Source: a virus
Lineage: Duplodnaviria; Caudoviricetes
Direction: 5' to 3' (one strand)
DNA: 64,000 nucleotides
Virus record (IMG/VR): IMGVR_UViG_3300021255_000041
Location: 561-64,560 of that record
Part shown: positions 1-64,000 of the stretch, piece by piece
How the letters are laid out: every line of letters starts with the position of its first letter
Numbering within the stretch: the stretch's first letter is position 1
The notes under the pieces: generated by a model
The model's input: the letters and a program-made list of their open reading frames with translations, nothing else
Told to the model about the DNA's origin: nothing
Databases searched by the model: none
Translations under genes and position numbers: made by a program

Positions 1-854
1 TGGCTGTATAGCATACTCGTAAGGTATTCAATCTGAGCTAATAGATTGTTTTCCACGGGACGATTCAACTGCGTAATCCTTTCAGCAGCATCTATCCAGG
101 CCACACCATACTTGGATCCGGCGAGCTGATCTTCGATCTCACTTCGTCTTTCACGTGCCTGCTGTTTCCTGATCTCAGATCTTGCTCCATAAGGAAGCTG
201 AATGATTAGATCCAATTTCCCGGAATTATTCTTCTCGTCAATCATGTCCAGAAGATTGAGCTTCCGGATAAGTCTTTGCATAGTGGAGTTCGGTTCGTTC
301 ATAACCGAGAAGAATGGATTTTCCACTATGCCGACCGAGTCTTTGGTCCTGAGCAATTCCTCTCTTCGACCGGACCAGTCGTTATAGACATACAGCTTCA
401 CTTTCCTCGGGTACCACTCAATCACTCTCCCAGTACGTATTGACTCAATCTTGTACGAGTTGTTTTCCTCCGGATCGTCGTCGGTATCGATCGGCACAAG
501 AGCAACACATCCTTCGTCAAGCATTGACTGCACTGCGTCCTGTATAAAAGCTCTGCCCGTCTGGTCGATGTTTGCTTCGATAGACAGGCAGTTATTGAGT
601 CCGGTATTCATTTCGGATACGAAACGATTGTTTTCGTCGAGTCGTACGTGGCGTATATCTATTGATGCCGCGTCAAGAGCAATCCTGTTGTAAACGGCAG
701 TCACAATCGATCGCTCATTACCGCGTGAGAAGTGCATCCGATCAGGTCTGTAAGAAAAGCCAGGTCCAATGTCTCGCCACCCCTTTGTGGGGTCTTTGTT
801 AAAAAAAGCATTCCAGGCGTGTTTCAGCCTGGAACCAAAAGAAAATTCACTCAT
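1..854 (-). CDS. Portal protein (partial, runs off window start)
   Basis: Manual translation from ATG at 854: MSEFSFGSRLKHAWNAFFNKDPT...YNRIALDAASIDIRH...EANIDQTGRAFIQD; lies directly downstream of terL; absent from ORF track because truncated. Confidence 0.75.
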   Translation of the reverse strand, partial: MSEFSFGSRLKHAWNAFFNKDPTKGWRDIGPGFSYRPDRMHFSRGNERSIVTAVYNRIALDAASIDIRHVRLDENNRFVSEMNTGLNNCLSIEANIDQTGRAFIQDAVQSMLDEGCVALVPIDTDDDPEENNSYKIESIRTGRVIEWYPRKVKLYVYNDWSGRREELLRTKDSVGIVENPFFSVMNEPNSTMQRLIRKLNLLDMIDEKNNSGKLDLIIQLPYGARSEIRKQQARERRSEIEDQLAGSKYGVAWIDAAERITQLNRPVENNLLAQIEYLTSMLYS

Positions 855-914
855 TTTGAAATTTGTCCTCCACTTGACTAAATCGAAAGCCGTGTACATC
901 ATCGGTTTTTCTTT

Positions 915-2666
915 TTAGTCGAAAGCCTCTCTATTTTGCTTATATGCTATAAAAGCGTCCATCATGGCCGCTACAGCATCAATCTTATCCTCGTTGTGCT
1001 TTTTAAGCAGCTTACGATTACCGTTGGTATCTTCAAGAACGATACAGTTACCCATCGTGAACTTCATCAGTTCTTCGTCGAACAGCAGCATACGCTCTTC
1101 TGACAATTTCTTTAATTCACCAAGCGGCACAGACTCCGTTCGCGCTCCCTGAATTACTTTGACAATGCCGAACGGCCCGTTCTCTGTCTGCCATCTCTCG
1201 ACAAACTCTTTCGCGTTATACGGGTCGTATCCGAAAGAGCGAACGTCGTACTCACTTTCGACAATATAGTTGTCGAGATTCTCGTAGACTTCCAGCATGT
1301 CCAGAACAGTCCCTTCCATGACGATCAAGCTGCCCTCGTCCATGAACGTGTTATAAAGAGTTCGCATTGCTGACGGAAGCTTTGCCAGGGTGAGTGACGA
1401 AATATAGTTTCTCGTCTTAATCCCGAAGCGCCCGTCACCTAGCGGGAACAAGAATGTGAACGAGCAGAAGTCATCGCCTCGCGATAGGTCTGCGCCAAGT
1501 GAACATGGCATCTGCCAATAATCTCTCTTACGATGAGGCAGCGTCTCTTCATACGTAAAGAAATATGTATAACCCTCCATTGGTATGCCAAATCTCTTTG
1601 CTAGTATGTCGTTTCGAGCTGCTGGTGCATTCTCCGCTCTCTCAACTTCAAGCTGATATGTCTCGTAGCTGACTGTCTTCCCGATATTCGGGTTTGCTTT
1701 AATCCACATATCCGGATTGTTGACTTCTTCAATGCTGTCAAGCTTATACCACCAGATCGAAGTATGATCGTTCTTGTAATCGCCCTTGAGAATATCCATG
1801 AGTTCAAGTTTGATCGTATCCCCGATGCCGTTTCGCACCGTTCCCTCTGAGCTCATTGCGACGATAACGTAGTCCGGAACATCGCCCTTAGCAGCACCCT
1901 GTTCTATCGCACCGATCGGATCCTCTCGGATGTCCCCGGAAAGCCATTCGTCCAGGGTCGCGTACTTAACACGGAGTCCCTGCAGTTTATTGATGCTCAG
2001 CGGCCTGATCTGCAGAAGAGAATTGGTCATGAAGTTCTCGACGCCCTTCTTGGTAGATGCGAGCTGCTGACGATTAGCCCTTGAACCGGTGGTATTTTGA
2101 AGTGAGCCTTGAGTCAGGAAATCAAAGACTGGACCTCTGTGAATTGAGATTGCCGTAGCAAGTGGTGATACAATTTCGTCCGCCATCTGCATAGTCGGCG
2201 CAGTGGTAATTTGATGTGTTGTCGACGTGTCTACGATTAACCCGTATCCATGAATACAGGTTCCGTATAAAGATTTAGCGGCTGATCGTCCGACAATAAG
2301 GTATTGCTTGTTGATCAACCGCTTTTTAATTCTTCGGAGAACGTATCGTCCTCCATGATTATTCGGGAATGGTTTATAAACACTTCGCTCGACGAAATAA
2401 TACCAGCCGAAGATCTGTTCACCCCACAGCTTGAATGTATCGAGCATATGAAGTGGACTGCCATCCGTGAGTGTTAATTCCTCTTCACAGAAAGCGATCC
2501 AGCCTTCTACCGCTTCGTCGTCGTAGTAATATTTAGGATTTTCTATCAGGGCGTCGATCCGATTCATTTCCATTGAAATGGTTTCACAAACAGGGATCTC
2601 ACCTCTGATCACGGCCTCTCGAAAACGGCCGTAGTATTTCGGCACAGCCGTGTTCGATAAAGACAT
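915..2666 (-). CDS. terL: Terminase large subunit
   Basis: 583 aa; Walker A-like VGRSAAKS, Walker B LDEW, C-terminal nuclease acidic motifs (GADLS, KIDAVAAMMD); position before portal. Confidence 0.9.
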   Translation of the reverse strand: MSLSNTAVPKYYGRFREAVIRGEIPVCETISMEMNRIDALIENPKYYYDDEAVEGWIAFCEEELTLTDGSPLHMLDTFKLWGEQIFGWYYFVERSVYKPFPNNHGGRYVLRRIKKRLINKQYLIVGRSAAKSLYGTCIHGYGLIVDTSTTHQITTAPTMQMADEIVSPLATAISIHRGPVFDFLTQGSLQNTTGSRANRQQLASTKKGVENFMTNSLLQIRPLSINKLQGLRVKYATLDEWLSGDIREDPIGAIEQGAAKGDVPDYVIVAMSSEGTVRNGIGDTIKLELMDILKGDYKNDHTSIWWYKLDSIEEVNNPDMWIKANPNIGKTVSYETYQLEVERAENAPAARNDILAKRFGIPMEGYTYFFTYEETLPHRKRDYWQMPCSLGADLSRGDDFCSFTFLFPLGDGRFGIKTRNYISSLTLAKLPSAMRTLYNTFMDEGSLIVMEGTVLDMLEVYENLDNYIVESEYDVRSFGYDPYNAKEFVERWQTENGPFGIVKVIQGARTESVPLGELKKLSEERMLLFDEELMKFTMGNCIVLEDTNGNRKLLKKHNEDKIDAVAAMMDAFIAYKQNREAFD

Positions 2667-2689
2667 AGTTTTCTCCTTATGTATATGTA

Positions 2690-2718
2690 TTGACCTCGAT
2701 TAGGCCACGGTATAAAAT
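2690..2718 (+). promoter_or_regulatory. Host sigmaA-type promoter for the 2749 gene
   Basis: TTGACC (2690-2695), 17 nt, TAAAAT (2713-2718). Confidence 0.65.
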
Positions 2719-2748
2719 ACTTATAACGTATTTCAAGGGGGTATAGAC

Positions 2749-3444
2749 ATGAGAAACGAGATTGACCTTTGCGGAACTCACATCCCAATCAATGACATAA
2801 AAGATTATCGAGTCGTATATCGCGAATACATTTATCGACCTGTGTATAAAGAATGTGAAGGCAGTCTGAAAAGACTCATTGGTGGTAAATATGAATTTGC
2901 AGAGATGATACCGTTCGCGGCTATACTCTCGAAAGAAGATCGAGAGTTTAAACTGGCAACCGCTGATTTCAACGCAAAAACAATCAGAGATTCGATTATC
3001 AAAGATGTCGCTATAGGCGCCATGTCTTTGGTTACTCATAAAATCGAAAGAAAGCATTATCGTTGTAAAAACATAGCGGGACGAGTCTTTTCGATATACC
3101 TTGATGATGTGCCAGCTTCTGTTATCCGCGCTGACGGCAGAATCATTGATGTTTATAAAAACGACGAACTATACCCGCAACTTGGAGAACCAATAGCCCC
3201 CACAATACTTACAATAAAGGCCCTTCAAATTTCAGCGTCCAAGGAAACCCATTTGTTTTATGGAAATAGAATCCAGTTAAACGACGCCGATGAAACTTAC
3301 CAGCATTTACGCCAAACGATTTCAGACTTTGAAGAATTGGCTCGTATAGAGCAGCAGCCGCAAAAACAACTATCAATAAATGCCAAAGCAGAAAAAATAT
3401 CAAACAAGCTGCCAAAATTATTTGTTCGATCCGAAAAGAAATAA
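2749..3444 (+). CDS. Hypothetical protein, moron-like; the only credible plus-strand gene
   Basis: 231 aa ORF with RBS (AAGGGGG) and own sigmaA promoter, filling the gap between minus-strand genes. Confidence 0.75.
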   Translation: MRNEIDLCGTHIPINDIKDYRVVYREYIYRPVYKECEGSLKRLIGGKYEFAEMIPFAAILSKEDREFKLATADFNAKTIRDSIIKDVAIGAMSLVTHKIERKHYRCKNIAGRVFSIYLDDVPASVIRADGRIIDVYKNDELYPQLGEPIAPTILTIKALQISASKETHLFYGNRIQLNDADETYQHLRQTISDFEELARIEQQPQKQLSINAKAEKISNKLPKLFVRSEKK

Positions 3445-3445
3445 G

Positions 3446-3991
3446 TTAGCTTTTAAGAGTATGAATTGCAACCGCGATCGATGCTGCCGAAGCGCCAATT
3501 GCAAGAACGTCCCCGGCTGTTGCCAAAACATCGGAAACATACCGTCTTCCGCTTGCAGCATTCTCGGTCACAGCATTCTTATAATTTCTTTCGAGATTCA
3601 TTCTGTTAATTGCATCCTGCAATTCTTTATTAGACATTTTAGATAAATCCATTGATTTGCGGATTTTTTCTTCCTTATGTCTTGCGGATCTCGATGCAAG
3701 ATTTGACGCTTTTTGTGCAGCTGCGCTAGCCGAATTCTGTGCGCTAGACGCGTTTCTATAATCAGACGCCACGGCATCGTGTATTCCAGCTTTGGCGTTT
3801 CTTGAAGAATTCGGATTGATTTTACCGGTTTCGGGATCAAAGTCAACACGCTTTGCGTTATCACTTATCTGACCCAATCTTCTTTTACCTGCTTCGGTCA
3901 GCGTCCCGTCTTCATTCTGATATCGTCGTACGCCCCACTTTTGGCCTTTTATTCCGTGATGATAAAGAACATCTGTATTATACTTACTCAT
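3446..3991 (-). CDS. HHGxKGQKWG-tag protein (DUF7211-like), putative virion cargo
   Basis: Start moved to MSKYNTDVLYHHGIKGQKWGVRRYQ (RBS AGGAGG); Ala/Gly-rich hydrophobic C-terminal helix. Confidence 0.8.
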   Translation of the reverse strand: MSKYNTDVLYHHGIKGQKWGVRRYQNEDGTLTEAGKRRLGQISDNAKRVDFDPETGKINPNSSRNAKAGIHDAVASDYRNASSAQNSASAAAQKASNLASRSARHKEEKIRKSMDLSKMSNKELQDAINRMNLERNYKNAVTENAASGRRYVSDVLATAGDVLAIGASAASIAVAIHTLKS

Positions 3992-4054
3992 GATAACCCT
4001 CCTATGGGGCCAAACGTAAGAGACCACGATTTTTTCGTAGCCTCTCTTTTTTAG

Positions 4055-4420
4055 TTACTTTAAAACCTTTAGTTCATCTAAAATGTCTGATAACCTTTCA
4101 CCGTTTTTCTTTCTTTTATCGATTTCGACCCATTCCGAATTTGTTAATTCTCGTCTGAGCTTCCAATAATGTCCTAAACTTCTATCGTAACAATACAGTT
4201 CCTTGAGATCCTGCTCTTTTTTCAGATTCGCTCGCCTAGCCATGCTTTTCGTTATAGCCTTGGTTGCAGCAAACGCCCCTGGTCCGCAAATCAGGATCAA
4301 TTCCTTATTGTCATTCAAGAATTTCATCGCATCAGAAACTTTCTCTCGAAACCAAATTTTCCTCTGAGCCTTCTTCGTCTGTTTCTTAAGATCTTCGAAT
4401 GTGATTCTATCAGCTTCCAT
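4055..4420 (-). CDS. Hypothetical protein in a phage-promoter cassette
   Basis: 121 aa, RBS GAGAGGAG, preceded by promoter motif 4453-4478. Confidence 0.75.
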   Translation of the reverse strand: MEADRITFEDLKKQTKKAQRKIWFREKVSDAMKFLNDNKELILICGPGAFAATKAITKSMARRANLKKEQDLKELYCYDRSLGHYWKLRRELTNSEWVEIDKRKKNGERLSDILDELKVLK

Positions 4421-4452
4421 TTTTTCTCTCCTCTCATAAAAGCTTTATTCTT

Positions 4453-4478
4453 TCATAAAAGGATGTGTAAAACACACG
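4453..4478 (-). promoter_or_regulatory. Phage promoter motif copy 1
   Basis: CG TGTGTTT TACA CATCCTT TTATGA. Confidence 0.7.
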
Positions 4479-4492
4479 TATAATTACATAAA

Positions 4493-4522
4493 AAAAAGAG
4501 CCTCGTTCAAGAAGCTCTTTTT
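4493..4522. terminator. Bidirectional intrinsic terminator
   Basis: AAAAAGAGC...GCTCTTTTT overlapping the stop of the 81-aa ORF. Confidence 0.65.
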
Positions 4523-4752
4523 AGCGTTTCAGGATCAACAAGCGTCGTTTTCTCGAAAAGACCTTCGCGTATAAAATCAGTAAATCCCATAAAAGTTACA
4601 TTATCCGTGTTTTTATTTACAACCCAGGTGATATTATTGTAATATTGGCCTGGGTTTGATTCTAAGCACACATAATAATTTACATCATCTTCTCGAATCC
4701 AAAAGATTTTTTCATGCAATAGCTCTTTCAAAGAACCGTATACTTTTTCCAT
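4507..4752 (-). CDS. Small protein, candidate immunity partner
   Basis: 81 aa, RBS GAAAGGAGG, directly downstream of the papain-fold ORF and followed by a terminator. Confidence 0.6.
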   Translation of the reverse strand: MEKVYGSLKELLHEKIFWIREDDVNYYVCLESNPGQYYNNITWVVNKNTDNVTFMGFTDFIREGLFEKTTLVDPETLKRAS

Positions 4753-4783
4753 TTGATCCTCCTTTCTTAAAATATAATGTTAA

Positions 4784-5731
4784 TCATGCGAAATTTACAT
4801 ATTTTTCCAAAGCATCAATATTAATTTCAGCGCCATCTAGGCGAGCAACTGTGAAAAAATCACGAGGGTTCATCATCTTCCAATATATCATAACACCGTT
4901 ATCTTTTTCACCAGCTTGGAAATCGTAAAACGATACTTTACCATCTTTAATATCCCAGTTAAAAGCATGTCCACCAGGACGTATTTTATGATCCCATTGA
5001 ATGCTGCAAACACCAGATGCATTTTGACCGAATTTATTTATCAAAAATTCAGCCGCATCTTCCGGTGATTTCCCAAATTTTACAGCACTGCCGTCTAACA
5101 CGCGCGCGCCCTTGAAACAATCTTCTATCAAACCGCCTAATAGTTGTTGATTACCGCCAGTTCCCTTCGCCGTGACATCATATCCAGCCATTCGCAGAAA
5201 GCCGGCAACTGCGCAATTCGTGCAATTGTTTTGACCTTCCAAAGTACTGCGTAATGGGTTCGCCTTGGCTAAGCTTTCGCTTAATGTTTCCTTACTAGCT
5301 AAACGTTTTAAACGCGAGGCGCTTTTACCGGCAACATCACTAAACGTTTCTTCGACAGAATCAACATTACCGACAAGTTTATGCTGTTTCATAAAAGTAT
5401 CGGTAACTATATTTTTGCCTATATTAATGTTGTTGTCAAGTATTCCAGACTGATACAGTTTATATCCGCCGTACGCAGCCAATGCCGTTCCTACGGCAGC
5501 AGTCCCAATCTTCAAAGCTCGTTTCTGATTATCCGTAAGGCTATATCTATCGGTACCGCCATCCTTTTTATTGTTTCTTTTATCTTTATCCAGGCTTTTT
5601 CGCCAGCCAGCTCGTCGTTCTGAAGCCGAATGATCGGATTCGCCCAATGGATATGGAGGGCCGTTTCTACGTCCCCACTTCTGCCCTAGAATCCCATGAT
5701 GATAAAGATAAGAAGGACTATAATTACTCAT
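4784..5731 (-). CDS. HHG-tag protein with C-terminal papain-fold (Tox-PL-like) domain
   Basis: Start MSNYSPSYLYHHGILGQKWG (RBS AGGAGG); NNC170TNC, GGH255AF, YD270FQ give a Cys-His-Asp triad. Confidence 0.75.
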   Translation of the reverse strand: MSNYSPSYLYHHGILGQKWGRRNGPPYPLGESDHSASERRAGWRKSLDKDKRNNKKDGGTDRYSLTDNQKRALKIGTAAVGTALAAYGGYKLYQSGILDNNINIGKNIVTDTFMKQHKLVGNVDSVEETFSDVAGKSASRLKRLASKETLSESLAKANPLRSTLEGQNNCTNCAVAGFLRMAGYDVTAKGTGGNQQLLGGLIEDCFKGARVLDGSAVKFGKSPEDAAEFLINKFGQNASGVCSIQWDHKIRPGGHAFNWDIKDGKVSFYDFQAGEKDNGVMIYWKMMNPRDFFTVARLDGAEINIDALEKYVNFA

Positions 5732-6080
5732 CAGTATCCTCCTGACTATCGAAGTCGGCCTGTATTTTAAGACGCCATTCAAACTCGTTGATCTGCTGCC
5801 GAATGACATCAATCACAGCGCCGCTCAAAGGCGGATCAAAAACAAGTTTAACTTTGAGAAACATGTACGATTTGACCAGCTGCAGCTGAGTGCTCTCCGG
5901 TATAAAATTTGTCCAGTTTTCGTCTTTGCCGGTTATGGCGAACCCATCTGTCGGTCCAACTCCGAGCTGGTGTAATATCATGAATACGGAGTTTATGTGC
6001 ATAATCAGATCCGCGTCGAAATGCTCATACTCCTCCGTGATGCCGAGCATCTTTTTTATAGAGGTCAATATACTTTCCAT
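5724..6080 (-). CDS. Head-tail connector/adaptor-like protein
   Basis: 118 aa MESILTSIKKMLGI...HINSVF, helical adaptor-like sequence in the packaging region. Confidence 0.55.
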   Translation of the reverse strand: MESILTSIKKMLGITEEYEHFDADLIMHINSVFMILHQLGVGPTDGFAITGKDENWTNFIPESTQLQLVKSYMFLKVKLVFDPPLSGAVIDVIRQQINEFEWRLKIQADFDSQEDTDE

Positions 6081-6109
6081 TTTGTTCTCCTAACCTCCAA
6101 GCTTGCATG

Positions 6110-6532
6110 TTAATGCTTCCACGGACAGGTATCATTCTTTGTCCGGAAAGTTGGTCCAAGCATAAGCTGGGACTCGTCACCATAGTGTATGGCATTGTGG
6201 GTATTATGAGTTGTGCTGATCAAGTATTCAGGATTCATCAGCATCTCACTTCTTGTCTCCAAATCCCTTTGGGATATCGGGTTCATATGATGGATAAGAA
6301 TCTTTCCAAATATCTGATAATCTTCAATTCCCAAATCACAGCCGTTGTCCCGCAAGATCACTTGATTTCGAATCGTTCGCCATTCAAGTGACTTATAGAA
6401 CTGCTGATTCATGTACCGATCGAATCCAAACGTCTCTCTGCCGACGGATCCGCTCAGTTTCAGATACTCAAAGCGTTCTTTGAACGTCGGAAGTGTTATG
6501 AGCTCAGAATACGTTCTAATCTTCGTACTCAT
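6110..6532 (-). CDS. HNH endonuclease (packaging-associated)
   Basis: RDNGCDLG, IHHMNPI, THNAIH motifs; adjacent to the small terminase candidate. Confidence 0.8.
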   Translation of the reverse strand: MSTKIRTYSELITLPTFKERFEYLKLSGSVGRETFGFDRYMNQQFYKSLEWRTIRNQVILRDNGCDLGIEDYQIFGKILIHHMNPISQRDLETRSEMLMNPEYLISTTHNTHNAIHYGDESQLMLGPTFRTKNDTCPWKH

Positions 6533-6863
6533 AGTATTCTTCCTCGTTGGTTTTCCCGCTGTATCGCTTCATCGCCGCTATAACCGCCATATACTGCTCT
6601 TCGGTTCTTCGTGCAGCCTCCAGTGTTTCGGTTTTAGCTCTGAGTAATTTCACTTCTTCTTCGAGTTTCTCCCGTTCTCGGCGTTCCCGCATCGATCCGA
6701 GCTTGAGATAGTGCGTGATCACCTGTGATGAAGCCGTTCCTTCAAGTAATTGTCGCTCTGCCAGGTCAACCGCGAGCGAAATCATCTTGTTTTCCTGTGC
6801 TTCAGGAGTGAGCGCCGGCCTGGTCTTACGAGAAGGGCCGACATTCTTCGTAGTTTTCTTCAT
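6516..6863 (-). CDS. Putative terminase small subunit
   Basis: 115 aa, first gene of the late operon, coiled-coil C-terminus; assignment positional. Confidence 0.5.
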   Translation of the reverse strand: MKKTTKNVGPSRKTRPALTPEAQENKMISLAVDLAERQLLEGTASSQVITHYLKLGSMRERREREKLEEEVKLLRAKTETLEAARRTEEQYMAVIAAMKRYSGKTNEEEYYEYED

Positions 6864-6910
6864 TAAGCACCCCGCTCTTAAGACTTTTCTTATAGTTTTG
6901 CTGTACTTTT

Positions 6911-7012
6911 ACAGTACTTAAATAGACCCGCAAACAGAAGCAACCACACCAAAGTCGAAAGGAGGAAAGCACTTATCGAACATACAGCTTTGCGGGCCTG
7001 TTTAAACACTGC
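6911..7012 (-). ncRNA. Long-stem RNA hairpin with anti-RBS loop (candidate trans-acting sRNA)
   Basis: 24-bp stem (6911-6934 with 6989-7012) with 4 G-U and 1 mismatch on the minus strand; 54-nt loop contains the reverse complement of the 32340-32371 mRNA leader. Confidence 0.65.
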
Positions 7013-7040
7013 AAATATCTTAAAAACATTTCATCAAATT

Positions 7041-7110
7041 TTCCCCCGGAGAATTTTTAAAGACCGGGGCGATCATAGAGGGGGTGGTTGTTTTTGAGAC
7101 CCCCCTCCCC
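7041..7110. other. Candidate cos/genome-end region
   Basis: Non-coding G/C tracts and inverted repeat GAGGGGG (7078-7084)/CCCCCTC (7101-7107) between the last early gene and terS. Confidence 0.4.
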
Positions 7111-7177
7111 TATGTAATCGACCAGTTACGGTGTTGCTTCGAGATCAACACTCACAGTGTCAGCGAATTTCGAGCAA

Positions 7178-7444
7178 TTATTGGGAATAAAACTCTTCAT
7201 CAGTCAATTTCTTCTTAACCTTTTTGTAGATATTCAAGAAGTCATATTTGATGATTTCGTCAATTGCGCGCTCAATTTCTTCATTATTCTCTTCATCTGT
7301 GAATTGACTTGAAGTTTTAGCAATTCTTGCTAAGTAGCCACAAGAGTTGTATCCTTTTTCGACATCATACAAGAACCATTCGCGAAAGTTATCGAACGGA
7401 TCAAACGGATTATCGAAAGTCGTTAAAGCTGCAACTTCATGCAT
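7178..7444 (-). CDS. Hypothetical protein downstream of RNAP
   Basis: 88 aa with RBS, LTTFDNPFDPF motif. Confidence 0.75.
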   Translation of the reverse strand: MHEVAALTTFDNPFDPFDNFREWFLYDVEKGYNSCGYLARIAKTSSQFTDEENNEEIERAIDEIIKYDFLNIYKKVKKKLTDEEFYSQ

Positions 7445-7462
7445 AAACGTTTTCTCCTTTCT

Positions 7463-10234
7463 TTAACTTTCTTTGTATTTGTTTACAGTTGACACTGAAA
7501 CACCTAAAGCATCAGCAATTTCCTGATTTGTGTAACCAGAAGCTTTCATTGCCTGGAGCTTATTTATTTTAGCTGGGGTCATTGTTTTTGCCGTACGAGG
7601 TGTAGCTCTTTTTCTAAGATCATCACCGTCAACATACTTAATAATCTGACGCAATTTGTTTTCTGATATTGCACCAGACTGAATTGCTTCCCATTCACGA
7701 TCAGAAAGCTTAATCGGCTGTCTTAGTGCGCCGACTCTGATTCGAGCAGAAGTCAGTTCACGTTGAGCAATCTTCTTAAGTTCTTTCTTTTCGATAGCAG
7801 GATTGTCCTGTTTTATAGCATCAACACGGGCTTTAGTCATGATCTGGGCGGTGCGCTCTCTAGGGGCGTTTTTAAGTGCCAGGTTGAGCCGGGAGTCAAG
7901 AGAATCTGCCTCTTTCTTATAAACTTTATTAGCAGAGGGGGAGTATTCTATACGCCCGGTATTGATCATCTCTTTGCGGGCCGAGTTTGCCATAGCCTTA
8001 AGGTTATTGGCATAGTTAGCATAGGCCAGCTCCACAGGGGTACGCCGGTTGGATACAAGGGTCATAGCGTCCGATGTCTCCATCATAGCGTTACTCTTCT
8101 GAGTCCTGGTAATTACTTTGCCTTTCTTATTGACATATGTCAGATTGTCAGCTGTTTTCCAGGAAACTGAGCCGTCCTCATTAATAATGGGGCTACCCTG
8201 TCTCTTAGGTACTGACCTCTGTGACTTGGCACGGGAGATGATAGTGGCGGCACCTTCGTGATACTTACCGTCTTCCCCTATATGTCCCTGATACTTTCTC
8301 TTAAGCTCAGCAATGTGGTTCTCCTTCTCGCTGCGCTTATAGTCCAGGTTATGCTTGTATGCATCAATAACTACCATATTGTGCATTGTCGCCCAGGCAA
8401 GTTCCTTTTCGGTCGCACCAAACTGGGTCATATCGCTCAGAAGGTTCGACACAGTGCCCATCTCTTTCTGAACAGCACCCTTGTTCATTCTCTTGTAGGG
8501 AACCGAGGTGCTGCCTGGACCGTATTTGTCTTTGGCATCGAAGCCCTCTAAGTCTTTGAGAGGCGGCGTCGACTGGACTTTAACTCTGTCCGATAATGGT
8601 ATGACCATAACGGTATCACCGTCAAAGTCAGCTCCGGACAGACGATCCGCAGTAGCCTTCGTAATACCGATCGCATCTTTCGGGTTCGTACCAATAACAT
8701 CTTTGCCTTCCTGCACTTTGTTGTTAACTTTGCAGATAGGGATCTGATAAGTACCCTCATGCGGGAATCTGACAAGAGCTACTCTTTCGCCGTCTCTGTA
8801 GTTAGGCGCATAGACCTCGTTATCGTTGATTGTGGTCAAAGGAAGGATGACCTGATAACTCTGACGAGGAAGTGACGCACCCTGCAGATGGACCGCAGCA
8901 GAATCGCAGTCATCCGCAAAGGACTTAAGAAGCTCTTTCTTGACCGTCGGATTGGTCAGCGATCTGATCTCCTCAAGTTCCATCTTTTTATCCGCAATGG
9001 ACAGATTGAGCTGGTTATTAATAAGCTTCATATCCTGCTTAGCAAGGAACTGTGATGGCAGCTTATTCTTCCAGTCCCCCCAGTCTCCTTCATCGCCACG
9101 TTTATTGATCAGTGAAAGGTGCTCTTTACCGTCGTCTCCTTCATAATAGCTCTGACCGCCTACTTCTTTGATCAACGACCCAAATGGGTTCTTAGGGTCG
9201 TCTGTAATCTGCTTCAATACCGAATGGTCTTTCGGTCCAAGAGCGGGAGTTCCTTTCTTCTTGTTGGTGTTAAACATGACGTCCACGCCATCAGGAAGGT
9301 TGTCGGAATATATAGCCATGCCCTTGAGGTAATGAGTACCATCGACCAGGATGCGAACCTGTGCGTAATGACTGTCTCCGAGAGAAAGGTCTTTTACACC
9401 TCTACGGATCTCGATCACGCCATCCTTCGCTTCACCACCATCTTCGGCGTAGCGAATAGCCAGTCGCTTTGAGTCCATGCTTGCAGGATATTCAAAGGCT
9501 TTTCTGATTTCCCGTCCATTGTCGACAAGGATCTTGTCGTAGTCCTTAAGCGAATGTACGTCTTCGAAGTTGTAAATGTCTTTATGCTGCGTACCGGGAG
9601 GACATAACACTTTAAGGTTGGTCTGTCTTCCGGGATTGGTTGCCTGAGGTACGCCACCGCCATAGACCTCGTATCCTTCGGCCTTGAGCAATTCAAGAGC
9701 CTGGTCGAATTTCTCTTTGGATACATTGCACTCACGCTCGACACCAGCACCAACATCGATCATACCTTTCTTATTCACAGCTTCTCTGAGATAATCGGCA
9801 GTGACCTTTGCGCTGTCCATGCGTGCTTCTGCATTCTCATTGAGAAGCGATCTGATGGAGGATTCACTGTTATAACCCATTTCTTCTGCGATCTGGGTTC
9901 GCGTTAAGCCTTTTTCCTGAAGCTCTTTTGCTTTGGCAACTTTGGCTGATCTTTCCTCGTTTTTAGCAAGGGCATAGTAAGCTCTGAACTGAGTGGTTGA
10001 TAAATTCAAAGACTTGGCAATGGCTGTATCACCTTTGAAGGTTTCGCCAGTATCAGGATCCGTCCAGGTGAATCCTTCTTTACGCATCTTCTTGACACGA
10101 CTCACGAAATCGCCGCTATGCTGATTGGGATTTTCACCGCTGCCCAATGGATATCTGCCTGATCCACGTCCAGGTGCTCCGTCCATTTTACTGACACCGT
10201 AGTGCATTAAGATGTCTTCAGCCACTTTGTTCAT
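7463..10234 (-). CDS. Single-subunit two-barrel (double-psi) RNA polymerase with HTH domains
   Basis: GADFDGD at 8615-8629 (D536-D540), R489FPH, AQVRILVDGTHYLKG (RdRP-type QxR..KG); HTHs at N- and C-termini. Confidence 0.8.
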   Translation of the reverse strand: MNKVAEDILMHYGVSKMDGAPGRGSGRYPLGSGENPNQHSGDFVSRVKKMRKEGFTWTDPDTGETFKGDTAIAKSLNLSTTQFRAYYALAKNEERSAKVAKAKELQEKGLTRTQIAEEMGYNSESSIRSLLNENAEARMDSAKVTADYLREAVNKKGMIDVGAGVERECNVSKEKFDQALELLKAEGYEVYGGGVPQATNPGRQTNLKVLCPPGTQHKDIYNFEDVHSLKDYDKILVDNGREIRKAFEYPASMDSKRLAIRYAEDGGEAKDGVIEIRRGVKDLSLGDSHYAQVRILVDGTHYLKGMAIYSDNLPDGVDVMFNTNKKKGTPALGPKDHSVLKQITDDPKNPFGSLIKEVGGQSYYEGDDGKEHLSLINKRGDEGDWGDWKNKLPSQFLAKQDMKLINNQLNLSIADKKMELEEIRSLTNPTVKKELLKSFADDCDSAAVHLQGASLPRQSYQVILPLTTINDNEVYAPNYRDGERVALVRFPHEGTYQIPICKVNNKVQEGKDVIGTNPKDAIGITKATADRLSGADFDGDTVMVIPLSDRVKVQSTPPLKDLEGFDAKDKYGPGSTSVPYKRMNKGAVQKEMGTVSNLLSDMTQFGATEKELAWATMHNMVVIDAYKHNLDYKRSEKENHIAELKRKYQGHIGEDGKYHEGAATIISRAKSQRSVPKRQGSPIINEDGSVSWKTADNLTYVNKKGKVITRTQKSNAMMETSDAMTLVSNRRTPVELAYANYANNLKAMANSARKEMINTGRIEYSPSANKVYKKEADSLDSRLNLALKNAPRERTAQIMTKARVDAIKQDNPAIEKKELKKIAQRELTSARIRVGALRQPIKLSDREWEAIQSGAISENKLRQIIKYVDGDDLRKRATPRTAKTMTPAKINKLQAMKASGYTNQEIADALGVSVSTVNKYKES

Positions 10235-10896
10235 CGTTGCTCCCCTTTCTCGATATTACTCACAAAAGAATTGATGGCTACAATCCGATCCATGATCGGA
10301 AGAATAACTTCGAAACCCGGATTTGCGATGAGGATGTCATCGGATTGATACAAACGAAGCTCTATCTCCGTCGGCTTCGCTTTGTACTCCAAACAAAAAA
10401 GAGCAGCGTATACTTCAAGCTGCTCCATGTGTGCCGGATGGTCACCGGTCTTCAAATCATGAATTTGTAATCGATCATTCCTGTAAGAGATCGTATCGGC
10501 AGTGCCGAAAAAGAAATCAGAATAAACAAGTTTCTGTTCCGGTTTCATCTTGAAACTCACACCATCATTGATGTAGTGCTTGACCGTTTCATAAACGATG
10601 TCCGGTAAGTAGTTTAGGTGTTGTAGCAACACCAGTCCGTAAGCGAGGTTGTCAAGATGCTTATATTTAGTATAAATATAATTCTCGACAGAATCCTCTA
10701 ATTTCTTGACTCCGGAAATCCGATGCCCCAACTCAATCTGGGAAGCAGCGAATTCATGGATCTCTGTGCCGATCAACGATCGGTATTGACTTTGGAACTT
10801 GTTAATAATTTTGTCGCCATCGTATCGCAGCCATGCGCTTTGACTTGGTGGAAACAAAGCGTGGCCCTCAACATCTGAATGCTCGTTGAAGATCAT
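10231..10896 (-). CDS. PD-(D/E)xK exonuclease (Cas4/lambda-exonuclease-like)
   Basis: GTEIHE, GTADTI, IHDLKTG, QLEVYA motifs. Confidence 0.75.
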   Translation of the reverse strand: MIFNEHSDVEGHALFPPSQSAWLRYDGDKIINKFQSQYRSLIGTEIHEFAASQIELGHRISGVKKLEDSVENYIYTKYKHLDNLAYGLVLLQHLNYLPDIVYETVKHYINDGVSFKMKPEQKLVYSDFFFGTADTISYRNDRLQIHDLKTGDHPAHMEQLEVYAALFCLEYKAKPTEIELRLYQSDDILIANPGFEVILPIMDRIVAINSFVSNIEKGEQR

Positions 10897-11173
10897 TAAG
10901 TACTTCCTCCTTGTTCTCAGGACATATGAATCTTGAGAAAGACATCTTGTCCATGAGTCCTACATAGTAACTTTGATTTGGTTGCTTCTTAGCCTTGGTG
11001 GTTTTCTTGCATTCTAACGTTGCCCATTTGTTTTTGTACAAAACTAAGAGATCGGGTATCCCCTGCAGGTAACCCGAATCGAGTTTCATTACAAGGCATC
11101 CTTTAAAAAGCTTTTCAAGTTCTTTTATCAGCTTAGCCTGAAAGTCTCGTTCGAGTTTCGAATTATCAGCCAT
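10868..11173 (-). CDS. VRR-NUC domain nuclease
   Basis: ERDFQAKLI, GIPDLLVL, LECK, QPNQ motifs; start MADNSK after RBS GAGGAGG. Confidence 0.8.
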   Translation of the reverse strand: MADNSKLERDFQAKLIKELEKLFKGCLVMKLDSGYLQGIPDLLVLYKNKWATLECKKTTKAKKQPNQSYYVGLMDKMSFSRFICPENKEEVLNDLQRAFRC

Positions 11174-11229
11174 GGAATATCCTCCTCTAAACAAAAGAGG
11201 GGAAGTCGCGTTTATATTCTATCTTCTCC

Positions 11230-11255
11230 TCATAAAAGGGCGTGTTATTTTTGCG
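11230..11255 (-). promoter_or_regulatory. Phage promoter motif copy 2 (heads the nuclease-RNAP operon), followed by hairpin and U tract
   Basis: CG CAAAAAT AACA CGCCCTT TTATGA; hairpin 11197-11231. Confidence 0.7.
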
Positions 11256-11319
11256 AAGGATTTTTGGGCAAAAATAAAAGGCCCGCCAATAAGCGAGCCC
11301 AATTCATATCAATAAGTTT

Positions 11320-11643
11320 TCAATCGTCATCTAGTTCCCCGTGAACTTCCTCATACATTTCGTATTCATCGTCGTCATCATCGTCCTCGTCATCGTCCTC
11401 GTCATCGTCCTCGTCATCAGGAAATATTCCTTCACGTGCGAGGACCTCTTCCTCAGTAGGATATAATTCATCATACTCTTCATCGGTAAAACCATAGTGG
11501 TCTAAGTCGTCGGAATTACCACAGTTCGGACACACCAGAGTGTCTTCGTTATCATCTTCGAACTCCATTCGTGCTCCGCATTCTCTGCAGTAATATCCGC
11601 CACCATGTAAACCTCTAATCAATGCGTCGTTGAAAAAATCCAT
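11320..11643 (-). CDS. Zinc-ribbon protein with highly acidic tail
   Basis: CRECG...CPNCG, then D/E-rich tail partly encoded by a 12-bp tandem repeat x3 (11378-11413). Confidence 0.75.
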   Translation of the reverse strand: MDFFNDALIRGLHGGGYYCRECGARMEFEDDNEDTLVCPNCGNSDDLDHYGFTDEEYDELYPTEEEVLAREGIFPDDEDDDEDDDEDDDDDDEYEMYEEVHGELDDD

Positions 11644-11711
11644 TTCTTCATCTCCTTTCTTTAAAATATAATTTTATGAAAGGTAGACAAAGAGCTCTTT
11701 ATCACTTCCCT

Positions 11712-11737
11712 TCATAAAAGGGTGTGTAAATTTGAGT
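11712..11737 (-). promoter_or_regulatory. Phage promoter motif copy 3 (lacks CG)
   Basis: AC TCAAATT TACA CACCCTT TTATGA. Confidence 0.55.
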
Positions 11738-11741
11738 AGCT

Positions 11742-12332
11742 CTACTCAATGGTCACGGAAGTGTCTATTAGTTTCTTTTCGACCCTTGCCATAACATCGA
11801 CATAATACTTGTAGTCTTCGGCACTCAGATTATCCTCATTATATGAATCAATCTTCGTCGCAAAGTCTGCGTAATCAGACATTAAAGACGTATACTTTGC
11901 TAACATGGTGGGATTGGTCGCGTCATACGACTGCATAAAGTCACAATAGTCATTCATGAACGATTCGTAAGAATCCATATATTCTTTGAACTCCGGAGTC
12001 ACACCGCCAGCGTCGGCGGCAGGAGCTTCAGTCTGCTTGTTTGTCTGCGCCTGAGTAGAAGAGGCCGTCTCCGTTGTCTTTGCAGTTGTCTCCTTCTCAG
12101 TTGTCTTTGTCGGTATCACGGACGCGACTTCCGACGGAAGCTTGTCAGCAACCTTGTTGACCATACCATTTTGATATGCGTAATACCCGGCGCCAACAAT
12201 TATGACAAGCAACAGAAGATTTCTAAAAGCATGACTCTTCTTTTGCTTTGCTCCACACTGAGGACATTTCTTTGCGCTCTTCGCTATCTCCGATCCACAG
12301 ACCCTGCAGCGAACCAATTTATCACGTGACAT
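11742..12332 (-). CDS. Zinc-ribbon single-pass membrane protein (DUF6591-like C-terminus); lysogenic-conversion candidate
   Basis: CRVCG..CPQCG, TM helix LLLLVIIVGAGYY, T/E-rich linker, FKEYMDSYESFMNDYCDFM domain; own sigmaA promoter. Confidence 0.75.
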   Translation of the reverse strand: MSRDKLVRCRVCGSEIAKSAKKCPQCGAKQKKSHAFRNLLLLVIIVGAGYYAYQNGMVNKVADKLPSEVASVIPTKTTEKETTAKTTETASSTQAQTNKQTEAPAADAGGVTPEFKEYMDSYESFMNDYCDFMQSYDATNPTMLAKYTSLMSDYADFATKIDSYNEDNLSAEDYKYYVDVMARVEKKLIDTSVTIE

Positions 12333-12381
12333 TTTTCTTTCTTCCTCCCTTTGATGAAAATTGCAAAATCAGTCCGAAATC

Positions 12382-12410
12382 ATCATACCACACCCCCTCC
12401 GAAACGGCAA
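12382..12410 (-). promoter_or_regulatory. Host sigmaA-type promoter with extended -10
   Basis: TTGCCG, 17 nt, TATGAT with TG at the extended -10 position. Confidence 0.7.
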
Positions 12411-12442
12411 TTATTATGCTTTGCGAAAAGCGGTTATTTATT

Positions 12443-12813
12443 TTTTTGTACAACAAAAATTGCCCACTTTGCCCACTTTTTTTTGGCTTTATTTTTTATA
12501 AAAAAATTTTTTTCTATTACAAAACCATAAAAAAAAGTGGGAAAGTGGGCAGAAAGCCCGGAAACCCGCATAAATACTGGGCAAAACGGCTGCCCACTTT
12601 TTTTTCAAAAGTGGGCAAAAACCCAGAAAAGTGGGCAGAAATCTCGATTTTTTGTACAACAAAAATTCAAAATTATTTTTTGTACAACAAAAATTCGCAA
12701 ATTTTGCCCACTTTTTTCAAATTTTGCCCACTTTTGGCCCTAAAAAGTGGGCAAAAAATCGATTTAATGTACAACAAAAAATCAAATTTTGCCTATTTTT
12801 TGTACAACAAAAA
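12443..12813. repeat. AT-rich iteron array, putative replication origin
   Basis: 5 copies of quasi-palindrome TTTTTGT-ACA-ACAAAAA (12443, 12649, 12677, variant 12764, 12797); 9 copies of TGCCCACTTT in both orientations. Confidence 0.7.
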
Positions 12814-12818
12814 TTCAT

Positions 12819-13046
12819 TCAAAGACACATATCGTAAAATATTTCAATAGCTCTTCGAACCACTGCACTCTCTGAAATCTGATGGTAAAAAGCAAGCTCT
12901 TCAATGTGAGTTTTTTCTTTTTCTGTCAATCTAATGCCCATGTAATACTTTCTACCATTATAACGCTTAGGTCTCCCCCTCTTCTTTTTCTCCTCCAAAA
13001 TCATCATCCCTTCTTCCATCAAAGACTCTGTCAAGGAACCCTGCAA
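12819..13046 (-). CDS. Small DNA-binding protein (ribbon-helix-helix/AT-hook-like)
   Basis: KKRGRPK, MGIRLTEKEK...ISESAVVRRAI; next to the iterons. Confidence 0.55.
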   Translation of the reverse strand: MQGSLTESLMEEGMMILEEKKKRGRPKRYNGRKYYMGIRLTEKEKTHIEELAFYHQISESAVVRRAIEIFYDMCL

Positions 13047-13260
13047 CCGCCATGCTCGGCTTCGAAATCGTTTTGAAAATCCAAATTCCGACCATCACAA
13101 TGCACCAAAACCACCACACACACAGGTTCATAAAGAATAATACAGGCAGCATATCTTCCCACTCGTCAGGATCCCAATGCAGCATTACACCCGTGCAAAA
13201 TGTGGCAGCCATGAACCAAAGTACTGTCAAGAGGATGCAGAAACAGGCATGGTACAGCAT
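12967..13260 (-). CDS. Small membrane protein
   Basis: Two hydrophobic segments. Confidence 0.5.
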   Translation of the reverse strand: MLYHACFCILLTVLWFMAATFCTGVMLHWDPDEWEDMLPVLFFMNLCVWWFWCIVMVGIWIFKTISKPSMAVAGFLDRVFDGRRDDDFGGEKEEGET

Positions 13261-13264
13261 AAAT

Positions 13265-13477
13265 TCACCCCCTCAAACTCTCTGTTTTCTCTACAGCACT
13301 CATAAAATTTGAAAACTCATCAGAGCATTTCGGACAGAAATCAAGATTACCGTTCGTCAGCCAGCCCTCGGGTTTATCCGTATATATATCACCCGTTCCG
13401 GTCAATCTCGTTAGCTTTTCAAGAAAAATAGACTCCCCACACCGGTCACAGCACACCAATTTACCTATTCTTTGCAT
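13265..13477 (-). CDS. Small Cys-rich hypothetical protein
   Basis: Start MQRIGKLVCCDRCG after RBS GGAGGTG; CxxC pairs. Confidence 0.55.
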   Translation of the reverse strand: MQRIGKLVCCDRCGESIFLEKLTRLTGTGDIYTDKPEGWLTNGNLDFCPKCSDEFSNFMSAVEKTESLRG

Positions 13478-13671
13478 AAATTCACCTCCTCTGCCCTTCT
13501 TTCTACCCAAAATACCCAGTAAATTCGAAGTTGATCTTATCATCAGAGCCCAAAACGAGCTTAATTCCGTCCTTGATCTGGCCCAAAAACGACGTTTCAA
13601 CCAGCTTTCCGTCGACAACGGCCGTCAAATCGACCCTCACGAGCCCATCTGTGTCGATTTTTCTCAAAATA

Positions 13672-13938
13672 TCAAGCTCTTTCTCCATCAACAGCCTCCA
13701 GTTCACTGTAATATCTCCTGTTCCAGGCATCGGCAACAACATCGCACGCCTCCTGAGACTTCGATGAGCAGCCATAATCCGAGATTTTTACCCTCCCGGA
13801 CCGTGCGTTACACACTGTACACCTCACAAAGGCCACTTTCGTGGTCTTCCCATCGATGAAAGCCCGGTGTGACTTCTCCAGATACGCTCTCCCCCCGCAA
13901 AACGGACATTTTTTCAGTCTCTTGATCGTAATTCTCAT
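13672..13938 (-). CDS. Lar-like restriction alleviation protein
   Basis: LKKCPFCGG...VRCTVCNA...AWNRR signature. Confidence 0.7.
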   Translation of the reverse strand: MRITIKRLKKCPFCGGRAYLEKSHRAFIDGKTTKVAFVRCTVCNARSGRVKISDYGCSSKSQEACDVVADAWNRRYYSELEAVDGERA

Positions 13939-14105
13939 ACCAGCAAAGCTCCTTTCTTCCCTGCATTACCCTGTTTCAGACTGTTTTTATCCCTTTCCGC
14001 CTTCTTTTTGCGAAGATATAAGTCCCGATCAGCCCTTATAATCGCCACTGCAGCTGTCGGATCGCTATAACCATACTGATTTCTCCAAATTCCAGGCATT
14101 ATCAT
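13935..14105 (-). CDS. 56-aa hypothetical protein (not in ORF track)
   Basis: MIMPGIWRNQYGYSDPTAAVA...; stop overlaps the Lar start (ATGA). Confidence 0.55.
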   Translation of the reverse strand: MIMPGIWRNQYGYSDPTAAVAIIRADRDLYLRKKKAERDKNSLKQGNAGKKGALLV

Positions 14106-14512
14106 GTGCTTTCCTCCTTATTCGTCCATTTTATCGATGTATATTACCGCCAGAACCACAGTCAAAATCACTCCAAACATAATTCCACTGCAAAAAATGA
14201 ACATTCCGCTCACTGAAATCACCTCCCATCGTCCACAAGATTCAAAATTTGCTTCTTCAGCTCGTTAACTTCCTCATTTTTCGAGATATAAGCCATCAAA
14301 ATGAAGGGTACACAGAGCTTGAAATCAGGATCATCTCTCTCGCACCACCCACTCTGGCTCGGACAAACCTGTTTGTACGGACATTTCACGCTCATCACCC
14401 CCGATCAAGTACAATCCAAGCGGCAAAAGCACCAAACTCATGGTCCCATCACGCAAAATTGCAATAAAAAAGAGCGCCAGCGCTACCAGCGCGACGCCCA
14501 TGAGACGAATTT

Positions 14513-14863
14513 TCATACCTCTTTTACCTCCAGACGGATCCCAGCATACTCCCAAAGATCCTTTTTAAGGTCTTCCATCTTAATTTCACCATTCTCATAC
14601 TGCTCATAATAGTCGAGAACGTGCTGAGTGAACTCCGGAATCCGTTTTTCATAGGACTTAGTCCAGTAATGATCCATCAAAACCTCAAGCGGCAGGGTCA
14701 AAAGCAGCACCAGGACCTCACTGAGGACAGCGTCATGCTCTTCCTCACGAGCTTTTCGAATCGCGTCGTCCATGATCAGGTCTAGCTGCTCCCTTGTGAC
14801 ATGGTATACAGCCTCTTTACTCTTCGATTCCCTCTCCTGACGCCGTCTTTCGCTCCTGGTCAT
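14513..14863 (-). CDS. Hypothetical protein
   Basis: 116 aa, coupled to neighbours. Confidence 0.65.
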   Translation of the reverse strand: MTRSERRRQERESKSKEAVYHVTREQLDLIMDDAIRKAREEEHDAVLSEVLVLLLTLPLEVLMDHYWTKSYEKRIPEFTQHVLDYYEQYENGEIKMEDLKKDLWEYAGIRLEVKEV

Positions 14864-15018
14864 CCATCAACATCCTTTCAAACGCCTTCGCAACAATCCT
14901 GTACTGTTTGAGCAAGGTCTTATCGCCGGTCATCGTCTCTATAAAGGTTTCGACTCGCTTCCGATTAGCTTCCAGATATAAATCTATATACGAACAATTC
15001 GCGCACTTACCGGTCAGT

Positions 15019-15567
15019 TCAAGTTTTATCGCCATTGTCCGATTCCTCCCCATACAATCTGTCTAATGTCGTTTTGATCGTGTCAAGATAACGTTCGACT
15101 GTTTTCCTGGTGCTACTCGACAGTTTCATGGTCTTTTTATGCGCATCATACCACTCAAAGATCTCGTATAGATTGCCTTTAGCGAATGAGAAAGACCACC
15201 AATCGCATATCATTTCGATAATGTACTCGATCGGCATGTCGAGGCAAATATAATTCCTCCCGGTCGACGGATCGTCTTCCAGCAAGACCCAATACTGCCA
15301 ATGGTGTGGATTATGATGAATATGATGCAGCCAGGCTCTGTTGAAATCCTCTACAACCTTATGAGACCGGTTATTACCATAGAAATAAGCGTCGTATGCG
15401 TTGTATTCCTCTGCGTCTGTCTTCGAAGCGTCATGCACGCGAATGAGATTCCCCGTATTTAGATTGCATTCCCCTGTATTGTCACAAAGCCACATATAAG
15501 CTGCCTCTACCCCGGCTTTATGCCTTTTTAAATACTCATCATACTGATAACTCATCGGCTCCCTCAC
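15019..15567 (-). CDS. HD-like protein (DUF5662-like)
   Basis: HDASK, AWLHHIHHNPHHWQYW, EMICDW motifs. Confidence 0.65.
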   Translation of the reverse strand: MREPMSYQYDEYLKRHKAGVEAAYMWLCDNTGECNLNTGNLIRVHDASKTDAEEYNAYDAYFYGNNRSHKVVEDFNRAWLHHIHHNPHHWQYWVLLEDDPSTGRNYICLDMPIEYIIEMICDWWSFSFAKGNLYEIFEWYDAHKKTMKLSSSTRKTVERYLDTIKTTLDRLYGEESDNGDKT

Positions 15568-15851
15568 TTTCTACAAAAAATACAAGAGGCATCTGAGCCT
15601 CCACAACGTGCAGGTATCGCTTTCTCGTTTCATTCATGACATACATACCCGCCATTAACCTGATTTTTAAATCACTCATCTAAACGTCCCTCCTACTTTC
15701 AACTCAAACACGAGCATTGCTACCCACCACATAAGGCAAGGAATCTTGATAACCGTCCAGAAGTTCCTGTTGTTCATCTCAAAATCCAGAGTCAGTGTGA
15801 CAGTCAAAAATAGAATCCATAACGCGTAGCAAATCAGCCGCATTGTATCCA

Positions 15852-16607
15852 TCAAAACGCCTCCTCATCCAGATGATCTTTCAGAGCCTTCTTGACCGGG
15901 AATATAATACCCTCGGCCTCCGGCAGCTCCTCGATCCACGCACAGAAGTCATGCCACTCATCGAGCTTATGGTTCTTGCGGGACTTGTAGATGTTGGCGA
16001 GAACTTCATAACTCAGCATCAAAGTCCGTTTCTGGTTATAGCTGCTCGGAAGAAGCTGGATCATCTGCCACCAGTATTTCTTGTCATGGGTCTTGAGGAA
16101 TAAATCGCGATAATGGTTAAGAATATTGCAAATCATTTCTACAAAACCTGTTGAAGTAAAATATATTTTGCAGCCGTCTACAGTAACAGCAGACAGCGCC
16201 GGATCTTTTTCAAAGGGAACGCTCTTGTCTCCGTTTATAACGTCCAAATCGTTAAACAAATGCTCCGTCGAGAAGTCGTCCAGAGTAAACTCCTTAGCAG
16301 CGATCTTATGCATGGTCGAGCAGGAATTAGCGACTGTCCCTACCTTGTACGTGTCCGCCTCTTTCCACCAGTACAAAGGTGCCGTCACATCGCAAGTTAC
16401 AACAATCATGCGCCTGTACTTGGCGTGATCTGTGCCGGCCGCAGCAAGCTTGTGCATAAGCCTCCGGTCGGCCTCCCCGAGGACAAACGCCCCCGGGTGC
16501 TTACCACCAATAAGACTGTCGGACTTATCCCACGAATTCATCGGGTTACGCATACCCCTCACCGCCGGGATCCAGCCAGTTACATCTGTTTTTTCAATTT
16601 TTATCAT
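15852..16607 (-). CDS. ThyX-like flavin-dependent thymidylate synthase homolog
   Basis: HAKYRRMI, APLYWWKEADTY, NSCSTMH, LLPSSY, RKNHKL..W pattern. Confidence 0.5.
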   Translation of the reverse strand: MIKIEKTDVTGWIPAVRGMRNPMNSWDKSDSLIGGKHPGAFVLGEADRRLMHKLAAAGTDHAKYRRMIVVTCDVTAPLYWWKEADTYKVGTVANSCSTMHKIAAKEFTLDDFSTEHLFNDLDVINGDKSVPFEKDPALSAVTVDGCKIYFTSTGFVEMICNILNHYRDLFLKTHDKKYWWQMIQLLPSSYNQKRTLMLSYEVLANIYKSRKNHKLDEWHDFCAWIEELPEAEGIIFPVKKALKDHLDEEAF

Positions 16608-16839
16608 TTGATGTCGCCTCCTTCGTATCTGGTTTTTTAAGCCATACCTTACTAAAGCCTCCTGCGATCAGGATGACCACGCATCCAATCCCGACAGAGC
16701 CTTCGTTCTTGATACCATGTGCCGCCTCAATGCTCTTCATGCAGCTGACTCCGGCAGCATACACACCCGCCACAAGGAATTCCGGGTTGTTTGTGATAAG
16801 AAAGCTGATTCCTTCTTTAATTGTTGTTGGTTGTTTCAT
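16594..16839 (-). CDS. Small membrane protein
   Basis: 81 aa, hydrophobic segments, overlapping start/stop with neighbours. Confidence 0.5.
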   Translation of the reverse strand: MKQPTTIKEGISFLITNNPEFLVAGVYAAGVSCMKSIEAAHGIKNEGSVGIGCVVILIAGGFSKVWLKKPDTKEATSNDKN

Positions 16840-17120
16840 CGTACGATACCTCCATTTCTTAATTTATTAGCTCTGCATTGCAGCTTCGTACTTGATTTTG
16901 TCGATTTTGCCTGTTTAACCACTACGTTGTTAAGGTGTCGACGGCGTGCAATATCATCGAGTTTGTGCGTTAGCGTTTCTTTTTCATTGGAAGCTTTTAT
17001 TTCGGCCTTCCAATCTATATACCTTTGACACGTATCATGGCAGGCCAACACTCTGTCTTTACAGTTTTTGCATGGCGGCTGTGTTTTATACACATATTTG
17101 TTAAATCCGTTACTCATCAT
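16836..17120 (-). CDS. Cys-rich hypothetical protein
   Basis: PCKNC..R...CHDTC..Y; related to 18087-18302 (PCQGC..R...CHSSC..Y). Confidence 0.6.
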   Translation of the reverse strand: MMSNGFNKYVYKTQPPCKNCKDRVLACHDTCQRYIDWKAEIKASNEKETLTHKLDDIARRRHLNNVVVKQAKSTKSSTKLQCRANKLRNGGIVR

Positions 17121-17520
17121 TCAATTTCCTTTCCGCATATGTAACGAACACATCAGTAATCTCGTCGTACATCCGCTTATAAGCGTCAAAATCTTCACCA
17201 ACGCCGTAGAGATCTGATCCGGGAGCAGCAAGCGTGCCTTTGGAGTTTGGCTTTAAATTTACAAACGCCACATCACAAAGTTTAAAGATGGAGGCTTCTA
17301 TATTTCTAACCAGCCTACCACGGTTATTGTCGCAAGCCGTATCTGTAAGCACATCGCCAAAATTATTCAGAACAAGTGCGCCAACGAGATCGTACAATTC
17401 CGCACTTCTCGGTCCATACACTGATGCTTTACAAGGCTTATTTCTACTTTCTTTTTCCTTTTTGATAAGTTTTTCCAAATTGTGCAGTTCTTCTGTGCTT
17501 AACGTTTTGAGATCAATCAT
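17110..17520 (-). CDS. Hypothetical protein
   Basis: 136 aa with RBS. Confidence 0.6.
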   Translation of the reverse strand: MIDLKTLSTEELHNLEKLIKKEKESRNKPCKASVYGPRSAELYDLVGALVLNNFGDVLTDTACDNNRGRLVRNIEASIFKLCDVAFVNLKPNSKGTLAAPGSDLYGVGEDFDAYKRMYDEITDVFVTYAERKLNDE

Positions 17521-17557
17521 CGCTCATCTTCCTTTCCGCAAAAACAAAAGAGCCCTC

Positions 17558-17752
17558 TCACGAGAGCTCAAAACCTTGATCTTTCAATTTGGCATACCCA
17601 ACATAATCGCCATACATCCGCAATGGCATGTTCCGCACTTCCAGCAGCTCATTGAGCGTAATAATGTCGCCTTCTTTTTTAAGCGGTTTTCCATTTAAAG
17701 CTGCGAAAAAGTTATACATAGTCAAAGCCGCTTGATAGGTCATGTTTTCCAT
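17558..17752 (-). CDS. Cassette gene (64 aa)
   Basis: RBS AAGGAGG directly after promoter 17768; flanked by 34-bp direct repeats. Confidence 0.65.
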   Translation of the reverse strand: MENMTYQAALTMYNFFAALNGKPLKKEGDIITLNELLEVRNMPLRMYGDYVGYAKLKDQGFELS

Positions 17753-17767
17753 TGGTTTGCCTCCTTT

Positions 17768-17793
17768 CCATAAAAGAGACTGTTAATATAGCG
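17768..17793 (-). promoter_or_regulatory. Phage promoter motif copy 4
   Basis: CG CTATATT AACA GTCTCTT TTATGG. Confidence 0.7.
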
Positions 17794-18086
17794 AACAAAA
17801 ACAAAAGAGCCCTCTTGCGAGAGCTCAAATAATGATACAGATATACTTCAGCGACCAATGCGTCGCCAAAACTTCGCGTTCCATCGCCTTTCTGTGAAAT
17901 ACTGGATCATGTCCAGTAAAGATCCGTAGGCGATTTCATACGGCATGAAATTATTAAGCCATTTACGCATTTCCTTTCCTCCCTTCTGAAATATAAATTG
18001 TTCCACAAAAGCCTCTGTAATTTTCGCGTCCAAACGCATATTTATACATTCATTTGTCATACACTGCGTTTTTATACACTTTTTAT

Positions 18087-18302
18087 TCATTTATCTCTAT
18101 ATTTATACTGCTTAGCGTAATGGTATTTGTTGTACTTATCCGATATCTTCTTGAGCCTTATCGCGTTCATGTTGTCGACATGTTCACGATACTCTTTATA
18201 TTCTGCACAGGAACTATGACACCCGACTTCTCTCCGCCCACAGCCTTGACAAGGTCCCTGTATCGCAAAACCGATCTTCATAGCTCTCCCCTTCAAAAAC
18301 AA
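18087..18302 (-). CDS. Cys-rich hypothetical protein
   Basis: PCQGCGRREVGCHSSCAEY. Confidence 0.55.
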   Translation of the reverse strand: MFLKGRAMKIGFAIQGPCQGCGRREVGCHSSCAEYKEYREHVDNMNAIRLKKISDKYNKYHYAKQYKYRDK

Positions 18303-18336
18303 AAGGACCCTCTGTTTCCAGAGAGCCCTCTTCGGA

Positions 18337-18720
18337 TCATTTAGTTACAGGTATGATAGTGATGTAAAACTTGGATAAAATATTTTTTCCGTTCATTAAC
18401 ATCCCGCCGATATCACAAACCTCTGTCGAGTAAAGTCGAACAAAGGTGGCTTCACGCTTATTTATCTTCTTGAGAATGTCGTCCTGCTTACGACGAATGA
18501 AGTTGCAGTATTTGGTTCCACCAAAGTCTTTGAGCTCATCATGCTCATCAACTTCGTTGTCGCCAAACTCCTCGTTCCACTTGTCGTAATGAGGGTTAAG
18601 CTCATCACAAGCAATGTTGCGTAACCTCATGTACTCTGATTCAACCAGCTGCCTTAGAGCGTTTGCTTTTTCAAGCGCCGGGTTGTCATAATGAAATCGT
18701 ACTTTATAAGTTGTTTCCAT
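18337..18720 (-). CDS. Cassette gene (127 aa)
   Basis: RBS after promoter 18752; flanked by identical 29-bp repeats at 18300-18328 and 18786-18814. Confidence 0.7.
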   Translation of the reverse strand: METTYKVRFHYDNPALEKANALRQLVESEYMRLRNIACDELNPHYDKWNEEFGDNEVDEHDELKDFGGTKYCNFIRRKQDDILKKINKREATFVRLYSTEVCDIGGMLMNGKNILSKFYITIIPVTK

Positions 18721-18751
18721 AATTATCTCCTTTCTGAACTATAACATTGTT

Positions 18752-18777
18752 CCATAAAAGAGACTGTATATTTGACG
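18752..18777 (-). promoter_or_regulatory. Phage promoter motif copy 5
   Basis: CG TCAAATA TACA GTCTCTT TTATGG. Confidence 0.7.
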
Positions 18778-18829
18778 GACAAAAGCAAAAGGACCCTCTG
18801 TTTCCAGAGAGCCCCGACTTTGGTTACAA

Positions 18830-19084
18830 TTACTTCAGTCTTGGTACATAATCTTCTTTCGCCCGAAACCAGTCTTCAGCATATTGTTCTAATTCCAATT
18901 TTCCGTTATCAGCCATATTGCAAATATCAATTATCTCTTCATCGGTTAATTCGCCAATCCCTTCAAGCCATTTCTTGAAGTCGCCTCGGCGGAATCTTTG
19001 ACCGTACTTCGACATGATCTTTACGTATGAAGCAATAAATCTGGAATAATAAATTGTGCCAACAAGTTTGTTTTCGAAACCCAT
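18830..19084 (-). CDS. Cassette gene (84 aa)
   Basis: Start MGFENKLVG after RBS AAGGAG and promoter 19118. Confidence 0.7.
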   Translation of the reverse strand: MGFENKLVGTIYYSRFIASYVKIMSKYGQRFRRGDFKKWLEGIGELTDEEIIDICNMADNGKLELEQYAEDWFRAKEDYVPRLK

Positions 19085-19117
19085 ACATATATCTCCTTTC
19101 CGAACTATAACATTGTT

Positions 19118-19143
19118 CCATAACAGCCCATGCAATACCTGCG
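19118..19143 (-). promoter_or_regulatory. Phage promoter motif copy 6
   Basis: CG CAGGTAT TGCA TGGGCTG TTATGG. Confidence 0.65.
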
Positions 19144-20376
19144 TCACATCTTACCCTCGACAAACTTCGTCTCATTGAACTTCTTCTTATTATGCAGAGC
19201 TCTGCTGATCGCCACATCAATACCACTGCGACTCTTCAAATGGTAGTAATATAAATCGGTGAATGGTGTATTCAGTCTGTCAATCCGGCCGCTGCTCTGC
19301 ACCATAACTTTGTACGAATAGTTCTGAGAGTAGAATATAATTGTGTCGGTCAGGACGCAGTTCCAGCCCTCGGCCCCTGCGTTATACTGGACAAGGTAAA
19401 TCCAACAGTCACCATCAGGTATGGGCTGATGCTTATGACCATTCCACTCAGCCACCTCAATACAATGGCAGTAATACTTCGCAAGATCCTTGAGCAACTC
19501 CAGCTCGTAGTCGAAGTTGTAAAAAATAATAGCCTTTGGATGTTTTTCAAGGATCTCCATAACGGCCGCCTGCCTGCTCTGATCGGAATTCACAACCTTC
19601 CTCAAAGCATAGCAGAACTCACCGGCGTTCTTGATGGGCTTGTTATCCCAGATATTCCATCGTTCTCTGCAAATATCCTTGTACTGCCTGACGTTGTAGT
19701 CGACATAGATATCCTCATGATGCGAGACAGTCTCTCTTCTGAAATTCATATTCACAAGAATATTGTTCCGAAGCCTGATCAGCCTGCCTGTATTCAAATA
19801 TCTTTCAACCTTCGGATACTTACAAAACCGGCTGTACACGATATGCTCACGCGTAAACTCTGTTCGGTTCTTGAAGAAGCCGTTTGCAACGAAGACGGGG
19901 ATGTAATCCTGCCATGTATCCCCAGGGGTAGCCGACAGCAGGATCCAAAAATTATTCTTCGCAATCTTTAAGAAAGATTTGACCCACTGGCCGGATCCGA
20001 CGACACGCTGCTCGTCAAATATAAAAAAGGCTCCTGACACATCGCTGTATTTTTTGATGTTATTCCAGGAGTCTATGACGATTTTATTCTTATAGGCGCT
20101 TGCATCGGGATTTGTAGAGAGCAGGAAGGGCGCCAGCTCACCCTCCCACTCGCAGGTATCCCGTTTACGCGCCGTCGTGATGATGTACAGATCCGCAGGG
20201 TTTTCAGCCATGGGTACATACTCGTCGGTGCCCAGTTTCCCGCCATTGCAGATATAATAATACGCAAGAGCTGTCCTGGACTTGCCGCTGCCTACACCGC
20301 CGCAGAGAATACATCCTCGTTTCATCTTTTTTACGGCCTCAAGCTGGTAATCCCGTAAACTTATTCCTGCCATCAC
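19144..20376 (-). CDS. Superfamily 2 helicase
   Basis: GGVGSGKS (Walker A), DEQR (motif II), LSATPG (III), QSSGRIDR (VI). Confidence 0.85.
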   Translation of the reverse strand: MMAGISLRDYQLEAVKKMKRGCILCGGVGSGKSRTALAYYYICNGGKLGTDEYVPMAENPADLYIITTARKRDTCEWEGELAPFLLSTNPDASAYKNKIVIDSWNNIKKYSDVSGAFFIFDEQRVVGSGQWVKSFLKIAKNNFWILLSATPGDTWQDYIPVFVANGFFKNRTEFTREHIVYSRFCKYPKVERYLNTGRLIRLRNNILVNMNFRRETVSHHEDIYVDYNVRQYKDICRERWNIWDNKPIKNAGEFCYALRKVVNSDQSRQAAVMEILEKHPKAIIFYNFDYELELLKDLAKYYCHCIEVAEWNGHKHQPIPDGDCWIYLVQYNAGAEGWNCVLTDTIIFYSQNYSYKVMVQSSGRIDRLNTPFTDLYYYHLKSRSGIDVAISRALHNKKKFNETKFVEGKM

Positions 20377-20716
20377 TTCTCTTTCATCATATTCAGCAGA
20401 GCTATGTATGATGCTCGCAGACTCTCGATTTCGTCAGCAGCGTCCTCAAGGATTTTCGCCTCATCCGCTGCTTCGCCCATCGGCACCATCTTCAGTTCGC
20501 TTGCGAGACACCTGCATCGCTCGACTGTTGTCATATCTTTTAGAGACTCTCTCATTTTTCTTCTCCTCGAAATATAAAGGCTTTTCCGTGTCCTGCCGTG
20601 CGCCACAGGCAAGACAGTCATTGCAGGGGTCGAACCACTCCTTCCGACCCCCGTATTTGCAGTCCGGACAATATTTGTCAAAGCGGACTTCTTTTTCGTT
20701 TATCATCAAACCCACC

Positions 20717-21226
20717 TCACTCGAACGGAGCTTCTTCCGGGGCTTCGTATTCTGCGTATTTGTCAGCCCATTTGCTGGTTTCCAGGACAACATGCATCTC
20801 CTTCAGGTAGGCTTTGATATGCCACTCGCCTGTCTCGTCATCAAGCCACCAACGCGGTCTGATGGTGAAATCGCAGGACTGGATAGCTGCTGTGTCCAGA
20901 TATCCGGCCTGGTCCTCTGAGAGCTGAGTCTTTACACGACCTGAGTAGGTGAAGATCTGTGCAGGCGGAATGTTCGGGAATGATCTGAAGCTGACGGTGA
21001 CCTGCAGTCTGTACTCCGGCTCCTGTCCTTCTTCGCGAGGCGGTCTTACTCTCACATTCCAACCATCGTCCGTCAAAGCCTGGGCCAGATCAGGATCCTC
21101 AATAACCCAGTTGAAATTCCGGTCACCTTCCCGGTTGTATCTGGAACCAACGCCGCTGAAGTTCTTAAAAATAATTCTTCCGTTTTCAACATCGATCGGT
21201 AATACTGTGTGCTTATTCATTCTCAA
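20717..21226 (-). CDS. Putative single-stranded DNA-binding protein
   Basis: IIFKNFSG..SRYNREGDRNF; acidic tail ending in PFE; between polymerase and helicase. Confidence 0.55.
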   Translation of the reverse strand: MRMNKHTVLPIDVENGRIIFKNFSGVGSRYNREGDRNFNWVIEDPDLAQALTDDGWNVRVRPPREEGQEPEYRLQVTVSFRSFPNIPPAQIFTYSGRVKTQLSEDQAGYLDTAAIQSCDFTIRPRWWLDDETGEWHIKAYLKEMHVVLETSKWADKYAEYEAPEEAPFE

Positions 21227-21524
21227 TTTCTCCTTTTTCTTTGAATTCTTTCATACGCTTTTCCCAACGCAGTGTTTTGAGACTTTCGTATTTCTGTACT
21301 TCGTTTCTGCTGATGACGCCTGCTTTGATCAAGGCATCAATTGCTACTTTTGTGTCTGATGTCTCTTCGTTCAGATGGTCGAAGAGTTCTTTCTTGGTTG
21401 CTGGCGTGGGGTTTTCATTGCGGATCTTCCGCGCAAGCTTAAGACAAGCCTGCGCAAGTTCCGTGCATTCTTCGGCGCACTGCTCCAGCATGGCAGGTAC
21501 GCCGATTTCGTTCACAAGGTTCAT
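21213..21524 (-). CDS. MazG-like nucleotide pyrophosphohydrolase
   Basis: EQCAEECTELAQA...NEETSD helical ExxE motifs. Confidence 0.55.
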   Translation of the reverse strand: MNLVNEIGVPAMLEQCAEECTELAQACLKLARKIRNENPTPATKKELFDHLNEETSDTKVAIDALIKAGVISRNEVQKYESLKTLRWEKRMKEFKEKGEIENE

Positions 21525-21539
21525 ACTTCTCCTTTCCGA

Positions 21540-22841
21540 TTAGTCTGGATCAAATGGTAATACTTCGTTTTCGGTGACCGGGACATTCATAAACTCAGGC
21601 ATGGCCGGTGGTATCGGTCCGCCGTTTACAAAGTTGTCAAAGTCGCCGTATTTCGAGATGGTGGCAACGGCCTCATCACAAAGCCTGTCATAATAGCTTC
21701 GATCGATGTCGTCCTCTTTTCCGAGTTCTTTCACCATCTCTGACTCAAGCCACCGATAGCCTTTTGTACCTGTGACAGCATAATATTTACCATCCTGAAC
21801 CCGATACAATACTCCTCCTCCTTTTCCGGGTTTGATGGGGCAGAACTGTCCGACTCTGCCTACGAAAATATAGTTGTGGCCCTCGGCTATCTTGGGCTCC
21901 AGTTCGCTTTTGATCTTGTCGAAGGTGGTATCCGACATAAGACCCTTCTTAAATTTGTCAGCCGCCCTTTCAAGATCTTTCTCGTATTCGCTGACATCCG
22001 GCAGATCCTCATTCATGTCAATAAAAATAGACCCCTTGACAACCGATTTGGTTTCACAGAGGTCTTTAAATTCTATTGGTTCCTTGCTGAATAAGGTTTT
22101 GAATACGTATGGCACCTGGAACTGAGTTGCTTTCGGTATCCATAAGCCAGGCGTATCCGGATCGTCTTCCGCGCATTTGGCGATAAATGTTGACGCATTA
22201 ACCAGGCATATTCGTTCGAAAACATTCTCAATTTCGAAATTGTAACCGTATTTTTTTCCGAACTCTTTTACAAAAGCTATGATGCTGTCGTCAGCGTTTA
22301 CGATTTTTATCGAGTCCGTCTTGATGCTTATAGGCATGTATTCGCGTTTGATAACTTCATCTCGAAGAGTAACCATGAATAAGGCCCCTCTAAGGGCGAC
22401 GATATTGTTTTTATTTCTGGCGTCGTGAAACGGATTATCAAACGATGCGGATGTAAGGCCATACACACTATTGACGCTGATCTTGAGAGCTCCTGAAAGT
22501 CCTTTAGTCATTTCGGGATCGTTTAAATATTTCGCGACTTTGCCGTTCAGCATGGTTTTCGCGGTTTCCAGATCGCCATGCTTAATGCATGTTCTCAGAT
22601 CAACCAACTCCTTGTATCTCGCGGTCTTATCGCCAAAACAGTTCATAGCGATAGTGCTTGAGGGATGCTGTCCACTTATGTCAAGAACAACGGTTCTCCC
22701 ATACATTCCAGGCTTATAATACACGTATCCGCCAAACCCAACGTCTTCCCCTCGGAATATATTGTGATATTTACCGTCCTCAAGCCGTTTGAATTCGTAT
22801 CCGGGAAAAGAGTTAATAATTCCAGCCGTTTGAGTCGTCAT
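21540..22841 (-). CDS. Family B DNA polymerase, palm/fingers/thumb part
   Basis: Motif A LDISGQHPS, motif B KISVNSVYG, motif C KTDS; start MTTQTAG after RBS GGAGAGGAG. Confidence 0.8.
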   Translation of the reverse strand: MTTQTAGIINSFPGYEFKRLEDGKYHNIFRGEDVGFGGYVYYKPGMYGRTVVLDISGQHPSSTIAMNCFGDKTARYKELVDLRTCIKHGDLETAKTMLNGKVAKYLNDPEMTKGLSGALKISVNSVYGLTSASFDNPFHDARNKNNIVALRGALFMVTLRDEVIKREYMPISIKTDSIKIVNADDSIIAFVKEFGKKYGYNFEIENVFERICLVNASTFIAKCAEDDPDTPGLWIPKATQFQVPYVFKTLFSKEPIEFKDLCETKSVVKGSIFIDMNEDLPDVSEYEKDLERAADKFKKGLMSDTTFDKIKSELEPKIAEGHNYIFVGRVGQFCPIKPGKGGGVLYRVQDGKYYAVTGTKGYRWLESEMVKELGKEDDIDRSYYDRLCDEAVATISKYGDFDNFVNGGPIPPAMPEFMNVPVTENEVLPFDPD

Positions 22842-23002
22842 ATAACAATCTCTCCTCTCCATCTTTTTGGTTTGTCTCCGATATACCAATAACAACCATA
22901 CCCAGTCGGATAATGTTTTTTACATCTAAACGTTCTGACTCGTCCTTTGTTGCTAACTTGATATCCGGAAAAACCTTTTATGTCTTTCCATATTTCTCTC
23001 AT
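22838..23002 (-). pseudogene. Truncated NUMOD4 homing-endonuclease relic (54 aa)
   Basis: MREIWKDIKGFSGYQVSNKGRVRT is a NUMOD4 signature; no HNH domain follows; stop overlaps the PolB start. Confidence 0.7.
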
Positions 23003-23012
23003 AGTCGCCCCA

Positions 23013-25760
23013 CTAATATTGCTCGCCTGTGGCGAGGTTTGTATAAATCAATTTTGGATGTTTTTCATTTCCAAATATAATTTTGGTTGTGAGAGTGTTG
23101 GTGGTATCGTTCGGAGTTCCGCCAGCCAATTCGGCCAAAATCTTTCTTGCCACAAAGTCGGCTTTCCTTTCATTAAACACCGCTTCGGTTGCCAGCACGT
23201 CGTTATCACAGTACTCAGCTACCTTCGGCCATAATTCCTCAGGCACGGGCTGATCCCAAGGTAAACCAAGCTCCTGATGATGGATACCCAGTTCAATTTC
23301 CCATTTCTTGAGAGACTGCTTCTTTGAACAGAAGTCGTATACATCCGTATAGCTGATGTTATATGCCTCGCCAAAGAACGGCTTATCCTTATCAGAGTCA
23401 CTGTTAATGATTTTACTGGACAGTTCGTAAAGCTGATAATTGCTGTAGCCGATCAGCCTTGCGTACAGAATATGATTGTCGTACTTCCTGCAGTTAAAAC
23501 CCACAAGGTTAAAACGAATCAGCTCCTCAATCTCCGCCGGACCCGGGTTGATCATCCGAACGACAGGCTTCCCCTCCCCGGCAATTTTCCAGTTGACAAG
23601 GAACAGGTTCGGAAATACCTCAACGTCATAAAAGACAAGGTCGGCCGTTGCATCGTCAACGTTCTCGGCTTCCTTCTTCGATTTGAAGTGCATTTTCTTC
23701 ATGGCGTCGAGGCAATAATCAGCATGGTGTGTACTGCCGGCTGCAAATGAGAATATATCACCCTGCATGTCAGTCACATCATACTCAAGATCACTCTTGT
23801 ACGCGTCATCAAGAATTTTCACAATAAAATCGATGGAAGGTTTCGTACCAGGATGGACTTCCTTATTCAGGTTTTTCAAAAGGATCCGCCGAAGTCCCGC
23901 TTCGCTTTTTATTCTGTCACCATTTACCACAATATCTCCTTTCTTCTTTTTTGGCAGACCGGAGCTTATGGTTGCAATCGGCATCCGGTTGCATTTTGAC
24001 AGCCTTCTCCGAAGAGAAGCTTTTCCTGAAAAGACCTTAATCTCAATGCCTGGCGCATACAGACGTTCAAGCATCTCCACATCGCCTGTGTAAATATAAT
24101 GCAGATGAATGCCTGCTCCGCCCTTGCTGATCTCGGCATAAGTCGGTGGCCACTTATTCGCCTCAGCCAGATTCAGTTCAAGGGACTTGTTACCGTTCTC
24201 GTCCTTCAGATCAAAGTCAATAACCACATGGTTGTCAGGCAGCAATACGTAATGCACAAGCGATGTATCAATGTCAGACAACTTTGTCCGTACATTCTCC
24301 CATTTCCAACGAGGCTTATCCTCTTCGTCGGCAAGCTGTGCAATACAATCCGCGTATTCCTTGTCGAAGATAGAGTCAGTCGCCTCGAAAATAATGCTGT
24401 ACGGTTTTTCTTCTTCCTCCTGCTCCGGCTCATCGGCTGTCCGATTCTCGAACTTATCCGCTCTGAACCCGATATACCGGTTTCTGACCCGCGTACCATC
24501 CTCCAAAACATCTCGATCCTTAAACTCCTGGAAGTAGTTCTTCAGTTCTTCCTTGAACGGGCGTAAAGAATATGGATAGGGCACTTTTGCATCATCGCAA
24601 TACGTCTTATACATCTCCCATGCGGCCTTCAAAGTAGTCGCGTCTTCTTTCTTGAAGAAATAATAGGAGTCGATGATAAAATTGTAGAAGTCGTTGGAGG
24701 CACCCATCATGTTGACGGGGATATAACTGTCATACCGATCAGGTTTTGCTTTGTATACATCCAGACAATGCTTTGCAATAGCACCCAACTCAAAGTCAAT
24801 ATTCTTCATAATCCGGTGGTATTCCTTCGCATTGAGTTTTTCGCCGGTCGGTGACACGTCAATAAGTCGTCTGATCAGACCAGACTTTGCATCTGTAATC
24901 TTCACCGGCTTATTCGTACCCATGAAAAGGAAACACTTAAAACGGTTTGAATATAATGACTTGTGTTTTTCGTTGATCGTCATTTCTTCGTGAGAGACGA
25001 GGCTGTTTAAACGGGTGTTATCCTCAATTCTCGACAGGTCACCATCGTGCTGGATCGCCACAAGCGGATTCATTTTAAATGGCTCCAACGCAAACGCATC
25101 ATGCGCCGACCCAATACTCTTCGCATCGAAGACGGTGTAATATCCTTCGAACAGCTTCTGGATAATATTAAGAACCGTTGACTTACCGGTTCCCATCGCT
25201 CCATAAAAGACCATAAACTTCTGGATATACTTCGAGTCCCCGGAGACGATCGCCCCAATAGCCCATTCAATTTTTTGTCTTTCTTCGGGAGAATATAAAA
25301 CAGACATGAGACGATCGTAGCTGGAGATGTCGCCATCTTCCAAAGGATAAGGAAGGCGTTTGCTGGCATAATCCTCTTTGCGAGGTTTGGTGTTTGAGAA
25401 TATAAGATTTTCGTCGAGCATATGAAACGAGTCGCGAAGCTGTCTCTGACAATACTTGTGCCACACATCTATCATGCCGGTTCCGGAGTCCCACATATGC
25501 AGGACCCGGATGTTATCGGCTTTTCGCTCAAGTTTTTCTCTGTTTTCCTCGACGTATTTGTCGAGCTCATGGTCTATCAGCTGAAGGGCGGCCCCCTCGT
25601 CAGTAGACCACAATCCGAGTTCCTCAATCCAGACAGCATAAAAGTCACCGCCTCGTATCATGAGGTCTGTGCTTTTCCTGACTGTCGGGATGATGAATTT
25701 CGGATAGACCTCTATCACGTCTTTTGACTTTCGTGTAGAAATCATCAAAAAATCCATCAT
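23013..25760 (-). CDS. SF3 helicase - primase-like - PolB 3'-5' exonuclease fusion
   Basis: FYGAMGTGKST, GTNKP; DFDLKD and SKGGAGIHLHY (AEP-like); YDVEVF, GFNCRKYD, YCDNDV (ExoI-III). Confidence 0.8.
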   Translation of the reverse strand: MMDFLMISTRKSKDVIEVYPKFIIPTVRKSTDLMIRGGDFYAVWIEELGLWSTDEGAALQLIDHELDKYVEENREKLERKADNIRVLHMWDSGTGMIDVWHKYCQRQLRDSFHMLDENLIFSNTKPRKEDYASKRLPYPLEDGDISSYDRLMSVLYSPEERQKIEWAIGAIVSGDSKYIQKFMVFYGAMGTGKSTVLNIIQKLFEGYYTVFDAKSIGSAHDAFALEPFKMNPLVAIQHDGDLSRIEDNTRLNSLVSHEEMTINEKHKSLYSNRFKCFLFMGTNKPVKITDAKSGLIRRLIDVSPTGEKLNAKEYHRIMKNIDFELGAIAKHCLDVYKAKPDRYDSYIPVNMMGASNDFYNFIIDSYYFFKKEDATTLKAAWEMYKTYCDDAKVPYPYSLRPFKEELKNYFQEFKDRDVLEDGTRVRNRYIGFRADKFENRTADEPEQEEEEKPYSIIFEATDSIFDKEYADCIAQLADEEDKPRWKWENVRTKLSDIDTSLVHYVLLPDNHVVIDFDLKDENGNKSLELNLAEANKWPPTYAEISKGGAGIHLHYIYTGDVEMLERLYAPGIEIKVFSGKASLRRRLSKCNRMPIATISSGLPKKKKGDIVVNGDRIKSEAGLRRILLKNLNKEVHPGTKPSIDFIVKILDDAYKSDLEYDVTDMQGDIFSFAAGSTHHADYCLDAMKKMHFKSKKEAENVDDATADLVFYDVEVFPNLFLVNWKIAGEGKPVVRMINPGPAEIEELIRFNLVGFNCRKYDNHILYARLIGYSNYQLYELSSKIINSDSDKDKPFFGEAYNISYTDVYDFCSKKQSLKKWEIELGIHHQELGLPWDQPVPEELWPKVAEYCDNDVLATEAVFNERKADFVARKILAELAGGTPNDTTNTLTTKIIFGNEKHPKLIYTNLATGEQY

Positions 25761-25764
25761 CGCA

Positions 25765-26022
25765 TCATTCTTCCTCCCTGCTTTCCTTTAATTCTTTGAG
25801 CTGTCTGTTCGTTTCGCGGAGCTTGTGCTCAAGTGCCTTCACCTGGAGCTGCGTAAAACCCCACATCACAAGACCTCCGATCGCGACGTTTGTGATCCTG
25901 GTGTCGAGCTTCTTGATTCTACGAACGTTAACCATCATGTTTTTATTGCAAACATCAACAACATCCTGTAAAGAATTAATCAAAATAGCGCGCATATTAT
26001 TCTCCTTTTTGAATGCAATCAT
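25765..26022 (-). CDS. Small membrane/coiled-coil protein
   Basis: 85 aa, one hydrophobic helix. Confidence 0.55.
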   Translation of the reverse strand: MIAFKKENNMRAILINSLQDVVDVCNKNMMVNVRRIKKLDTRITNVAIGGLVMWGFTQLQVKALEHKLRETNRQLKELKESREEE

Positions 26023-26545
26023 TGAGGTGCCACATCATCTGGCACCATATCTCTTCGTTTCGCATATCCAGACCCGGTGCGTCTTCGAACGTAAACAGTC
26101 CGCCATGGCCGTTCGGTTCGTATTCATGTCTTAAAAACTTCTTAATGACGTGCTCTACCTTACGTCGGTTAAAATAACGGTCCGTCATTCCGCTCAGTCC
26201 AAGACTATTAATCATTTCCCAGAACCATCGTCCTGTGCGATTTCCGATATCCTGATCCGACATAAAGTCTTCTTCACATCTCAAAGCCAGCGCCGCCATC
26301 ATCTCAAGCACGGAGCACGGCTTGCTATCTAAGAGCTTTGCGACTCTGGCCTGTTTGTCGTTTGTTTCCCAGCAGAACCTGTAACGCAAATCGACCCCGT
26401 CTTCGAACCGATTACCATCCATCGGGATTTCATAAGTGAAATCAATCGAAAACAGGGTCGCAAGCAATTTGCTGTAGTTACGATGTCTGCCGTCCGATAC
26501 CAACTTGACAATCCAGTCAAAGTATCGATCGACTAATGTCTTCAT
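25997..26545 (-). CDS. Hypothetical protein
   Basis: 182 aa, DGNRFEDGVDLR, CSVLEMM, EIWCQM. Confidence 0.7.
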   Translation of the reverse strand: MKTLVDRYFDWIVKLVSDGRHRNYSKLLATLFSIDFTYEIPMDGNRFEDGVDLRYRFCWETNDKQARVAKLLDSKPCSVLEMMAALALRCEEDFMSDQDIGNRTGRWFWEMINSLGLSGMTDRYFNRRKVEHVIKKFLRHEYEPNGHGGLFTFEDAPGLDMRNEEIWCQMMWHLNDCIQKGE

Positions 26546-27085
26546 TTATTTAACTCTATACCTCGCTTTCTTGTAATATTCCTCAAAAGGCTCAAGGTCT
26601 CTGAGGATCTCATAGTCGCAATTCCGCTGGTCGTTACGAATATAAACGGCGTTACGCTTTGTGTCGCTGAAATAGGACTCAAAGTTCAGCCCGACAGAGG
26701 CCATGATATCATCGTCGTCCATCGGATCGCCGACATCATCAGCAAGAATGCCATCAGCGTAATAAGTCAGGCTGATTTTCTCGTATTCGTACTCGTCGTC
26801 GAACTCGTCCGGAGAGATCTCATAGGGGTCATTGTCTGATTTGTTTTCGTCCTGATCGTACCCGTATTTTTTGAGCAGTTCCTCGTAACGCTGCTGCGCT
26901 CTTTTCTCAAGTTCAGCTTCTTCATGTTCGTGGCTTTTTGCGGGTTCTTCTTTTTCGGGCTCCTCTTTGTCTGAAAGATCGATCGGGATCTCCTCGTATT
27001 CAACTTTCATGAGATTATATGTCACGATCGAGCCGATAATGGCTCCGCTTATTAAACCTACAAGATAATAAAAGCCTTTCATCAT
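26546..27085 (-). CDS. N-terminally membrane-anchored acidic protein
   Basis: TM helix at residues 5-23; PYEISPDEF, LTYYADGILAD. Confidence 0.7.
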   Translation of the reverse strand: MMKGFYYLVGLISGAIIGSIVTYNLMKVEYEEIPIDLSDKEEPEKEEPAKSHEHEEAELEKRAQQRYEELLKKYGYDQDENKSDNDPYEISPDEFDDEYEYEKISLTYYADGILADDVGDPMDDDDIMASVGLNFESYFSDTKRNAVYIRNDQRNCDYEILRDLEPFEEYYKKARYRVK

Positions 27086-27336
27086 TCTTCCCCCATATTC
27101 ATAGTCATGGTGGTCAATGCAAGTCCACCGAACAGTAAAGATACACTGAGTAAGATTCCGCCAACAATATGGCGTTTTCTCTTTGTGTCGAGCGTTATGT
27201 CCAAAATGCTTACAACCGTTTCGATTACATCCATACTGTCATCAACCCTTTCTTTCGACCAGGACAGCGAGTCCTGTGATGAAGCAGATTCCGGAGAGGG
27301 CCGATAAGACATATGATACGAATATTGTTCCTCCAC
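27082..27336 (-). CDS. Small membrane protein
   Basis: C-terminal TM HIVGGILLSVSLLFGGLALT. Confidence 0.6.
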   Translation of the reverse strand: MEEQYSYHMSYRPSPESASSQDSLSWSKERVDDSMDVIETVVSILDITLDTKRKRHIVGGILLSVSLLFGGLALTTMTMNMGEE

Positions 27337-27415
27337 TCATGTTGGCCTCCTTTCAAATATAAAAAAGCCACGGGAAATCCAGAATATCTCGCTCTGGAAT
27401 CCCGCAGCCTACACT

Positions 27416-28327
27416 TCACACCATCCGTTCGTAGATGCAGCCATCCACATTGAAGTCGATCGAGTACGCAAGCTCGCGTCCGCCGTCTTCTGTCGGCAGA
27501 TATACCTTGTGAATGTTGAAATCCACAAAGTTGTCGCCAACAGGATTCGCTTCGTCATATACCCATCCGACAACCATGCCGGCCTTCGTGTGTTTGAAGC
27601 CGAGCATCTCATACACCTCATTCAAGGTAAGACTCTTATTGGCACGCAGTTTATCGTTTGCGAAATTCTGCTGCGCCTTTAAGAACATCTCGTTATAGGC
27701 AGGGTTCTTTTCCCAATACGGGTTGCCCTTGGCGAAGTACTTGACGTAATCACTCTCGGTGTTCGGATCAGCAACGTCGACCGTCTTTTTAACTTTCTTT
27801 TCTTTACCGTTCTCATCTACGACGGTCTCTTCGATCTTCTCCTGTTTAATGTTGTGCAGTAACTGATTGTCCACCTCCTCTCCAAATCGCTCTACCACAC
27901 GTGAGCGGTACTCGTCAAAGCTCTTCTCCACTGCTGCATATGCCGCTGCAATGGCTGCATTCCGCTTCTTCAGGATGTTATTAGAGGTAAGGATCGACGC
28001 GAGGGCAATAGCTCCGACCATGACAGCCGGGACGTAAAGCTTCACGTATTTGATCTTGGTGCTGATCTTGATCACTTTCTCTTTTTTCACAAGAGTTTCT
28101 TCCGGGAGATCATTTTCCTCGGCTTCTTTCTTGCATTCCTCAAGGAGTTCCTTTTCCTCCTCTTTGATCTTGCTGAGCTTCGTTGTGGCTTTGCACGCCA
28201 TGACGGCCGCAACAACAGTGCCGACTGCTCCGAATATCACAAGAGCTTCCGGAGAATGCTTGTCGCATTTGAAAGCTACTTTATTTGCTGCTGTTAACGC
28301 ATTATTGATGAATGCAGGGATTTTCAT
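27416..28327 (-). CDS. DUF6353-like protein (paralog 1)
   Basis: KHSPEALV..G.VG, Y..Y.PAV, AAAYAAVEKSFDEYR, LNEVYEMLG..GW. Confidence 0.7.
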   Translation of the reverse strand: MKIPAFINNALTAANKVAFKCDKHSPEALVIFGAVGTVVAAVMACKATTKLSKIKEEEKELLEECKKEAEENDLPEETLVKKEKVIKISTKIKYVKLYVPAVMVGAIALASILTSNNILKKRNAAIAAAYAAVEKSFDEYRSRVVERFGEEVDNQLLHNIKQEKIEETVVDENGKEKKVKKTVDVADPNTESDYVKYFAKGNPYWEKNPAYNEMFLKAQQNFANDKLRANKSLTLNEVYEMLGFKHTKAGMVVGWVYDEANPVGDNFVDFNIHKVYLPTEDGGRELAYSIDFNVDGCIYERMV

Positions 28328-28329
28328 TA

Positions 28330-28782
28330 TTAATTTTCTCCTTTCTTTGCAAGAGTTTCAATTAACTCGTAAATATAATTTCTGCTGCTGTCGAAATCCA
28401 TATCCTTTGCCAGCTTCGATAAAGCCGAAATCGCAAAGTTGATCGTATCCTCTTCGACGTCATTGTAACGAAGAACGATCCTGGTGATTCTGTTGGCAGC
28501 ATCTTTTCTACTTCTGTCAAAATCAAAATTAGCCGCGCCATCCATAATAGAGGCAATAGCTGTCTCGATGCTGTTATGGCAAAACAGATTGGTTGTGAAA
28601 TCAGCGCTGGTATACGCTTTTCCACGAGGGTATCTGGGGCTAATATTGATCGGTACCTTAGCGATTTTGCAGATGCCAATAAGCACGGCTGAGCCGATGG
28701 CACTGACGATAACCTCTCTGTTATCGCTGCAAATATCACAAACGGTCTTCTTAATCGACTCAGTATTGATGTTAATTTTCAT
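28330..28782 (-). CDS. Hypothetical protein with internal helical repeat
   Basis: AIASIMDGAANFDFD / AISALSKLAKDMDFD. Confidence 0.6.
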   Translation of the reverse strand: MKININTESIKKTVCDICSDNREVIVSAIGSAVLIGICKIAKVPINISPRYPRGKAYTSADFTTNLFCHNSIETAIASIMDGAANFDFDRSRKDAANRITRIVLRYNDVEEDTINFAISALSKLAKDMDFDSSRNYIYELIETLAKKGEN

Positions 28783-29132
28783 TTTTTAATCCTTTCCGCA
28801 GCGGCTTTGGCTGCATCTTCAATTGTTTTATCGTGATTCCCGAGCCATGCGTTTTTCTTGCGCTGCTTGTCGAGAAGCTCTCCCCCGCACGCAGCATATC
28901 CGGCTAGATCCACAAAGCTGTCGTCTGTACCTCCGCCATTTGAGATCCGTGCGATCTTGAGAAGAGCCATCATCGCTGCTACATCAACGGCGGTAATACT
29001 AAACGGATGGCCGAGGTATGTATTCCACAGGCATGCGATTTTTGAAAAGTTGTCTTCCGGTGTCCCATAATCCTGTTCTCGCTGCCCGTTTACACACTCA
29101 TCCGCCTTCTGCAATATTTCTTTTCTTGTCAT
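28779..29132 (-). CDS. DUF6378-like protein
   Basis: REQDYG.PEDNF..IA.LW, LLKIAR, DSFVDLAGYAA. Confidence 0.7.
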   Translation of the reverse strand: MTRKEILQKADECVNGQREQDYGTPEDNFSKIACLWNTYLGHPFSITAVDVAAMMALLKIARISNGGGTDDSFVDLAGYAACGGELLDKQRKKNAWLGNHDKTIEDAAKAAAERIKK

Positions 29133-29142
29133 TCTTTCCTCC

Positions 29143-29736
29143 TTAGTCTAAAGCCATGGCCTTCGGCAGCTTAATCAGGTAACCGTCAGCGGTGCTGATT
29201 ATTCCTGCATTACGAAGGTCGCTCCAACCATATTTATTATCGGTATATGAGCTTTTCATGCCGACCATGTCGTAAAAATCGGCAATACTGAGGACACCAT
29301 ACCGTTTGATCGCATCCTCCATCGACCTCAACAAAGCTTCAGCCTCGCCCCGGTTGTCGATGATGATGTTGTTGTAATTACCGTTCATCTGGTAAGAAGG
29401 TTCAACGCTCCGATCATCCGGGTTTTCGTAATACTTTCGGTACGATACCTTTGTACCGTTGTGCTGTCTGTCGTTTTTGGCCTTCTTACCATAGAGAATC
29501 ATATTGACAGTGTCGCTGAGTCCTCTCTTGATCGAGGGAATAATAACATCAGTCATGATCGTTCTCTTGATGGTTTCAGGATCCTCCTGCACGAGGACAT
29601 CCAGGATTTTCTGAAGCGGCTTCCTTTTCCGCACCTTGGCTGAGCTAACTACTCGCTCGATCTTTTTCTCCGGAGACTGCTCCTTTTTATGATCAACGCT
29701 CTTCGAGCGATACGAATTCGATTTGTATTCGTCCAT
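29143..29736 (-). CDS. Hypothetical protein sharing a C-terminal motif with the DUF6353-like paralogs
   Basis: SIADFYDMVG...YGW. Confidence 0.7.
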   Translation of the reverse strand: MDEYKSNSYRSKSVDHKKEQSPEKKIERVVSSAKVRKRKPLQKILDVLVQEDPETIKRTIMTDVIIPSIKRGLSDTVNMILYGKKAKNDRQHNGTKVSYRKYYENPDDRSVEPSYQMNGNYNNIIIDNRGEAEALLRSMEDAIKRYGVLSIADFYDMVGMKSSYTDNKYGWSDLRNAGIISTADGYLIKLPKAMALD

Positions 29737-29750
29737 TCATTTCCTCCTTT

Positions 29751-29942
29751 CTAAGAGACCTTTTCAAGTTTTCCCGGTAATATAATTTTTGTGCCGGGTA
29801 TTCTGTTGTTTCGTTTCTTCCATCTATATGCAAGATTGCTTTTCGCTTTGCCCGGTGATGTCGCCATTGTTTCGGCTTCCCATTTGTCCTGCACGCAGCG
29901 ATCGAATTCCATAACCGGTCCGCGATATATGTATTTATCCAT
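29751..29942 (-). CDS. Small hypothetical protein
   Basis: MDKYIYRGPVMEF...KAKSNLAYRWK; RBS GAGGTG. Confidence 0.6.
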   Translation of the reverse strand: MDKYIYRGPVMEFDRCVQDKWEAETMATSPGKAKSNLAYRWKKRNNRIPGTKIILPGKLEKVS

Positions 29943-30000
29943 AGACACCTCGCAAACAAAAAAGAGAAGCACCTGCGTTTTGCAGATGCCTCTCGGCGAA

Positions 30001-30324
30001 TTACTGTTCTTCCTCCTTTCCATCGTCGGTCTTGTCCGGAACTTCGTCAAGATCAACAAAGTCTACATCTACGGGTTCCCCGGCTTTCTTATTCTCCTCC
30101 TTTCTTTTCTTTCTGGCCGACCATTTCGCCTTCGCCTTCGCGACGATAGGCTTACCGAATTTGTCGTAACCTGCTTTAAGCAGGAATCCGCCAATTCCGG
30201 CAGCACCCATCAATGTCGCCAAAGCGATTGTCCCACGATCAATGCCTCCAGAACTTTCAGTTGTTTCAGTAGTCTGATTAACCTCATTGTTGAGTTCTTC
30301 GTTTCTCATTTCTTCGTTTTCCAT
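30001..30324 (-). CDS. Single-pass membrane protein (cassette gene)
   Basis: Start MENEEMR after RBS AAGGAGG and promoter 30357; terminator follows at about 29955-29995. Confidence 0.65.
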   Translation of the reverse strand: MENEEMRNEELNNEVNQTTETTESSGGIDRGTIALATLMGAAGIGGFLLKAGYDKFGKPIVAKAKAKWSARKKRKEENKKAGEPVDVDFVDLDEVPDKTDDGKEEEQ

Positions 30325-30356
30325 TTTTTCCTCCTTTGGAATTTGAATTATAGTCT

Positions 30357-30382
30357 TCATAAAACTGCTTGTTTTTTTCGCG
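30357..30382 (-). promoter_or_regulatory. Phage promoter motif copy 7
   Basis: CG CGAAAAA AACA AGCAGTT TTATGA. Confidence 0.7.
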
Positions 30383-30384
30383 AA

Positions 30385-31167
30385 TCAATGCAAGGATCTG
30401 AAATCCGGCCTTGGGGCTATCCGATAGTCGACGACCAGGCACGGTACGCCGTCCTCATCAAGCTGAGCACTGAACTCCATGTCGATCAGTCCGTCCTCGA
30501 TATACCACCCGATGTCGTCACCATCTTTTACCGGGGAAAGCCCTATCTCGTAGTAGTATTCGTTCAAAGAAATAAACATCTCGCTGAGAAGGCGTTTATT
30601 CAATTCATTCTCAACCCGTCTCAGCTTTTCAATATCGGACTTAAACCTTCTGGCTCTGAAAGTATCGAAGCATCTGGTTTCGCCTCCACCGGTAATGATT
30701 ATTTCTTTATTGACCAGAGGTTCCCGCTCAAGATGTTCTTTTGCGATAGCATCTCTCACATCCCGCTCTTTTTTCTCGCCGACGGTCTCGATCACCTTTT
30801 CCTGGTATTCTTTGAGCGCCGTCTCGGTCATGGTGTAAGCGGTCGCGAGTGCTGTATTGCGTCTTTTGTTGATGGACTGTCCACCAATGATGCAAGCTGA
30901 TGACGCCACACCAGATAATGCCGTCGGGACATAGCACGTCCAAGTAGCTTTGACTGTATCTGCCGTAGACAATTTATCGGTTTTCAGTTCCTTCTTCTTT
31001 TTCTCGATCCTCTCCATCGCCTTCGGTGTAGCTCTGACTGCGAGCACAACGGTTAACAGCATCCCGGCAAGACCAAGACCCGTCAGAATCTCCGGACTGT
31101 TCTTCTTATAGCCATTAACCAATGATTTACTGGCCTCTGTGGCACATTTCAAAAAGCTCATACTCAT
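30385..31167 (-). CDS. DUF6353-like protein (paralog 2)
   Basis: KNSPEILTGLG, YVPTA, ALATAY, ISLNEYYYEIG..IGW. Confidence 0.7.
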   Translation of the reverse strand: MSMSFLKCATEASKSLVNGYKKNSPEILTGLGLAGMLLTVVLAVRATPKAMERIEKKKKELKTDKLSTADTVKATWTCYVPTALSGVASSACIIGGQSINKRRNTALATAYTMTETALKEYQEKVIETVGEKKERDVRDAIAKEHLEREPLVNKEIIITGGGETRCFDTFRARRFKSDIEKLRRVENELNKRLLSEMFISLNEYYYEIGLSPVKDGDDIGWYIEDGLIDMEFSAQLDEDGVPCLVVDYRIAPRPDFRSLH

Positions 31168-31478
31168 TCCCCTTCTAAATATGAATAATCATCGTTTAAT
31201 ACATCCACCGCACAGAGCCCTATGTCATATGCGATGGAGAATATAAAACTGTTTTTGTTATCGACTGTAGACAGCTCATCCATCGTCTTGCAGAATTTCT
31301 CGACAACAATGCTCGGCGGCTCTGGCGACTCAATGATTTCGCTCATAAGCTCCTGCAGCGCCCATCTCTGATAAGACAGATTTACAAAGCGCAGGGTTTT
31401 CATACCCACTTTCGGTTCATCGAGATAGTCTTCGCCGAACTTTTTCAATTTAGACAGGACGAGCTGCTTGTATGTCAT
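31164..31478 (-). CDS. Hypothetical protein
   Basis: Start MTYKQLV after RBS AAGGAGG. Confidence 0.6.
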   Translation of the reverse strand: MTYKQLVLSKLKKFGEDYLDEPKVGMKTLRFVNLSYQRWALQELMSEIIESPEPPSIVVEKFCKTMDELSTVDNKNSFIFSIAYDIGLCAVDVLNDDYSYLEGE

Positions 31479-31709
31479 ACCGTCCTCCTTTCTCAAAAAT
31501 AAAAGAGCCCTTTTCAGGACTCTTCATCTTTTTTGTTTTCGTTTTCTTTTTTCGCCAGCTCGTCTCTGACGATTTCTCGCACCTGCTCCTCGGCCGCTTT
31601 GCTACCAGCCCAGTCACACAGCATCGACGCCGCGAAACCAAGAGCTGATCCGCCAAGACCGACGAGCCTCATGACATTTTTATTCATCATTCTTCCGAGC
31701 TACCTCCTT

Positions 31710-32339
31710 TCATAACACAAGGTGAAATTTTTGCGAATGAAAACTGAAACTGTAAATATGATTGCTGAGCACGTCGGATGGATCGAGAGTCTTGTTCACT
31801 TCCTCGACTATGTCTCTCAGAAACGCTGGATTCTCAATGTCCTCCGCCGGCACAAACATCAGCTCATGAATGCTTGAGGGAATCACGTAATACTCTCCTG
31901 CCGGTAGACCCGAGATATACTCCGGATAAAGCATCAATACGCCTCCGTTATACATATCTTTTGAACCGACTACGTAAATCGGCGTAGACGAATCCATGTC
32001 AAACGGCAAGAATACGTTGTTTACACTGTAGAGTATCTCATCCAGCAAACGCACACAAACATCCATGTTTCGAATGGTGTTCGTGTATGCCATATCATAG
32101 AGCAAATCGAAGCTGACTCCCAGGAACTCCAGAGCATCGTTCTTCACTGTCGCCACGCACTTTGACCCATCAGGAAAATCGCCAAAGTTAATCTTGATGA
32201 TTACGGCGATATCCGGGAATGGTAGCAGGCGATGCGGTACCTCTTTGAGCATCTCAACGTTGTTGTCATAGTTTACGAGTTGCAAAAACGTTCTACCGGG
32301 AATATCCTCCTTTCGAATTTTGGTTAATCCTTCACTCAT
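31710..32339 (-). CDS. DUF5688-like protein; putative sRNA target
   Basis: YYVIPSSIHEL, VEEVN, VLSNHIY signature; leader complementary to the 6942-6973 hairpin loop. Confidence 0.75.
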   Translation of the reverse strand: MSEGLTKIRKEDIPGRTFLQLVNYDNNVEMLKEVPHRLLPFPDIAVIIKINFGDFPDGSKCVATVKNDALEFLGVSFDLLYDMAYTNTIRNMDVCVRLLDEILYSVNNVFLPFDMDSSTPIYVVGSKDMYNGGVLMLYPEYISGLPAGEYYVIPSSIHELMFVPAEDIENPAFLRDIVEEVNKTLDPSDVLSNHIYSFSFHSQKFHLVL

Positions 32340-32369
32340 AGTACTTTCCTCCTTTCGACTTTGGTGTGG

Positions 32370-32525
32370 TTAATATATACATTCATGCAGTAATACTGCA
32401 TTGCGCTTTGAGTTATACTCGGCTGACACAGCCTCATGCTCGTCACCGATCAATTCGTGTACCAATAAAACGATCGCGTCGCCAGGCATATCCGCGATCA
32501 GTTCTTTCAATTCATCAACCGTCAT
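32370..32525 (-). CDS. 51-aa hypothetical protein (not in ORF track)
   Basis: MTVDELKELIADMPGDA...; RBS GGAGGT. Confidence 0.6.
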   Translation of the reverse strand: MTVDELKELIADMPGDAIVLLVHELIGDEHEAVSAEYNSKRNAVLLHECIY

Positions 32526-32537
32526 TTTCATACCTCC

Positions 32538-33176
32538 TTAACTAGCGAGCGATAAACCAAGCTCAGCGAGTTTCGACACGATTTCCTCGTAACTCCGCTG
32601 TCCGAGATTCCGAATACCAATGACTTCGCCAGGTCTGAGCTGTATAAGATCACCTATCGTCTCGATACCGCGTCTTGTGAGGCAGTTGTAAGTTCTTACA
32701 GACAGGTTTAACTCGTCGATACCAGATTCACTGATGTCTGGTTCCGGTATAAGCTCTACGACTTCGCCAAGCAGATATTCAAGTCGTTCGTTTTCCTTTT
32801 TCAGTTTCTCGTTTTCGACACGTAGGTCGCAGGCTGCCTGCATGGTGTCGAAAGTCCATTTAATACGTCTTCTCGGATGTCTAAGCTTGCGAAGCGCCTT
32901 GGCCTGTATTTGCTGAATGCGTCCTCTTGATATGCCAAATTCTTTTCCGGTGCGCTCTAACGTAAAGCCCTCTTCAAAACGGTAAAAAAGCACCTTTTGC
33001 TCCCTTTCAGTCAAATCCGACAAAGTCTCAAGAAACCCTGGAACATATGCTTCATATACCTCGTTTCGCATGTCTTCGTCCGGAAGATTGAACGGGTTGC
33101 CTATCACAGCGGCAATTAAGTTGTACGGATAAACTTTTAAAATGTCGACTTTGATTGTAGGTTGTTTGCGGCTCAT
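32538..33176 (-). CDS. Sigma70 region-4 / RNAP alpha-CTD fusion protein
   Basis: [11 protein letters not shown]...[30 protein letters not shown] (sigma4); [22 protein letters not shown]...[14 protein letters not shown] (alphaCTD). Confidence 0.85.
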
Positions 33177-33237
33177 CTAAATTCTCCTTTCTGCAAAAGC
33201 ATTGACAAAAAATAAAAGAGAACCGTCATTGTGTTCT

Positions 33238-33263
33238 CCATAATAAGCTTTGTAAATTTTGCG
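33238..33263 (-). promoter_or_regulatory. Phage promoter motif copy 8, followed by hairpin and U tract
   Basis: CG CAAAATT TACA AAGCTTA TTATGG; hairpin 33218-33238. Confidence 0.7.
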
Positions 33264-33284
33264 AAGAAAAAGAAAAGGAGTCGC

Positions 33285-33473
33285 TTAGGACCCCTCCTCG
33301 TTTTTGTTTCGTTTCCGTATAATAAGGTATCTTATGATGATACCTAATACGCCAATACATATGATCACATCGCCGAATACGATGAGTCCCACGGCTCCGG
33401 CCAAACCGGCCACAATCACCGTAAAGATCACCAAAAATATCAATGTGATTGTCAATATGGTTAGTAGTATCAT
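33285..33473 (-). CDS. Cassette gene, small membrane protein
   Basis: 62 aa, two TM helices. Confidence 0.7.
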   Translation of the reverse strand: MILLTILTITLIFLVIFTVIVAGLAGAVGLIVFGDVIICIGVLGIIIRYLIIRKRNKNEEGS

Positions 33474-33488
33474 GATAGATTCCTCCTT

Positions 33489-33514
33489 TCATACAAGGAG
33501 CTGTATTTCCTGCG
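33489..33514 (-). promoter_or_regulatory. Phage promoter motif copy 9
   Basis: CG CAGGAAA TACA GCTCCTT GTATGA, immediately followed by RBS AAGGAGG. Confidence 0.7.
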
Positions 33515-33556
33515 GGAAAAAATAAAAGCCCATGCGTTTTGCACAGGCTTTTGATG

Positions 33557-33748
33557 TTATTTTTTCTGTACCGTCTTCACTGACACATCGTAGTTGTTGC
33601 TGATCCCCCTCCAGAGGACATACAAAGTTTTGTCGTCTGCCACCGACTTCAGGTCGCGTTCGACACGAAACCTCTCAAACGCAACGCCTCCCATGAAAGC
33701 AGCCACGAACACGACAAAACGCACAAGCCTTTTGATTTTTTTCAGCAT
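33557..33748 (-). CDS. Cassette gene, small membrane protein
   Basis: Start MLKKIKR after RBS AAGGAG. Confidence 0.65.
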   Translation of the reverse strand: MLKKIKRLVRFVVFVAAFMGGVAFERFRVERDLKSVADDKTLYVLWRGISNNYDVSVKTVQKK

Positions 33749-33779
33749 ATAAAACTCCTTTCTGCAATCAGTTATTACT

Positions 33780-33805
33780 TCATAAAGAGCCATGTATTTC
33801 CTGCG
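33780..33805 (-). promoter_or_regulatory. Phage promoter motif copy 10
   Basis: CG CAGGAAA TACA TGGCTCT TTATGA. Confidence 0.7.
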
Positions 33806-33831
33806 GGCAAAAATAAAAGCCCTTGCAGGGC

Positions 33832-34053
33832 TTAAATCTTTGAAATCACCCCCTTCAAAATGTTATTTAGTTCATCGCGTTGGATATCTGTAGTCGCGCC
33901 AAGAATTATACGAGCTTTATCGTCGAAATTGAAGACCTGTAATTCGGTGATCTGAATATCAATATCATATCCGATTTTCTTTTTAACAATTTTCTTCAAT
34001 ATCTTTGATATAATAGTTTGCATAAATTTCGACTCTAAAATCATTTGATCCAC
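33832..34053 (-). CDS. Cassette gene (73 aa)
   Basis: GTG start after RBS AAGGAG. Confidence 0.65.
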   Translation of the reverse strand: MDQMILESKFMQTIISKILKKIVKKKIGYDIDIQITELQVFNFDDKARIILGATTDIQRDELNNILKGVISKI

Positions 34054-34084
34054 GATTTTCTCCTTTCTGAAACAGGTTTATTTC

Positions 34085-34110
34085 TCATAGGAGCCATTGT
34101 GAACTCCGCG
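34085..34110 (-). promoter_or_regulatory. Phage promoter motif copy 11
   Basis: CG CGGAGTT CACA ATGGCTC CTATGA. Confidence 0.6.
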
Positions 34111-34238
34111 AAAAAGACAAGAGGCCCTGTTTCCAGAGCCCGCAAGATATGTTTTTGGATGTGAAGCAGATATGGTAATGGCGGGCGCAACTCCGCCGGA
34201 TGTGAAATACGCCTGCTACCAGGTCAACCTCCTTTCCA
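34111..34238 (-). ncRNA. Cassette with promoter and terminator but no clear ORF (candidate small RNA)
   Basis: After AAAGGAGG there is no ATG/GTG start; GGCGG/CCGCC hairpin, TTCACATCC x2, terminator at 34111-34142. Confidence 0.4.
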
Positions 34239-34261
34239 TAACATGCCTTGCAAATTTTGCG
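34236..34261 (-). promoter_or_regulatory. Phage promoter motif copy 12
   Basis: CG CAAAATT TGCA AGGCATG TTATGG. Confidence 0.7.
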
Positions 34262-34300
34262 GACAAAAAGAAAAGGGCCCGTAAACCGAGCCCAGATCTC

Positions 34301-34369
34301 TTACTTCCGATTGTCGACTATAATAAGAAATACACAAATGATAATCCCGATACAAGCAATTAACGTCAT
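34301..34369 (-). CDS. 22-aa hydrophobic peptide (not in ORF track)
   Basis: MTLIACIGIIICVFLIIVDNRK; RBS AAGGTG; ATGA overlap with the upstream ORF. Confidence 0.55.
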   Translation of the reverse strand: MTLIACIGIIICVFLIIVDNRK

Positions 34370-34482
34370 TCCGTATCACCTTCTTTCCGATTCACGAGTT
34401 TCTGCACCGGCTCAACGATGCAAACAACCCAGCAAAATGTCCAGAACGAAATCTTCAAAACTTCAATTAAACGCTTTTTCAT
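34366..34482 (-). CDS. 38-aa membrane peptide (not in ORF track)
   Basis: MKKRLIEVLKISFWTFCWVVCIVEPVQKLVNRKEGDTE; RBS AAGGAG. Confidence 0.55.
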   Translation of the reverse strand: MKKRLIEVLKISFWTFCWVVCIVEPVQKLVNRKEGDTE

Positions 34483-34512
34483 AGTAACTCCTTTCTGTAC
34501 TAAATATAGTCT

Positions 34513-34538
34513 CCATAAAGGAGTCTGTATTTTTTGCG
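34513..34538 (-). promoter_or_regulatory. Phage promoter motif copy 13
   Basis: CG CAAAAAA TACA GACTCCT TTATGG. Confidence 0.7.
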
Positions 34539-34556
34539 AAAAAACAGGAGCCCTTG

Positions 34557-34853
34557 TTAGGACTCCAACCGAATTTCACAGTTATCCAAATCGGTATCCG
34601 GAAATGCGGCGTAACCATTATTCGCATAGTTGTATTCTTCCGTAAGTTTGGTATATTTTCCTTCAAATACTTTGTAGCGTTCTAACTCCTCACAAAGATC
34701 TTCGTATCGTCCTTCGGACTCCATATAACGTTCCTTCCAGACAAACGCTCTCTCTTGCCAGAAGTCAATTTCGCTATCATCATGCTTGATGACAAAAATC
34801 ATAACCAATACTCCTGCAATCAGTAACATAAGCAAATCAAGTGGTCCTGCCAT
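34557..34853 (-). CDS. Cassette gene, membrane-anchored coiled coil
   Basis: Start MAGPLDLL after RBS AAGGAGG. Confidence 0.6.
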   Translation of the reverse strand: MAGPLDLLMLLIAGVLVMIFVIKHDDSEIDFWQERAFVWKERYMESEGRYEDLCEELERYKVFEGKYTKLTEEYNYANNGYAAFPDTDLDNCEIRLES

Positions 34854-34885
34854 TTTCTTTCCTCCTTTGAAATAGGATAATAGTT

Positions 34886-34911
34886 TCATAAAGGGACGTG
34901 TGTTTATTGCG
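34886..34911 (-). promoter_or_regulatory. Phage promoter motif copy 14
   Basis: CG CAATAAA CACA CGTCCCT TTATGA. Confidence 0.7.
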
Positions 34912-34971
34912 GACAAAAAATAAAAGCCCATGCGTTTTGCACAGGCTTTAACTTTGTTTGGCAGTTACAAA

Positions 34972-35400
34972 TTACTTTCTCTTACAGATTTTGAATGACT
35001 TAGACAAGCCATCCACTTTCTGGGCCGCTCGGGAGCTAAATGTCCCAGTTTCTTCGAACCGTAAGTAACGCTTGTGCCAGGTCCAGGTTGCTAAGTATTC
35101 CAGCAGGAACATTCCACCGCTCAACCCGATCTGGAACCAACGATTCCGTTTTTCGTCTTTTGCTTCCTTCTCTTTGAGTTCCTCTTCCTGCTTCTGATGG
35201 GCTTTGTCCATCTCTCTACGGAAGCACTTCTCATCGAAGTCGCAATCAACCTTAACCTCGTCAATTCCGAGTCGGTAGAGCTTGGTAATGTTCTCTACTG
35301 CGGCTGTCTCCTCCTCGGATCCAGGCAACGAGTCTCTTAAGTTCTGAAACTGAGACATAATAGCCTCGTTCAACCCTTCGGTTATTCTCTCGTCCATCAT
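34972..35400 (-). CDS. Cassette gene (142 aa)
   Basis: RBS GGAGG; FEETGTFSS near the C-terminus. Confidence 0.7.
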   Translation of the reverse strand: MMDERITEGLNEAIMSQFQNLRDSLPGSEEETAAVENITKLYRLGIDEVKVDCDFDEKCFRREMDKAHQKQEEELKEKEAKDEKRNRWFQIGLSGGMFLLEYLATWTWHKRYLRFEETGTFSSRAAQKVDGLSKSFKICKRK

Positions 35401-35435
35401 TTTTCAACCTCCAAAATAGTAAGTTATTTATAGTG

Positions 35436-35461
35436 TCATAACAGGACTTGTTATTTCTGTG
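35436..35461 (-). promoter_or_regulatory. Phage promoter motif copy 15
   Basis: CA CAGAAAT AACA AGTCCTG TTATGA (overlaps the upstream stop codon). Confidence 0.6.
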
Positions 35462-35666
35462 GGTTGTCCAGGATTTGGACAGTCAGGGTCACAATGTCTC
35501 CCTCTTTGAGGGACTCTGCACTGACGTGCTTAAGAGACATATATGTGTAATACCCATCCTCGTCATGGGCGATCAGCATGTCTCCGTCGGTTTGAGCGGC
35601 CTGTGTCGCTTTGAGAAAAACGGTCGTTGCCGCAATGGTGATTAAAACTAATGCGAAATAAGTCAT
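35451..35666 (-). CDS. Small membrane-anchored protein
   Basis: 71 aa, N-terminal TM, RBS AAGGAGG. Confidence 0.65.
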   Translation of the reverse strand: MTYFALVLITIAATTVFLKATQAAQTDGDMLIAHDEDGYYTYMSLKHVSAESLKEGDIVTLTVQILDNPQK

Positions 35667-35715
35667 GGTTTCCTCCTTTGCTCAAAAAGAAAAAGCCCTT
35701 GCGGGCTTAATCTTG

Positions 35716-35922
35716 TTAGATGGCTAATCTGCCATAGTTTTTATTGTATGGATATATTTTTCCATTCGTGACTTCTCTCTCGGGTTTACAGAACGGGCAT
35801 TCGCCGTCCTTATACTTTGCGTGTGCATTTAAGCAGTTGCAAAGCACTTTGTCGGGTAAATCCTTTATACTGTACTTTCCGAAACAAGGTCTGCTGTCAT
35901 TACAAGTTGGTACGTATCCCAT
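35716..35922 (-). CDS. Cassette gene, Cys-rich (68 aa)
   Basis: C..S.PCFG...CNCL...CPFCKP; RBS AAGGAGG. Confidence 0.65.
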   Translation of the reverse strand: MGYVPTCNDSRPCFGKYSIKDLPDKVLCNCLNAHAKYKDGECPFCKPEREVTNGKIYPYNKNYGRLAI

Positions 35923-35956
35923 ATTTTCCTCCTTTATACATAATTAGCAATCAGTT

Positions 35957-35982
35957 TCATAATATGAGATGTTAATTTTGCG
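35957..35982 (-). promoter_or_regulatory. Phage promoter motif copy 16
   Basis: CG CAAAATT AACA TCTCATA TTATGA. Confidence 0.7.
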
Positions 35983-36019
35983 TAAAAAAATAAGAGCCTC
36001 CGTAGTGGAGACTCCCATG

Positions 36020-36445
36020 TCAACTTTTCTCTGCGGAAAGCAGCCAGAAGAATTTCCTATATCTGTCGTAGAACATCTTTTTCTCGCAGGGTATGTCATA
36101 TAGCATTTTGAGGGTAACAAAAGAAGCTCCCTCGGTAACAGCTTTGAGGATATATGGTGAGATGGCCGTGTCAGCCTCTTCTGCAGTCTGTTCGACGATT
36201 TTGATATTGTGTTCCAGTCGAACTCTCGCAATGGCTATGTCGGCCGTTTTGTCGGTTATATGGGGATGTTTAATGGGGAGTTTATCGGGCTTTGTGGAAA
36301 CCATGCCGAGATCTGCTGTCAATTCAGCATAACGCTGTTTCCAGTCTTTGTATTGGAGGCAGAAGTGTTTTAATTCGTAGTAACGATGTTTACTGATTCG
36401 GTATTTGTTGCTTGGTGACAGCTCCGCTCTGATAGTTGTGCTCAT
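36020..36445 (-). CDS. RinA/ArpU-like transcriptional regulator candidate
   Basis: Start MSTTIRAEL after RBS AAGGAG; coiled coil, then YILKAVTEG..F..L.....CEKKMFYDRYRKFF HTH-like end. Confidence 0.55.
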   Translation of the reverse strand: MSTTIRAELSPSNKYRISKHRYYELKHFCLQYKDWKQRYAELTADLGMVSTKPDKLPIKHPHITDKTADIAIARVRLEHNIKIVEQTAEEADTAISPYILKAVTEGASFVTLKMLYDIPCEKKMFYDRYRKFFWLLSAEKS

Positions 36446-36592
36446 GTTCTTAACTCCTTTCTTTATCAGATTGGAGTGAGAATATAATAAAGCGTTGTCA
36501 CCTGCGTACTCCACTTTTTTGTACTTTTTTAGTCCATTTTGGACTATTACAAATAATAGACTGCGCTTTCTCCTTTCTTCGAACTTGTGTTC

Positions 36593-36787
36593 TGGTGATT
36601 TTAGTGGTGACTTTTCAATTTCGGAGAGAATCGAAAAAGCCCGGAAACCCGCATTCCTGCGGTGTTTCTCAGGCTTTCGTTTCATGGAAGGTACAGGAAT
36701 CGAACCTGCGGTCAAAGCCCAAATTTCCGCATACTTGCGACATTTCTCCAACTTCGCTATGGTGATTTCCGGTGATAAACCGGTGAC
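36593..36787. mobile_element. attP: tRNA 3'-end core with arm-type repeats
   Basis: Core 36685-36709 reads GCAGGTTCGATTCCTGTACCTTCCA on the minus strand (T-arm plus acceptor 3' strand); GGTGAY repeats x2 left (36594, 36606) and x3 right (36761, 36771, 36782); abuts the integrase stop. Confidence 0.75.
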
Positions 36788-36789
36788 TT

Positions 36790-38004
36790 TTACATAAACT
36801 GGGGTATTTTGTCGAAAGCCTCCTGCTTCTCCTGAAGCTTCCTTCGATCCCTATGATAATACTGTTCGGTACAGGCTATGGTCGTGTGTCCCATCTGACT
36901 CTCAATCAACTTCTGATCCATTCCATAGTCGAGTAGTATCGTACCATATGTCTTACGGATCTTGTGCGGTGATCTTGGCGGGATACCGACTTTTCCACAG
37001 ATCAGATATAGCCGTTTACGAATCTTGACTGTGTTTACACGCTCGCCATGCCTGTCCAAAAATATAAACTCCCCAAACGGATTGCAGAGTTTCAGCTTGT
37101 CCACAATCCACTTCTGACTCGTCGGGACAATGACGGTACGGTATCCTGCCGGCGTCTTAGGAAAGTCGTCGACGTAATAGATATACCGCCCTGTCTCAGA
37201 ATCCCTCTTTCGAGTCTCCGTTCGCTTGATATTAAAGACCGTCCCATGGAAGTCCTCATGTTTCAAGGCTACAAGCTCCCCAACTCGTATCCCCGTCACA
37301 AACATCAAAGCGATCCCGATGTTCCTCGGATCAGGATTAGCCCGAATGTAATCCATGATCTTCTCAATCTCGTCATCGTAGAACACCTCTTTCTCGTCGT
37401 CCACAACTCTCTTCTTGAAATCGCTGTCCGACACATCCAGCTCAAGAAAGAAATGCTCCACGTCCATGGCAGTCAGCTTTCTTTTCTTAGCTCTCTTGAG
37501 AAACCCTTTGGTGATCCCTTTGAGATTCGCAAAAGCTTTTGCAGTGAGATTAAAATCCACAATGCAGTCGCAGAGAAAATCCTCCCAGTCCGTCTCGTCA
37601 AGATGCTTAATACGGTTTTTGCCGAATGAGCCATAAAACCGGTTAAAGATCTGTGTGTTAATCAAATGGGTACTCGGCTTGATCTGCCTCCTTGCAAGCC
37701 TCCTGTCGTTCCACTCGCTAAACACTTCCCTGACTGTAGGGTTCTCGATCTCCTCTTTCCAGTAGTCTACAATTATGTCGTATAATTCTTCTTTTGTACT
37801 CCTCCTGTATAATTTTCTATGCTCTGGTGTGTCCTCTGCGGGCAAGTATGTACACCATTGTCCTTTTTGGTTAACCCAGATCTTATGCGTATGCATCTCA
37901 AGATATTTATTGCGCTCTCTCATTTCGATCCGCGCTTCTATTATTTGTAAATCTAATATATCATTCTCGATAGCATATCGCAATAATTCGCTCTGACTAA
38001 TCAT
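36790..38004 (-). CDS. int: Tyrosine integrase
   Basis: TGIRVGEL (R), HKIR (HxxR), MGH, QYY catalytic residues; start MISQSE. Confidence 0.9.
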   Translation of the reverse strand: MISQSELLRYAIENDILDLQIIEARIEMRERNKYLEMHTHKIWVNQKGQWCTYLPAEDTPEHRKLYRRSTKEELYDIIVDYWKEEIENPTVREVFSEWNDRRLARRQIKPSTHLINTQIFNRFYGSFGKNRIKHLDETDWEDFLCDCIVDFNLTAKAFANLKGITKGFLKRAKKRKLTAMDVEHFFLELDVSDSDFKKRVVDDEKEVFYDDEIEKIMDYIRANPDPRNIGIALMFVTGIRVGELVALKHEDFHGTVFNIKRTETRKRDSETGRYIYYVDDFPKTPAGYRTVIVPTSQKWIVDKLKLCNPFGEFIFLDRHGERVNTVKIRKRLYLICGKVGIPPRSPHKIRKTYGTILLDYGMDQKLIESQMGHTTIACTEQYYHRDRRKLQEKQEAFDKIPQFM

Positions 38005-38109
38005 GGTAAACTGACGCCTCACCCGATAAAAATAAAAGGGCGTGTAAGAGATTTCCTCCACAGCCCTTTATCAAATTAATACGGTTTTACGTCACCTGCG
38101 TCTCCCTGT

Positions 38110-38220
38110 TTAGTCCTTCCACATGGCTTTGTCACAGAAATTGCCGACGCCTTCAGCAAGAATATAAACACATGCGAGTACCGCAGCAAGGACACCGATT
38201 ACGACAAATACAGCTTTCAA
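38110..38220 (-). CDS. 36-aa membrane peptide coupled to the holin (not in ORF track)
   Basis: TTG start overlapping holin TGA; MKAVFVVIGVLAAVLACVYILAEGVGNFCDKAMWKD; RBS GAGGTG. Confidence 0.5.
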   Translation of the reverse strand: MKAVFVVIGVLAAVLACVYILAEGVGNFCDKAMWKD

Positions 38221-38684
38221 GATGTCTTCACCTCTTCTTTATCGGTCTTTGTCATGTCTTCGATATGGTCCTGGATCTGGTCGATTGGACTGTACATGAA
38301 CTGTGGAACCTTGACTCCGATGTCCCTGAGGTTCTCCAGAATGGACAGGAATTCGTTACAAATAATCCAGACGCACACGATGCACGCAAATAAATAGTTC
38401 ACAGGGAAATTAATCCCGAGTTGCTTGGATGCATAAGCCAGCAGCATATCGATCATGGCTCCTACCGCCACAAGCAGCCACATGCCTATCTTTTTGGCTA
38501 TTCCGTGAATGTGCTTGTATGACTTCGGCGTATCTCCTCTATAGGGAATGGCCATGAGGCCGGATGCGTAGTCGATAATGTTACTGGTCAGCATAAGGAC
38601 CAGGGGCAGCGCCAACACCCCGAACAGAGATGTCAGCACTCCCCAGATAGTAACGAAGATTGCTTTTGTGTATGTTTCTTCCAT
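38217..38684 (-). CDS. Holin (phage holin 4-like)
   Basis: Three TM segments, IIDYASG, NEFLSILENL..IGV.VP. Confidence 0.85.
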   Translation of the reverse strand: MEETYTKAIFVTIWGVLTSLFGVLALPLVLMLTSNIIDYASGLMAIPYRGDTPKSYKHIHGIAKKIGMWLLVAVGAMIDMLLAYASKQLGINFPVNYLFACIVCVWIICNEFLSILENLRDIGVKVPQFMYSPIDQIQDHIEDMTKTDKEEVKTS

Positions 38685-38909
38685 GATTGAAGCTCCTTTA
38701 GGGATAAAATTAAAGAGGGCCGCGCCAACAATTTGGCAACGACCCTCGCGACCTATGAAAGTATCTTTAGTGTAACAGGTTGGATTTACAGGTACAATGA
38801 ATACTTTGTATGAGTTTAGGCGATAAGCGCTTTAACGGCCTTTCTTGAGAATTGGGGGTCATATGGCTGTGCTACAATAAATTTTTGGGTTGGTGAGGGA
38901 AAGGATTAG

Positions 38910-41900
38910 TTAGTTGGTGCAGAAACCGATGACAACGCCGTAACCGCCGGTTACGGGACCAGCATCCTGCCCACCGCCAGTATCTACAAGTCTAACATTT
39001 TCTGCCGTATAGCTTGTTCTTGTCCACCAATATACAAAAGTTCCATTCGCGGTGCTCTTTATACGATTCATTGTATAACTGGCATAATCTTCGTATGCAT
39101 CACTTCGAAAAACTTCTCCATGGCTCGGTATCCATAGATCATCCGTAGTTGTTTGTCCATTTTTAACACGACTTCCATTCTCATAAGTTCCCGTTTTTTT
39201 AGTCACACTAACTATTGCATTTTGAATTATTGTTGGAAGATAAGATTTGAATGTACTGTTAAGCCATGACCTTAACGAAAAGCTCGCCCATCCCCCATTC
39301 GTAGACTTAGTTGCATTCAGGTTTCTTTTTGTTACAGCCTTTTTAAATATCCAAGTAATACCTGCTTTCCCTTGTCCATCTGCACGATCATCTGCGTTAA
39401 ATGCTACAATTTCCGCAAGATACTTTGCGTGGTATGTTCCATAGTCCAAATCAATCATCTTCGTATCACCAATAGCATAGTCCGTAGCATAATTCTGATT
39501 TGCAAGGATAGTAGCCCAGTCATCTTCGATTGTTTCTGATTCTAAGCCGAGACAGAAACCTAAGCAAACGCCGTAAGAAGTTACAACTGCCATATTTTGA
39601 TACGTTCCTGATACAGAGATAACAGAGATTGACCGTGTCCACCAAGCTGTAAATTCTGACTCTCCGACTTTTTTCTTTTTTCTAACGTTAGCAGAATTGT
39701 AAATTTTATAATAAGTCGGGCCAAGTGTATCAAAAATTCTATCGTTTAAGATTTCCCTCCTACTCGGTATCCATACATCTTCTGTCGATAACAAATCGGT
39801 TTCACCATAATGACCGCAGTATTTTTTTACTGGATTTATTCTGTTTCTTACCAATACCGGTATAAGTGGTTTAACAGTCTCTTTGATATAACTTCTCAAA
39901 GCCATGTTAGGCCAACCGCCTTCTTCGGTTCGTGAGGTATTCATAGCTTGCATTGTATTTAACAATTCCATTCCCAAGAATGTTAATGGAGCATATCCAC
40001 CACTGACCAGTTCGTCAGCATCCATAGCAACAATCTGCATGTTGATCGTACCTTCTGTACCAAGATCGAGTGGCTTATAGTTACCCACTTTATACTTAGT
40101 CGAGTATGTGCCGTTATCAATATTTGCAATAATTGTATCCCAACTATCAGTGATTTCAGCAACCTCTACTACACTTTCAAATGCCGCATACACAGTAGTA
40201 GATGCCTGAATGTTTGTCAGCACGGCATTTGCAGTATGACTGTTTGCACTTGTAGCCCAACCAAGGAAGGCGAGAGAAGCATCCTCACTTGATACTGGAG
40301 CCGTACCACCATAAGTAGCAGTCTGACCCTGTACAACTCTTTGTGTGTCAAGCGTTGTACTGCCAGTGTCGTTCTTGAACGTAATTGTGTATACAGGCAG
40401 ATAGACAGCATTGATTGTGGTATTACCAGTAATCGGCTGTGTAATATCATAATCCCAACCTGTAGAAGTCTGACCGTCATATGTAGGCGTGGTGCCATTG
40501 AAAGTAGGCTTGGTGCCCCACGGAACATCCGAATCGGTCTCAACGGTAGTACCCTGGTTCACCCACTTCACCGTATACTTCTTCACCGTCTTGCTATAAG
40601 CCGGATACACGGTCCGATCGCCGCTTACATTCGTCAGAGCAGCAGGATCGTTAACCTCGGAGTCTGCCACGGTATTCCAGCCGACACCGGTATACGAGTA
40701 ATGCCCATCAGCCGAATCAGCTTTGCTCGGTACACTAGGCGCGGTATCCTGCATCACACCATCAATACAGGTCACGGTCTTCAGCACAGTCGTATTGTCC
40801 GCGCCGACAAATGTCAGATAGCTCGTCGTGTGATCGGCCTGGATCCGCAGATACCTGTACCGCTCATTGAATGACGCGATCTGAGCGCCTGTCAGGCTGC
40901 TGGTGTGGATGATGCCGGAAACCTGAGCCTGGTCGACGTTGTTGCCGTTCTCGTCCAGACCTCTCATGGTGTCCAGAAGATCCAGCATATCCTCAATCTC
41001 GTCAGCATCCTGCGCTTCCCACGTAAAACCGATCAGACGCACACGGCTTGCAGCCGGGATGGACTGCAGAATGGTATACGTGTCAATCACCGAGCTGTTG
41101 TTCTCAAGTCTCAGTGTCGAGATATTATTATAAGAAGGAATAGAAAACTCTGTGATAGCTTTCTGATTCTGGATCGTCAGATTAGTCATGGTCGCAGGCA
41201 CATGCAGCTTCTTCAGGATACCGCCATTCGGCAGAGTCAGACCTGTGATCTGCGTACCATCAAAGTAGACCTCCTCGACATTCTTGCAGCCGGAAATATC
41301 AACAGACTTCATATCCCCAGTACCCAGACCAACGCAGTTCCGCAAATCAATCTTCCGCAGAAGCCGGTTGTTGCCCAGATACAGTTCCTTCATGTTGCCA
41401 TTACTGTAGTTGGCGTCAGCATCGCCCAGCTTAAGCTCCTGAAGCTTCAGAGCCGTACTGAAATCGGCATAGCCCACCTGTAATCCGGACAAGTCACCCA
41501 CAGAGGCAAGCTGTTTGGAGCTGTAAATATAAATTTCCGTGTCGTTGATGTTGTCAAGCGGACACGGAATGGTGTAATTCTGGTTCCTGTGAGCTCTGAC
41601 CTGCTGCAGATAAGAACCGTATTTAATTGAGGCATAAATATCAGCGTACGGTCTGACCGTAATATCAGCCTTGGCGTAGCCACGAAGCGTGATAACGTCT
41701 GTCAAGGCATCGCCGGCATTGTATTTTGAATCTTCATATCTGAAGCGGTTTGTCAGCCACCACTTACGCTGCTGCTCCTTCGAACCCTGCAGCATACTCA
41801 GATACGACCCATTCCCTTTCTCGATAAGCGGCAGCAGATATTTGAACCGAGAGTCCTCAATCCAGATCGCCTCCGGCCACTTAGCCTGATGGTCTTCAAA

Positions 41901-42149
41901 CATCTTCTCGACGACATCATAAGACAGAACGCCTCTCGACCGAAGATCCTGATACATGGCCCGGATCTCGTCAAAGAAAGCCTGTCTGACATTAATCCAG
42001 AGAACACTGTCCTGACCATTGTAAACGTCAGCACCGGACTCCGTCTTGTCGATGTCTTCGAGGTTGTAACTGAATACAAGCGCACCCTCGTTATTAATAC
42101 CGATCGCGGTATCAAAGTCGTAGGGCAGTATTACTAATTTTTTTCTCAC
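38910..42149 (-). CDS. Tail fibre/receptor-binding protein: CotH C-terminal part, LRR-like region, beta repeats, two DUF6273-like tip domains
   Basis: PYDFDTAIG; LxxLxLxN repeats; YTITFKN/YTVKWVN repeats; tandem WWTRS..YGV.LGFC modules. Confidence 0.7.
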   Translation of the reverse strand: MRKKLVILPYDFDTAIGINNEGALVFSYNLEDIDKTESGADVYNGQDSVLWINVRQAFFDEIRAMYQDLRSRGVLSYDVVEKMFEDHQAKWPEAIWIEDSRFKYLLPLIEKGNGSYLSMLQGSKEQQRKWWLTNRFRYEDSKYNAGDALTDVITLRGYAKADITVRPYADIYASIKYGSYLQQVRAHRNQNYTIPCPLDNINDTEIYIYSSKQLASVGDLSGLQVGYADFSTALKLQELKLGDADANYSNGNMKELYLGNNRLLRKIDLRNCVGLGTGDMKSVDISGCKNVEEVYFDGTQITGLTLPNGGILKKLHVPATMTNLTIQNQKAITEFSIPSYNNISTLRLENNSSVIDTYTILQSIPAASRVRLIGFTWEAQDADEIEDMLDLLDTMRGLDENGNNVDQAQVSGIIHTSSLTGAQIASFNERYRYLRIQADHTTSYLTFVGADNTTVLKTVTCIDGVMQDTAPSVPSKADSADGHYSYTGVGWNTVADSEVNDPAALTNVSGDRTVYPAYSKTVKKYTVKWVNQGTTVETDSDVPWGTKPTFNGTTPTYDGQTSTGWDYDITQPITGNTTINAVYLPVYTITFKNDTGSTTLDTQRVVQGQTATYGGTAPVSSEDASLAFLGWATSANSHTANAVLTNIQASTTVYAAFESVVEVAEITDSWDTIIANIDNGTYSTKYKVGNYKPLDLGTEGTINMQIVAMDADELVSGGYAPLTFLGMELLNTMQAMNTSRTEEGGWPNMALRSYIKETVKPLIPVLVRNRINPVKKYCGHYGETDLLSTEDVWIPSRREILNDRIFDTLGPTYYKIYNSANVRKKKKVGESEFTAWWTRSISVISVSGTYQNMAVVTSYGVCLGFCLGLESETIEDDWATILANQNYATDYAIGDTKMIDLDYGTYHAKYLAEIVAFNADDRADGQGKAGITWIFKKAVTKRNLNATKSTNGGWASFSLRSWLNSTFKSYLPTIIQNAIVSVTKKTGTYENGSRVKNGQTTTDDLWIPSHGEVFRSDAYEDYASYTMNRIKSTANGTFVYWWTRTSYTAENVRLVDTGGGQDAGPVTGGYGVVIGFCTN

Positions 42150-45100
42150 GCGCTCACCTCCGATCCGATAAACGACGGGAACATATTCTTAGCACGGCTA
42201 TCCACCATGAGGAAAATATCAGTGAACAGGTAATAGAACAGAACACTGTCCATCTCCATGTAGTCCGGAGCTTCCGCTTTGAACTTCGCGAGACGGTATT
42301 CGGCAGTGTCGTTTGTATAGGTTGTCTCGCCATAAGTCACAGGACTTGCCAGAGCGTCGCCGGTTGCCGTGCTCTGATCGGTAGACATAACCCAGGTCGC
42401 GAATTCCTGAAGCTGCGTGTAGTCAAGATTGTCTTCCGGATACCTTGCTTCAAAGTCATTCGTCCATGCCGGGATCGTCTTGCCGTCTTTATCGACCATG
42501 GTGGCAGTGAAGTCGTTGTTCTTCCACAGTACGCGATCTGAGGTGTTGTTAAGCACTTCCCAGCTCTCATCACCCTCAACAAAGCCGAATACCTCTTCAG
42601 TACCCTTATCGTTGTTGAAGTTATACTTGCCCAGGAAGGTGACATTCTCGCCATCGCTCCAGAAGATAACCATCGGGAATCCGTCAATACCCTGTCTGAC
42701 AGCACTGTTCTTACGCTGTCCAGGAGTCTTGTACGGGCAGATATTGTTATACAGGATTGCAAGCTCGACGTTGTTCGCACCCTCCGAAGAAGCTACGTCA
42801 GCCTTCATGGTGAAGGTGTCAGTCACAATCGCGCCGACCCTGATCGCAAAGCCGTCAACGTGCGTGCCATTGAAAGTCATGGTCATGCCGTTCTTATATT
42901 TGATCTTGTAGTTCTTACGCTCGTAGTACTGAGAAGACGTACCCTGTACATCCGCCTGAGCACTGGTCGCGGTAAAGCTCCTCGATGGTGTTACCGGGTC
43001 GACATAAGTAATATTCACAACCTTCTTGTCGCCCTTATACTGTGGGAGCTCAACACACTCGATAATCATGTATGGCAGGTCATTCGGCAGCTTCGAAATA
43101 ACGATGTTACCGTATTCGTCGTACACGTCATTGTGCTGGTATCTCATCAGCATATCGTCGATCAGCGCCGTATCAGCAATCCAGTTGTCAAGTACCTGCT
43201 GAGAAGTCAGATCATTGTCATACACCCGGATGCTGTAAATATCAGTCGTGCAGTAATTTGAGCCGATGGTGATGTTGACCGGTTCAGCCTGTGAGAAGTC
43301 ATCATCATCCGGATACACGACAGTACCGCAAGGAATACTGTTGATGTAACACAGGATCAGACGGTTCTCGCTTCTCTTCTGCACGGTGAATGTGATGCTG
43401 ATATGCTCGTCCTCACCATACTGTGTACCGATGTTAGACTGCTCTGATGCAAGCCGCACCATCTGCGGAGTTACGATAAAGCCTCTCCCGCCCGAATAAC
43501 AGGAAATAATGGTGGCGTCGTAGTCCATGACATCACTCGTGGCAAAGTCAAGCGTAATGGTCTTGCCGGAAGTTCTGAAGTCTGTAGCGAACATTTTATA
43601 CGGGATCGTGAGTCTCGCATCGCCAGTGACACGCATGACCGTGATACCGTCTTCGTCAGGCTGCCAACCATCAGTCGTCCAGTTGAACCCTTCGAATGTC
43701 GATTTGATGTCGTTGTATTCCCATGTGGCCGGATTCGCTTCGTTGTTGGAGCGACCGGAACTTGAGAGATACAGAGCCAGAGCGTCAGTCACCGGCTTCA
43801 GCTCAATGTCGGATTCCTCAACTGTAATAGTGAACGTCTTGGTCTGGCCGCCAGAGCTGATCTCGATCGTCATGGTGCCGATATCGTCTGCTCTCGTCGC
43901 AAAGACCTGCTGCGTTCTGTCAACGGTCTGCTCTGAGACAACATTGTTGTTGACTTTAATCGTGACTTCGGCTGTCAGGTCTGCCGGGTTGTAGACGTTA
44001 TACGCCACAAAGATATTCGAGAACTGTTTCGTCTTTGTGGTATTGAACGAGCTGGTGATGATGGTCTCGTTCGCAGTCGGATCAATACAGATGATCTCGT
44101 GGTACAGAGTATTACTCCGGACTGTCTCGCCATTGATTGTGCAGGTGAAGTAGCACTCGATTCTATGCGCGCCATGACTCTGCTTCGGGAAGGTATATGT
44201 CATCTGACGACCTGTCACAGAGGTTACGTTCGTGCCAACCTCCGCACCATCCATCAGGTAATGGATCGTCTTCTCCAGAGCACCGGTCGGTGTATGAGGA
44301 TACATGATCAGACCGGAATACTGCTGTGACGCGTCAAATGTCGTTGAGATTTCCAGTACCATGGCTGCAATCGTGAACTTGACCGTCTTCGAGAGACCAT
44401 TTGTATCGTTGATTCTGACCTTGACTGTGTTCGACCCAGAGCTCAGATACGGGCCGACGTCCACAGAGACATTACCCTGTGCGATATTCATGACGGCCTT
44501 CTGAACCTCATTCACCAAAATCGTCATGGTACCAGGACCATTTGCGACACTCTCATTCTCTCCGACCTGTTCTCTGGAATACCAGTTAAAGGTCAGGACA
44601 CACTCGTCTCCGAGAGAGATGGTCTTTGACAGCCAGCCGGTTGTGTTGGTCGCATTGAAATCAGCTGTCGTAGCTGTTCCGCCGCCTCCTCCGCCACCGC
44701 CGGCAAGAGGAATACCGTTCTCGCTCCGGACACCTTTATAAACCGGATACACAAGACCGGTCTCAGCATCCTGCTCAAGAGCCAGATCGTCCGGATCGAT
44801 GCTGACATTTTGAAGTTGGTTTTTGAGTGAGTTTATCTCATTATCAGTTACAGCCAGATGGTTGTCCGCGTTCGTGGCTTTCTCCACCGCCTCGGCCACA
44901 GAAGCCTCGATGCTGTCTTTCACCTCGACAACAGAATTCTTTGCGTTGTTCGCCTGATTGGCAGACGTAACAGCTGTCTCTTTCGCTTCCTGCGCCGCAG
45001 TATTCGCGGTCGTTGCCGTCTCCGCTGCCGATGATGCAGCCTGGGCTGCGTTCTGAGCAGTGTTCCTGTAATCTCTGGCTGTATCCAGGACATTCACGTT

Positions 45101-45202
45101 TTCGTCATTGATCGCTGAGATAGCGTCATGGATCGAATCGCGGACGTCCTCGCCGTAAACGGCGTTCTTAATTAATCTTAAATAGGTTGCTATAGACGCC
45201 AT
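42146..45202 (-). CDS. Tail/baseplate upper protein with N-terminal half of a CotH-like kinase
   Basis: Coiled-coil N-terminus, GGGGGG linker, lectin-like region, RKNYKIK, GKYNFNNDK, VDSRAKN. Confidence 0.7.
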   Translation of the reverse strand: MASIATYLRLIKNAVYGEDVRDSIHDAISAINDENVNVLDTARDYRNTAQNAAQAASSAAETATTANTAAQEAKETAVTSANQANNAKNSVVEVKDSIEASVAEAVEKATNADNHLAVTDNEINSLKNQLQNVSIDPDDLALEQDAETGLVYPVYKGVRSENGIPLAGGGGGGGGTATTADFNATNTTGWLSKTISLGDECVLTFNWYSREQVGENESVANGPGTMTILVNEVQKAVMNIAQGNVSVDVGPYLSSGSNTVKVRINDTNGLSKTVKFTIAAMVLEISTTFDASQQYSGLIMYPHTPTGALEKTIHYLMDGAEVGTNVTSVTGRQMTYTFPKQSHGAHRIECYFTCTINGETVRSNTLYHEIICIDPTANETIITSSFNTTKTKQFSNIFVAYNVYNPADLTAEVTIKVNNNVVSEQTVDRTQQVFATRADDIGTMTIEISSGGQTKTFTITVEESDIELKPVTDALALYLSSSGRSNNEANPATWEYNDIKSTFEGFNWTTDGWQPDEDGITVMRVTGDARLTIPYKMFATDFRTSGKTITLDFATSDVMDYDATIISCYSGGRGFIVTPQMVRLASEQSNIGTQYGEDEHISITFTVQKRSENRLILCYINSIPCGTVVYPDDDDFSQAEPVNITIGSNYCTTDIYSIRVYDNDLTSQQVLDNWIADTALIDDMLMRYQHNDVYDEYGNIVISKLPNDLPYMIIECVELPQYKGDKKVVNITYVDPVTPSRSFTATSAQADVQGTSSQYYERKNYKIKYKNGMTMTFNGTHVDGFAIRVGAIVTDTFTMKADVASSEGANNVELAILYNNICPYKTPGQRKNSAVRQGIDGFPMVIFWSDGENVTFLGKYNFNNDKGTEEVFGFVEGDESWEVLNNTSDRVLWKNNDFTATMVDKDGKTIPAWTNDFEARYPEDNLDYTQLQEFATWVMSTDQSTATGDALASPVTYGETTYTNDTAEYRLAKFKAEAPDYMEMDSVLFYYLFTDIFLMVDSRAKNMFPSFIGSEVSA

Positions 45203-45219
45203 TTATTTGTTTCCTCCAT

Positions 45220-46329
45220 TTATGGTTCTTCAAGATAGTCGAATATTTCATCTTCCAGAAGTTGTTCGTTGTCAGCAGACCAGCTAATTGTCGAGGTTCC
45301 ACTGTACGAACCCGTCTGACAACGGAAAGCAAACCACTCAATACTTACCGCAAAATCGGTAATAGCACTCGATCCGGTATTAACGAATGTTGCGCCAACC
45401 TGGTTCTTGCTAGGGTGTGTGGCGAACTGTGTCAGCCTACAGAGATTTGCGTGATTCGTACATATCTCCCTGATCCCAGCAAGAGCATACCCACTTGGAA
45501 CGCTTACGGTAACTGTCACCGTCTTATTTTTCCCAGCACCGATAGTAGCTTTGGGCGATTTAGCGGTTCCCGTCAGCATGAACTGATTGGCTGTTAATAC
45601 CTCGTAACCATTGACCTTAACTTTTCTGTTGCCATAAGTCGTTATATCAACGCCGTCATTGCTGGCTATCACAGAGGCAACAGTAACGTTGTTAATAATA
45701 GCCTGAATACCCGCTCTGGGATTAGCTATGCTGGTCAATTGCGCGACTACTTCCGCTTTAGTTTTCTTATCTGAAGACGACTGACTTAATCCAGACGCAG
45801 TTTCGCCCGAAATGACAAGTACGTTGTTGTCGAGATCGATCAGTCCTCTTCCCCCGCTCAGTCTAACACGAGCAAAGTCTCCACCAGACGGGCCAAGATC
45901 TATTGCAGAACCGGCGAAATGTCCAAGTACCATTCCGTTTCCATCAACAACGTAATATCCGTCATCAGCGATCAAAACATGAATTCCGGTTATCTGATCG
46001 TTATCATTAACTTTCCCAACCTCAAGCCCGTCTTCAGTCATCTGCATATACATCTTGCCAGCTCTTGTGATGGCTGGAGCTGTGACATTCCCAATGACTG
46101 TGGCGACGTGGTTGCTGATCGTGACCATAACACGGTCTCCGTCAACTACCTGAGCGGTTGTAACCACCGGCGTAAGGTTGTCAGAGCCGTCTATTTTGAC
46201 GTAGATTTTCTCGCCCTGCATGACGATCGTGCCCTTCATCGTGACACTTGTCGGTCTTGACACAGCGCCGCCTTTCGCCGTCGAGGCAAAGTCTTTCAAC
46301 AGATTTGTATCAAGTTTCGTAGTTCTCAC
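45220..46329 (-). CDS. Minor tail protein
   Basis: 369 aa, beta-rich, in the baseplate cluster. Confidence 0.65.
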   Translation of the reverse strand: MRTTKLDTNLLKDFASTAKGGAVSRPTSVTMKGTIVMQGEKIYVKIDGSDNLTPVVTTAQVVDGDRVMVTISNHVATVIGNVTAPAITRAGKMYMQMTEDGLEVGKVNDNDQITGIHVLIADDGYYVVDGNGMVLGHFAGSAIDLGPSGGDFARVRLSGGRGLIDLDNNVLVISGETASGLSQSSSDKKTKAEVVAQLTSIANPRAGIQAIINNVTVASVIASNDGVDITTYGNRKVKVNGYEVLTANQFMLTGTAKSPKATIGAGKNKTVTVTVSVPSGYALAGIREICTNHANLCRLTQFATHPSKNQVGATFVNTGSSAITDFAVSIEWFAFRCQTGSYSGTSTISWSADNEQLLEDEIFDYLEEP

Positions 46330-46333
46330 CTCC

Positions 46334-47506
46334 TTATTCCGGTATCAGGTAGTCAAAGTACTCCGGTTCCTCTGTAGTGCTTGTGGAAGTCTGTACTGGC
46401 TTATAGCCTGTCGACTCCGTTTTCGGCGAAGAAGTGACTGTGCTGCTACCGTAAAAGCTTTGTGTGTACACCGCCGTTTCCTCGACAGGACATCCAGGTT
46501 CGCATTTGATCGTCTGACTGATCACTTTTGCGTTGATGTTTTCGAGGCCGGCTCTTTTATAGTTAAGTCTCACACAGTCGCCCACCCTGACCGGACAGTA
46601 ACCATGAGAGTACGAAATTTTATACTCGATAGACGATAAACTCCTCAGCAAATTCTCTGCGTATTCGTCAAGCTGAACCTGAGTCGGAATACCGACCAGA
46701 TCCGGGTTGTCCGACCTGTGAATGATCTCCCGTCCCCTGCTCACTGTCGAGACAGGGCTGCTCGGATCGTTATTCTCAACGCGAGAATATAAAACGGTAT
46801 TGCTATGAGAATAAGAGACCTCCACGACGTTAGGAATGCCATAGAGATCTCTGCTGAGGGTAATATCGGGAAATAGAATTGAACTGTTATCGTCTGTATA
46901 GACCCAGACAGGCTGCATGGATAGCAGATCCTGCTTGGGGACAAATAATATCCTCCCCATTTCGTCGATGTCATACTCATAGCCGGCATTCCCGATGAAG
47001 TCCGTCAGGAATGTCAACCATGTGTCATCCGAGTTCGCAACGAAATCGAACGGGATTGTCGCCCCATCGACGGCCTGAACCACCGGAGCACGGACATTGT
47101 TCTCAGTCAATGTCGAGGCAATATCCATGATGTTTCGACCGGCAATAATCGCGTAGCCGATCGGAGGCATCTTTTCTTTAAGTTCCAGCAGAGGTGTATA
47201 CGCATCCATGGAAATGTCTTTTACTCTGCCGTCAAACTTGAAACTCGGTGTCTGATAGAGGTGAGTGCCGAGAGGCTTCTTATCTTCCACGCCATTTTGA
47301 TTTGTCACAAGATATGCTCTGATGTAGCATTCTGGTAATTCTTCTGTCGTGGTGATTGAAGCGTGTCCCAGCGTCTCATTTTCTCTGTCACGCGTAATAT
47401 CGCAGGAGAGAATATTTGTCAGCCGTTTTTTGTCGCCCCATGTGCCCGGATCTACTTCGTAAAACTCGTATGTCTGCTGCATGGAGTTAAACCAGTTAGG
47501 CATCAA
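46334..47506 (-). CDS. Tail hub (Tal-like) protein
   Basis: 390 aa, YCPVRVGDCV near C-terminus; second gene after TMP. Confidence 0.65.
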   Translation of the reverse strand: MMPNWFNSMQQTYEFYEVDPGTWGDKKRLTNILSCDITRDRENETLGHASITTTEELPECYIRAYLVTNQNGVEDKKPLGTHLYQTPSFKFDGRVKDISMDAYTPLLELKEKMPPIGYAIIAGRNIMDIASTLTENNVRAPVVQAVDGATIPFDFVANSDDTWLTFLTDFIGNAGYEYDIDEMGRILFVPKQDLLSMQPVWVYTDDNSSILFPDITLSRDLYGIPNVVEVSYSHSNTVLYSRVENNDPSSPVSTVSRGREIIHRSDNPDLVGIPTQVQLDEYAENLLRSLSSIEYKISYSHGYCPVRVGDCVRLNYKRAGLENINAKVISQTIKCEPGCPVEETAVYTQSFYGSSTVTSSPKTESTGYKPVQTSTSTTEEPEYFDYLIPE

Positions 47507-49926
47507 ATCCCTCCTTCTACTCTCTTGATGTCAAAGCTCACCGGTATCGTCACAGCACAGTGCGTCAGACTGAACGAGACAATGACCTGTGCCCAGTAAC
47601 CGGTGCCTGATGGTTCTCTGACATAAACGTCTCCCATATACGCGGCAAGCCGTCTGAGAGCGTAAATAGTCTCTTTGTCGTCTGCCGGAATCTCCGTACT
47701 CCATGAAGACGTTACACCTTTTTGCGTTCCGTAATAAGAAACCGGATGCTCTCTGCCGATATAGTTGGCAAAAGAAACATCCGGAGAATAACTGTCTTGT
47801 ACATCTACATTGTAAGGGAGCCTGAGCATTGAGCCCGTCTGGACCGGTGTCGCCAGCTGGTCGATGTCCGCCGGGGAGTCTGCATCGGGAATAAGATCAA
47901 ACGAGCTGTACTCCTCTTCCCACTGGATGATGATCGAAGGCTCGTTTACCGGATAACCGGGTAAATCGTAGTAACTGACAGCGCCAGTCGTCTTTGACAT
48001 TGCGACGATCCTGTATCTTGCGAAATCCAGTGATGGATGCGGGTCAACAACCGTTGTCTCTTTATAGTTCTCGACAAATTCCTCAATCGCCGTGAACGAG
48101 CCGTCAGCTTCGCGCCTGTAGACAGAAAGAACAATCCCGTCCACAAGGTTGCCGTCATCCCCCACACAGTATGGCTGAATGTTGGCACTGAAGTTCGTCG
48201 GGTCAATGCCGATCTCAGCGTCTGGTTCGTACTCAACCTCTGCAAAGTCGACCATGACGTTGATAGAAGCTTCGGCCGTTAAACCGGAGTCCATGGCAGC
48301 TTTGAGCGTCAGCTTGTAGCTTACTTCGTCCTCAAGTCTGACGTCTCCTGCCGAGATCAGTGTGAGGAAGTCATTGCTGCTTGCGGCGTAGAAGCCTGAG
48401 AAGACCTCCGTGCCGGCTGCTATAATAACCTCCTTACCGTCAAAGTCTGTTGACTTGTATGTCTCATTCGCCGATATGGTCAACGAGTATGAGATCGCAT
48501 TTTGACTTGACGGAGTGACTGTTGCCTGTATATAAAACGGGAAAGACGTAATCGTGTCGATTGCAGTCCCGACCGTGTCATATGAATTGTAGATAGTATC
48601 CTGTGTGAAGTTAAACGGATCCCACCGCCAGTTCTGTATTGCCCGTACGCCGAAATTACTGAACGATGGCGGTATATACACAACGACTTTTCTCTGAGCT
48701 GACCATTCGCCGTAATCAGGCATAACGCCCTTTGTGCGAACACGCCAGAGAATCTCACCGCCCTGGTACATACTTGCCGTATTATACTCATACTGTCTTG
48801 TCTGAACCGCATCTTCATCGGTAGACGTAGATGATGAGTTGTTCATGACAAGCTGCGTCGTTTTATTTCCGTTCACCGTCAGCTCTACCTGAGCCTGTGT
48901 CTCAGCCGACCCATCCTGGGAATTGTGCACCCAGTAAAGGTGAAGTTTTTGACCGATGATGGCTGAGGTAGTCTCCGACCATGTGGTCGGTGCTGCAGGC
49001 GGCTTGCCAAGGAGAATTTCCTTGATCGCGGACCATGGCGAGTCTCCAGAGCTGTTCGTTGCCTTTGCTCTGAAGAACCATTTCCGGCCGGTTTCGAGAC
49101 CATTTATGATCGCGCTGCCGTAGCCATTATCCACAGTCGCTGACTGTACTTCACTTGACCGACCGAAGTAAGTTCTATCTGTAGCGTATTCGACCGTGAA
49201 GGATTCCGCGTTTCTGACCGTGGAAAGTCCGACCTCGACTGACTCAGCGGATCGTGCCTTAATCCACGGGATCCTGACCTCACCAGCCGCTGAAGAGACC
49301 TCATTCGAATACTCCGACCATGCGCTGGTAATTTTAGTATTGTCCACACTAATTGCCTGGCATCGTACTTTGTAGTTGTATCCAGGCGTCATCGTGAAAG
49401 TAGTCGAGACATGATTTTTCACAACGCTGACATATGCCTTGTGAACGATCCTCGTATCATCACGGACTACTTCGAAGCGGATCGCCAAAGTGTTCTTATC
49501 GTAGCAGTCAAGTTCGGCTGTGAGTTTATATCCATCGGCACTGACCGTCGGAACAGACGGGACAGCGGGTGTTGTGTTTTCTTTGAAATAGTAATAAACC
49601 CATTTCGACCATGAACCAGTGAAATAGCTTGTAGTGGCACCATTCTTCTGATAAGTGGTCGAAACGGGCTTCACTCTTACCGCAACACGCAGTGCATTAC
49701 TCGGGGCATTGTAGGTGACCTGAGTTCTTTTTGAGGAGGTTTCCGAGCCGATGAACCAACGGTTATTTCGAGTGAGATACTGAAACTCAACCGAATAACT
49801 CGCTATATGCGCTCCGGAACAGGTCCATGCCGCATAAAGTGTCCGATCTGTATCGGCCTGAAATCCTAGTATAAGATTTTTGATCGTCGGCCTTTTCTGA
49901 ACATCGTCAATTATTACCGGCATCAC
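47503..49926 (-). CDS. Distal tail protein with Fn3-like domains
   Basis: 807 aa, Y.VRC.A/W.FRAKA..S..WS Fn3 patterns; first gene after TMP. Confidence 0.65.
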   Translation of the reverse strand: MMPVIIDDVQKRPTIKNLILGFQADTDRTLYAAWTCSGAHIASYSVEFQYLTRNNRWFIGSETSSKRTQVTYNAPSNALRVAVRVKPVSTTYQKNGATTSYFTGSWSKWVYYYFKENTTPAVPSVPTVSADGYKLTAELDCYDKNTLAIRFEVVRDDTRIVHKAYVSVVKNHVSTTFTMTPGYNYKVRCQAISVDNTKITSAWSEYSNEVSSAAGEVRIPWIKARSAESVEVGLSTVRNAESFTVEYATDRTYFGRSSEVQSATVDNGYGSAIINGLETGRKWFFRAKATNSSGDSPWSAIKEILLGKPPAAPTTWSETTSAIIGQKLHLYWVHNSQDGSAETQAQVELTVNGNKTTQLVMNNSSSTSTDEDAVQTRQYEYNTASMYQGGEILWRVRTKGVMPDYGEWSAQRKVVVYIPPSFSNFGVRAIQNWRWDPFNFTQDTIYNSYDTVGTAIDTITSFPFYIQATVTPSSQNAISYSLTISANETYKSTDFDGKEVIIAAGTEVFSGFYAASSNDFLTLISAGDVRLEDEVSYKLTLKAAMDSGLTAEASINVMVDFAEVEYEPDAEIGIDPTNFSANIQPYCVGDDGNLVDGIVLSVYRREADGSFTAIEEFVENYKETTVVDPHPSLDFARYRIVAMSKTTGAVSYYDLPGYPVNEPSIIIQWEEEYSSFDLIPDADSPADIDQLATPVQTGSMLRLPYNVDVQDSYSPDVSFANYIGREHPVSYYGTQKGVTSSWSTEIPADDKETIYALRRLAAYMGDVYVREPSGTGYWAQVIVSFSLTHCAVTIPVSFDIKRVEGGI

Positions 49927-52900
49927 GCCCTCCTTTCTATTCGTGCTGCTCTGACTAACGTACGGATAGCCTCTGTGATGTTGCTACCGTCGTCGTAAGT
50001 AATACCGTTAATCGTGTTGTACGTGTTTCCGGAAGGCTGAAGCTGCCTGCCGAGAGCGTCGATCGCAGATATTACGTCATCATTCGTTGCATTTTGATTT
50101 CTGTTCGCCATCGCCGTATTGATCGCATTGATCCCGCCTGTAAGACCGATTGTACGTCTTGCAGTGAGCATACTGTCGATCGCTCCGACTCCCGAACGAA
50201 CGTTGCTGAGATCCAGGACAGGACTGACTGTCGGCTGAATGTCGAAACCGCTTGATACCAGATCAGCGATGTTACCCATGGATCTTGCCAGACCGCTTTT
50301 AGCGGACAGTGCAACATCCTTACCGGCGTTGTACGACAGCGGAATATAGTCTGCGAGAGCATTCACGAATCCCTCACCCGAGTAACTACCGATCTTGTAG
50401 AATACTTTTGAAGGTGAGTTGATGTCGAGAACTCTCTGTGCCGCGTTAACCGCTGCCTGAGCCACAGCTGCTCCCCAGATTTCTGCTTTGTAGGTGTTCG
50501 CGCTGATACCGGAAATGAAACCGGATACAACGTAAGAACCTGCATTGTAGAAATAGGAGTAGTATCCATAGATACTCGTGAGAGCTGCGGAAAGAGCTGT
50601 TGAGAAGGAGTATTTCAGCCTTAAATCGTAACTGTCGATGCCGGCTTTGAGTCTTTCGGACAATTTTGCGCCGGCTGCTTCGAAATCTTTACTTTTGTTT
50701 GTAACCTTTTTCAACGTCGAAGACATCAGTTTACCCATGGCGTCTTTCACAGCCTTGAGCTTTTTCTCATTGCTTAATCCATTCTTCAGATTACTGATGA
50801 GAACTTTGCCCGCATCTTCAAATTGTGTTTTCTCGCCAACGAGAGCGTTAGCTGCAGCAGTAACTAGGTCCTGCGCCGCAAGCTCCACATCTTCATCGGA
50901 CGTATCGATGGTATCAACAAAGTCATTAATGGCTGTTGCGATCTCGGTCAGTTTTGTCGAATCGATCGAGCTGAGCTTATCCCAATCAGCAGAAGTGAGC
51001 GAATTGAGAATATCATCGAATTTGCTCATATCTTCGGGATTTGTATTCTTGAGACGATTCGCCATCAAGACGAGCGATTTGGCACTTTCAGAAATGCTAG
51101 CCAAACGTTCTGTGTTGATTTCGACATCAGAAAATTCTTTAAGCTTACCACCAAACGAAACAATGGCTTCGCCAAACTTGGTCAGATCGCCCTTGGCTAA
51201 GAAGCCATCGTAATTCACATCGCCAACCGCTTTTTGCAATTCGGCAATCATGTTTGCAGCTGCTCCTGCCGTTTCGATCTTTGTAGCGTCCATATCCGAA
51301 CCGAGATTATCCGAATATGCTTTTAGTGCAGTTCCCAATGCAGGAAGCTGCTTAGCGAAGTTTGTAATCTTATCGTCGTTGCCAGACAACCATCCAAGAA
51401 TTCCGCCATCGGGAATCTCATTGCTTGCCAAATTGGCCAACATTGATGCCATTTTCCCTGAGAGTTCGACTTGATCGTCGGTGATTGTCATATCCGCCAT
51501 AGAATCGGCAAACGTCGACAACCCCTCGGCTAAAGACGGAAGCTGTTCTGCGAACACTGAGATTTTATCGCTATTACCCTTCAGCCAGCCAATCACGCCA
51601 CCCTCTGGTATTTCGTCGCCCGCCAAAGAAGCGAGCATCGATGCCATATTAATTGAAGCGTTGATTTTATCCTGATCAAATGTCGTGGTATTGATAAGAG
51701 CCGCGTAGGAGGACAAGCCCGTAGCCAATGGGACTAACTGTTTTCCAAACTCTGATAAATCCGACTCACCCTCTATAAATCCCAACACCCCACCCTTTTT
51801 CAAGGACTCTTCTCCAGCGAGCGAAGCAAGTAAAGATGCGAGATTAATAGAGGCATCAATTTTATCCTGGTCAAACGTTGTGGTATTTATAAGCATTGCA
51901 TAAGACGTTAGCCCCATAGCAAGCGGGACTAAATCTTTTCCGAATTCCGATAAATCACTTTCTCCCTTGATAAAGCCTAAAACGCCTCCGGTTTTCAGGT
52001 TATCGTCCCCGGCCAAGGAAGCAAGTAACGAAGCCAGATTAATGGATGCATCGATTTTATCAGGATCAAATGTGGTCGTATTTATCAATTCGGCATACGA
52101 GGCAAGCCCAGTGGCTAAAGTTGGAAGCTGTTCGCCGAATTTATCCAACCCGATGCTTTCCCCTTTGATAAAGCCCATTACGCCGCCGGTTTTAAGGTCT
52201 TCACTTCCGGCTAATGTGGCCAGTAAAGATGCTAAATTAGTCGAAGCGTCAATCTTTGTCGTGTCGTTCAAGCTTTCTCCGAGATTATCAGCATACGCGG
52301 TCAACGCACTACCGAGTTCCGGTAAAGTTTTCGCGAATGAGGAAACCGAGCTCTCTCCCGTTATCCATCCGGCGATACCTTCAAGCAAATCCGCAGCCGT
52401 TATTTTGAGTATTGCCGTCGCCAAATCTCCAACAGAAGAAAATACCTCCGGCCCCATCGCTGATATACCGTCGAAAAACGGTTGGGCATTGGTCATAAAA
52501 TCAGCAAGATGTGTTCCGATTTGCGGTAATGTCGAGGTAGCTCCTTCTGCTATCCCACCGATAATATTCCCAATGAAACTGCCAATGGCATGACCGATGA
52601 GATCGGCGAAATTACTTCCTTCGTCGACAAGCCACGTTATTCCTGGTATTTGTGCAAGCGCTCCAAGCGCCAGGAATATAGCCCCTAACTCTGCAATCAC
52701 GATACCCAAACCAAGGATTCCGACCATTGCTCCCGGAATAAACCCTGCTAAAAGGGACATCGCAACCATCAAACCAGCCAATGCACCAATACCCAAAACT
52801 ATTTCGGTCAATGCATTTGTGTCAATTTCTCCCAGCGCATCAGTAATCCCTTTGAAAATAGATCCAAACAGATTCATAACAGACTGAATGATCATTGGGA

Positions 52901-55900
52901 TGTTCTTTGCGATTTCGTCGAGCACAAGAGCCCCAACTGTTAAAAGTTTCGAAACTATCTGCGGAACATATGTAATCATCCCGTCAAGTACTGTTATAAT
53001 CAAGTTGAAGAAACTCTCAACAATCCTCGGAGCGCATTCATCGAGTACGTCCAAGACCATGAGCACAAGCGCTTTTACAGCTTCCCCAATTGCAGGGGCC
53101 GCCTCAACAACAGCATCGCATATTGCCACGATTGCTTTCGCAACGACTGGTGCTAGTTTTGGTATAAAATCAATAAAAGTTTTAAGCGCTTCATCTTGAA
53201 TATCGGCTACCATCGCGATGGCTTCGACTATTGCTCTAACGAGCAAATATATTCCAGCGCCAACCCCAGCCAGCCCTACGCCGATCGCTACAATAGCAAC
53301 GCCAAGAACCGCAATCGCCGCTGCTAGTCCGAGTATGGCTGGAATAAGTGGCGACAACACTGCAGCGGCAACGCCTAATATCACAAAAACACCGGCCAAC
53401 GCCAGCAATGCTTTACCAATATTGGCAAGCGGCATTGATCCAAGAAGCATCAGCACCGGTGTTAGTACAAGCAACGCAGCCGATACTACAAGAATTGCTG
53501 CAGCCCCAGCTAATGTACCTTTCATAGCGTTAACGGCAACGACGATAATCGCCAAAGCGCCGCCCATTGCTACCAATCCTTTAGCAATGGAACTCCACTT
53601 CATTTTTCCGAGTTTCCCAAACGCTTTAACCAATAGCAGAAGACCAGCGCTTACGGCAATCAATCCCACTCCTATGCCTACCATACCCTTTGGCATAAAG
53701 TTAACTGCTACAGTGAGAACCGCCATAGAAGCGGCTAGAGTTATCAATCCCTTAGATAATTCATCAGTAGACATGGTGCCAAAAGATTGAATAACCCCGA
53801 CGAGCATTTTCATCGCTGCTGCAATAGCGATAAAACCGATACCCATGGATATCATATGGCGAGGATCTCCTGACAGCCTCATAAATATTGCCATTTCAGC
53901 AAGAATTGCACCCAAAGTCAGTAAACCTTGCTTAAGCTCATCAACGTCCATTGCGGCAAATGTTTTGACGGATCCTGTAAGAAGTTTTATTGCAAGTGCA
54001 AATATAACCATACCTGCTGCCGCCGACATCATTTTTCCATCGAATTTTGCGGTTCGTAAGAAAATGGATATCTCTGCCAAAAGAACGCCTACGCCGACCA
54101 GTCCTTTGCCTAACTCTTCCCAGTTCAACGACGACAGCGATTTACAAGCCGAAGCAAGTATCCAAACAGCCGCTGCAAATAGAATGATCTTTCCAGCACC
54201 CTCGATTGCTTTGGCCTCGCCAAGACTAAGAATCTCTATCGCTCCTACAAGTAGTGCAATTAAACCAGTTATTCCTAAAAGCCCTGTGGTCAGCTGATCC
54301 GTATCAAGAGAACCGACTTTTTTCAATGCGAAAGCAAGAATCAGCACCGAAGCGGCTAAAGCTATCATTAGCTTTCCAGCTTTCGGTATGGAGTCGTCAT
54401 CTATAGTTTCAGATATCAACTTGAGAGTTCCGACCAATTCGCCTATAAGAACCGATATAGCTCCCAATGCACCAGCTAATTTATCACTATCAATCAATGA
54501 AATAACAAACAACGATCCGGCTAAAACAGCAATTGCGGTAGCAATTTTCATCAGCACCCCTGCTTTTAACTGCTCTTGAAATGCTGATAACGTATCTTTA
54601 ACGCCGTTAAGGATACCGACAACGCCATTTCCATCTTTATCGGTAAAATCGCTTATAGCACCTTTGAAATCTTTTATAAGCTGAAAAATCGTCACACCGA
54701 TTCCTGCTCCCACAATAGAATTAAAAAGATCTATAATCCCATTAAAGTCAGCATTAGCTAATTTTTCTGCTATAAATCCAAGTCCACTCCCTAAAACGTT
54801 AAATAGCGCTGCACCAACACTTTTAACGATATTCCATAGAGACTGTAAAGCTTTCACGAACGTGCTTTGTGAAAGTGTTTCACCAAGTTCCTGAAAAATG
54901 TTGGACACTTTGTCTCTTGTTTGCGATGCGGCATCGGAAATTCCGGAAAATCTTAGACCAACGCGTTCCAGTATAGACAATACAATGGACCAGCCCGGCA
55001 TTACAATTTTCTCTTTCAACAAGGAAAACAAAGAAGTTAAAACCGAAAAGGCTCCGTCACTGAGCGAAAATATAACAGAGAAGACCGTTCTTAAAGCAGA
55101 GGCAATAGTCTGCGCAACTTTCACAAAAATGTCAGTTTCTTCTACATATGCCTTTACTCTTCCTATTAAATAACTTAATGATGTCGTACCGCTTAATATA
55201 CGATCAACTACTTCACCAAGAGCTTCAGCTAGGACAGGTAAAACAATACTGCCAAAGGCTGTAAATGCTTGTTTAACGATGCTTAACGCGTTAAATAACC
55301 CACGAAAAGTCGCAACCAACTTGTATGATGTATTAAGAGACGGTGACAAGTTTTCGGTAAACTTATGCACTCCTTCTATCAACGCGTATAATTGTTCGGA
55401 AGTAGTCGCCGGAAACACGCTTCGCCATGCCCTGCCAACTAATCCCATGACGTTCTCAAGGGCTTGAAAGGCATTTTTAAACGAATCAATGAATAATTCT
55501 CTACCGGTCGGCCTATTAAGTTCGGTCATAAGCTCGTTCAGCGGCGTTCCGGTTTCTTCAGCCTGTTTGGCGAGTCTGCGAAGAGCTATAATCTGTTCGT
55601 CAGTATATCCAAGCTCTTTAAGTTGGGCATCGGACATGCTCTCGATCGTAGCGATATTGCCAGCTTGAGCGTCAGCTTCCTCAAGAATTGCATCGGTTAT
55701 ATCCCAGGTTCCGTTCGTTAACTTACTTACAACGTTAACATAATCCTGAACCTGCTGAGGATCGAAACCTTCTTCTGCGAGTTTGGCAAAACGGGCTTCC
55801 ATGTCATTTCCGTAATCACCGCGAATAACCCCTAAAGCTGCCTCTCGAAGTTCATCCAGGTTTTTTACCGCAGTTTCCGTATTACTACCGGTAATTTTGG

Positions 55901-57221
55901 AAATTGCCTCGTTGAAGATATCGCCCGTCAGCCATCCGTTCTTCAAGGTAGCCTCAAAGCTTCCTTCTTTCTCGATCATCTCATCGAGAGCGACACCATG
56001 AGCTTTGGCTGTATCCGATACGAGTTTTTGCAGTGCGGTCCATGCGTTCGGATCGCTTATTCTGTCCTGGATTTTCGTCAAATCCTTGTTGAAATCGGTT
56101 TCATCCAGAAACCCTTTTCCTTGAAATGCTCCTTCGAGTAATTCATTGAGACCATTCACCGGTTCCGCAAAGATGTCGTACATAGCATTAGCCATGCCCG
56201 TCCACAACTTTGTGGCTTCTTCGTAGTTACCAAATATAATCTCGAATGTATGCATGAAAGACGTGCTTACAGCGTCCTGAGTGGCGTCAACGACATCTCT
56301 CCAGGTACGAGCTTCCTGAGCGGACTTAAAAGCCTTGAGCCCAAACTCGTCAAGTTTATCTCCGAGAGCTTCTATTGCTTCAGATGCTGTTACACCATGC
56401 TCTTCTGCATATTCGTAAATCTGATCAACGGCTGCAGAATACTCGTTGAACACTTTCATCATGACATCGGAAGTCAGCCACTCGTCAGTAGTCAAGTAAT
56501 TGGCGAATTTGTTAATATCAAACTCGTGGCCTTCGAGTGTAGCGTACATTCCTTCTGATGTTTTAGTCAGGGTACCTAACGCAACAGCAGCATCTAAACA
56601 ATGCTGTCTGAACTCGCGAGTGTCCATGCTGGCATTTTGAATTGATTTAAAATCATCCCAGCGAAGAGAGCCCTTTCCCATAGCCTGAGAAAGCTGGTAC
56701 ATGGCCTGGCTTGCTTTTGTCGCATTCTGTCCGGAAAGGGCTGCCCAGTTCGCAATACCTTCCATGGCAGTTACAGAAGTATTAAGATCTTGTCCAACTG
56801 CTGTAAACTTTGCTATATTCTCGACCATGTCCGTAAAGTTATAACTGGTCTCATCTGTAAACCAGTTTAACCTTTCGAGCTGTGAGTTTACGTCTTCAAG
56901 CTCGTAACCTTGTGATACGAGCGTCGCTACGGAACTGGTTTTATTCCCAAACTTTTCCCAACCGTTACGAACATTATCTATCGTGAGTGAATCCGCAAGA
57001 CGTTTGCCAGCGTTCACTGCCGAATTAGTAATGTTTGCCAAGGTCGTCGTGATCACAGTGTCCATCGCCGAGAATTTAGCCTGGACAGTTTGTACCGCGC
57101 CTTCGAAGTTCAACGAGGTTTTCAGTTTATCCAAAATCGCGAGGGTATCATTTACGCCTTTTGCGAATTGCTCGTTGTCAAATCGCATCTCGACGACTTT
57201 GGAATCTACCACCTGACTCAT
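49923..57221 (-). CDS. Tape measure protein
   Basis: 2432 aa, Ala/Gly-rich helical, tape-measure domain near N-terminus (TDETSYNFTDM). Confidence 0.9.
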   Translation of the reverse strand: MSQVVDSKVVEMRFDNEQFAKGVNDTLAILDKLKTSLNFEGAVQTVQAKFSAMDTVITTTLANITNSAVNAGKRLADSLTIDNVRNGWEKFGNKTSSVATLVSQGYELEDVNSQLERLNWFTDETSYNFTDMVENIAKFTAVGQDLNTSVTAMEGIANWAALSGQNATKASQAMYQLSQAMGKGSLRWDDFKSIQNASMDTREFRQHCLDAAVALGTLTKTSEGMYATLEGHEFDINKFANYLTTDEWLTSDVMMKVFNEYSAAVDQIYEYAEEHGVTASEAIEALGDKLDEFGLKAFKSAQEARTWRDVVDATQDAVSTSFMHTFEIIFGNYEEATKLWTGMANAMYDIFAEPVNGLNELLEGAFQGKGFLDETDFNKDLTKIQDRISDPNAWTALQKLVSDTAKAHGVALDEMIEKEGSFEATLKNGWLTGDIFNEAISKITGSNTETAVKNLDELREAALGVIRGDYGNDMEARFAKLAEEGFDPQQVQDYVNVVSKLTNGTWDITDAILEEADAQAGNIATIESMSDAQLKELGYTDEQIIALRRLAKQAEETGTPLNELMTELNRPTGRELFIDSFKNAFQALENVMGLVGRAWRSVFPATTSEQLYALIEGVHKFTENLSPSLNTSYKLVATFRGLFNALSIVKQAFTAFGSIVLPVLAEALGEVVDRILSGTTSLSYLIGRVKAYVEETDIFVKVAQTIASALRTVFSVIFSLSDGAFSVLTSLFSLLKEKIVMPGWSIVLSILERVGLRFSGISDAASQTRDKVSNIFQELGETLSQSTFVKALQSLWNIVKSVGAALFNVLGSGLGFIAEKLANADFNGIIDLFNSIVGAGIGVTIFQLIKDFKGAISDFTDKDGNGVVGILNGVKDTLSAFQEQLKAGVLMKIATAIAVLAGSLFVISLIDSDKLAGALGAISVLIGELVGTLKLISETIDDDSIPKAGKLMIALAASVLILAFALKKVGSLDTDQLTTGLLGITGLIALLVGAIEILSLGEAKAIEGAGKIILFAAAVWILASACKSLSSLNWEELGKGLVGVGVLLAEISIFLRTAKFDGKMMSAAAGMVIFALAIKLLTGSVKTFAAMDVDELKQGLLTLGAILAEMAIFMRLSGDPRHMISMGIGFIAIAAAMKMLVGVIQSFGTMSTDELSKGLITLAASMAVLTVAVNFMPKGMVGIGVGLIAVSAGLLLLVKAFGKLGKMKWSSIAKGLVAMGGALAIIVVAVNAMKGTLAGAAAILVVSAALLVLTPVLMLLGSMPLANIGKALLALAGVFVILGVAAAVLSPLIPAILGLAAAIAVLGVAIVAIGVGLAGVGAGIYLLVRAIVEAIAMVADIQDEALKTFIDFIPKLAPVVAKAIVAICDAVVEAAPAIGEAVKALVLMVLDVLDECAPRIVESFFNLIITVLDGMITYVPQIVSKLLTVGALVLDEIAKNIPMIIQSVMNLFGSIFKGITDALGEIDTNALTEIVLGIGALAGLMVAMSLLAGFIPGAMVGILGLGIVIAELGAIFLALGALAQIPGITWLVDEGSNFADLIGHAIGSFIGNIIGGIAEGATSTLPQIGTHLADFMTNAQPFFDGISAMGPEVFSSVGDLATAILKITAADLLEGIAGWITGESSVSSFAKTLPELGSALTAYADNLGESLNDTTKIDASTNLASLLATLAGSEDLKTGGVMGFIKGESIGLDKFGEQLPTLATGLASYAELINTTTFDPDKIDASINLASLLASLAGDDNLKTGGVLGFIKGESDLSEFGKDLVPLAMGLTSYAMLINTTTFDQDKIDASINLASLLASLAGEESLKKGGVLGFIEGESDLSEFGKQLVPLATGLSSYAALINTTTFDQDKINASINMASMLASLAGDEIPEGGVIGWLKGNSDKISVFAEQLPSLAEGLSTFADSMADMTITDDQVELSGKMASMLANLASNEIPDGGILGWLSGNDDKITNFAKQLPALGTALKAYSDNLGSDMDATKIETAGAAANMIAELQKAVGDVNYDGFLAKGDLTKFGEAIVSFGGKLKEFSDVEINTERLASISESAKSLVLMANRLKNTNPEDMSKFDDILNSLTSADWDKLSSIDSTKLTEIATAINDFVDTIDTSDEDVELAAQDLVTAAANALVGEKTQFEDAGKVLISNLKNGLSNEKKLKAVKDAMGKLMSSTLKKVTNKSKDFEAAGAKLSERLKAGIDSYDLRLKYSFSTALSAALTSIYGYYSYFYNAGSYVVSGFISGISANTYKAEIWGAAVAQAAVNAAQRVLDINSPSKVFYKIGSYSGEGFVNALADYIPLSYNAGKDVALSAKSGLARSMGNIADLVSSGFDIQPTVSPVLDLSNVRSGVGAIDSMLTARRTIGLTGGINAINTAMANRNQNATNDDVISAIDALGRQLQPSGNTYNTINGITYDDGSNITEAIRTLVRAARIERRA
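51400..52400 (-). repeat. About 195-bp (65-aa) tandem repeats within TMP
   Basis: Repeat registers at 51658, 51853, 52048, 52246 encoding TTFDQDKIDASINLASLLASLAG..GGVLGFIKGE; ends approximate. Confidence 0.75.
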
Positions 57222-57601
57222 ACGCGCTTAACCTCCTCCCAAGCATCTTTCGCCAGTCGATCAAAAATAGGCTGAATAGCAGGATTGATGTAATCTCTTC
57301 CTTCTACCCAGCCCCCATTGGACGTTGCGTGCCCGTATTGTAATACCAGTGCAATCGGTACACCGTTATTCACATTCGAGTTATGAAACTCTATTGAAAC
57401 CGAATTTTGATCTTTCTTTATTTCGTAATACCATGAACTTGCTGTCACACCCGTATCAACCGGCGTTGCAGACATTAAAGCGATTACGCCTTCCTTGCCA
57501 TATTTATCGAGGACACCCATATGAGCAAATTCTTTGGCTTTCTCCAGATATCCGGTCAGCTTTGAAAAATCGCCTTTCTGCCTGAAACTAACAATATTCA
57601 T
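57218..57601 (-). CDS. HK97 gp10-like tail completion protein
   Basis: SATPVDTG.TASSW, LQYGHAT, GRDYINPA. Confidence 0.7.
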   Translation of the reverse strand: MNIVSFRQKGDFSKLTGYLEKAKEFAHMGVLDKYGKEGVIALMSATPVDTGVTASSWYYEIKKDQNSVSIEFHNSNVNNGVPIALVLQYGHATSNGGWVEGRDYINPAIQPIFDRLAKDAWEEVKRV

Positions 57602-57612
57602 GGTTTACTCCT

Positions 57613-59133
57613 TTATACCGTTCGAACTACGTGATCGAGAGAAATCCAGCCGACTCCGGACTTCAACTTGCCCCATCCGGACTTGGATCCGAGACCAGGC
57701 TTAACGCCAACGATCGTGTATACACCGGGTTCAATAAACTGAACTCTTGTGTAGCCTTTTCCAGGACCAGTCCTGATGTTCAGATTATCAATCGTTACTT
57801 TAACTTTGAACGAGTTATCGGAACTCGCCGCAGTATTCTTCCCCGTGTAAACGAGCTTCCCATCGTTGTCGAATACGCTGTAGCCTGAATGTTCATCTGC
57901 GCATTTCTTTGCCAGATCGAGGTTATGGAACGCTCCAAGCTGGCTATTTTGATTTTCCCATTTGAGTCTCACACGATACCAGCTTTCCTCTTCGACCGGC
58001 TCGTCATCGATCACCACATCAGATACTTCGACCATCTCCTCGTCGAACTTTGTAAGATTAAACCGCTCGATGATAGAGCAGATCTTGCTTACATAGTTCG
58101 GATCAGTCGCATAGCCGCCATTCTTGATGATAGAAATAGCTTTCTTATAATCTGTGCAGCCCTTCAGACCGGCATAACGAAGCTTCGAACCGTTCTTTGC
58201 GCCAAGCAAATATGCGGAATGATCCGCAATAGAATCTTCAATACACGGATACTTCCTGAAATCAGCAGGTACAGTGATATACTGTTCGTTGACAAATTCC
58301 TTGGTGTTCTTTGTGTAGATGGACTTCCCATCCCAAGTGCTTCCAGACCATGAATTGCCAGAAAGTTTTTTCTTCATCCCGAAACAGTTATTTGCGTTCT
58401 GAGCCAGATCGGTCTTGCCGTATCCACTCTCAAGAACAAACTGTGCCAAGGTAACACTTGCCAGAATTCCAGATTTCTTCATATCAGCCGTACAAGACGG
58501 ACCGACTTTATTGATCGTCTCTTCTTCAGACAGGTGTCTTAAATCGGTCGCCTGAAGTCCGGAAGCTTTTACTGCCGTTTTCGGCTGTGTTTTCTTATTG
58601 GTTGTTTTTACTCCGAGAAGAGCGTTGACTTCATCGGCGATCTGTCCGAGCCTGTTGTAAATGTAGTCGCCGGGACAAGCTTTGTTTGCAAACCAGCGAT
58701 GCACAGTCATGTTCTGTTTATCGACCTGTCCGATAAGAGATTTATCAGCTTTCCATTTAAGCTCTTTGATACCGTTCCGCTTACAGATATCGGCACAGAG
58801 CTTAATCAGCGATTTATAAACAGCGTCGTTGATCGCGTATGGATGCGTCTTGTCCGATGCACACTCAATAGTGACGGCTCGATTATCATTTGAACTTGAT
58901 GACGAGCACCAGCTGCGATCACCTTCGTCAACGCAAAGTGCAATCCGACCATCAGTACCGATCCCGTAATTACAGCTGGCGCCGACGCTAGGGCTTGTAA
59001 AACAAGCACAAATCCCCTCCGCCGTGAGCTGTCCCACTACGCAGTGGATTGTGATGGTATCAATCTTGTGGTTTCTCGGACTATTTTTATTCGGGCTAAT
59101 TAGCGTATAGCTCACTAAAGGACTATTGCTCAT
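57613..59133 (-). CDS. Modular endolysin: amidase_2 + glucosaminidase + SH3-like
   Basis: ITIHC, SCNY, TIEC, HRWFANKACPG; AQFVLESGYG, NNCFGMK, GYATD; LNIRTGPG..WGKLKSG.GWISL. Confidence 0.85.
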   Translation of the reverse strand: MSNSPLVSYTLISPNKNSPRNHKIDTITIHCVVGQLTAEGICACFTSPSVGASCNYGIGTDGRIALCVDEGDRSWCSSSSSNDNRAVTIECASDKTHPYAINDAVYKSLIKLCADICKRNGIKELKWKADKSLIGQVDKQNMTVHRWFANKACPGDYIYNRLGQIADEVNALLGVKTTNKKTQPKTAVKASGLQATDLRHLSEEETINKVGPSCTADMKKSGILASVTLAQFVLESGYGKTDLAQNANNCFGMKKKLSGNSWSGSTWDGKSIYTKNTKEFVNEQYITVPADFRKYPCIEDSIADHSAYLLGAKNGSKLRYAGLKGCTDYKKAISIIKNGGYATDPNYVSKICSIIERFNLTKFDEEMVEVSDVVIDDEPVEEESWYRVRLKWENQNSQLGAFHNLDLAKKCADEHSGYSVFDNDGKLVYTGKNTAASSDNSFKVKVTIDNLNIRTGPGKGYTRVQFIEPGVYTIVGVKPGLGSKSGWGKLKSGVGWISLDHVVRTV

Positions 59134-59139
59134 TGGTTT

Positions 59140-59682
59140 TTACCCCCTTGTTCCTAAACGTTTCTTTCTGGCGGCATTAAGCGCAGCTCTTGCACTAAGC
59201 TTATTGCTGCCTTTCGCGCCTTTCTTCGGACGCTCTTCAGCCTCGCAGACACGAATAAGGGTGATCAATCTGTTCAAATGCCATTTCTGGCATTCAAAAG
59301 GAATTCCAAACTTGATCATCCAATAGTAAATAAGCTCCGATGTTACCACTCTTCTACTAGTCTTCTTATTATCTTCTTTAGAAAACCATGTGGCTGTCAT
59401 CGGAGCTTCTATATACTTCATTACTTCTTCAATATTTTCATAGGAAAGATTATTGTATACGTTCGGGTCGACACATTGAGTCAGTGTCATACACTTGATG
59501 TAATCCAGCATTTCCTCCGAAGTCTTTTCCTTCTTTGAAATGAACTCTTTCCCGTATTTTGATTCCCATTTTGAAATTGAGACAAGAGAATGCTCTAGCT
59601 GTAAACGGCATTCTTTTGTGGTGATAAATTCACCTGTCGCTTCGTCCCATCTTTCTGCTCCGGGAACGGTAATTGAAAGCAT
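59140..59682 (-). CDS. Tail assembly chaperone-like protein
   Basis: LEHSLVSISKWE, IPFECQKWHLNRL; position after the first chaperone. Confidence 0.6.
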   Translation of the reverse strand: MLSITVPGAERWDEATGEFITTKECRLQLEHSLVSISKWESKYGKEFISKKEKTSEEMLDYIKCMTLTQCVDPNVYNNLSYENIEEVMKYIEAPMTATWFSKEDNKKTSRRVVTSELIYYWMIKFGIPFECQKWHLNRLITLIRVCEAEERPKKGAKGSNKLSARAALNAARKKRLGTRG

Positions 59683-59700
59683 TCTCTCACCTCGCTCATG

Positions 59701-60153
59701 TTAGGTCGCCGGCATCAGCGTCGGTGCAGCATCTTCGACGATTGTTTTTCTATCCATCTTGGAAATTTCAGTTGCAAGATCCGCCGGGACAACGCCCTTG
59801 ACGAATTCCGTCGCCGCCCGATCATCGGATGCGAGCTCCATGAAGATGTCGGAATAAGCCTGCGTCTGAGCAAAGGCATCCCTTACTTCATCATTCTTGA
59901 TAAACCGCTTACCATCCAGGCTCTTCTCGCCGTATGATCTCAGTACAAGATCTTTAAAGATCCGCACCAGGGTCGGTTTGTTGTCCGTGCTGATCACCTG
60001 TCGCATCATCTCAGAAAGACCGCCGTTCACGCTGGTCTCCATCTCCATAAGTTCGGCTTTGGTCAGATTGAAATAGAAATCTTCAGTTCTTGTCTGGCCA
60101 TTAAAATCTTCGTAAGTTACTCTTTTCTTTAACATAGGTCGTTCTCCTTTCAA
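59701..60153 (-). CDS. Tail assembly chaperone
   Basis: MLKK.VTYEDFNG..RTEDFYFNLTKAEL; position after the tail tube genes. Confidence 0.65.
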   Translation of the reverse strand: MKGERPMLKKRVTYEDFNGQTRTEDFYFNLTKAELMEMETSVNGGLSEMMRQVISTDNKPTLVRIFKDLVLRSYGEKSLDGKRFIKNDEVRDAFAQTQAYSDIFMELASDDRAATEFVKGVVPADLATEISKMDRKTIVEDAAPTLMPAT

Positions 60154-60861
60154 TCAATCGGATTTTGCTGTAAAGACGGTGTCCTGTTCAAACTTGAACG
60201 GATCCCATAGCCATTTACCGTCTGTGTTGAAAATCCTTGGCAAGGTTGCTTCATGTTTCTCGTTTCCATATAAAAGCTGTTCGAAACCATGGAAAGCATC
60301 GATCAATCCGGCTTCTTCAAATCTTCGAGAATCCAGAACAACCGAAGCTGTCCTAAAATTCCCGTTAACAAGGACTGCCCCGGTCTGCACATCCCATGAA
60401 TAAGTCAGCGGATCAGGGCTGTCATTCCTGGAATTGTGGCTCTTCTCAGAGCTAGACGCGAGGCAGTCAAAAATGAGGTGAATTTTATAATGGTTAGTAC
60501 CATACAACGGGTTACCGACAAGGGATCGGTAGCTAAAGCCAAAGTGCTTTTTGCTCTGACCCCCTATCGATATCCCAGGGAGGAAGCTTGTCTCTCCGAT
60601 GCACCGTTTAAAGCCCGGGGGATACGAATAGGCTTCGATGGTGAAGGATAGTTCTTCATAACTGACAAGATTTAGATACTTGCGATTGTTCGCATAAAAC
60701 GGAACAGGCTCTCCGCCAGTTGGTGACTCGTTAACCGAAATCAGACCGTTCCACGCCTCCCCGGTTCCGTATTTGCCAGACTCGTACGGGTAGAAAACGC
60801 CACGGTCGACGCCAGTCTCATACACCCTTTTTCTGGCTTCATCCCATACCATTTTGAACAT
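60154..60861 (-). CDS. Second major-tail-protein paralog
   Basis: YETGVDRGV, AWNGL.SV.ESP.GGE, shared with 60870-61541. Confidence 0.75.
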   Translation of the reverse strand: MFKMVWDEARKRVYETGVDRGVFYPYESGKYGTGEAWNGLISVNESPTGGEPVPFYANNRKYLNLVSYEELSFTIEAYSYPPGFKRCIGETSFLPGISIGGQSKKHFGFSYRSLVGNPLYGTNHYKIHLIFDCLASSSEKSHNSRNDSPDPLTYSWDVQTGAVLVNGNFRTASVVLDSRRFEEAGLIDAFHGFEQLLYGNEKHEATLPRIFNTDGKWLWDPFKFEQDTVFTAKSD

Positions 60862-60869
60862 CTAAATCA

Positions 60870-61541
60870 TCAACCCTCCCCGCCTGTCTGCTCTTCTGTC
60901 GGGAACAGAGCTACAATAGCATCCGGCGTCGGAAGTGTCGGTTCAGAATCTGCACTACCGTACAGAAGGTCTTCGATCTGTTTCAGAACGTTAGCCGGCA
61001 CCTTACGGGAGTCGATCGTCAGGGAAGCAGACGGTTTGAAGTTTTCAACTGCGATCGGCGTAGTAGTCACATCCCAGGAGAATGTATCGGCTTCCGGGCT
61101 GTCGTTTACAGTACTGTGGTTCTTCTCAGTCGGAGAAGCCAGGCAGTCATACACCAGGTGCAGCTTATATCCGAGATCCGTTCCTTCTTCGTCATTACCG
61201 ATCATAGACCTATAAGTGAATCCGAAATGTTTCCGGTTCTGCTGGCCGATCATCACACCAGGTTTGATCTCTTTTGTTCCGTCGCACTCAGCGAATTTGT
61301 CCGGATAAGTATATGCCTCAATACTCAGGCCGAGTTCTTCGACAGACATGAGGTTCAGATACTTGATGTTATCAGCATAAAGCGCAGTCGCTTCGCCGCC
61401 GGAAGGGGTTTCATTTACAGCGGTGAGCCCGTTCCAGGCTTCGCCAGCTTCGTATGTGCCGCCGGTCATCGGGTAAACAACGCCATGGTCGACACCAGTT
61501 TCGTAAAAATGTTCACCGGATTTATCCCATACCAGTCTCAT
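60870..61541 (-). CDS. Major tail (tube) protein
   Basis: MRLVWD..GE..YETGVDHGV, AWNGLTAV.E.PSG, YADNIKY, IEAYTYP. Confidence 0.85.
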   Translation of the reverse strand: MRLVWDKSGEHFYETGVDHGVVYPMTGGTYEAGEAWNGLTAVNETPSGGEATALYADNIKYLNLMSVEELGLSIEAYTYPDKFAECDGTKEIKPGVMIGQQNRKHFGFTYRSMIGNDEEGTDLGYKLHLVYDCLASPTEKNHSTVNDSPEADTFSWDVTTTPIAVENFKPSASLTIDSRKVPANVLKQIEDLLYGSADSEPTLPTPDAIVALFPTEEQTGGEG

Positions 61542-61555
61542 AATTCTTTTCTCCT

Positions 61556-61864
61556 TTAATAGTATAAAACAAACACATTGTGATTCAGATTATTGGCCGT
61601 ATATGGCCGATCATACCGGCATCTCGGTAAGCGGGAAATCTTGATTGGTAATTCACTATCGGGGTCTTTGTCGATGGTCGTGATTCGATATGCAAGTTCC
61701 TGCTTATACACCGAGTTGTCAGCAAAATCGTTCGCAATTCTCTCGCGAGCATAAACGATTGCGGGATACTTCAGTTTCACGCTTTCAGGCGGCTGGAAAT
61801 ATACATTCCGGCTGCCAAGAAGTTCGCAAAGCAATTCGTGAAGCTCAAGTCTCTTCTCCATCAC
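61556..61864 (-). CDS. Tail terminator
   Basis: NVYFQPP....YPAIVY; start probably MTVMEKR. Confidence 0.65.
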   Translation of the reverse strand: MMEKRLELHELLCELLGSRNVYFQPPESVKLKYPAIVYARERIANDFADNSVYKQELAYRITTIDKDPDSELPIKISRLPRCRYDRPYTANNLNHNVFVLYY

Positions 61865-62177
61865 CGTCATTGTATACACCTCCAACCGTCAGTATCAGCC
61901 GTGGGTACTGAACCTCGACTGATGTTACTTTCCACTTAGCTCCCATGAACTCTACGTATCGCATAGAATGAAAATTCTCATAGGCAAAGGGGTCGGCTAC
62001 AATGCTAATGGTGTTGGAAATATTAAGGTTGTCGTTCGCCTGATTTGAAGATTCGTATCGCCTAGTGTTGCGAGTCACATCGCCGAAATACGGTCGTCTT
62101 GTTTCTTTGACGACATTGACACCCGGCCTCTCTTCTACCGTCTCACCGTAGCCGATAATCCCATAAAACTTTGCCAT
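61845..62177 (-). CDS. Head closure/stopper protein
   Basis: MAKFYGIIGY, NTISIVADPFA, YPRLIL..GG.YN. Confidence 0.7.
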   Translation of the reverse strand: MAKFYGIIGYGETVEERPGVNVVKETRRPYFGDVTRNTRRYESSNQANDNLNISNTISIVADPFAYENFHSMRYVEFMGAKWKVTSVEVQYPRLILTVGGVYNDGDGEET

Positions 62178-62198
62178 TTTGATTTCTCCTTCTAATTA

Positions 62199-64000
62199 TC
62201 AGCCCTCGCCAGGATCAGTAGTCGCAGAACCGGTCACGTCTTCCTCGATGGCGATCGCAGAATAGACTCTCGTCAGAGCACCAGAGCAGCGAGTCTCAAG
62301 CAGGGATTTCTCCTGGTTGAAGTCGATATCGAACTGAGTGAAGTGAGTGATCTGACCGCCCTTGGTCGCGCCAAGAAAATAGTCGGACAGGTTGCAGATC
62401 AGAGCGACCAGCTTCTTAGTCTTCTGAGCGCCGTCCACAGTAGTCGTGCGGGTCTTATCGGCGAACTGCTCTGCGGTGTAGATAGCGCCGACATTCAGCG
62501 CGGTTGCCAGTTCGGCCTTGGAGGAGTAAATTCTGCGGCCATTCCGGTCACGGGCCAGCAGCATCACATTCAGCATATGCGGAGTAATGAACATATCCGG
62601 CGTTCCGGTGCCTTTGAATTTCTCCCTGGCATACAAGCAGGTGTTTATCATAGCTTCGGCCTGGATATAGTTCTCGCCGAAATATCCCTCGGTGTTTGTA
62701 CCCTGCAGAGTGGGGTCAGAAGTATCCAGGTCCACGTGAAGCGTATACAGGTCATCGTCGGTCCAAACCGGACGGATGTGCTCCGGATAGATCTTGCCGT
62801 CGGCACCGTCTTCACGACCGTCACCAAGCATGATAGCCGTCGCAAGCTCCTCGTTCAGCATCATGCGGTCGATGTTGTACATGTACTGCACATAATCAAA
62901 GTCGACGATATCGGTGATATCATCTTTGTGCAGGGCGTTCTTCACATATACGGTCTGCGGATCGTGTGTCCGGCGAACCAGGTTAAAGTTACCGGTAATC
63001 GTTTTCTTCTTACCCTTCTCGTAACCCTTTGCCCGGAGCGCATCGATATTCCTGATGTCAACCTGCTGGGTACGAATTCTGCTGATCGGGGATTTATGCA
63101 CTTTATTCATGACCACGCTGATCCAACCCTGGTCATTAGTGATCAGTTCCGGAGCACCGGGACGAACGTCTTTATATTCCGGGAACAGCCAGGTCACATT
63201 ACCGTTCTGGTTCGTCGCCTGAACAAATCCGCTGGCAGATGCCACTTCGTCGGAATGCTGGATTGTAATGTCGTGATCTTCGCAGTAAATATTGAGCGCG
63301 TTCCGGAATGTACCGACTCGGCTGTTCTTGGCCAGTTCCAGAATCGCGGTCTCGTCAGAATGAGCCAGGACATTCTGCTGAGTGTCTTCGGTTCTATCAA
63401 ACGCATTGTGTTTCATGTCGTCTCCTCCTTCGGATTCATCTTTTTCTTTGTTCTCTTCAGCCATTGCTGCGCCAACCAGAGCATAGACCACATTTTTCTG
63501 ATCTTCGTTCATAGTGTCGAACACGTCCTGTACAGTCTTCTCTTTTTTAGCGCTTTCGTTGGTATCTTCATCATTCTCTGATTCGGTTTCAGTATCGTCT
63601 GCATGGTACAGTTCGATCGTTTCTCCAGTGTAGATGATCGCCTCTGTCTCTGTGTCGGATCCATGGGCAAGGGTGATCTGATCGATAAAGGCGCCGGGAT
63701 TTGCCGGTGCAATCACCATGCTGACTTCTTTAATGTCGCCATGAATGACATTATTGCCATGCTGTTTCAGCTGGTTGGCATAAATTGATAACGCTTTAAT
63801 ATCCCCGTTCTGAAGAACGAGCTTTGCGTTCTGTCCCTGCTCTGTATCGTTGAGATAGCAATACGCTCTTACGCCGTCTTTATCATTCTTGAGCAGAGCA
63901 TGACCGAGCACGTTGAAAATATCTTTGTGCTGGTGGTTCCACACAAGGGGAACCTCTTGTCCATCGTTTCCGATGAAGGCGTCTTTCATGATCACACGAC
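62199..64000 (-). CDS. Prohead protease - scaffold - major capsid protein fusion (5' end beyond window)
   Basis: PLVWNH, VLGHA, KEVSMV (HK97-type protease His/Ser); acidic linker; capsid region from LFPE onward; internal RBS and ATG at 63416. Confidence 0.85.
   Translation of the reverse strand, partial: RVIMKDAFIGNDGQEVPLVWNHQHKDIFNVLGHALLKNDKDGVRAYCYLNDTEQGQNAKLVLQNGDIKALSIYANQLKQHGNNVIHGDIKEVSMVIAPANPGAFIDQITLAHGSDTETEAIIYTGETIELYHADDTETESENDEDTNESAKKEKTVQDVFDTMNEDQKNVVYALVGAAMAEENKEKDESEGGDDMKHNAFDRTEDTQQNVLAHSDETAILELAKNSRVGTFRNALNIYCEDHDITIQHSDEVASASGFVQATNQNGNVTWLFPEYKDVRPGAPELITNDQGWISVVMNKVHKSPISRIRTQQVDIRNIDALRAKGYEKGKKKTITGNFNLVRRTHDPQTVYVKNALHKDDITDIVDFDYVQYMYNIDRMMLNEELATAIMLGDGREDGADGKIYPEHIRPVWTDDDLYTLHVDLDTSDPTLQGTNTEGYFGENYIQAEAMINTCLYAREKFKGTGTPDMFITPHMLNVMLLARDRNGRRIYSSKAELATALNVGAIYTAEQFADKTRTTTVDGAQKTKKLVALICNLSDYFLGATKGGQITHFTQFDIDFNQEKSLLETRCSGALTRVYSAIAIEEDVTGSATTDPGEG

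Follow-up and report, generated by a model that had tools for sequence, protein, structure and literature searches.

A conserved hairpin beside the cos site of phages related to Lactococcus phage 1706 and FP_oengus, in one phage with a loop complementary to the leader of a distant gene

The window analysed here (a stretch of 64,000 nt of a gut phage, taken from an IMG/VR viral record of 64,560 bp) carries all of its genes on the minus strand. The record has terminal repeats and is an assembly of the circular type; the true ends of the genome are internal to it. They lie between two conserved groups of genes. On one side is the last operon before cos (7178..10234, minus strand), consisting of the gene of a two-barrel YonO-like RNA polymerase (7463-10234; 923 aa, phrog_4291 at E 0) and an 88-aa gene (7178-7444; phrog_4303); this polymerase operon ends at the same place in 250 cultured phages. 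On the other side is the first late gene (6516..6863, minus strand), which encodes a 115-aa protein (phrog_4259) and is gene 1 or 2 of many cultured relatives. Genes for an HNH endonuclease and a connector protein come after it, with that of the large terminase at a greater distance downstream. These flanking genes are common to more than 500 contigs and about 250 cultured genomes; PDB sequence searches with the two flanking small proteins gave no match. A leader hairpin (6908..7015, minus strand), the subject of this report, starts at a distance of 47 nt from the left cos end, on its inner side, and precedes the first late gene.

The genome ends were located by comparison with relatives. Relatives of the 115-aa protein were found in more than 500 viral contigs, and the ends of 80 of these were compared. 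Most of the 80 end 35-260 nt upstream of the 115-aa gene, and approximately 26 start at the motif C[CT]T[AT]AAAAATTCTCCGGGGG. Complete relatives end on the opposite side with a G+C-rich hairpin, junction-spanning contigs add about 9 bases between the two ends, and the determined ends of Streptomyces phage TieDye, Arthrobacter phage CastorTray and Lactococcus phage 1706 start with the same left-end motif. Because the contig starts, the relatives' ends, the extra junction bases and the determined ends all agree, the region 7043-7110 was assigned as the cos site. In the window, the conserved left-end motif CTTTAAAAATTCTCCGGGGG, recognised from the shared starts of related contigs, occupies 7043..7062 (minus strand), which places the left end at 7062 and the right end at 7072. 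The putative 9-nt cohesive overhang between them, CGCCCCGGT (7063..7071, minus strand), was positioned by setting relatives' ends against junction-spanning contigs. The right genome end has a G+C-rich hairpin (7079..7110, minus strand), which relatives conserve at their own right ends; lacking a U tract, it is not an intrinsic terminator. In two of the IMG/VR records of relatives (L010:1-14 and L021:1-8), Illumina adapter remnants (..CTCTTCCGATCT) are fused to the left end; this is a contamination of the records and, at the same time, useful proof of a physical DNA end.

Read on the minus strand, the leader hairpin consists of a 5' arm (7015-6989), a loop of 54 nt (6988-6935) and a 3' arm (6934-6908). 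Under symmetric scoring, its 27 stem positions comprise 22 Watson-Crick pairs, four G.T and one A.C mismatch, and the loop holds the 32-nt antisense segment described below. An earlier note on this DNA had proposed a 54-nt loop closed by a stem with four G-U pairs on the minus strand, and just such a structure was found, with a stem of 27 positions. RNAfold yielded -34 kcal/mol for the minus strand, at a z of only -2.0 in comparison to shuffles; a fold predicted from one sequence is weak evidence by itself, and it is the comparative data that carry weight. The CUCC motif of the window loop has a predicted unpaired probability of 0.71.

Several other identities of this segment were considered and rejected. 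A 48-aa minus-strand ORF (6826-6972) overlaps the hairpin and has no RBS. A coding use of the RBS copy on the plus strand is contradicted by the lack of a start codon after it and of a conserved ORF behind the antisense Shine-Dalgarno sequence in relatives. With its 54-nt loop, no U tract and no terminator-like site in 6400-7600, the hairpin is not an intrinsic terminator either. A search of Rfam 15 with positions 6700-7300 gave a best E of 0.51, every match being far below its gathering score, and seven related loci gave only a spurious match to a miRNA precursor (28.5 bits, compared to a gathering score of 100).

The earlier note had taken the hairpin for a singular device, a view that did not survive comparison: hundreds of phages have this cos-proximal element, and in most of them the loop has only a 13-18-nt generic anti-RBS core. 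At the same place, 51 distinct relatives carry a stem of 23-45 bp, its sequence varying from phage to phage. Family loops are 22-160 nt in length (the 54 nt of the window loop being typical) and carry CTCCTTTC, some of them with two or three degenerate copies in which CUCC(U) only is kept. In an alignment of 40 sequences, CTCC.T is invariant and CTCCTTTC nearly so; the near-invariant core of the family loops is CUCCUUUC, of which the window has the version CCUCCUUUC. RNAalifold predicted 26 pairs on this alignment, 25 of them with compensatory change. Pairing was observed in 95.8% of the stem cells, compared to 32-50% when the partners were slid, and double changes in 239 cells, compared to 31-51 in the controls; none of 500 shuffles reached the observed values. 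Across the family, the motif has a predicted unpaired probability of 0.78, versus 0.49 for the loop interior, and it is often located at the tip of a small inner hairpin.

A covariance model (R1) built from the hairpin alignment detected held-out loci (up to 92 bits) as well as the locus of CastorTray (29 bits). In the window, which was part of the training set, it found a single copy, scoring 72.2 bits on the minus strand versus 25.7 on the plus strand. The same hairpin architecture was recognised by eye in Lactococcus phage 1706 and in FP_oengus. One relative (L065:2327-2580) has two different hairpin copies in tandem just inside cos, each with a stem and an anti-SD loop of its own. Judged from these comparisons, the window hairpin is one copy of a conserved cos-proximal element of 1706/oengus-like phages. 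The family hairpin matches no Rfam family and is an undescribed, widely conserved RNA element.

The imperfect pairs of the stem carry information on the strand that is under selection, as a transition in a duplex repeat gives G.T or A.C equally often. When all mismatch types were treated alike, the non-Watson-Crick stem positions across the family were 168 G.T, 27 A.C and 64 others, and some stem columns keep G.U as their commonest pair across lineages. From the sense-strand base skews (G>C, A>T), a G.T:A.C ratio of about 1.1 would be expected; a mutational strand bias was rejected as the source of the excess, since the skews are too small and T is depleted. As the G.T excess does not come from the skews, selection acts on the gene-sense strand as a single strand, which most simply means RNA, and the strand symmetry expected of a duplex-DNA packaging site is absent from these counts. 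The assignment of the structure to the minus, transcribed strand in the earlier note is in line with this excess and with the preference of the covariance model for the sense strand. The hairpin beside cos is a real and conserved structured element of the sense strand, and we consider it highly probable that it works as RNA.

In the window, the hairpin loop has a long counterpart in a distant leader. On the plus strand, 6942-6973 and 32340-32371 are reverse complements at 31 of 32 positions. An inverted-repeat search of the window returned these two arms (32 nt, 97% complementary) as second in arm length among the inverted pairs listed and as the best pair by far in identity, the other eight reaching 71-90%. 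BLAST of the hairpin region against the whole 64,560-bp record found 32340-32371 as the sole second place (E 7.6e-10). The probability of a 31/32 inverted match in a 64-kb window is estimated at about 1e-8, and a chance origin is ruled out by the 97% complementarity together with the BLAST E value. The arms are separated by 25,366 bp in the window and by 38 kb along the linear genome, and both belong to the gene-sense minus strand, in different operons.

The 32-nt loop segment (6942..6973, minus strand) contains the core CCUCCUUUC as the complement of plus-strand 6957-6965. Its counterpart (32340..32371, minus strand) is the whole intergenic gap upstream of a gene of the DUF5688 family, including the Shine-Dalgarno sequence, of which GGAGG is the complement of plus-strand 32348-32352. 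This arm stops one base short of the ATG at 32339, and at its other end it includes two bases of the TAA (32370-32372) of an upstream 53-aa ORF. With the minus strand as the RNA on both sides, the lone mismatch, G in the loop and U in the target, forms a G-U pair. A second site of 12 nt, TCCTCCTTTCGA (32305..32316, minus strand), lies inside the coding sequence of the target and is complementary to the loop core. The description of this pair in the earlier note was accurate throughout: repeat search and BLAST agree on the reverse complementarity at 31 of 32 positions, the sole difference leaves the RNA duplex fully paired, the coordinates cover the entire DUF5688 intergenic region and Shine-Dalgarno sequence up to the base before the ATG, and the additional 12-nt match is present.

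The DUF5688 gene (31710..32339, minus strand) encodes 209 aa corresponding to the C-terminal two thirds of the Pfam model (E 2.6e-36), and it comes third in an operon that is preceded by a promoter copy at ~33238. The first gene of this operon (32538-33176) encodes a fusion of sigma-70 region 4 with an RNA polymerase alpha C-terminal domain (Pfam E 1.4e-17 and 4.7e-21). Along the linear genome, the hairpin and the DUF5688 target are separated by many cassettes of promoters and terminators. One protein homologue (97%) of the target is known elsewhere. A protein search of five complete relatives revealed no DUF5688 homologue, nor did a Pfam-model search of 10 further relatives, in which the control also gave no match; no homologues with their leaders were found in viral, genome or metagenome contigs. 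A 22-mer from the match was likewise found in no other sequence of the viral, genome and metagenome collections, and no relative in an 18-genome comparison has a comparable 32-nt inverted pair. As the relatives lack a homologue of the target and the collections lack another copy of the 22-mer, the long match is, on these searches, lineage-specific.

The predicted duplex between the loop and the DUF5688 leader has an energy of -60.7 kcal/mol, compared to a mean of -19.7 kcal/mol (sd 5.9) for 155 leaders, and the estimated opening costs of the two sides are approximately 5.5 and 4.5 kcal/mol. The next-best leader reaches -32.5 kcal/mol; this second predicted target, AAGGAGGAAAGCAC (14106..14119, minus strand), precedes a 56-aa gene (13935-14105) and is a perfect complement of 14 nt.

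In five complete relatives the loops match only the common RBS form TGAAAGGAGAAAA, over 13-18 nt and about equally in each other's genomes, and most relatives have only such generic 13-18-nt matches, which score about as well against other genomes. Nevertheless, in an 18-genome matrix of loop antisense matches the loops tend to match their own genome best, with a mean rank of the own genome of 4.1 out of 17 versus 8.5 expected. The own genome was the strict top for the loops of the window (score 29, versus 14 for the best other genome), G011 (20 versus 14), phage 1706 (21 versus 16), the G003 lineage (18 versus 17) and CastorTray (15 versus 13), host composition being a partial confounder in the rows of phage 1706 and CastorTray.

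The extended matches involve different sequences. The phage 1706 loop matches the orf27 leader over 24 nt with one mismatch, ending 2 nt before the ATG, and further matches the leaders of orf52 (21 nt) and orf47 (14 nt); orf47 is annotated as 'putative positive regulator of sigma'. The loop of G011 matches a 5' UTR over 29 nt with three mismatches and the leader of a HAD-like gene over 22 nt running through the ATG. The leader of this same gene is matched in G003/G007, over 18 nt and ending at the ATG, and it is the top loop target in both of these lineages. The HAD-like gene sites are at 52016 in G003, 22989 in G007 and 48778 in G011 (loci L093, L112 and L127), and the N-terminus of the protein has IIAVDFDGTLCENKWPEIG; no homologue of the gene was detected in the window by tblastn. 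The flanks of the HAD-like leader differ between G003/G007 and G011, and the loops differ in the same way. Such a parallel change is covariation between lineages among the genomes compared, and no other comparative result supports a real loop-leader interaction as well.

Nearly all top loop matches are situated in the early half of the genome and in leaders, the exception being G002, in which the match is inside a long ORF. On average, however, early-half and late-half leaders show equal binding to the loops (14 genomes). A general anti-SD sponge directed against early genes was rejected on these grounds, as it would also strike the phage's own late genes. The suggestion of the earlier note that the core CCUCCUUUC might broadly strike AGGAGG leaders gains nothing from the data, and the equal binding means that the conserved core alone cannot explain a selective early shut-off. 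The family-wide function of the hairpin may thus be something other than early shut-off. A helicase-primase 'leader' was also rejected as a common target of the loops, being coding sequence (LKGEK) inside a long ORF. In that ORF (23013-25760), at ~23930, the SD-like GAAAGGAG is conserved in frame ahead of an ATG or GTG, as it is in G001-G005 at ~42-44 kb (protein LKGEK-M/V-VNF); the site could be an internal start that gives a shorter helicase-primase isoform.

A repeated promoter-like motif, CGC[GA]AAAA..ACA-N7-TTATG[AG], occurs on the minus strand of the window (e.g., at 4453, 11230, 17768 and 33238) and is conserved in position and sequence in five complete relatives (G001-G005). It is found in the early region and ahead of the polymerase operon, and may represent the promoter class of the phage's two-barrel RNA polymerase. 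It was never found between cos and gene 1, either in the window or in the five relatives, and the 3' arm of the hairpin, considered as a promoter of this family, does not match it. Neither a sigma-70-like promoter nor an intrinsic terminator was detected in 6400-7600, from the 88-aa gene to gene 1; with no terminator there, nothing blocks transcription into the hairpin. A hairpin transcript would most likely arise from polymerase-operon transcription that reads through the joined cos site, an alternative being an unrecognised promoter in the conserved end motif.

The best explanation of these observations, to which we give slightly less than an even chance, is that the hairpin is an antisense RNA against specific early leaders, in this phage that of DUF5688. 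The structured RNA would be read from the gene-sense minus strand, where the late block of packaging and head genes starts. The large loop would be kept open by the long stem, with the pyrimidine-rich anti-RBS core CUCCUUUC left single-stranded, and in the window the loop has become complementary to the entire 32-nt leader of the early-region DUF5688 gene. Once transcribed, it could pair with the DUF5688 mRNA over the stretch that begins at the upstream ORF's stop codon and ends just ahead of the AUG, burying the Shine-Dalgarno sequence; the resulting 32-bp RNA duplex is of the kind cut by RNase III, and the early protein would no longer be made. The trans-acting antisense shut-off put forward in the earlier note is in part supported, by the minus-strand structure, the predicted accessibility of the loop, the -60.7 kcal/mol duplex and the matches in other lineages, while transcription at late times is a part of it that we only infer. 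An additional, wider scenario, possible although doubtful, is that the whole family constitutes a re-targetable phage antisense RNA, in which the loop serves as a cassette that captures the leader of an early gene to be silenced. The hairpin would then be made only after the cos ends have joined, as the polymerase operon is read through, or after the onset of late transcription, and its targets would be DUF5688 here, the HAD-like gene in other lineages, and orf27 and orf52 in Lactococcus phage 1706.

The antisense reading shares its RNA-level evidence with a somewhat unlikely rival, according to which the sense-strand RNA has another, family-wide job and the 32-nt identity is a tolerated inverted patch, left by gene conversion from the leader and seeded on the microhomology between SD and anti-SD sequences. 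At the head of the late mRNA, the RNA could be a site of RNase III processing or a 5' stabiliser; it could control in cis how the first late genes are translated; or it could be a decoy, imitating the 16S rRNA 3' tail (CCUCCUUUC) for a binding factor or nuclease. RNase III cuts stems of 27-45 bp, the size of those seen here; most relatives carry the generic core only, and binding energies do not differ between early and late leaders. Furthermore, the 54 nt of the window loop are typical of the family, and therefore the patch must have replaced sequence rather than added to it, and leader modules are copied by recombination, the same leader being present twice in the G011 genome. However, the patch ends at the stop codon on one side and at the start codon on the other, a rare outcome for random conversion end points, and at least four lineages, their sequences differing, show extended matches of the loop to its own genome, for the most part in leaders of the early region. 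Control of the first late gene in cis is not favoured by the poor pairing of its SD in the window, GCGGGGUG, with the loop, and a 32-bp inverted repeat, which invites harmful inversions, should be lost unless it is useful.

Position is an argument for a different, unlikely alternative, a DNA packaging element similar to lambda cosB, in which the arms would bind the small terminase or another packaging protein astride a bent spacer, the spacer motif would be a protein site that resembles an anti-SD sequence by accident, and the 32-nt match would be a neutral patch. With the cos cleavage site on one side and the first gene on the other, the hairpin takes exactly the position between them, 47 nt from the left end, and it stays beside that end, not beside the 115-aa gene homologue, in G013, G014 and phage 1706, where extra genes (384-1,200 nt) are inserted between the two (loci L036, L050 and L103, respectively). 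The arms carry a partly conserved TTTAAA, and half-sites of one protein would also co-vary between lineages, so that compensatory counts alone are not decisive. On the other hand, the order is reversed in CastorTray, where the hairpin is 399 nt from the end and beside the gene-1 homologue, and Streptomyces phage TieDye keeps the cos motif and has no such hairpin. Moreover, the ratio of 168 G.T to 27 A.C is not expected of duplex DNA and is unexplained by base skews, the retention of G.U as the commonest 'pair' in some columns is equally unexpected, complementarity extends along the whole 23-45 bp arm, far past a protein half-site, and loops with two or three degenerate CUCC copies resemble SD complements rather than one fixed protein site. 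The strand asymmetry and the whole-arm complementarity argue against packaging DNA being the sole role. It is very improbable that the 32-bp arms are the crossover sites of an invertible 25-kb segment, or a bare inverted-duplication scar unlinked to the hairpin. They do form an inverted repeat 25,366 bp apart; yet all genes are on one strand, and an inversion would leave the replication and polymerase genes facing opposite to the rest and shift their position relative to cos. Such a pair is absent from the relatives, one arm is precisely in the functional loop while the other precisely fills one intergenic leader, and no invertase was identified (no dedicated search was made).

Should the antisense reading be true, the hairpin would be an undescribed regulatory RNA in one of the commonest siphovirus groups of gut, dairy and soil, the relatives of Lactococcus phage 1706, Faecalibacterium phage FP_oengus and phages of Arthrobacter, Gordonia and Rhodococcus. 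The window offers the clearest natural pointer to how the hairpin may work, as its loop is extended to a full 32-nt anti-leader of one gene; the DUF5688 leader and the loop are a directly testable regulator-target pair, with the orf27 and orf52 leaders of phage 1706 as the culturable equivalent. If the re-targetable reading were correct, circularisation or late transcription would be coupled to the post-transcriptional shut-off of chosen early genes in hundreds of phages of Firmicutes and Actinobacteria. For annotation, the hairpin marks the physical left end (cos) of these genomes, and its long inverted repeat is easily mistaken for a terminator, an origin or the end of a mobile element. Even if the 32-nt match is a by-product, a sense-strand RNA structure that displays an exact copy of the 16S anti-SD sequence beside cos needs explaining.

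The order of genes at the locus, namely the gene of a single-chain two-barrel RNA polymerase, then a small one, a long stretch of non-coding DNA and finally late genes, resembles that of phage SPbeta, in which YonO starts the late operon after yonO-yonN and a non-coding RNA missing from the annotation is reported at the YonO start site upstream of yonK (PMC5467207). Unlike in the window, the corresponding gap in SPbeta is 1.7 kb, and the polymerases are too distant for tblastn. The yonN-yonK gap of SPbeta (L106, 9154-10834, minus strand) contains several long hairpins; the one just before yonK, with 22-nt arms and a CAUCUCCUUUAU loop, is a weak analogue only.

In lambda, cosB contains terminase-binding R sites and an IHF site between cosN and Nu1. 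The hairpin occupies the same place in the genome, with inverted elements that enclose some 50 bp of spacer just inside the end from which packaging proceeds; it differs from cosB in that G.T is favoured on the sense strand only, complementarity spans the whole arm and the hairpin loop has copies of an SD complement. In Gram-positive bacteria, RsaE/RoxS and the RNAIII of S. aureus have accessible C/U-rich loops that pair with the Shine-Dalgarno region and block initiation, often with cleavage by RNase III. An accessible pyrimidine-rich loop facing a Shine-Dalgarno region is common to these RNAs and the hairpin, which is nevertheless phage-encoded, has a 23-45-bp stem beside cos and is situated in or at the head of an operon leader, not in a free-standing gene; in contrast to their short seed, the window hairpin has a 32-nt duplex of the perfect type, and no Rfam model matched it. 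Phages too have antisense RNAs that pair over or near an RBS and time expression, such as P22 sar (ant), lambda OOP (cII) and P1/P7 c4 (icd-ant). The first two are cis-antisense RNAs from the strand opposite the target, OOP acting with RNase III, and c4 is cut out of an operon leader and acts within its own operon. The hairpin, read as RNA, shares with them a predicted pairing over the RBS of another phage gene. Unlike theirs, the partners in the window belong to different operons of the same strand, with 25 kb between them (38 kb along the linear genome); unlike the target of c4, DUF5688 is not downstream in the same operon, being located in that behind the ~33238 promoter. What the hairpin has in common with RBS-blocking RNAs in general is complementarity running over the SD to the start codon of a distant gene, at 31 of 32 positions plus one G-U pair.

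Follow-up and report, generated by a model that had tools for sequence, protein, structure and literature searches.

A predicted single-chain two-barrel RNA polymerase with fused DNA-binding modules and a candidate private promoter motif in a temperate phage

How the smallest two-barrel RNA polymerases find their promoters was left unresolved for YonO (PMC5467207), and the same question is raised by a 923-aa protein encoded in the window, the whole 64,000-nucleotide stretch of phage DNA analysed in this study. The original prediction described this protein as a single-chain two-barrel RNA polymerase with built-in helix-turn-helix (HTH) modules and an N-terminal tag, probably packaged into the virion of a temperate phage. 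The reading frame proved to be real, with an ATG start on the minus strand, and DFDGD, RFP, QVR..KG and the three HTH-like strings (residues 72, 115 and 906) are located where they had been placed. In a PHROG profile search, phrog_4291 covers residues 2-922 (E=0, 1173.8 bits). The frame and its catalytic motifs are:

7463..10234, minus strand: whole polymerase ORF, 923 aa plus stop, ATG start (ORF listing, phrog_4291 over the full length)
9320..9361, minus strand: QVR..KG motif QVRILVDGTHYLKG, residues 292-305 (QVR 292-294, KG 304-305), the basic-residue motif of the first (beta-like) barrel
8762..8770, minus strand: RFP, residues 489-491, the R-x-P of the second (beta-prime-like) barrel
8615..8629, minus strand: DFDGD, residues 536-540, the metal-binding catalytic loop

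In an alignment of the polymerase with 89 homologues of 44-69% identity (90 sequences), Q292, R294, K304, G305, R489, P491, D536, D538, G539 and D540 are invariant, and DFDGD, RFP and QVR..KG can therefore not be regarded as chance strings. For the beta-like barrel, the superfamily is defined by two invariant basic residues, equivalent to Rpb2 K979 and K987, and by an acidic residue equivalent to Rpb2 D837, for which D271, E275 and D282, each at least 90% conserved among the 90 sequences, are candidates. The R-x-P upstream of the aspartate loop is invariant in the superfamily (equivalent to Rpb1 R446/P448; PMC2919709), and judging from the sequence, R489 and P491 appear to be its counterparts.

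The AF2 model of the 923-aa protein reached a pLDDT of 88.4 and a pTM of 0.81, and its VIA-align matches delimit the core:

7964..9490, minus strand: two-barrel catalytic core, residues 249-757

QDE-1 was the best match to this core (Foldseek E 5e-9; VIA-align Z 15.5, 357 residues aligned, 4.4 A), and VIA-align additionally matched the core with maize RDR2 (Z 15.4) as well as with P74-26 gp62 and P23-45 gp64 (Z 14.1 and 11.7, ~360 residues) and aligned residues 450-660 with Rpb1-type chains at Z ~10.9. With the predicted structure as query, all 26 Foldseek PDB matches at E<=1e-3 are two-barrel polymerases, the significant matches of the BFVD fold search are likewise two-barrel RNAPs, and crAss phi14:2 gp66 (E 8e-3) and P23-45 gp96 (E 1e-3) matched weakly. 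The check that had been proposed, structure prediction followed by Foldseek, thus returned such enzymes alone in both databases, in agreement with the predicted polymerase. Judged by the modelled fold, the gene product is a two-barrel RNA polymerase in a single chain, a relative of the cellular RNAP core, which in fold searches appears closest to QDE-1/RDR and P23-45 gp64. By sequence, the sole match in the PDB was a 55-aa HTH protein, and Pfam RdRP (PF05183) stayed below its gathering threshold (14.6 bits vs a cut-off of 23.8), covering residues 528-558. With the family alignment as query, Koert et al. obtained an HHpred value of 95.7% to RdRP over 286 columns (bioRxiv 10.1101/842583).

The protein is a full-length member of PHROG 4291, together with Lactococcus phage 1706 orf75 (36% identity over the full length, E 8e-166), Faecalibacterium phage FP_oengus gp55 (47.5% identity) and actinophage HTH proteins, and the family extends over 250 phage records, 2156 clusters at 50% identity and 309 species genomes. 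These relatives, at 36-49% identity and phrog_4291 E=0, carry the same DxDGD, RxP and QxR..KG motifs, N- and C-terminal HTHs and HYG...SGRYPxGSG peptide, and no categorical difference sets them apart: the present copy has 923 aa in an integrase-carrying Clostridia phage, the 1706 copy 1029 aa. Databases mostly name the family 'helix-turn-helix DNA-binding protein', just as had been expected, and PHROGs and RefSeq use the name 'RNA-dependent RNA polymerase', which is probably wrong. Novelty of the family, a point left to the literature in the original prediction, has to be given up, since it was listed as YonO-like by Ruprich-Robert & Thuriaux in 2010 (PMC2919709) and described computationally, with its DxDGD motif and terminal HTHs, by Koert et al. 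in 2021 (bioRxiv 10.1101/842583). Neither paper mentions the promoter motif or the virion label reported below. Our literature search found no biochemical study of the PHROG 4291 family, and an Arthrobacter phage survey makes no mention of RNA polymerase, helix-turn-helix, promoter, conserved motif or mass spectrometry. The family is thus one already predicted by computation, and the promoter-motif results are those of the present analysis. Megablast of the first 25 kb of the window against phage records gave no match.

DNA-binding modules are fused at both ends of the polymerase:

9764..10108, minus strand: residues 43-157, with two HTH-like units at 68-90 and 111-133 and a long helix behind each (DSSP of both models)
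9491..9763, minus strand: residues 158-248, helices and a beta hairpin (domain model pLDDT 92.3)
7466..7963, minus strand: residues 758-923, helical C-terminal region with a sigma-region-4-like HTH at its end
7469-7555, minus strand: C-terminal sigma-region-4-like HTH, residues 894-922, above the Pfam cut-off

The built-in HTHs that had been predicted are recovered by different kinds of evidence. The C-terminal one passes Pfam, with HTH_3 at 31.6 bits (cut-off 23), HTH_23, HTH_7, HTH_24 and GerE also above cut-off and Sigma70_r4_2 at E 3.7e-5. For the second (about 105-133), there are sub-threshold Pfam HTH_28 and PHROG regulator matches at 103-149 and, from structure comparison, a weak resemblance to the DeoR DNA-binding domain (Z 6.7), and the first (68-90) is assigned from predicted helix-turn-helix geometry alone. 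Residues ~140-225, together with the helix 133-156, appear winged-helix-like, with middling matches to GntR-type, TFIIIC and RPC34 structures (Z 6-7.7); this region was absent from the original list of modules.

The phage can be considered temperate, as had been claimed, from a tyrosine integrase at 36790-38061 in the window and from relatives inside bacterial chromosomes, e.g. on a 3.5-Mb Hungatella hathewayi contig. The polymerase gene is flanked by the following genes:

10868-11194, minus strand: VRR-NUC endonuclease
10231-10896, minus strand: RecB-like exonuclease (both from the phrog_93/phrog_3953 profile pair for VRR-NUC and exonuclease)
7178..7444, minus strand: 88-aa conserved small protein, phrog_4303, directly 3' of the polymerase gene

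The VRR-NUC and exonuclease genes (10231..11194) are co-oriented and apparently co-transcribed with the polymerase gene; the packaging and head genes come directly downstream of it on this strand. FP_oengus, 1706 and RosaAsantewaa have in common the order VRR-NUC, exonuclease, polymerase and small ORF, followed by HNH, connector and terminase; a phrog_4303 homologue is found at the corresponding place in each of the four phages compared, and the order of VRR-NUC, exonuclease and polymerase is kept even in MT835495, which is without the replication genes of the present phage. The present phage encodes a primase-polymerase. The two-barrel polymerase is the only recognisable transcription protein common to all compared phages.

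A candidate for the sequence that such an enzyme would recognise is the private motif CGC-N7-ACA-N8-TATGR, which is present in 19 copies in the window, all on the coding (minus) strand. An exact pattern search gave 14 matches, all on the minus strand, vs 0.34 expected, and a PWM scan gave 19 sites of at least 20 bits, whereas no site on the opposite strand exceeded 10 bits:

11226..11257, minus strand: best motif copy (CGCAAAAATAACA-N8-TTATGA), 37.4 bits, the top PWM score of the window
30353..35984, minus strand: eleven copies of 32 nt, starts 35953, 35432, 34882, 34509, 34232, 34081, 33776, 33485, 33234, 31706 and 30353, PWM 22.8-34.1 bits
11708..19145, minus strand: five copies of 32 nt, starts 19114, 18748, 17999, 17764 and 11708, PWM 25.1-33.2 bits
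4449..4792, minus strand: copies at 4761-4792 (PWM 20.0 bits) and 4449-4480 (28.4 bits)

The copy at 11226..11257 heads the VRR-NUC/exonuclease/polymerase operon, and the eleven copies at 30353..35984 occupy the early region close to attP, where most of them directly follow a T-run and precede a start codon by 15-61 nt. The 17999 copy was outside the PWM training set. Those at 4449..4792 are situated in the 'cargo' region of the head module, ahead of a small ORF downstream of the toxin gene and ahead of the genes for the 121-aa and 193-aa proteins, with a ribosome-binding site (RBS) directly after the 4761-4792 copy. In five cassettes the RBS begins 1-2 nt after TATGR; transcripts must therefore begin at TATGR or upstream, and this placement does not fit sigma-A geometry. 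Sigma-A was considered as the main reading of the motif for its TTCGCA-N17-TATGAA spacing and was set aside on this geometry and on the shorter spacing in phage 1706. The sigma4-alphaCTD protein (32538-33176) was rejected as a conserved motif reader because it is without homologue in four related phages. A leader terminator 3' of the 11226 promoter was also dropped: its hairpin is no better than shuffles (z -0.46), and we therefore give little weight to an attenuator in the present phage; the corresponding leader hairpins of FP_oengus and MT835495 have z -3.3 and -2.1 against shuffles.

The motif recurs in relatives. Across 80 related loci (1.47 Mb), 170 matches fall on the polymerase strand vs a single one on the other, and in 77 of 79 related prophage loci the motif stands 906-1506 nt (median 935) upstream of the polymerase start. 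FP_oengus and MT835495 likewise carry it upstream of the polymerase operon, each with two strong copies, and FP_oengus has another repeated motif; in view of these few copies and of the second FP_oengus motif, the enzyme need not drive the whole early programme. The lytic Streptomyces phage RosaAsantewaa displays the same motif geometry six times, on one strand only and never in shuffled sequence, and phage 1706 an 11-copy variant with 3 nt shorter spacing, of which no copy precedes orf75. Most copies in the present phage, RosaAsantewaa and 1706 lie before small early-region genes, not late genes. Motif and polymerase gene occur together in phages as far apart as gut Clostridia prophages and a lytic Streptomyces phage, and the pattern suggests that the polymerase probably reads this promoter-like motif. 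The link is one of co-occurrence, and the reader of the motif may instead be one of the small conserved proteins (phrog_4303, 4259, 2152 or 4079) or a factor of the host. A precedent for a TATG start is the non-virion two-barrel RNAP of phiKZ, which uses a (-3)TATG(+1) initiator (PMC7618050).

Upstream of the modules, the protein begins with a short peptide:

10109..10234, minus strand: residues 1-42, N-terminal peptide (LMHYG...GRGSGRYPLGSG; LMHYG...SGRYPLGSG), candidate packaging or partner-binding tag

Of the tag that had been proposed, the peptide itself stands: it is predicted to be disordered (pLDDT mostly <55), is highly conserved, with G13, S25, G26, R27, G31 and G33 invariant in the 90 sequences, and has LxH[HY]G and YPLG[SE] in common with the 342-aa protein that bears a DUF7211 tag. 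DUF7211 (PF23847) was without a match on the polymerase among the best 25 of 27 Pfam families at E<=1, whereas this 25-residue model does match the two tagged neighbours, the 193-aa and the 342-aa protein, and phage 1706 orf7; with these three the polymerase shares no more than LxH[HY]G and YPxG[SE]. No mention of DUF7211 was found in the literature. In GenBank EU081845, the depositors' record of phage 1706, orf75 is labelled 'structural protein', as is the tag-bearing orf7; the RefSeq version has dropped the label for orf75, and one review of lactic-acid-bacteria phages contained nothing on the 1706 virion proteome. By analogy, the orf75 label lends indirect support to virion carriage of the polymerase, which we infer for the present phage. 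After induction, a temperate phage cannot rely on virion enzyme alone.

We consider it fairly probable that a DNA-dependent two-barrel RNAP and the compact promoter CGC-N7-ACA-N8-TATGR together constitute a transcription system belonging to the phage itself. Sigma would be replaced by the HTH and winged-helix modules fused to the enzyme, which would contact the CGC and ACA blocks, spaced about one turn of the helix from each other, and RNA synthesis would begin at or beside the TATGR block; sigma independence and the template used by the polymerase are both inferred. The enzyme would transcribe early and middle cassettes as well as its own operon, leading to positive feedback, and part of it, made late, may be packaged into the head, ejected with the DNA and seed transcription in the next host. 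During prophage induction, the first polymerase copies would be supplied via the host RNA polymerase. A wider reading, which we consider less likely than not, is that a widespread lineage of siphophages of Clostridia, Lactococcus and Actinobacteria, temperate and lytic, runs a self-seeding, self-amplifying circuit, in which a 100-kDa polymerase would find a 26-bp promoter via its own HTH and winged-helix modules without a sigma-like subunit, a DUF7211-related peptide would target it to the capsid, and the ejected enzyme would activate its own operon and early genes, leaving the lysogen silent largely through absence of the enzyme.

Other explanations have to be weighed against a polymerase with a promoter of its own. 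[quoted passage not shown] This would agree with its gene lying directly upstream of packaging and head genes on one strand, with the motif copy that nearly all relatives keep at the head of the polymerase operon, with the few other copies in FP_oengus and MT835495 and with a prophage start that must work when no virion protein is present. However, it is hard to reconcile with the majority of copies before small early-region genes in three phages and with the 'structural protein' label of orf75, and it would leave the invariant disordered N-terminal peptide without a role. That the motif is instead read by host RNAP with a phage factor, or is a repressor or activator site while the polymerase acts elsewhere, we consider distinctly unlikely. 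The TTCGCA-N17-TATGAA arrangement does have sigma-70-like spacing in the present phage, several small conserved proteins are common to the same phages, and co-occurrence alone ties the polymerase to the motif. Yet CGC, an ACA in the 'spacer' and a TATGR that ends in A/G and not T are not sigma-A letters, the spacing in 1706 is shorter by 3 nt, and the RBS right after TATGR in five cassettes leaves no distance from a -10 element to +1; moreover, Streptomyces phages retain the motif although their hosts use different promoters, the sigma4-alphaCTD protein is absent from relatives, and sigma-70-type sites are not enriched (14 vs 12.8 expected).

A role on RNA templates, to which the PHROG and RefSeq name points, or as a primase, in which transcripts would be turned into dsRNA or primers be made for recombination-dependent replication with the VRR-NUC and RecB-like nucleases, is very improbable in our view: the characterised phage members (YonO, P23-45 gp64, gp96 and crAss gp66) are all DNA-dependent transcriptases, the phage already has a primase-polymerase, recognition of double-stranded DNA is what would be expected of sequence-specific HTH modules with a private promoter-like motif, and the sub-threshold Pfam RdRP score speaks against it. 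What could be said for it is that QDE-1 and plant RDR2 are the closest solved structures, that QDE-1 is active on both DNA and RNA templates (PMC9508822), and that the nuclease/polymerase gene order persists in MT835495 without the replication genes of the present phage.

The preferred reading, a DNA-dependent polymerase with its own compact promoter, has partial parallels in known systems. Neurospora QDE-1 and plant RDR2 are alike in the catalytic core (~360 residues of 249-757), with DxDGD in the second barrel, but these eukaryotic enzymes share 10-16% identity, are without HTH or winged-helix modules and serve RNA silencing rather than transcription of a phage. P23-45 gp64 and P74-26 gp62 (PDB 8f72, 8f5m) are likewise small single-chain phage two-barrel non-virion RNAPs, and the P23-45 enzyme reads its own non-sigma promoters upstream of early and middle genes (bioRxiv 10.1101/2022.12.01.518664). 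In contrast to the present enzyme, they have ~600 aa without a fused HTH, belong to virulent thermophilic Thermus phages and use a GC-rich promoter unrelated to the motif. YonO of the Bacillus prophage SPbeta is a single-chain two-barrel DNA-dependent RNAP of a temperate phage as well, similar in size (839 aa) and with a DxDGD-type loop (FDNDGD), for which no terminal HTHs are reported and which has one late promoter, vs ~19 private sites here, mostly before early and middle genes. In hhalign, the 90-sequence profile gave no match to the single YonO sequence, a comparison of limited sensitivity (probability 0.2, E 0.29, an unrelated 19-residue stretch), and the polymerase is therefore not filed under the YonO family. 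With crAss-like phi14:2 gp66 and P23-45 gp96, both two-barrel, and the T7-like N4 vRNAP, it may have a strategy in common, a particle-carried polymerase with phage-specific early promoters, although the enzymes of those phages far exceed it in size or are fused to further virion proteins, the phages are virulent, and carriage is here read from the label in the 1706 record alone.

With DNA-binding modules of its own and a defined 26-bp candidate promoter, the compact enzyme lends itself to simple testing in vitro. Family material is at hand in hundreds of isolated actinophages and in phage 1706, and lysogens are found in cultured gut strains, among them Hungatella hathewayi WAL-18680, [Ruminococcus] torques ATCC 27756, Blautia faecis DFI.3.66 and Cuneatibacter caecimuris DSM 29486. 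Thousands of database entries under the names 'HTH domain protein' or 'RNA-dependent RNA polymerase' probably represent DNA-dependent transcriptases, and, as a tool, a small orthogonal polymerase/promoter pair would be of use. A virion-borne enzyme in temperate phages, if true, would represent a new kind of lysogeny control.

At 7463-10234 the minus strand holds an ORF encoding 923 aa, which carries the motifs of the original prediction at the residues claimed, namely DFDGD at 536-540, RFP at 489-491, QVR at 292 and KG at 304, as well as the three HTH-like segments at residues 72, 115 and 906, and the nucleotide positions of the quoted strings could be verified. By Pfam, the C-terminal HTH alone scores above threshold, while an RdRP match in the region of the DFDGD loop stays below it, and the PHROGs profile phrog_4291, named 'RNA-dependent RNA polymerase', covers the protein over its full length (E=0). 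In an alignment of the polymerase with 89 homologues (44-69% identity), Q292, R294, K304, G305, R489, P491, D536, D538, G539 and D540 are invariant, corresponding to the superfamily-universal residue set of Ruprich-Robert & Thuriaux (PMC2919709). With the AlphaFold2 model built from the homologue alignment, which is of high confidence (pLDDT 88.4, pTM 0.81), Foldseek against the PDB returned two-barrel polymerases exclusively at E<=1e-3, with matches to QDE-1 (5e-9), P74-26 gp62 / P23-45 gp64 (5e-6), RDR2 and P23-45 gp96, followed beyond this cut-off by crAss gp66 (8e-3) and then Rpb1-type chains. By VIA-align, residues 249-757 align to QDE-1 with Z 15.5 (357 residues, 4.4 A), to maize RDR2 with Z 15.4 and to P74-26 gp62 with Z 14.1, while residues 450-660 reach Z of about 10.9 with Rpb1-like chains; a search of a viral predicted-structure library agrees with the PDB matches. 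With two-barrel enzymes returned by structure prediction and Foldseek, the core interpretation as a two-barrel polymerase appears right, as judged from the modelled fold.

The family, PHROG 4291, is not new, since a literature check shows that it has already been described by computation. The protein of Lactococcus phage 1706 was among five 'YonO-like' families in 2010 (PMC2919709), and Koert et al. (bioRxiv 10.1101/842583) noted an HHpred RdRP match, the DxDGD motif and HTHs at both ends for the 'HTH domain-containing protein' of a supercluster of actinophage, Lactococcus and Faecalibacterium phages. As the original prediction anticipated, 'helix-turn-helix protein' is the usual database name of the family. 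No biochemical study of it was found in the literature search. Kinship by sequence with YonO, the RNAP of Bacillus prophage SPbeta, was rejected, as profile comparison detects no relationship; in fold searches the polymerase is closest to QDE-1/RDR and P23-45 gp64. The family comprises 250 phage records and at least 8000 clusters at 90% identity (2156 at 50% identity), and is present in the genomes of 309 bacterial species. In one cultured strain, Cuneatibacter caecimuris DSM 29486, the polymerase gene is present twice, in differing versions on separate contigs (loci L025 and L053), so that the strain probably harbours two related prophages.

Regarding DNA-binding modules, the C-terminal HTH (residues 894-922) is solid by Pfam, and a separate model of residues 40-250 (pLDDT 92.3) displays two helix-turn-helix units, the second with a weak match to the DeoR DNA-binding domain (Z 6.7). 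A helix-plus-wing unit at residues about 140-225 resembles GntR-type, TFIIIC and RPC34 winged helices at Z 6-7.7, a range which may reflect merely a common arrangement. Residues 1-42 are predicted to be disordered, yet contain six invariant positions.

The window spans nearly the whole genome, the source being a single contig of 64,560 bp with a 107-bp direct repeat at its termini, and the phage therefore assembled as a circle. The minus strand carries every confidently assigned gene, in the following order.

Gene order read along the minus strand
Start, integrase at 36790-38061, minus: holin, then tyrosine integrase
After the integrase, minus: block of small genes
After the small-gene block, minus: replication genes (primase-polymerase, helicase, single-strand annealing protein)
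After the replication genes, minus: VRR-NUC endonuclease, RecB-like exonuclease, polymerase ORF, 88-aa ORF
6864-7177: gene-free gap of 314 nt between the 88-aa and 115-aa ORFs
After the gap, minus: 115-aa ORF, HNH endonuclease, connector, two tagged proteins, large terminase, portal
3446-4027 and 4784-5812, minus: the tagged proteins, a 193-aa DUF7211 protein and a 342-aa papain-fold DUF7211 protein, between connector and terminase, with PF23847 at the start

The claim of a temperate phage is backed by the integrase and by relatives that lie within large bacterial contigs, among them a supercontig of 3.5 Mb from Hungatella hathewayi. Streptomyces phage RosaAsantewaa and phage 1706 are cos phages whose physical genome ends fall between the homologues of the 88-aa and 115-aa ORFs, and the gap at 6864-7177 is therefore probably the cos/packaging site of this phage rather than only an RNA leader. 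The primase/DNA polymerase (phrog_4210, one profile of 1304 positions) is one gene in Faecalibacterium phage FP_oengus, 1706 and RosaAsantewaa, whereas it is split here into two minus-strand ORFs at 21540-25760, lying 117 nt apart, with ORF 23013-25760 matching positions 1-922 and ORF 21540-22895 positions 918-1288. A poorly coding stretch upstream of the polymerase region holds, on the minus strand, a 75-aa repressor-like HTH ORF (phrog_876, 12819-13046) and an 88-aa Lar-like restriction-alleviation ORF (phrog_599, 13672-13938).

The promoter-like pattern CG-N7-HRCA-N8-TATGR is matched exactly at 14 places in the window (0.34 expected), always on the coding strand. A weight matrix yields 19 coding-strand sites of at least 20 bits, three of them outside the training set, and no score above 10 bits on the other strand of the window. 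Most sites directly follow a T-run, and an RBS-bearing start codon comes 12-68 nt later, about 30 nt being typical. The ribosome-binding site of five cassettes starts 1-2 nt past TATGR; the transcript must therefore start at the TATGR block or upstream, which rules out that TATGR serves, at the usual distance, as a -10 element for sigma-A. The conserved letters of the motif also differ from those of sigma-A. The phiKZ non-virion two-barrel polymerase offers a precedent, as its TATG initiator overlaps +1 (PMC7618050). Directly upstream of the polymerase operon, two minus-strand genes (11320-11643 and 11742-12332) encode zinc-ribbon proteins, of which one matches a TFIIB-type ribbon weakly and the other has DUF6591. 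A motif copy at 11708-11739 precedes the first gene, just past the end of the second; neither protein has homologues in the four compared phages.

RosaAsantewaa, a lytic phage with a polymerase 45% identical, carries six copies of TCGCAAG-N3-TACA-N9-ATGAGACCCC in the same geometry, all of them on the coding strand where its early region begins, with none on the other strand and none in shuffles. Phage 1706 has eleven copies of the variant CRCA-N5-TACA-N5-TATAGTAGA, with spacing 3 nt shorter. FP_oengus and MT835495 each have two strong copies, of which one heads the VRR-NUC / exonuclease / polymerase operon. Applied to 80 related loci of bacterial genomes, 1.47 Mb in all, the matrix gave 170 matches on the polymerase strand versus 1 on the other. 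Of the 79 loci whose upstream DNA is long enough, 77 have a copy 906-1506 nt (median 935) upstream of the polymerase start, in 61 distinct versions of the sequence. The motif thus travels with the polymerase, as an association and not as proof. In FP_oengus, another 9-mer, TTGATATTT, is confined to the coding strand, with 11 copies, and may be the main promoter of that phage, possibly a host-type extended -10. The 448-nt gap before orf75 of phage 1706 (record about 51640-52060) is filled by three to four iteron-like repeats (CTATCACGAAAAAAC), three of which have one or two TTCGGGA units after them, and contains no early-type promoter copy.

Packaging and ejection of the polymerase appear probable, at chances close to even. 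Virion proteins of phage 1706 were reportedly identified by mass spectrometry in the paper describing that phage. The labels in its original GenBank record, EU081845, are of three kinds: predictions are marked 'putative ...', and the other two are 'unknown' and an unqualified 'structural protein', the last given to orf6, 7, 11, 12, 17, 20, 21, 71 and orf75. For the stretch with orf62 the RefSeq copy was used, and there orf62 is labelled 'structural protein' too. The full-length homologue of the polymerase is orf75 (36% identity, E 8e-166), located far from the structural module of phage 1706, and we take its label as a lead towards virion carriage. The likewise labelled orf7 carries the DUF7211 peptide (Pfam PF23847), and the 342-aa tagged protein of this phage has a papain-fold glutamine deamidase toxin domain in addition. 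The polymerase N-terminus has LxH[HY]G and YPxG[SE] in common with these DUF7211 proteins, but the DUF7211 model is absent from the best 25 of its 27 Pfam matches at E<=1. In each of the three tagged proteins of this phage, translation from the nearest Met would place exactly 11 residues before [HY]G.

We propose a model in which the polymerase would be a DNA-dependent transcriptase, with fused modules replacing sigma, that would read the private promoter and transcribe the early/middle cassettes and its own operon; taken jointly, these steps seem fairly likely to us. The main rival, a YonO-type non-packaged enzyme starting at the conserved operon promoter and reading through into the late genes, suits both the gene position and the needs of a prophage, and we consider it unlikely, although far from negligible; its timing and that of the proposed model are not exclusive and can both hold. 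Reading of the motif by another factor appears rather improbable: in a 212-aa protein (32538-33176, minus strand), sigma-70 region 4 (Pfam E 1.4e-17) is joined to an RNA polymerase alpha C-terminal domain (E 4.7e-21), homologues of this fusion were found in none of the four related phages compared, and the polymerase is the sole recognisable transcription protein common to all compared phages. In RefSeq, both orf75 of phage 1706 and gp55 of FP_oengus go by the name 'RNA-dependent RNA polymerase'; that the polymerase works on RNA or as a primase is, in our estimate, very improbable.

The PHROG 4291 family is thus known by computation, and the value of the polymerase together with its private motif lies in providing a ready-made, testable enzyme/promoter pair.
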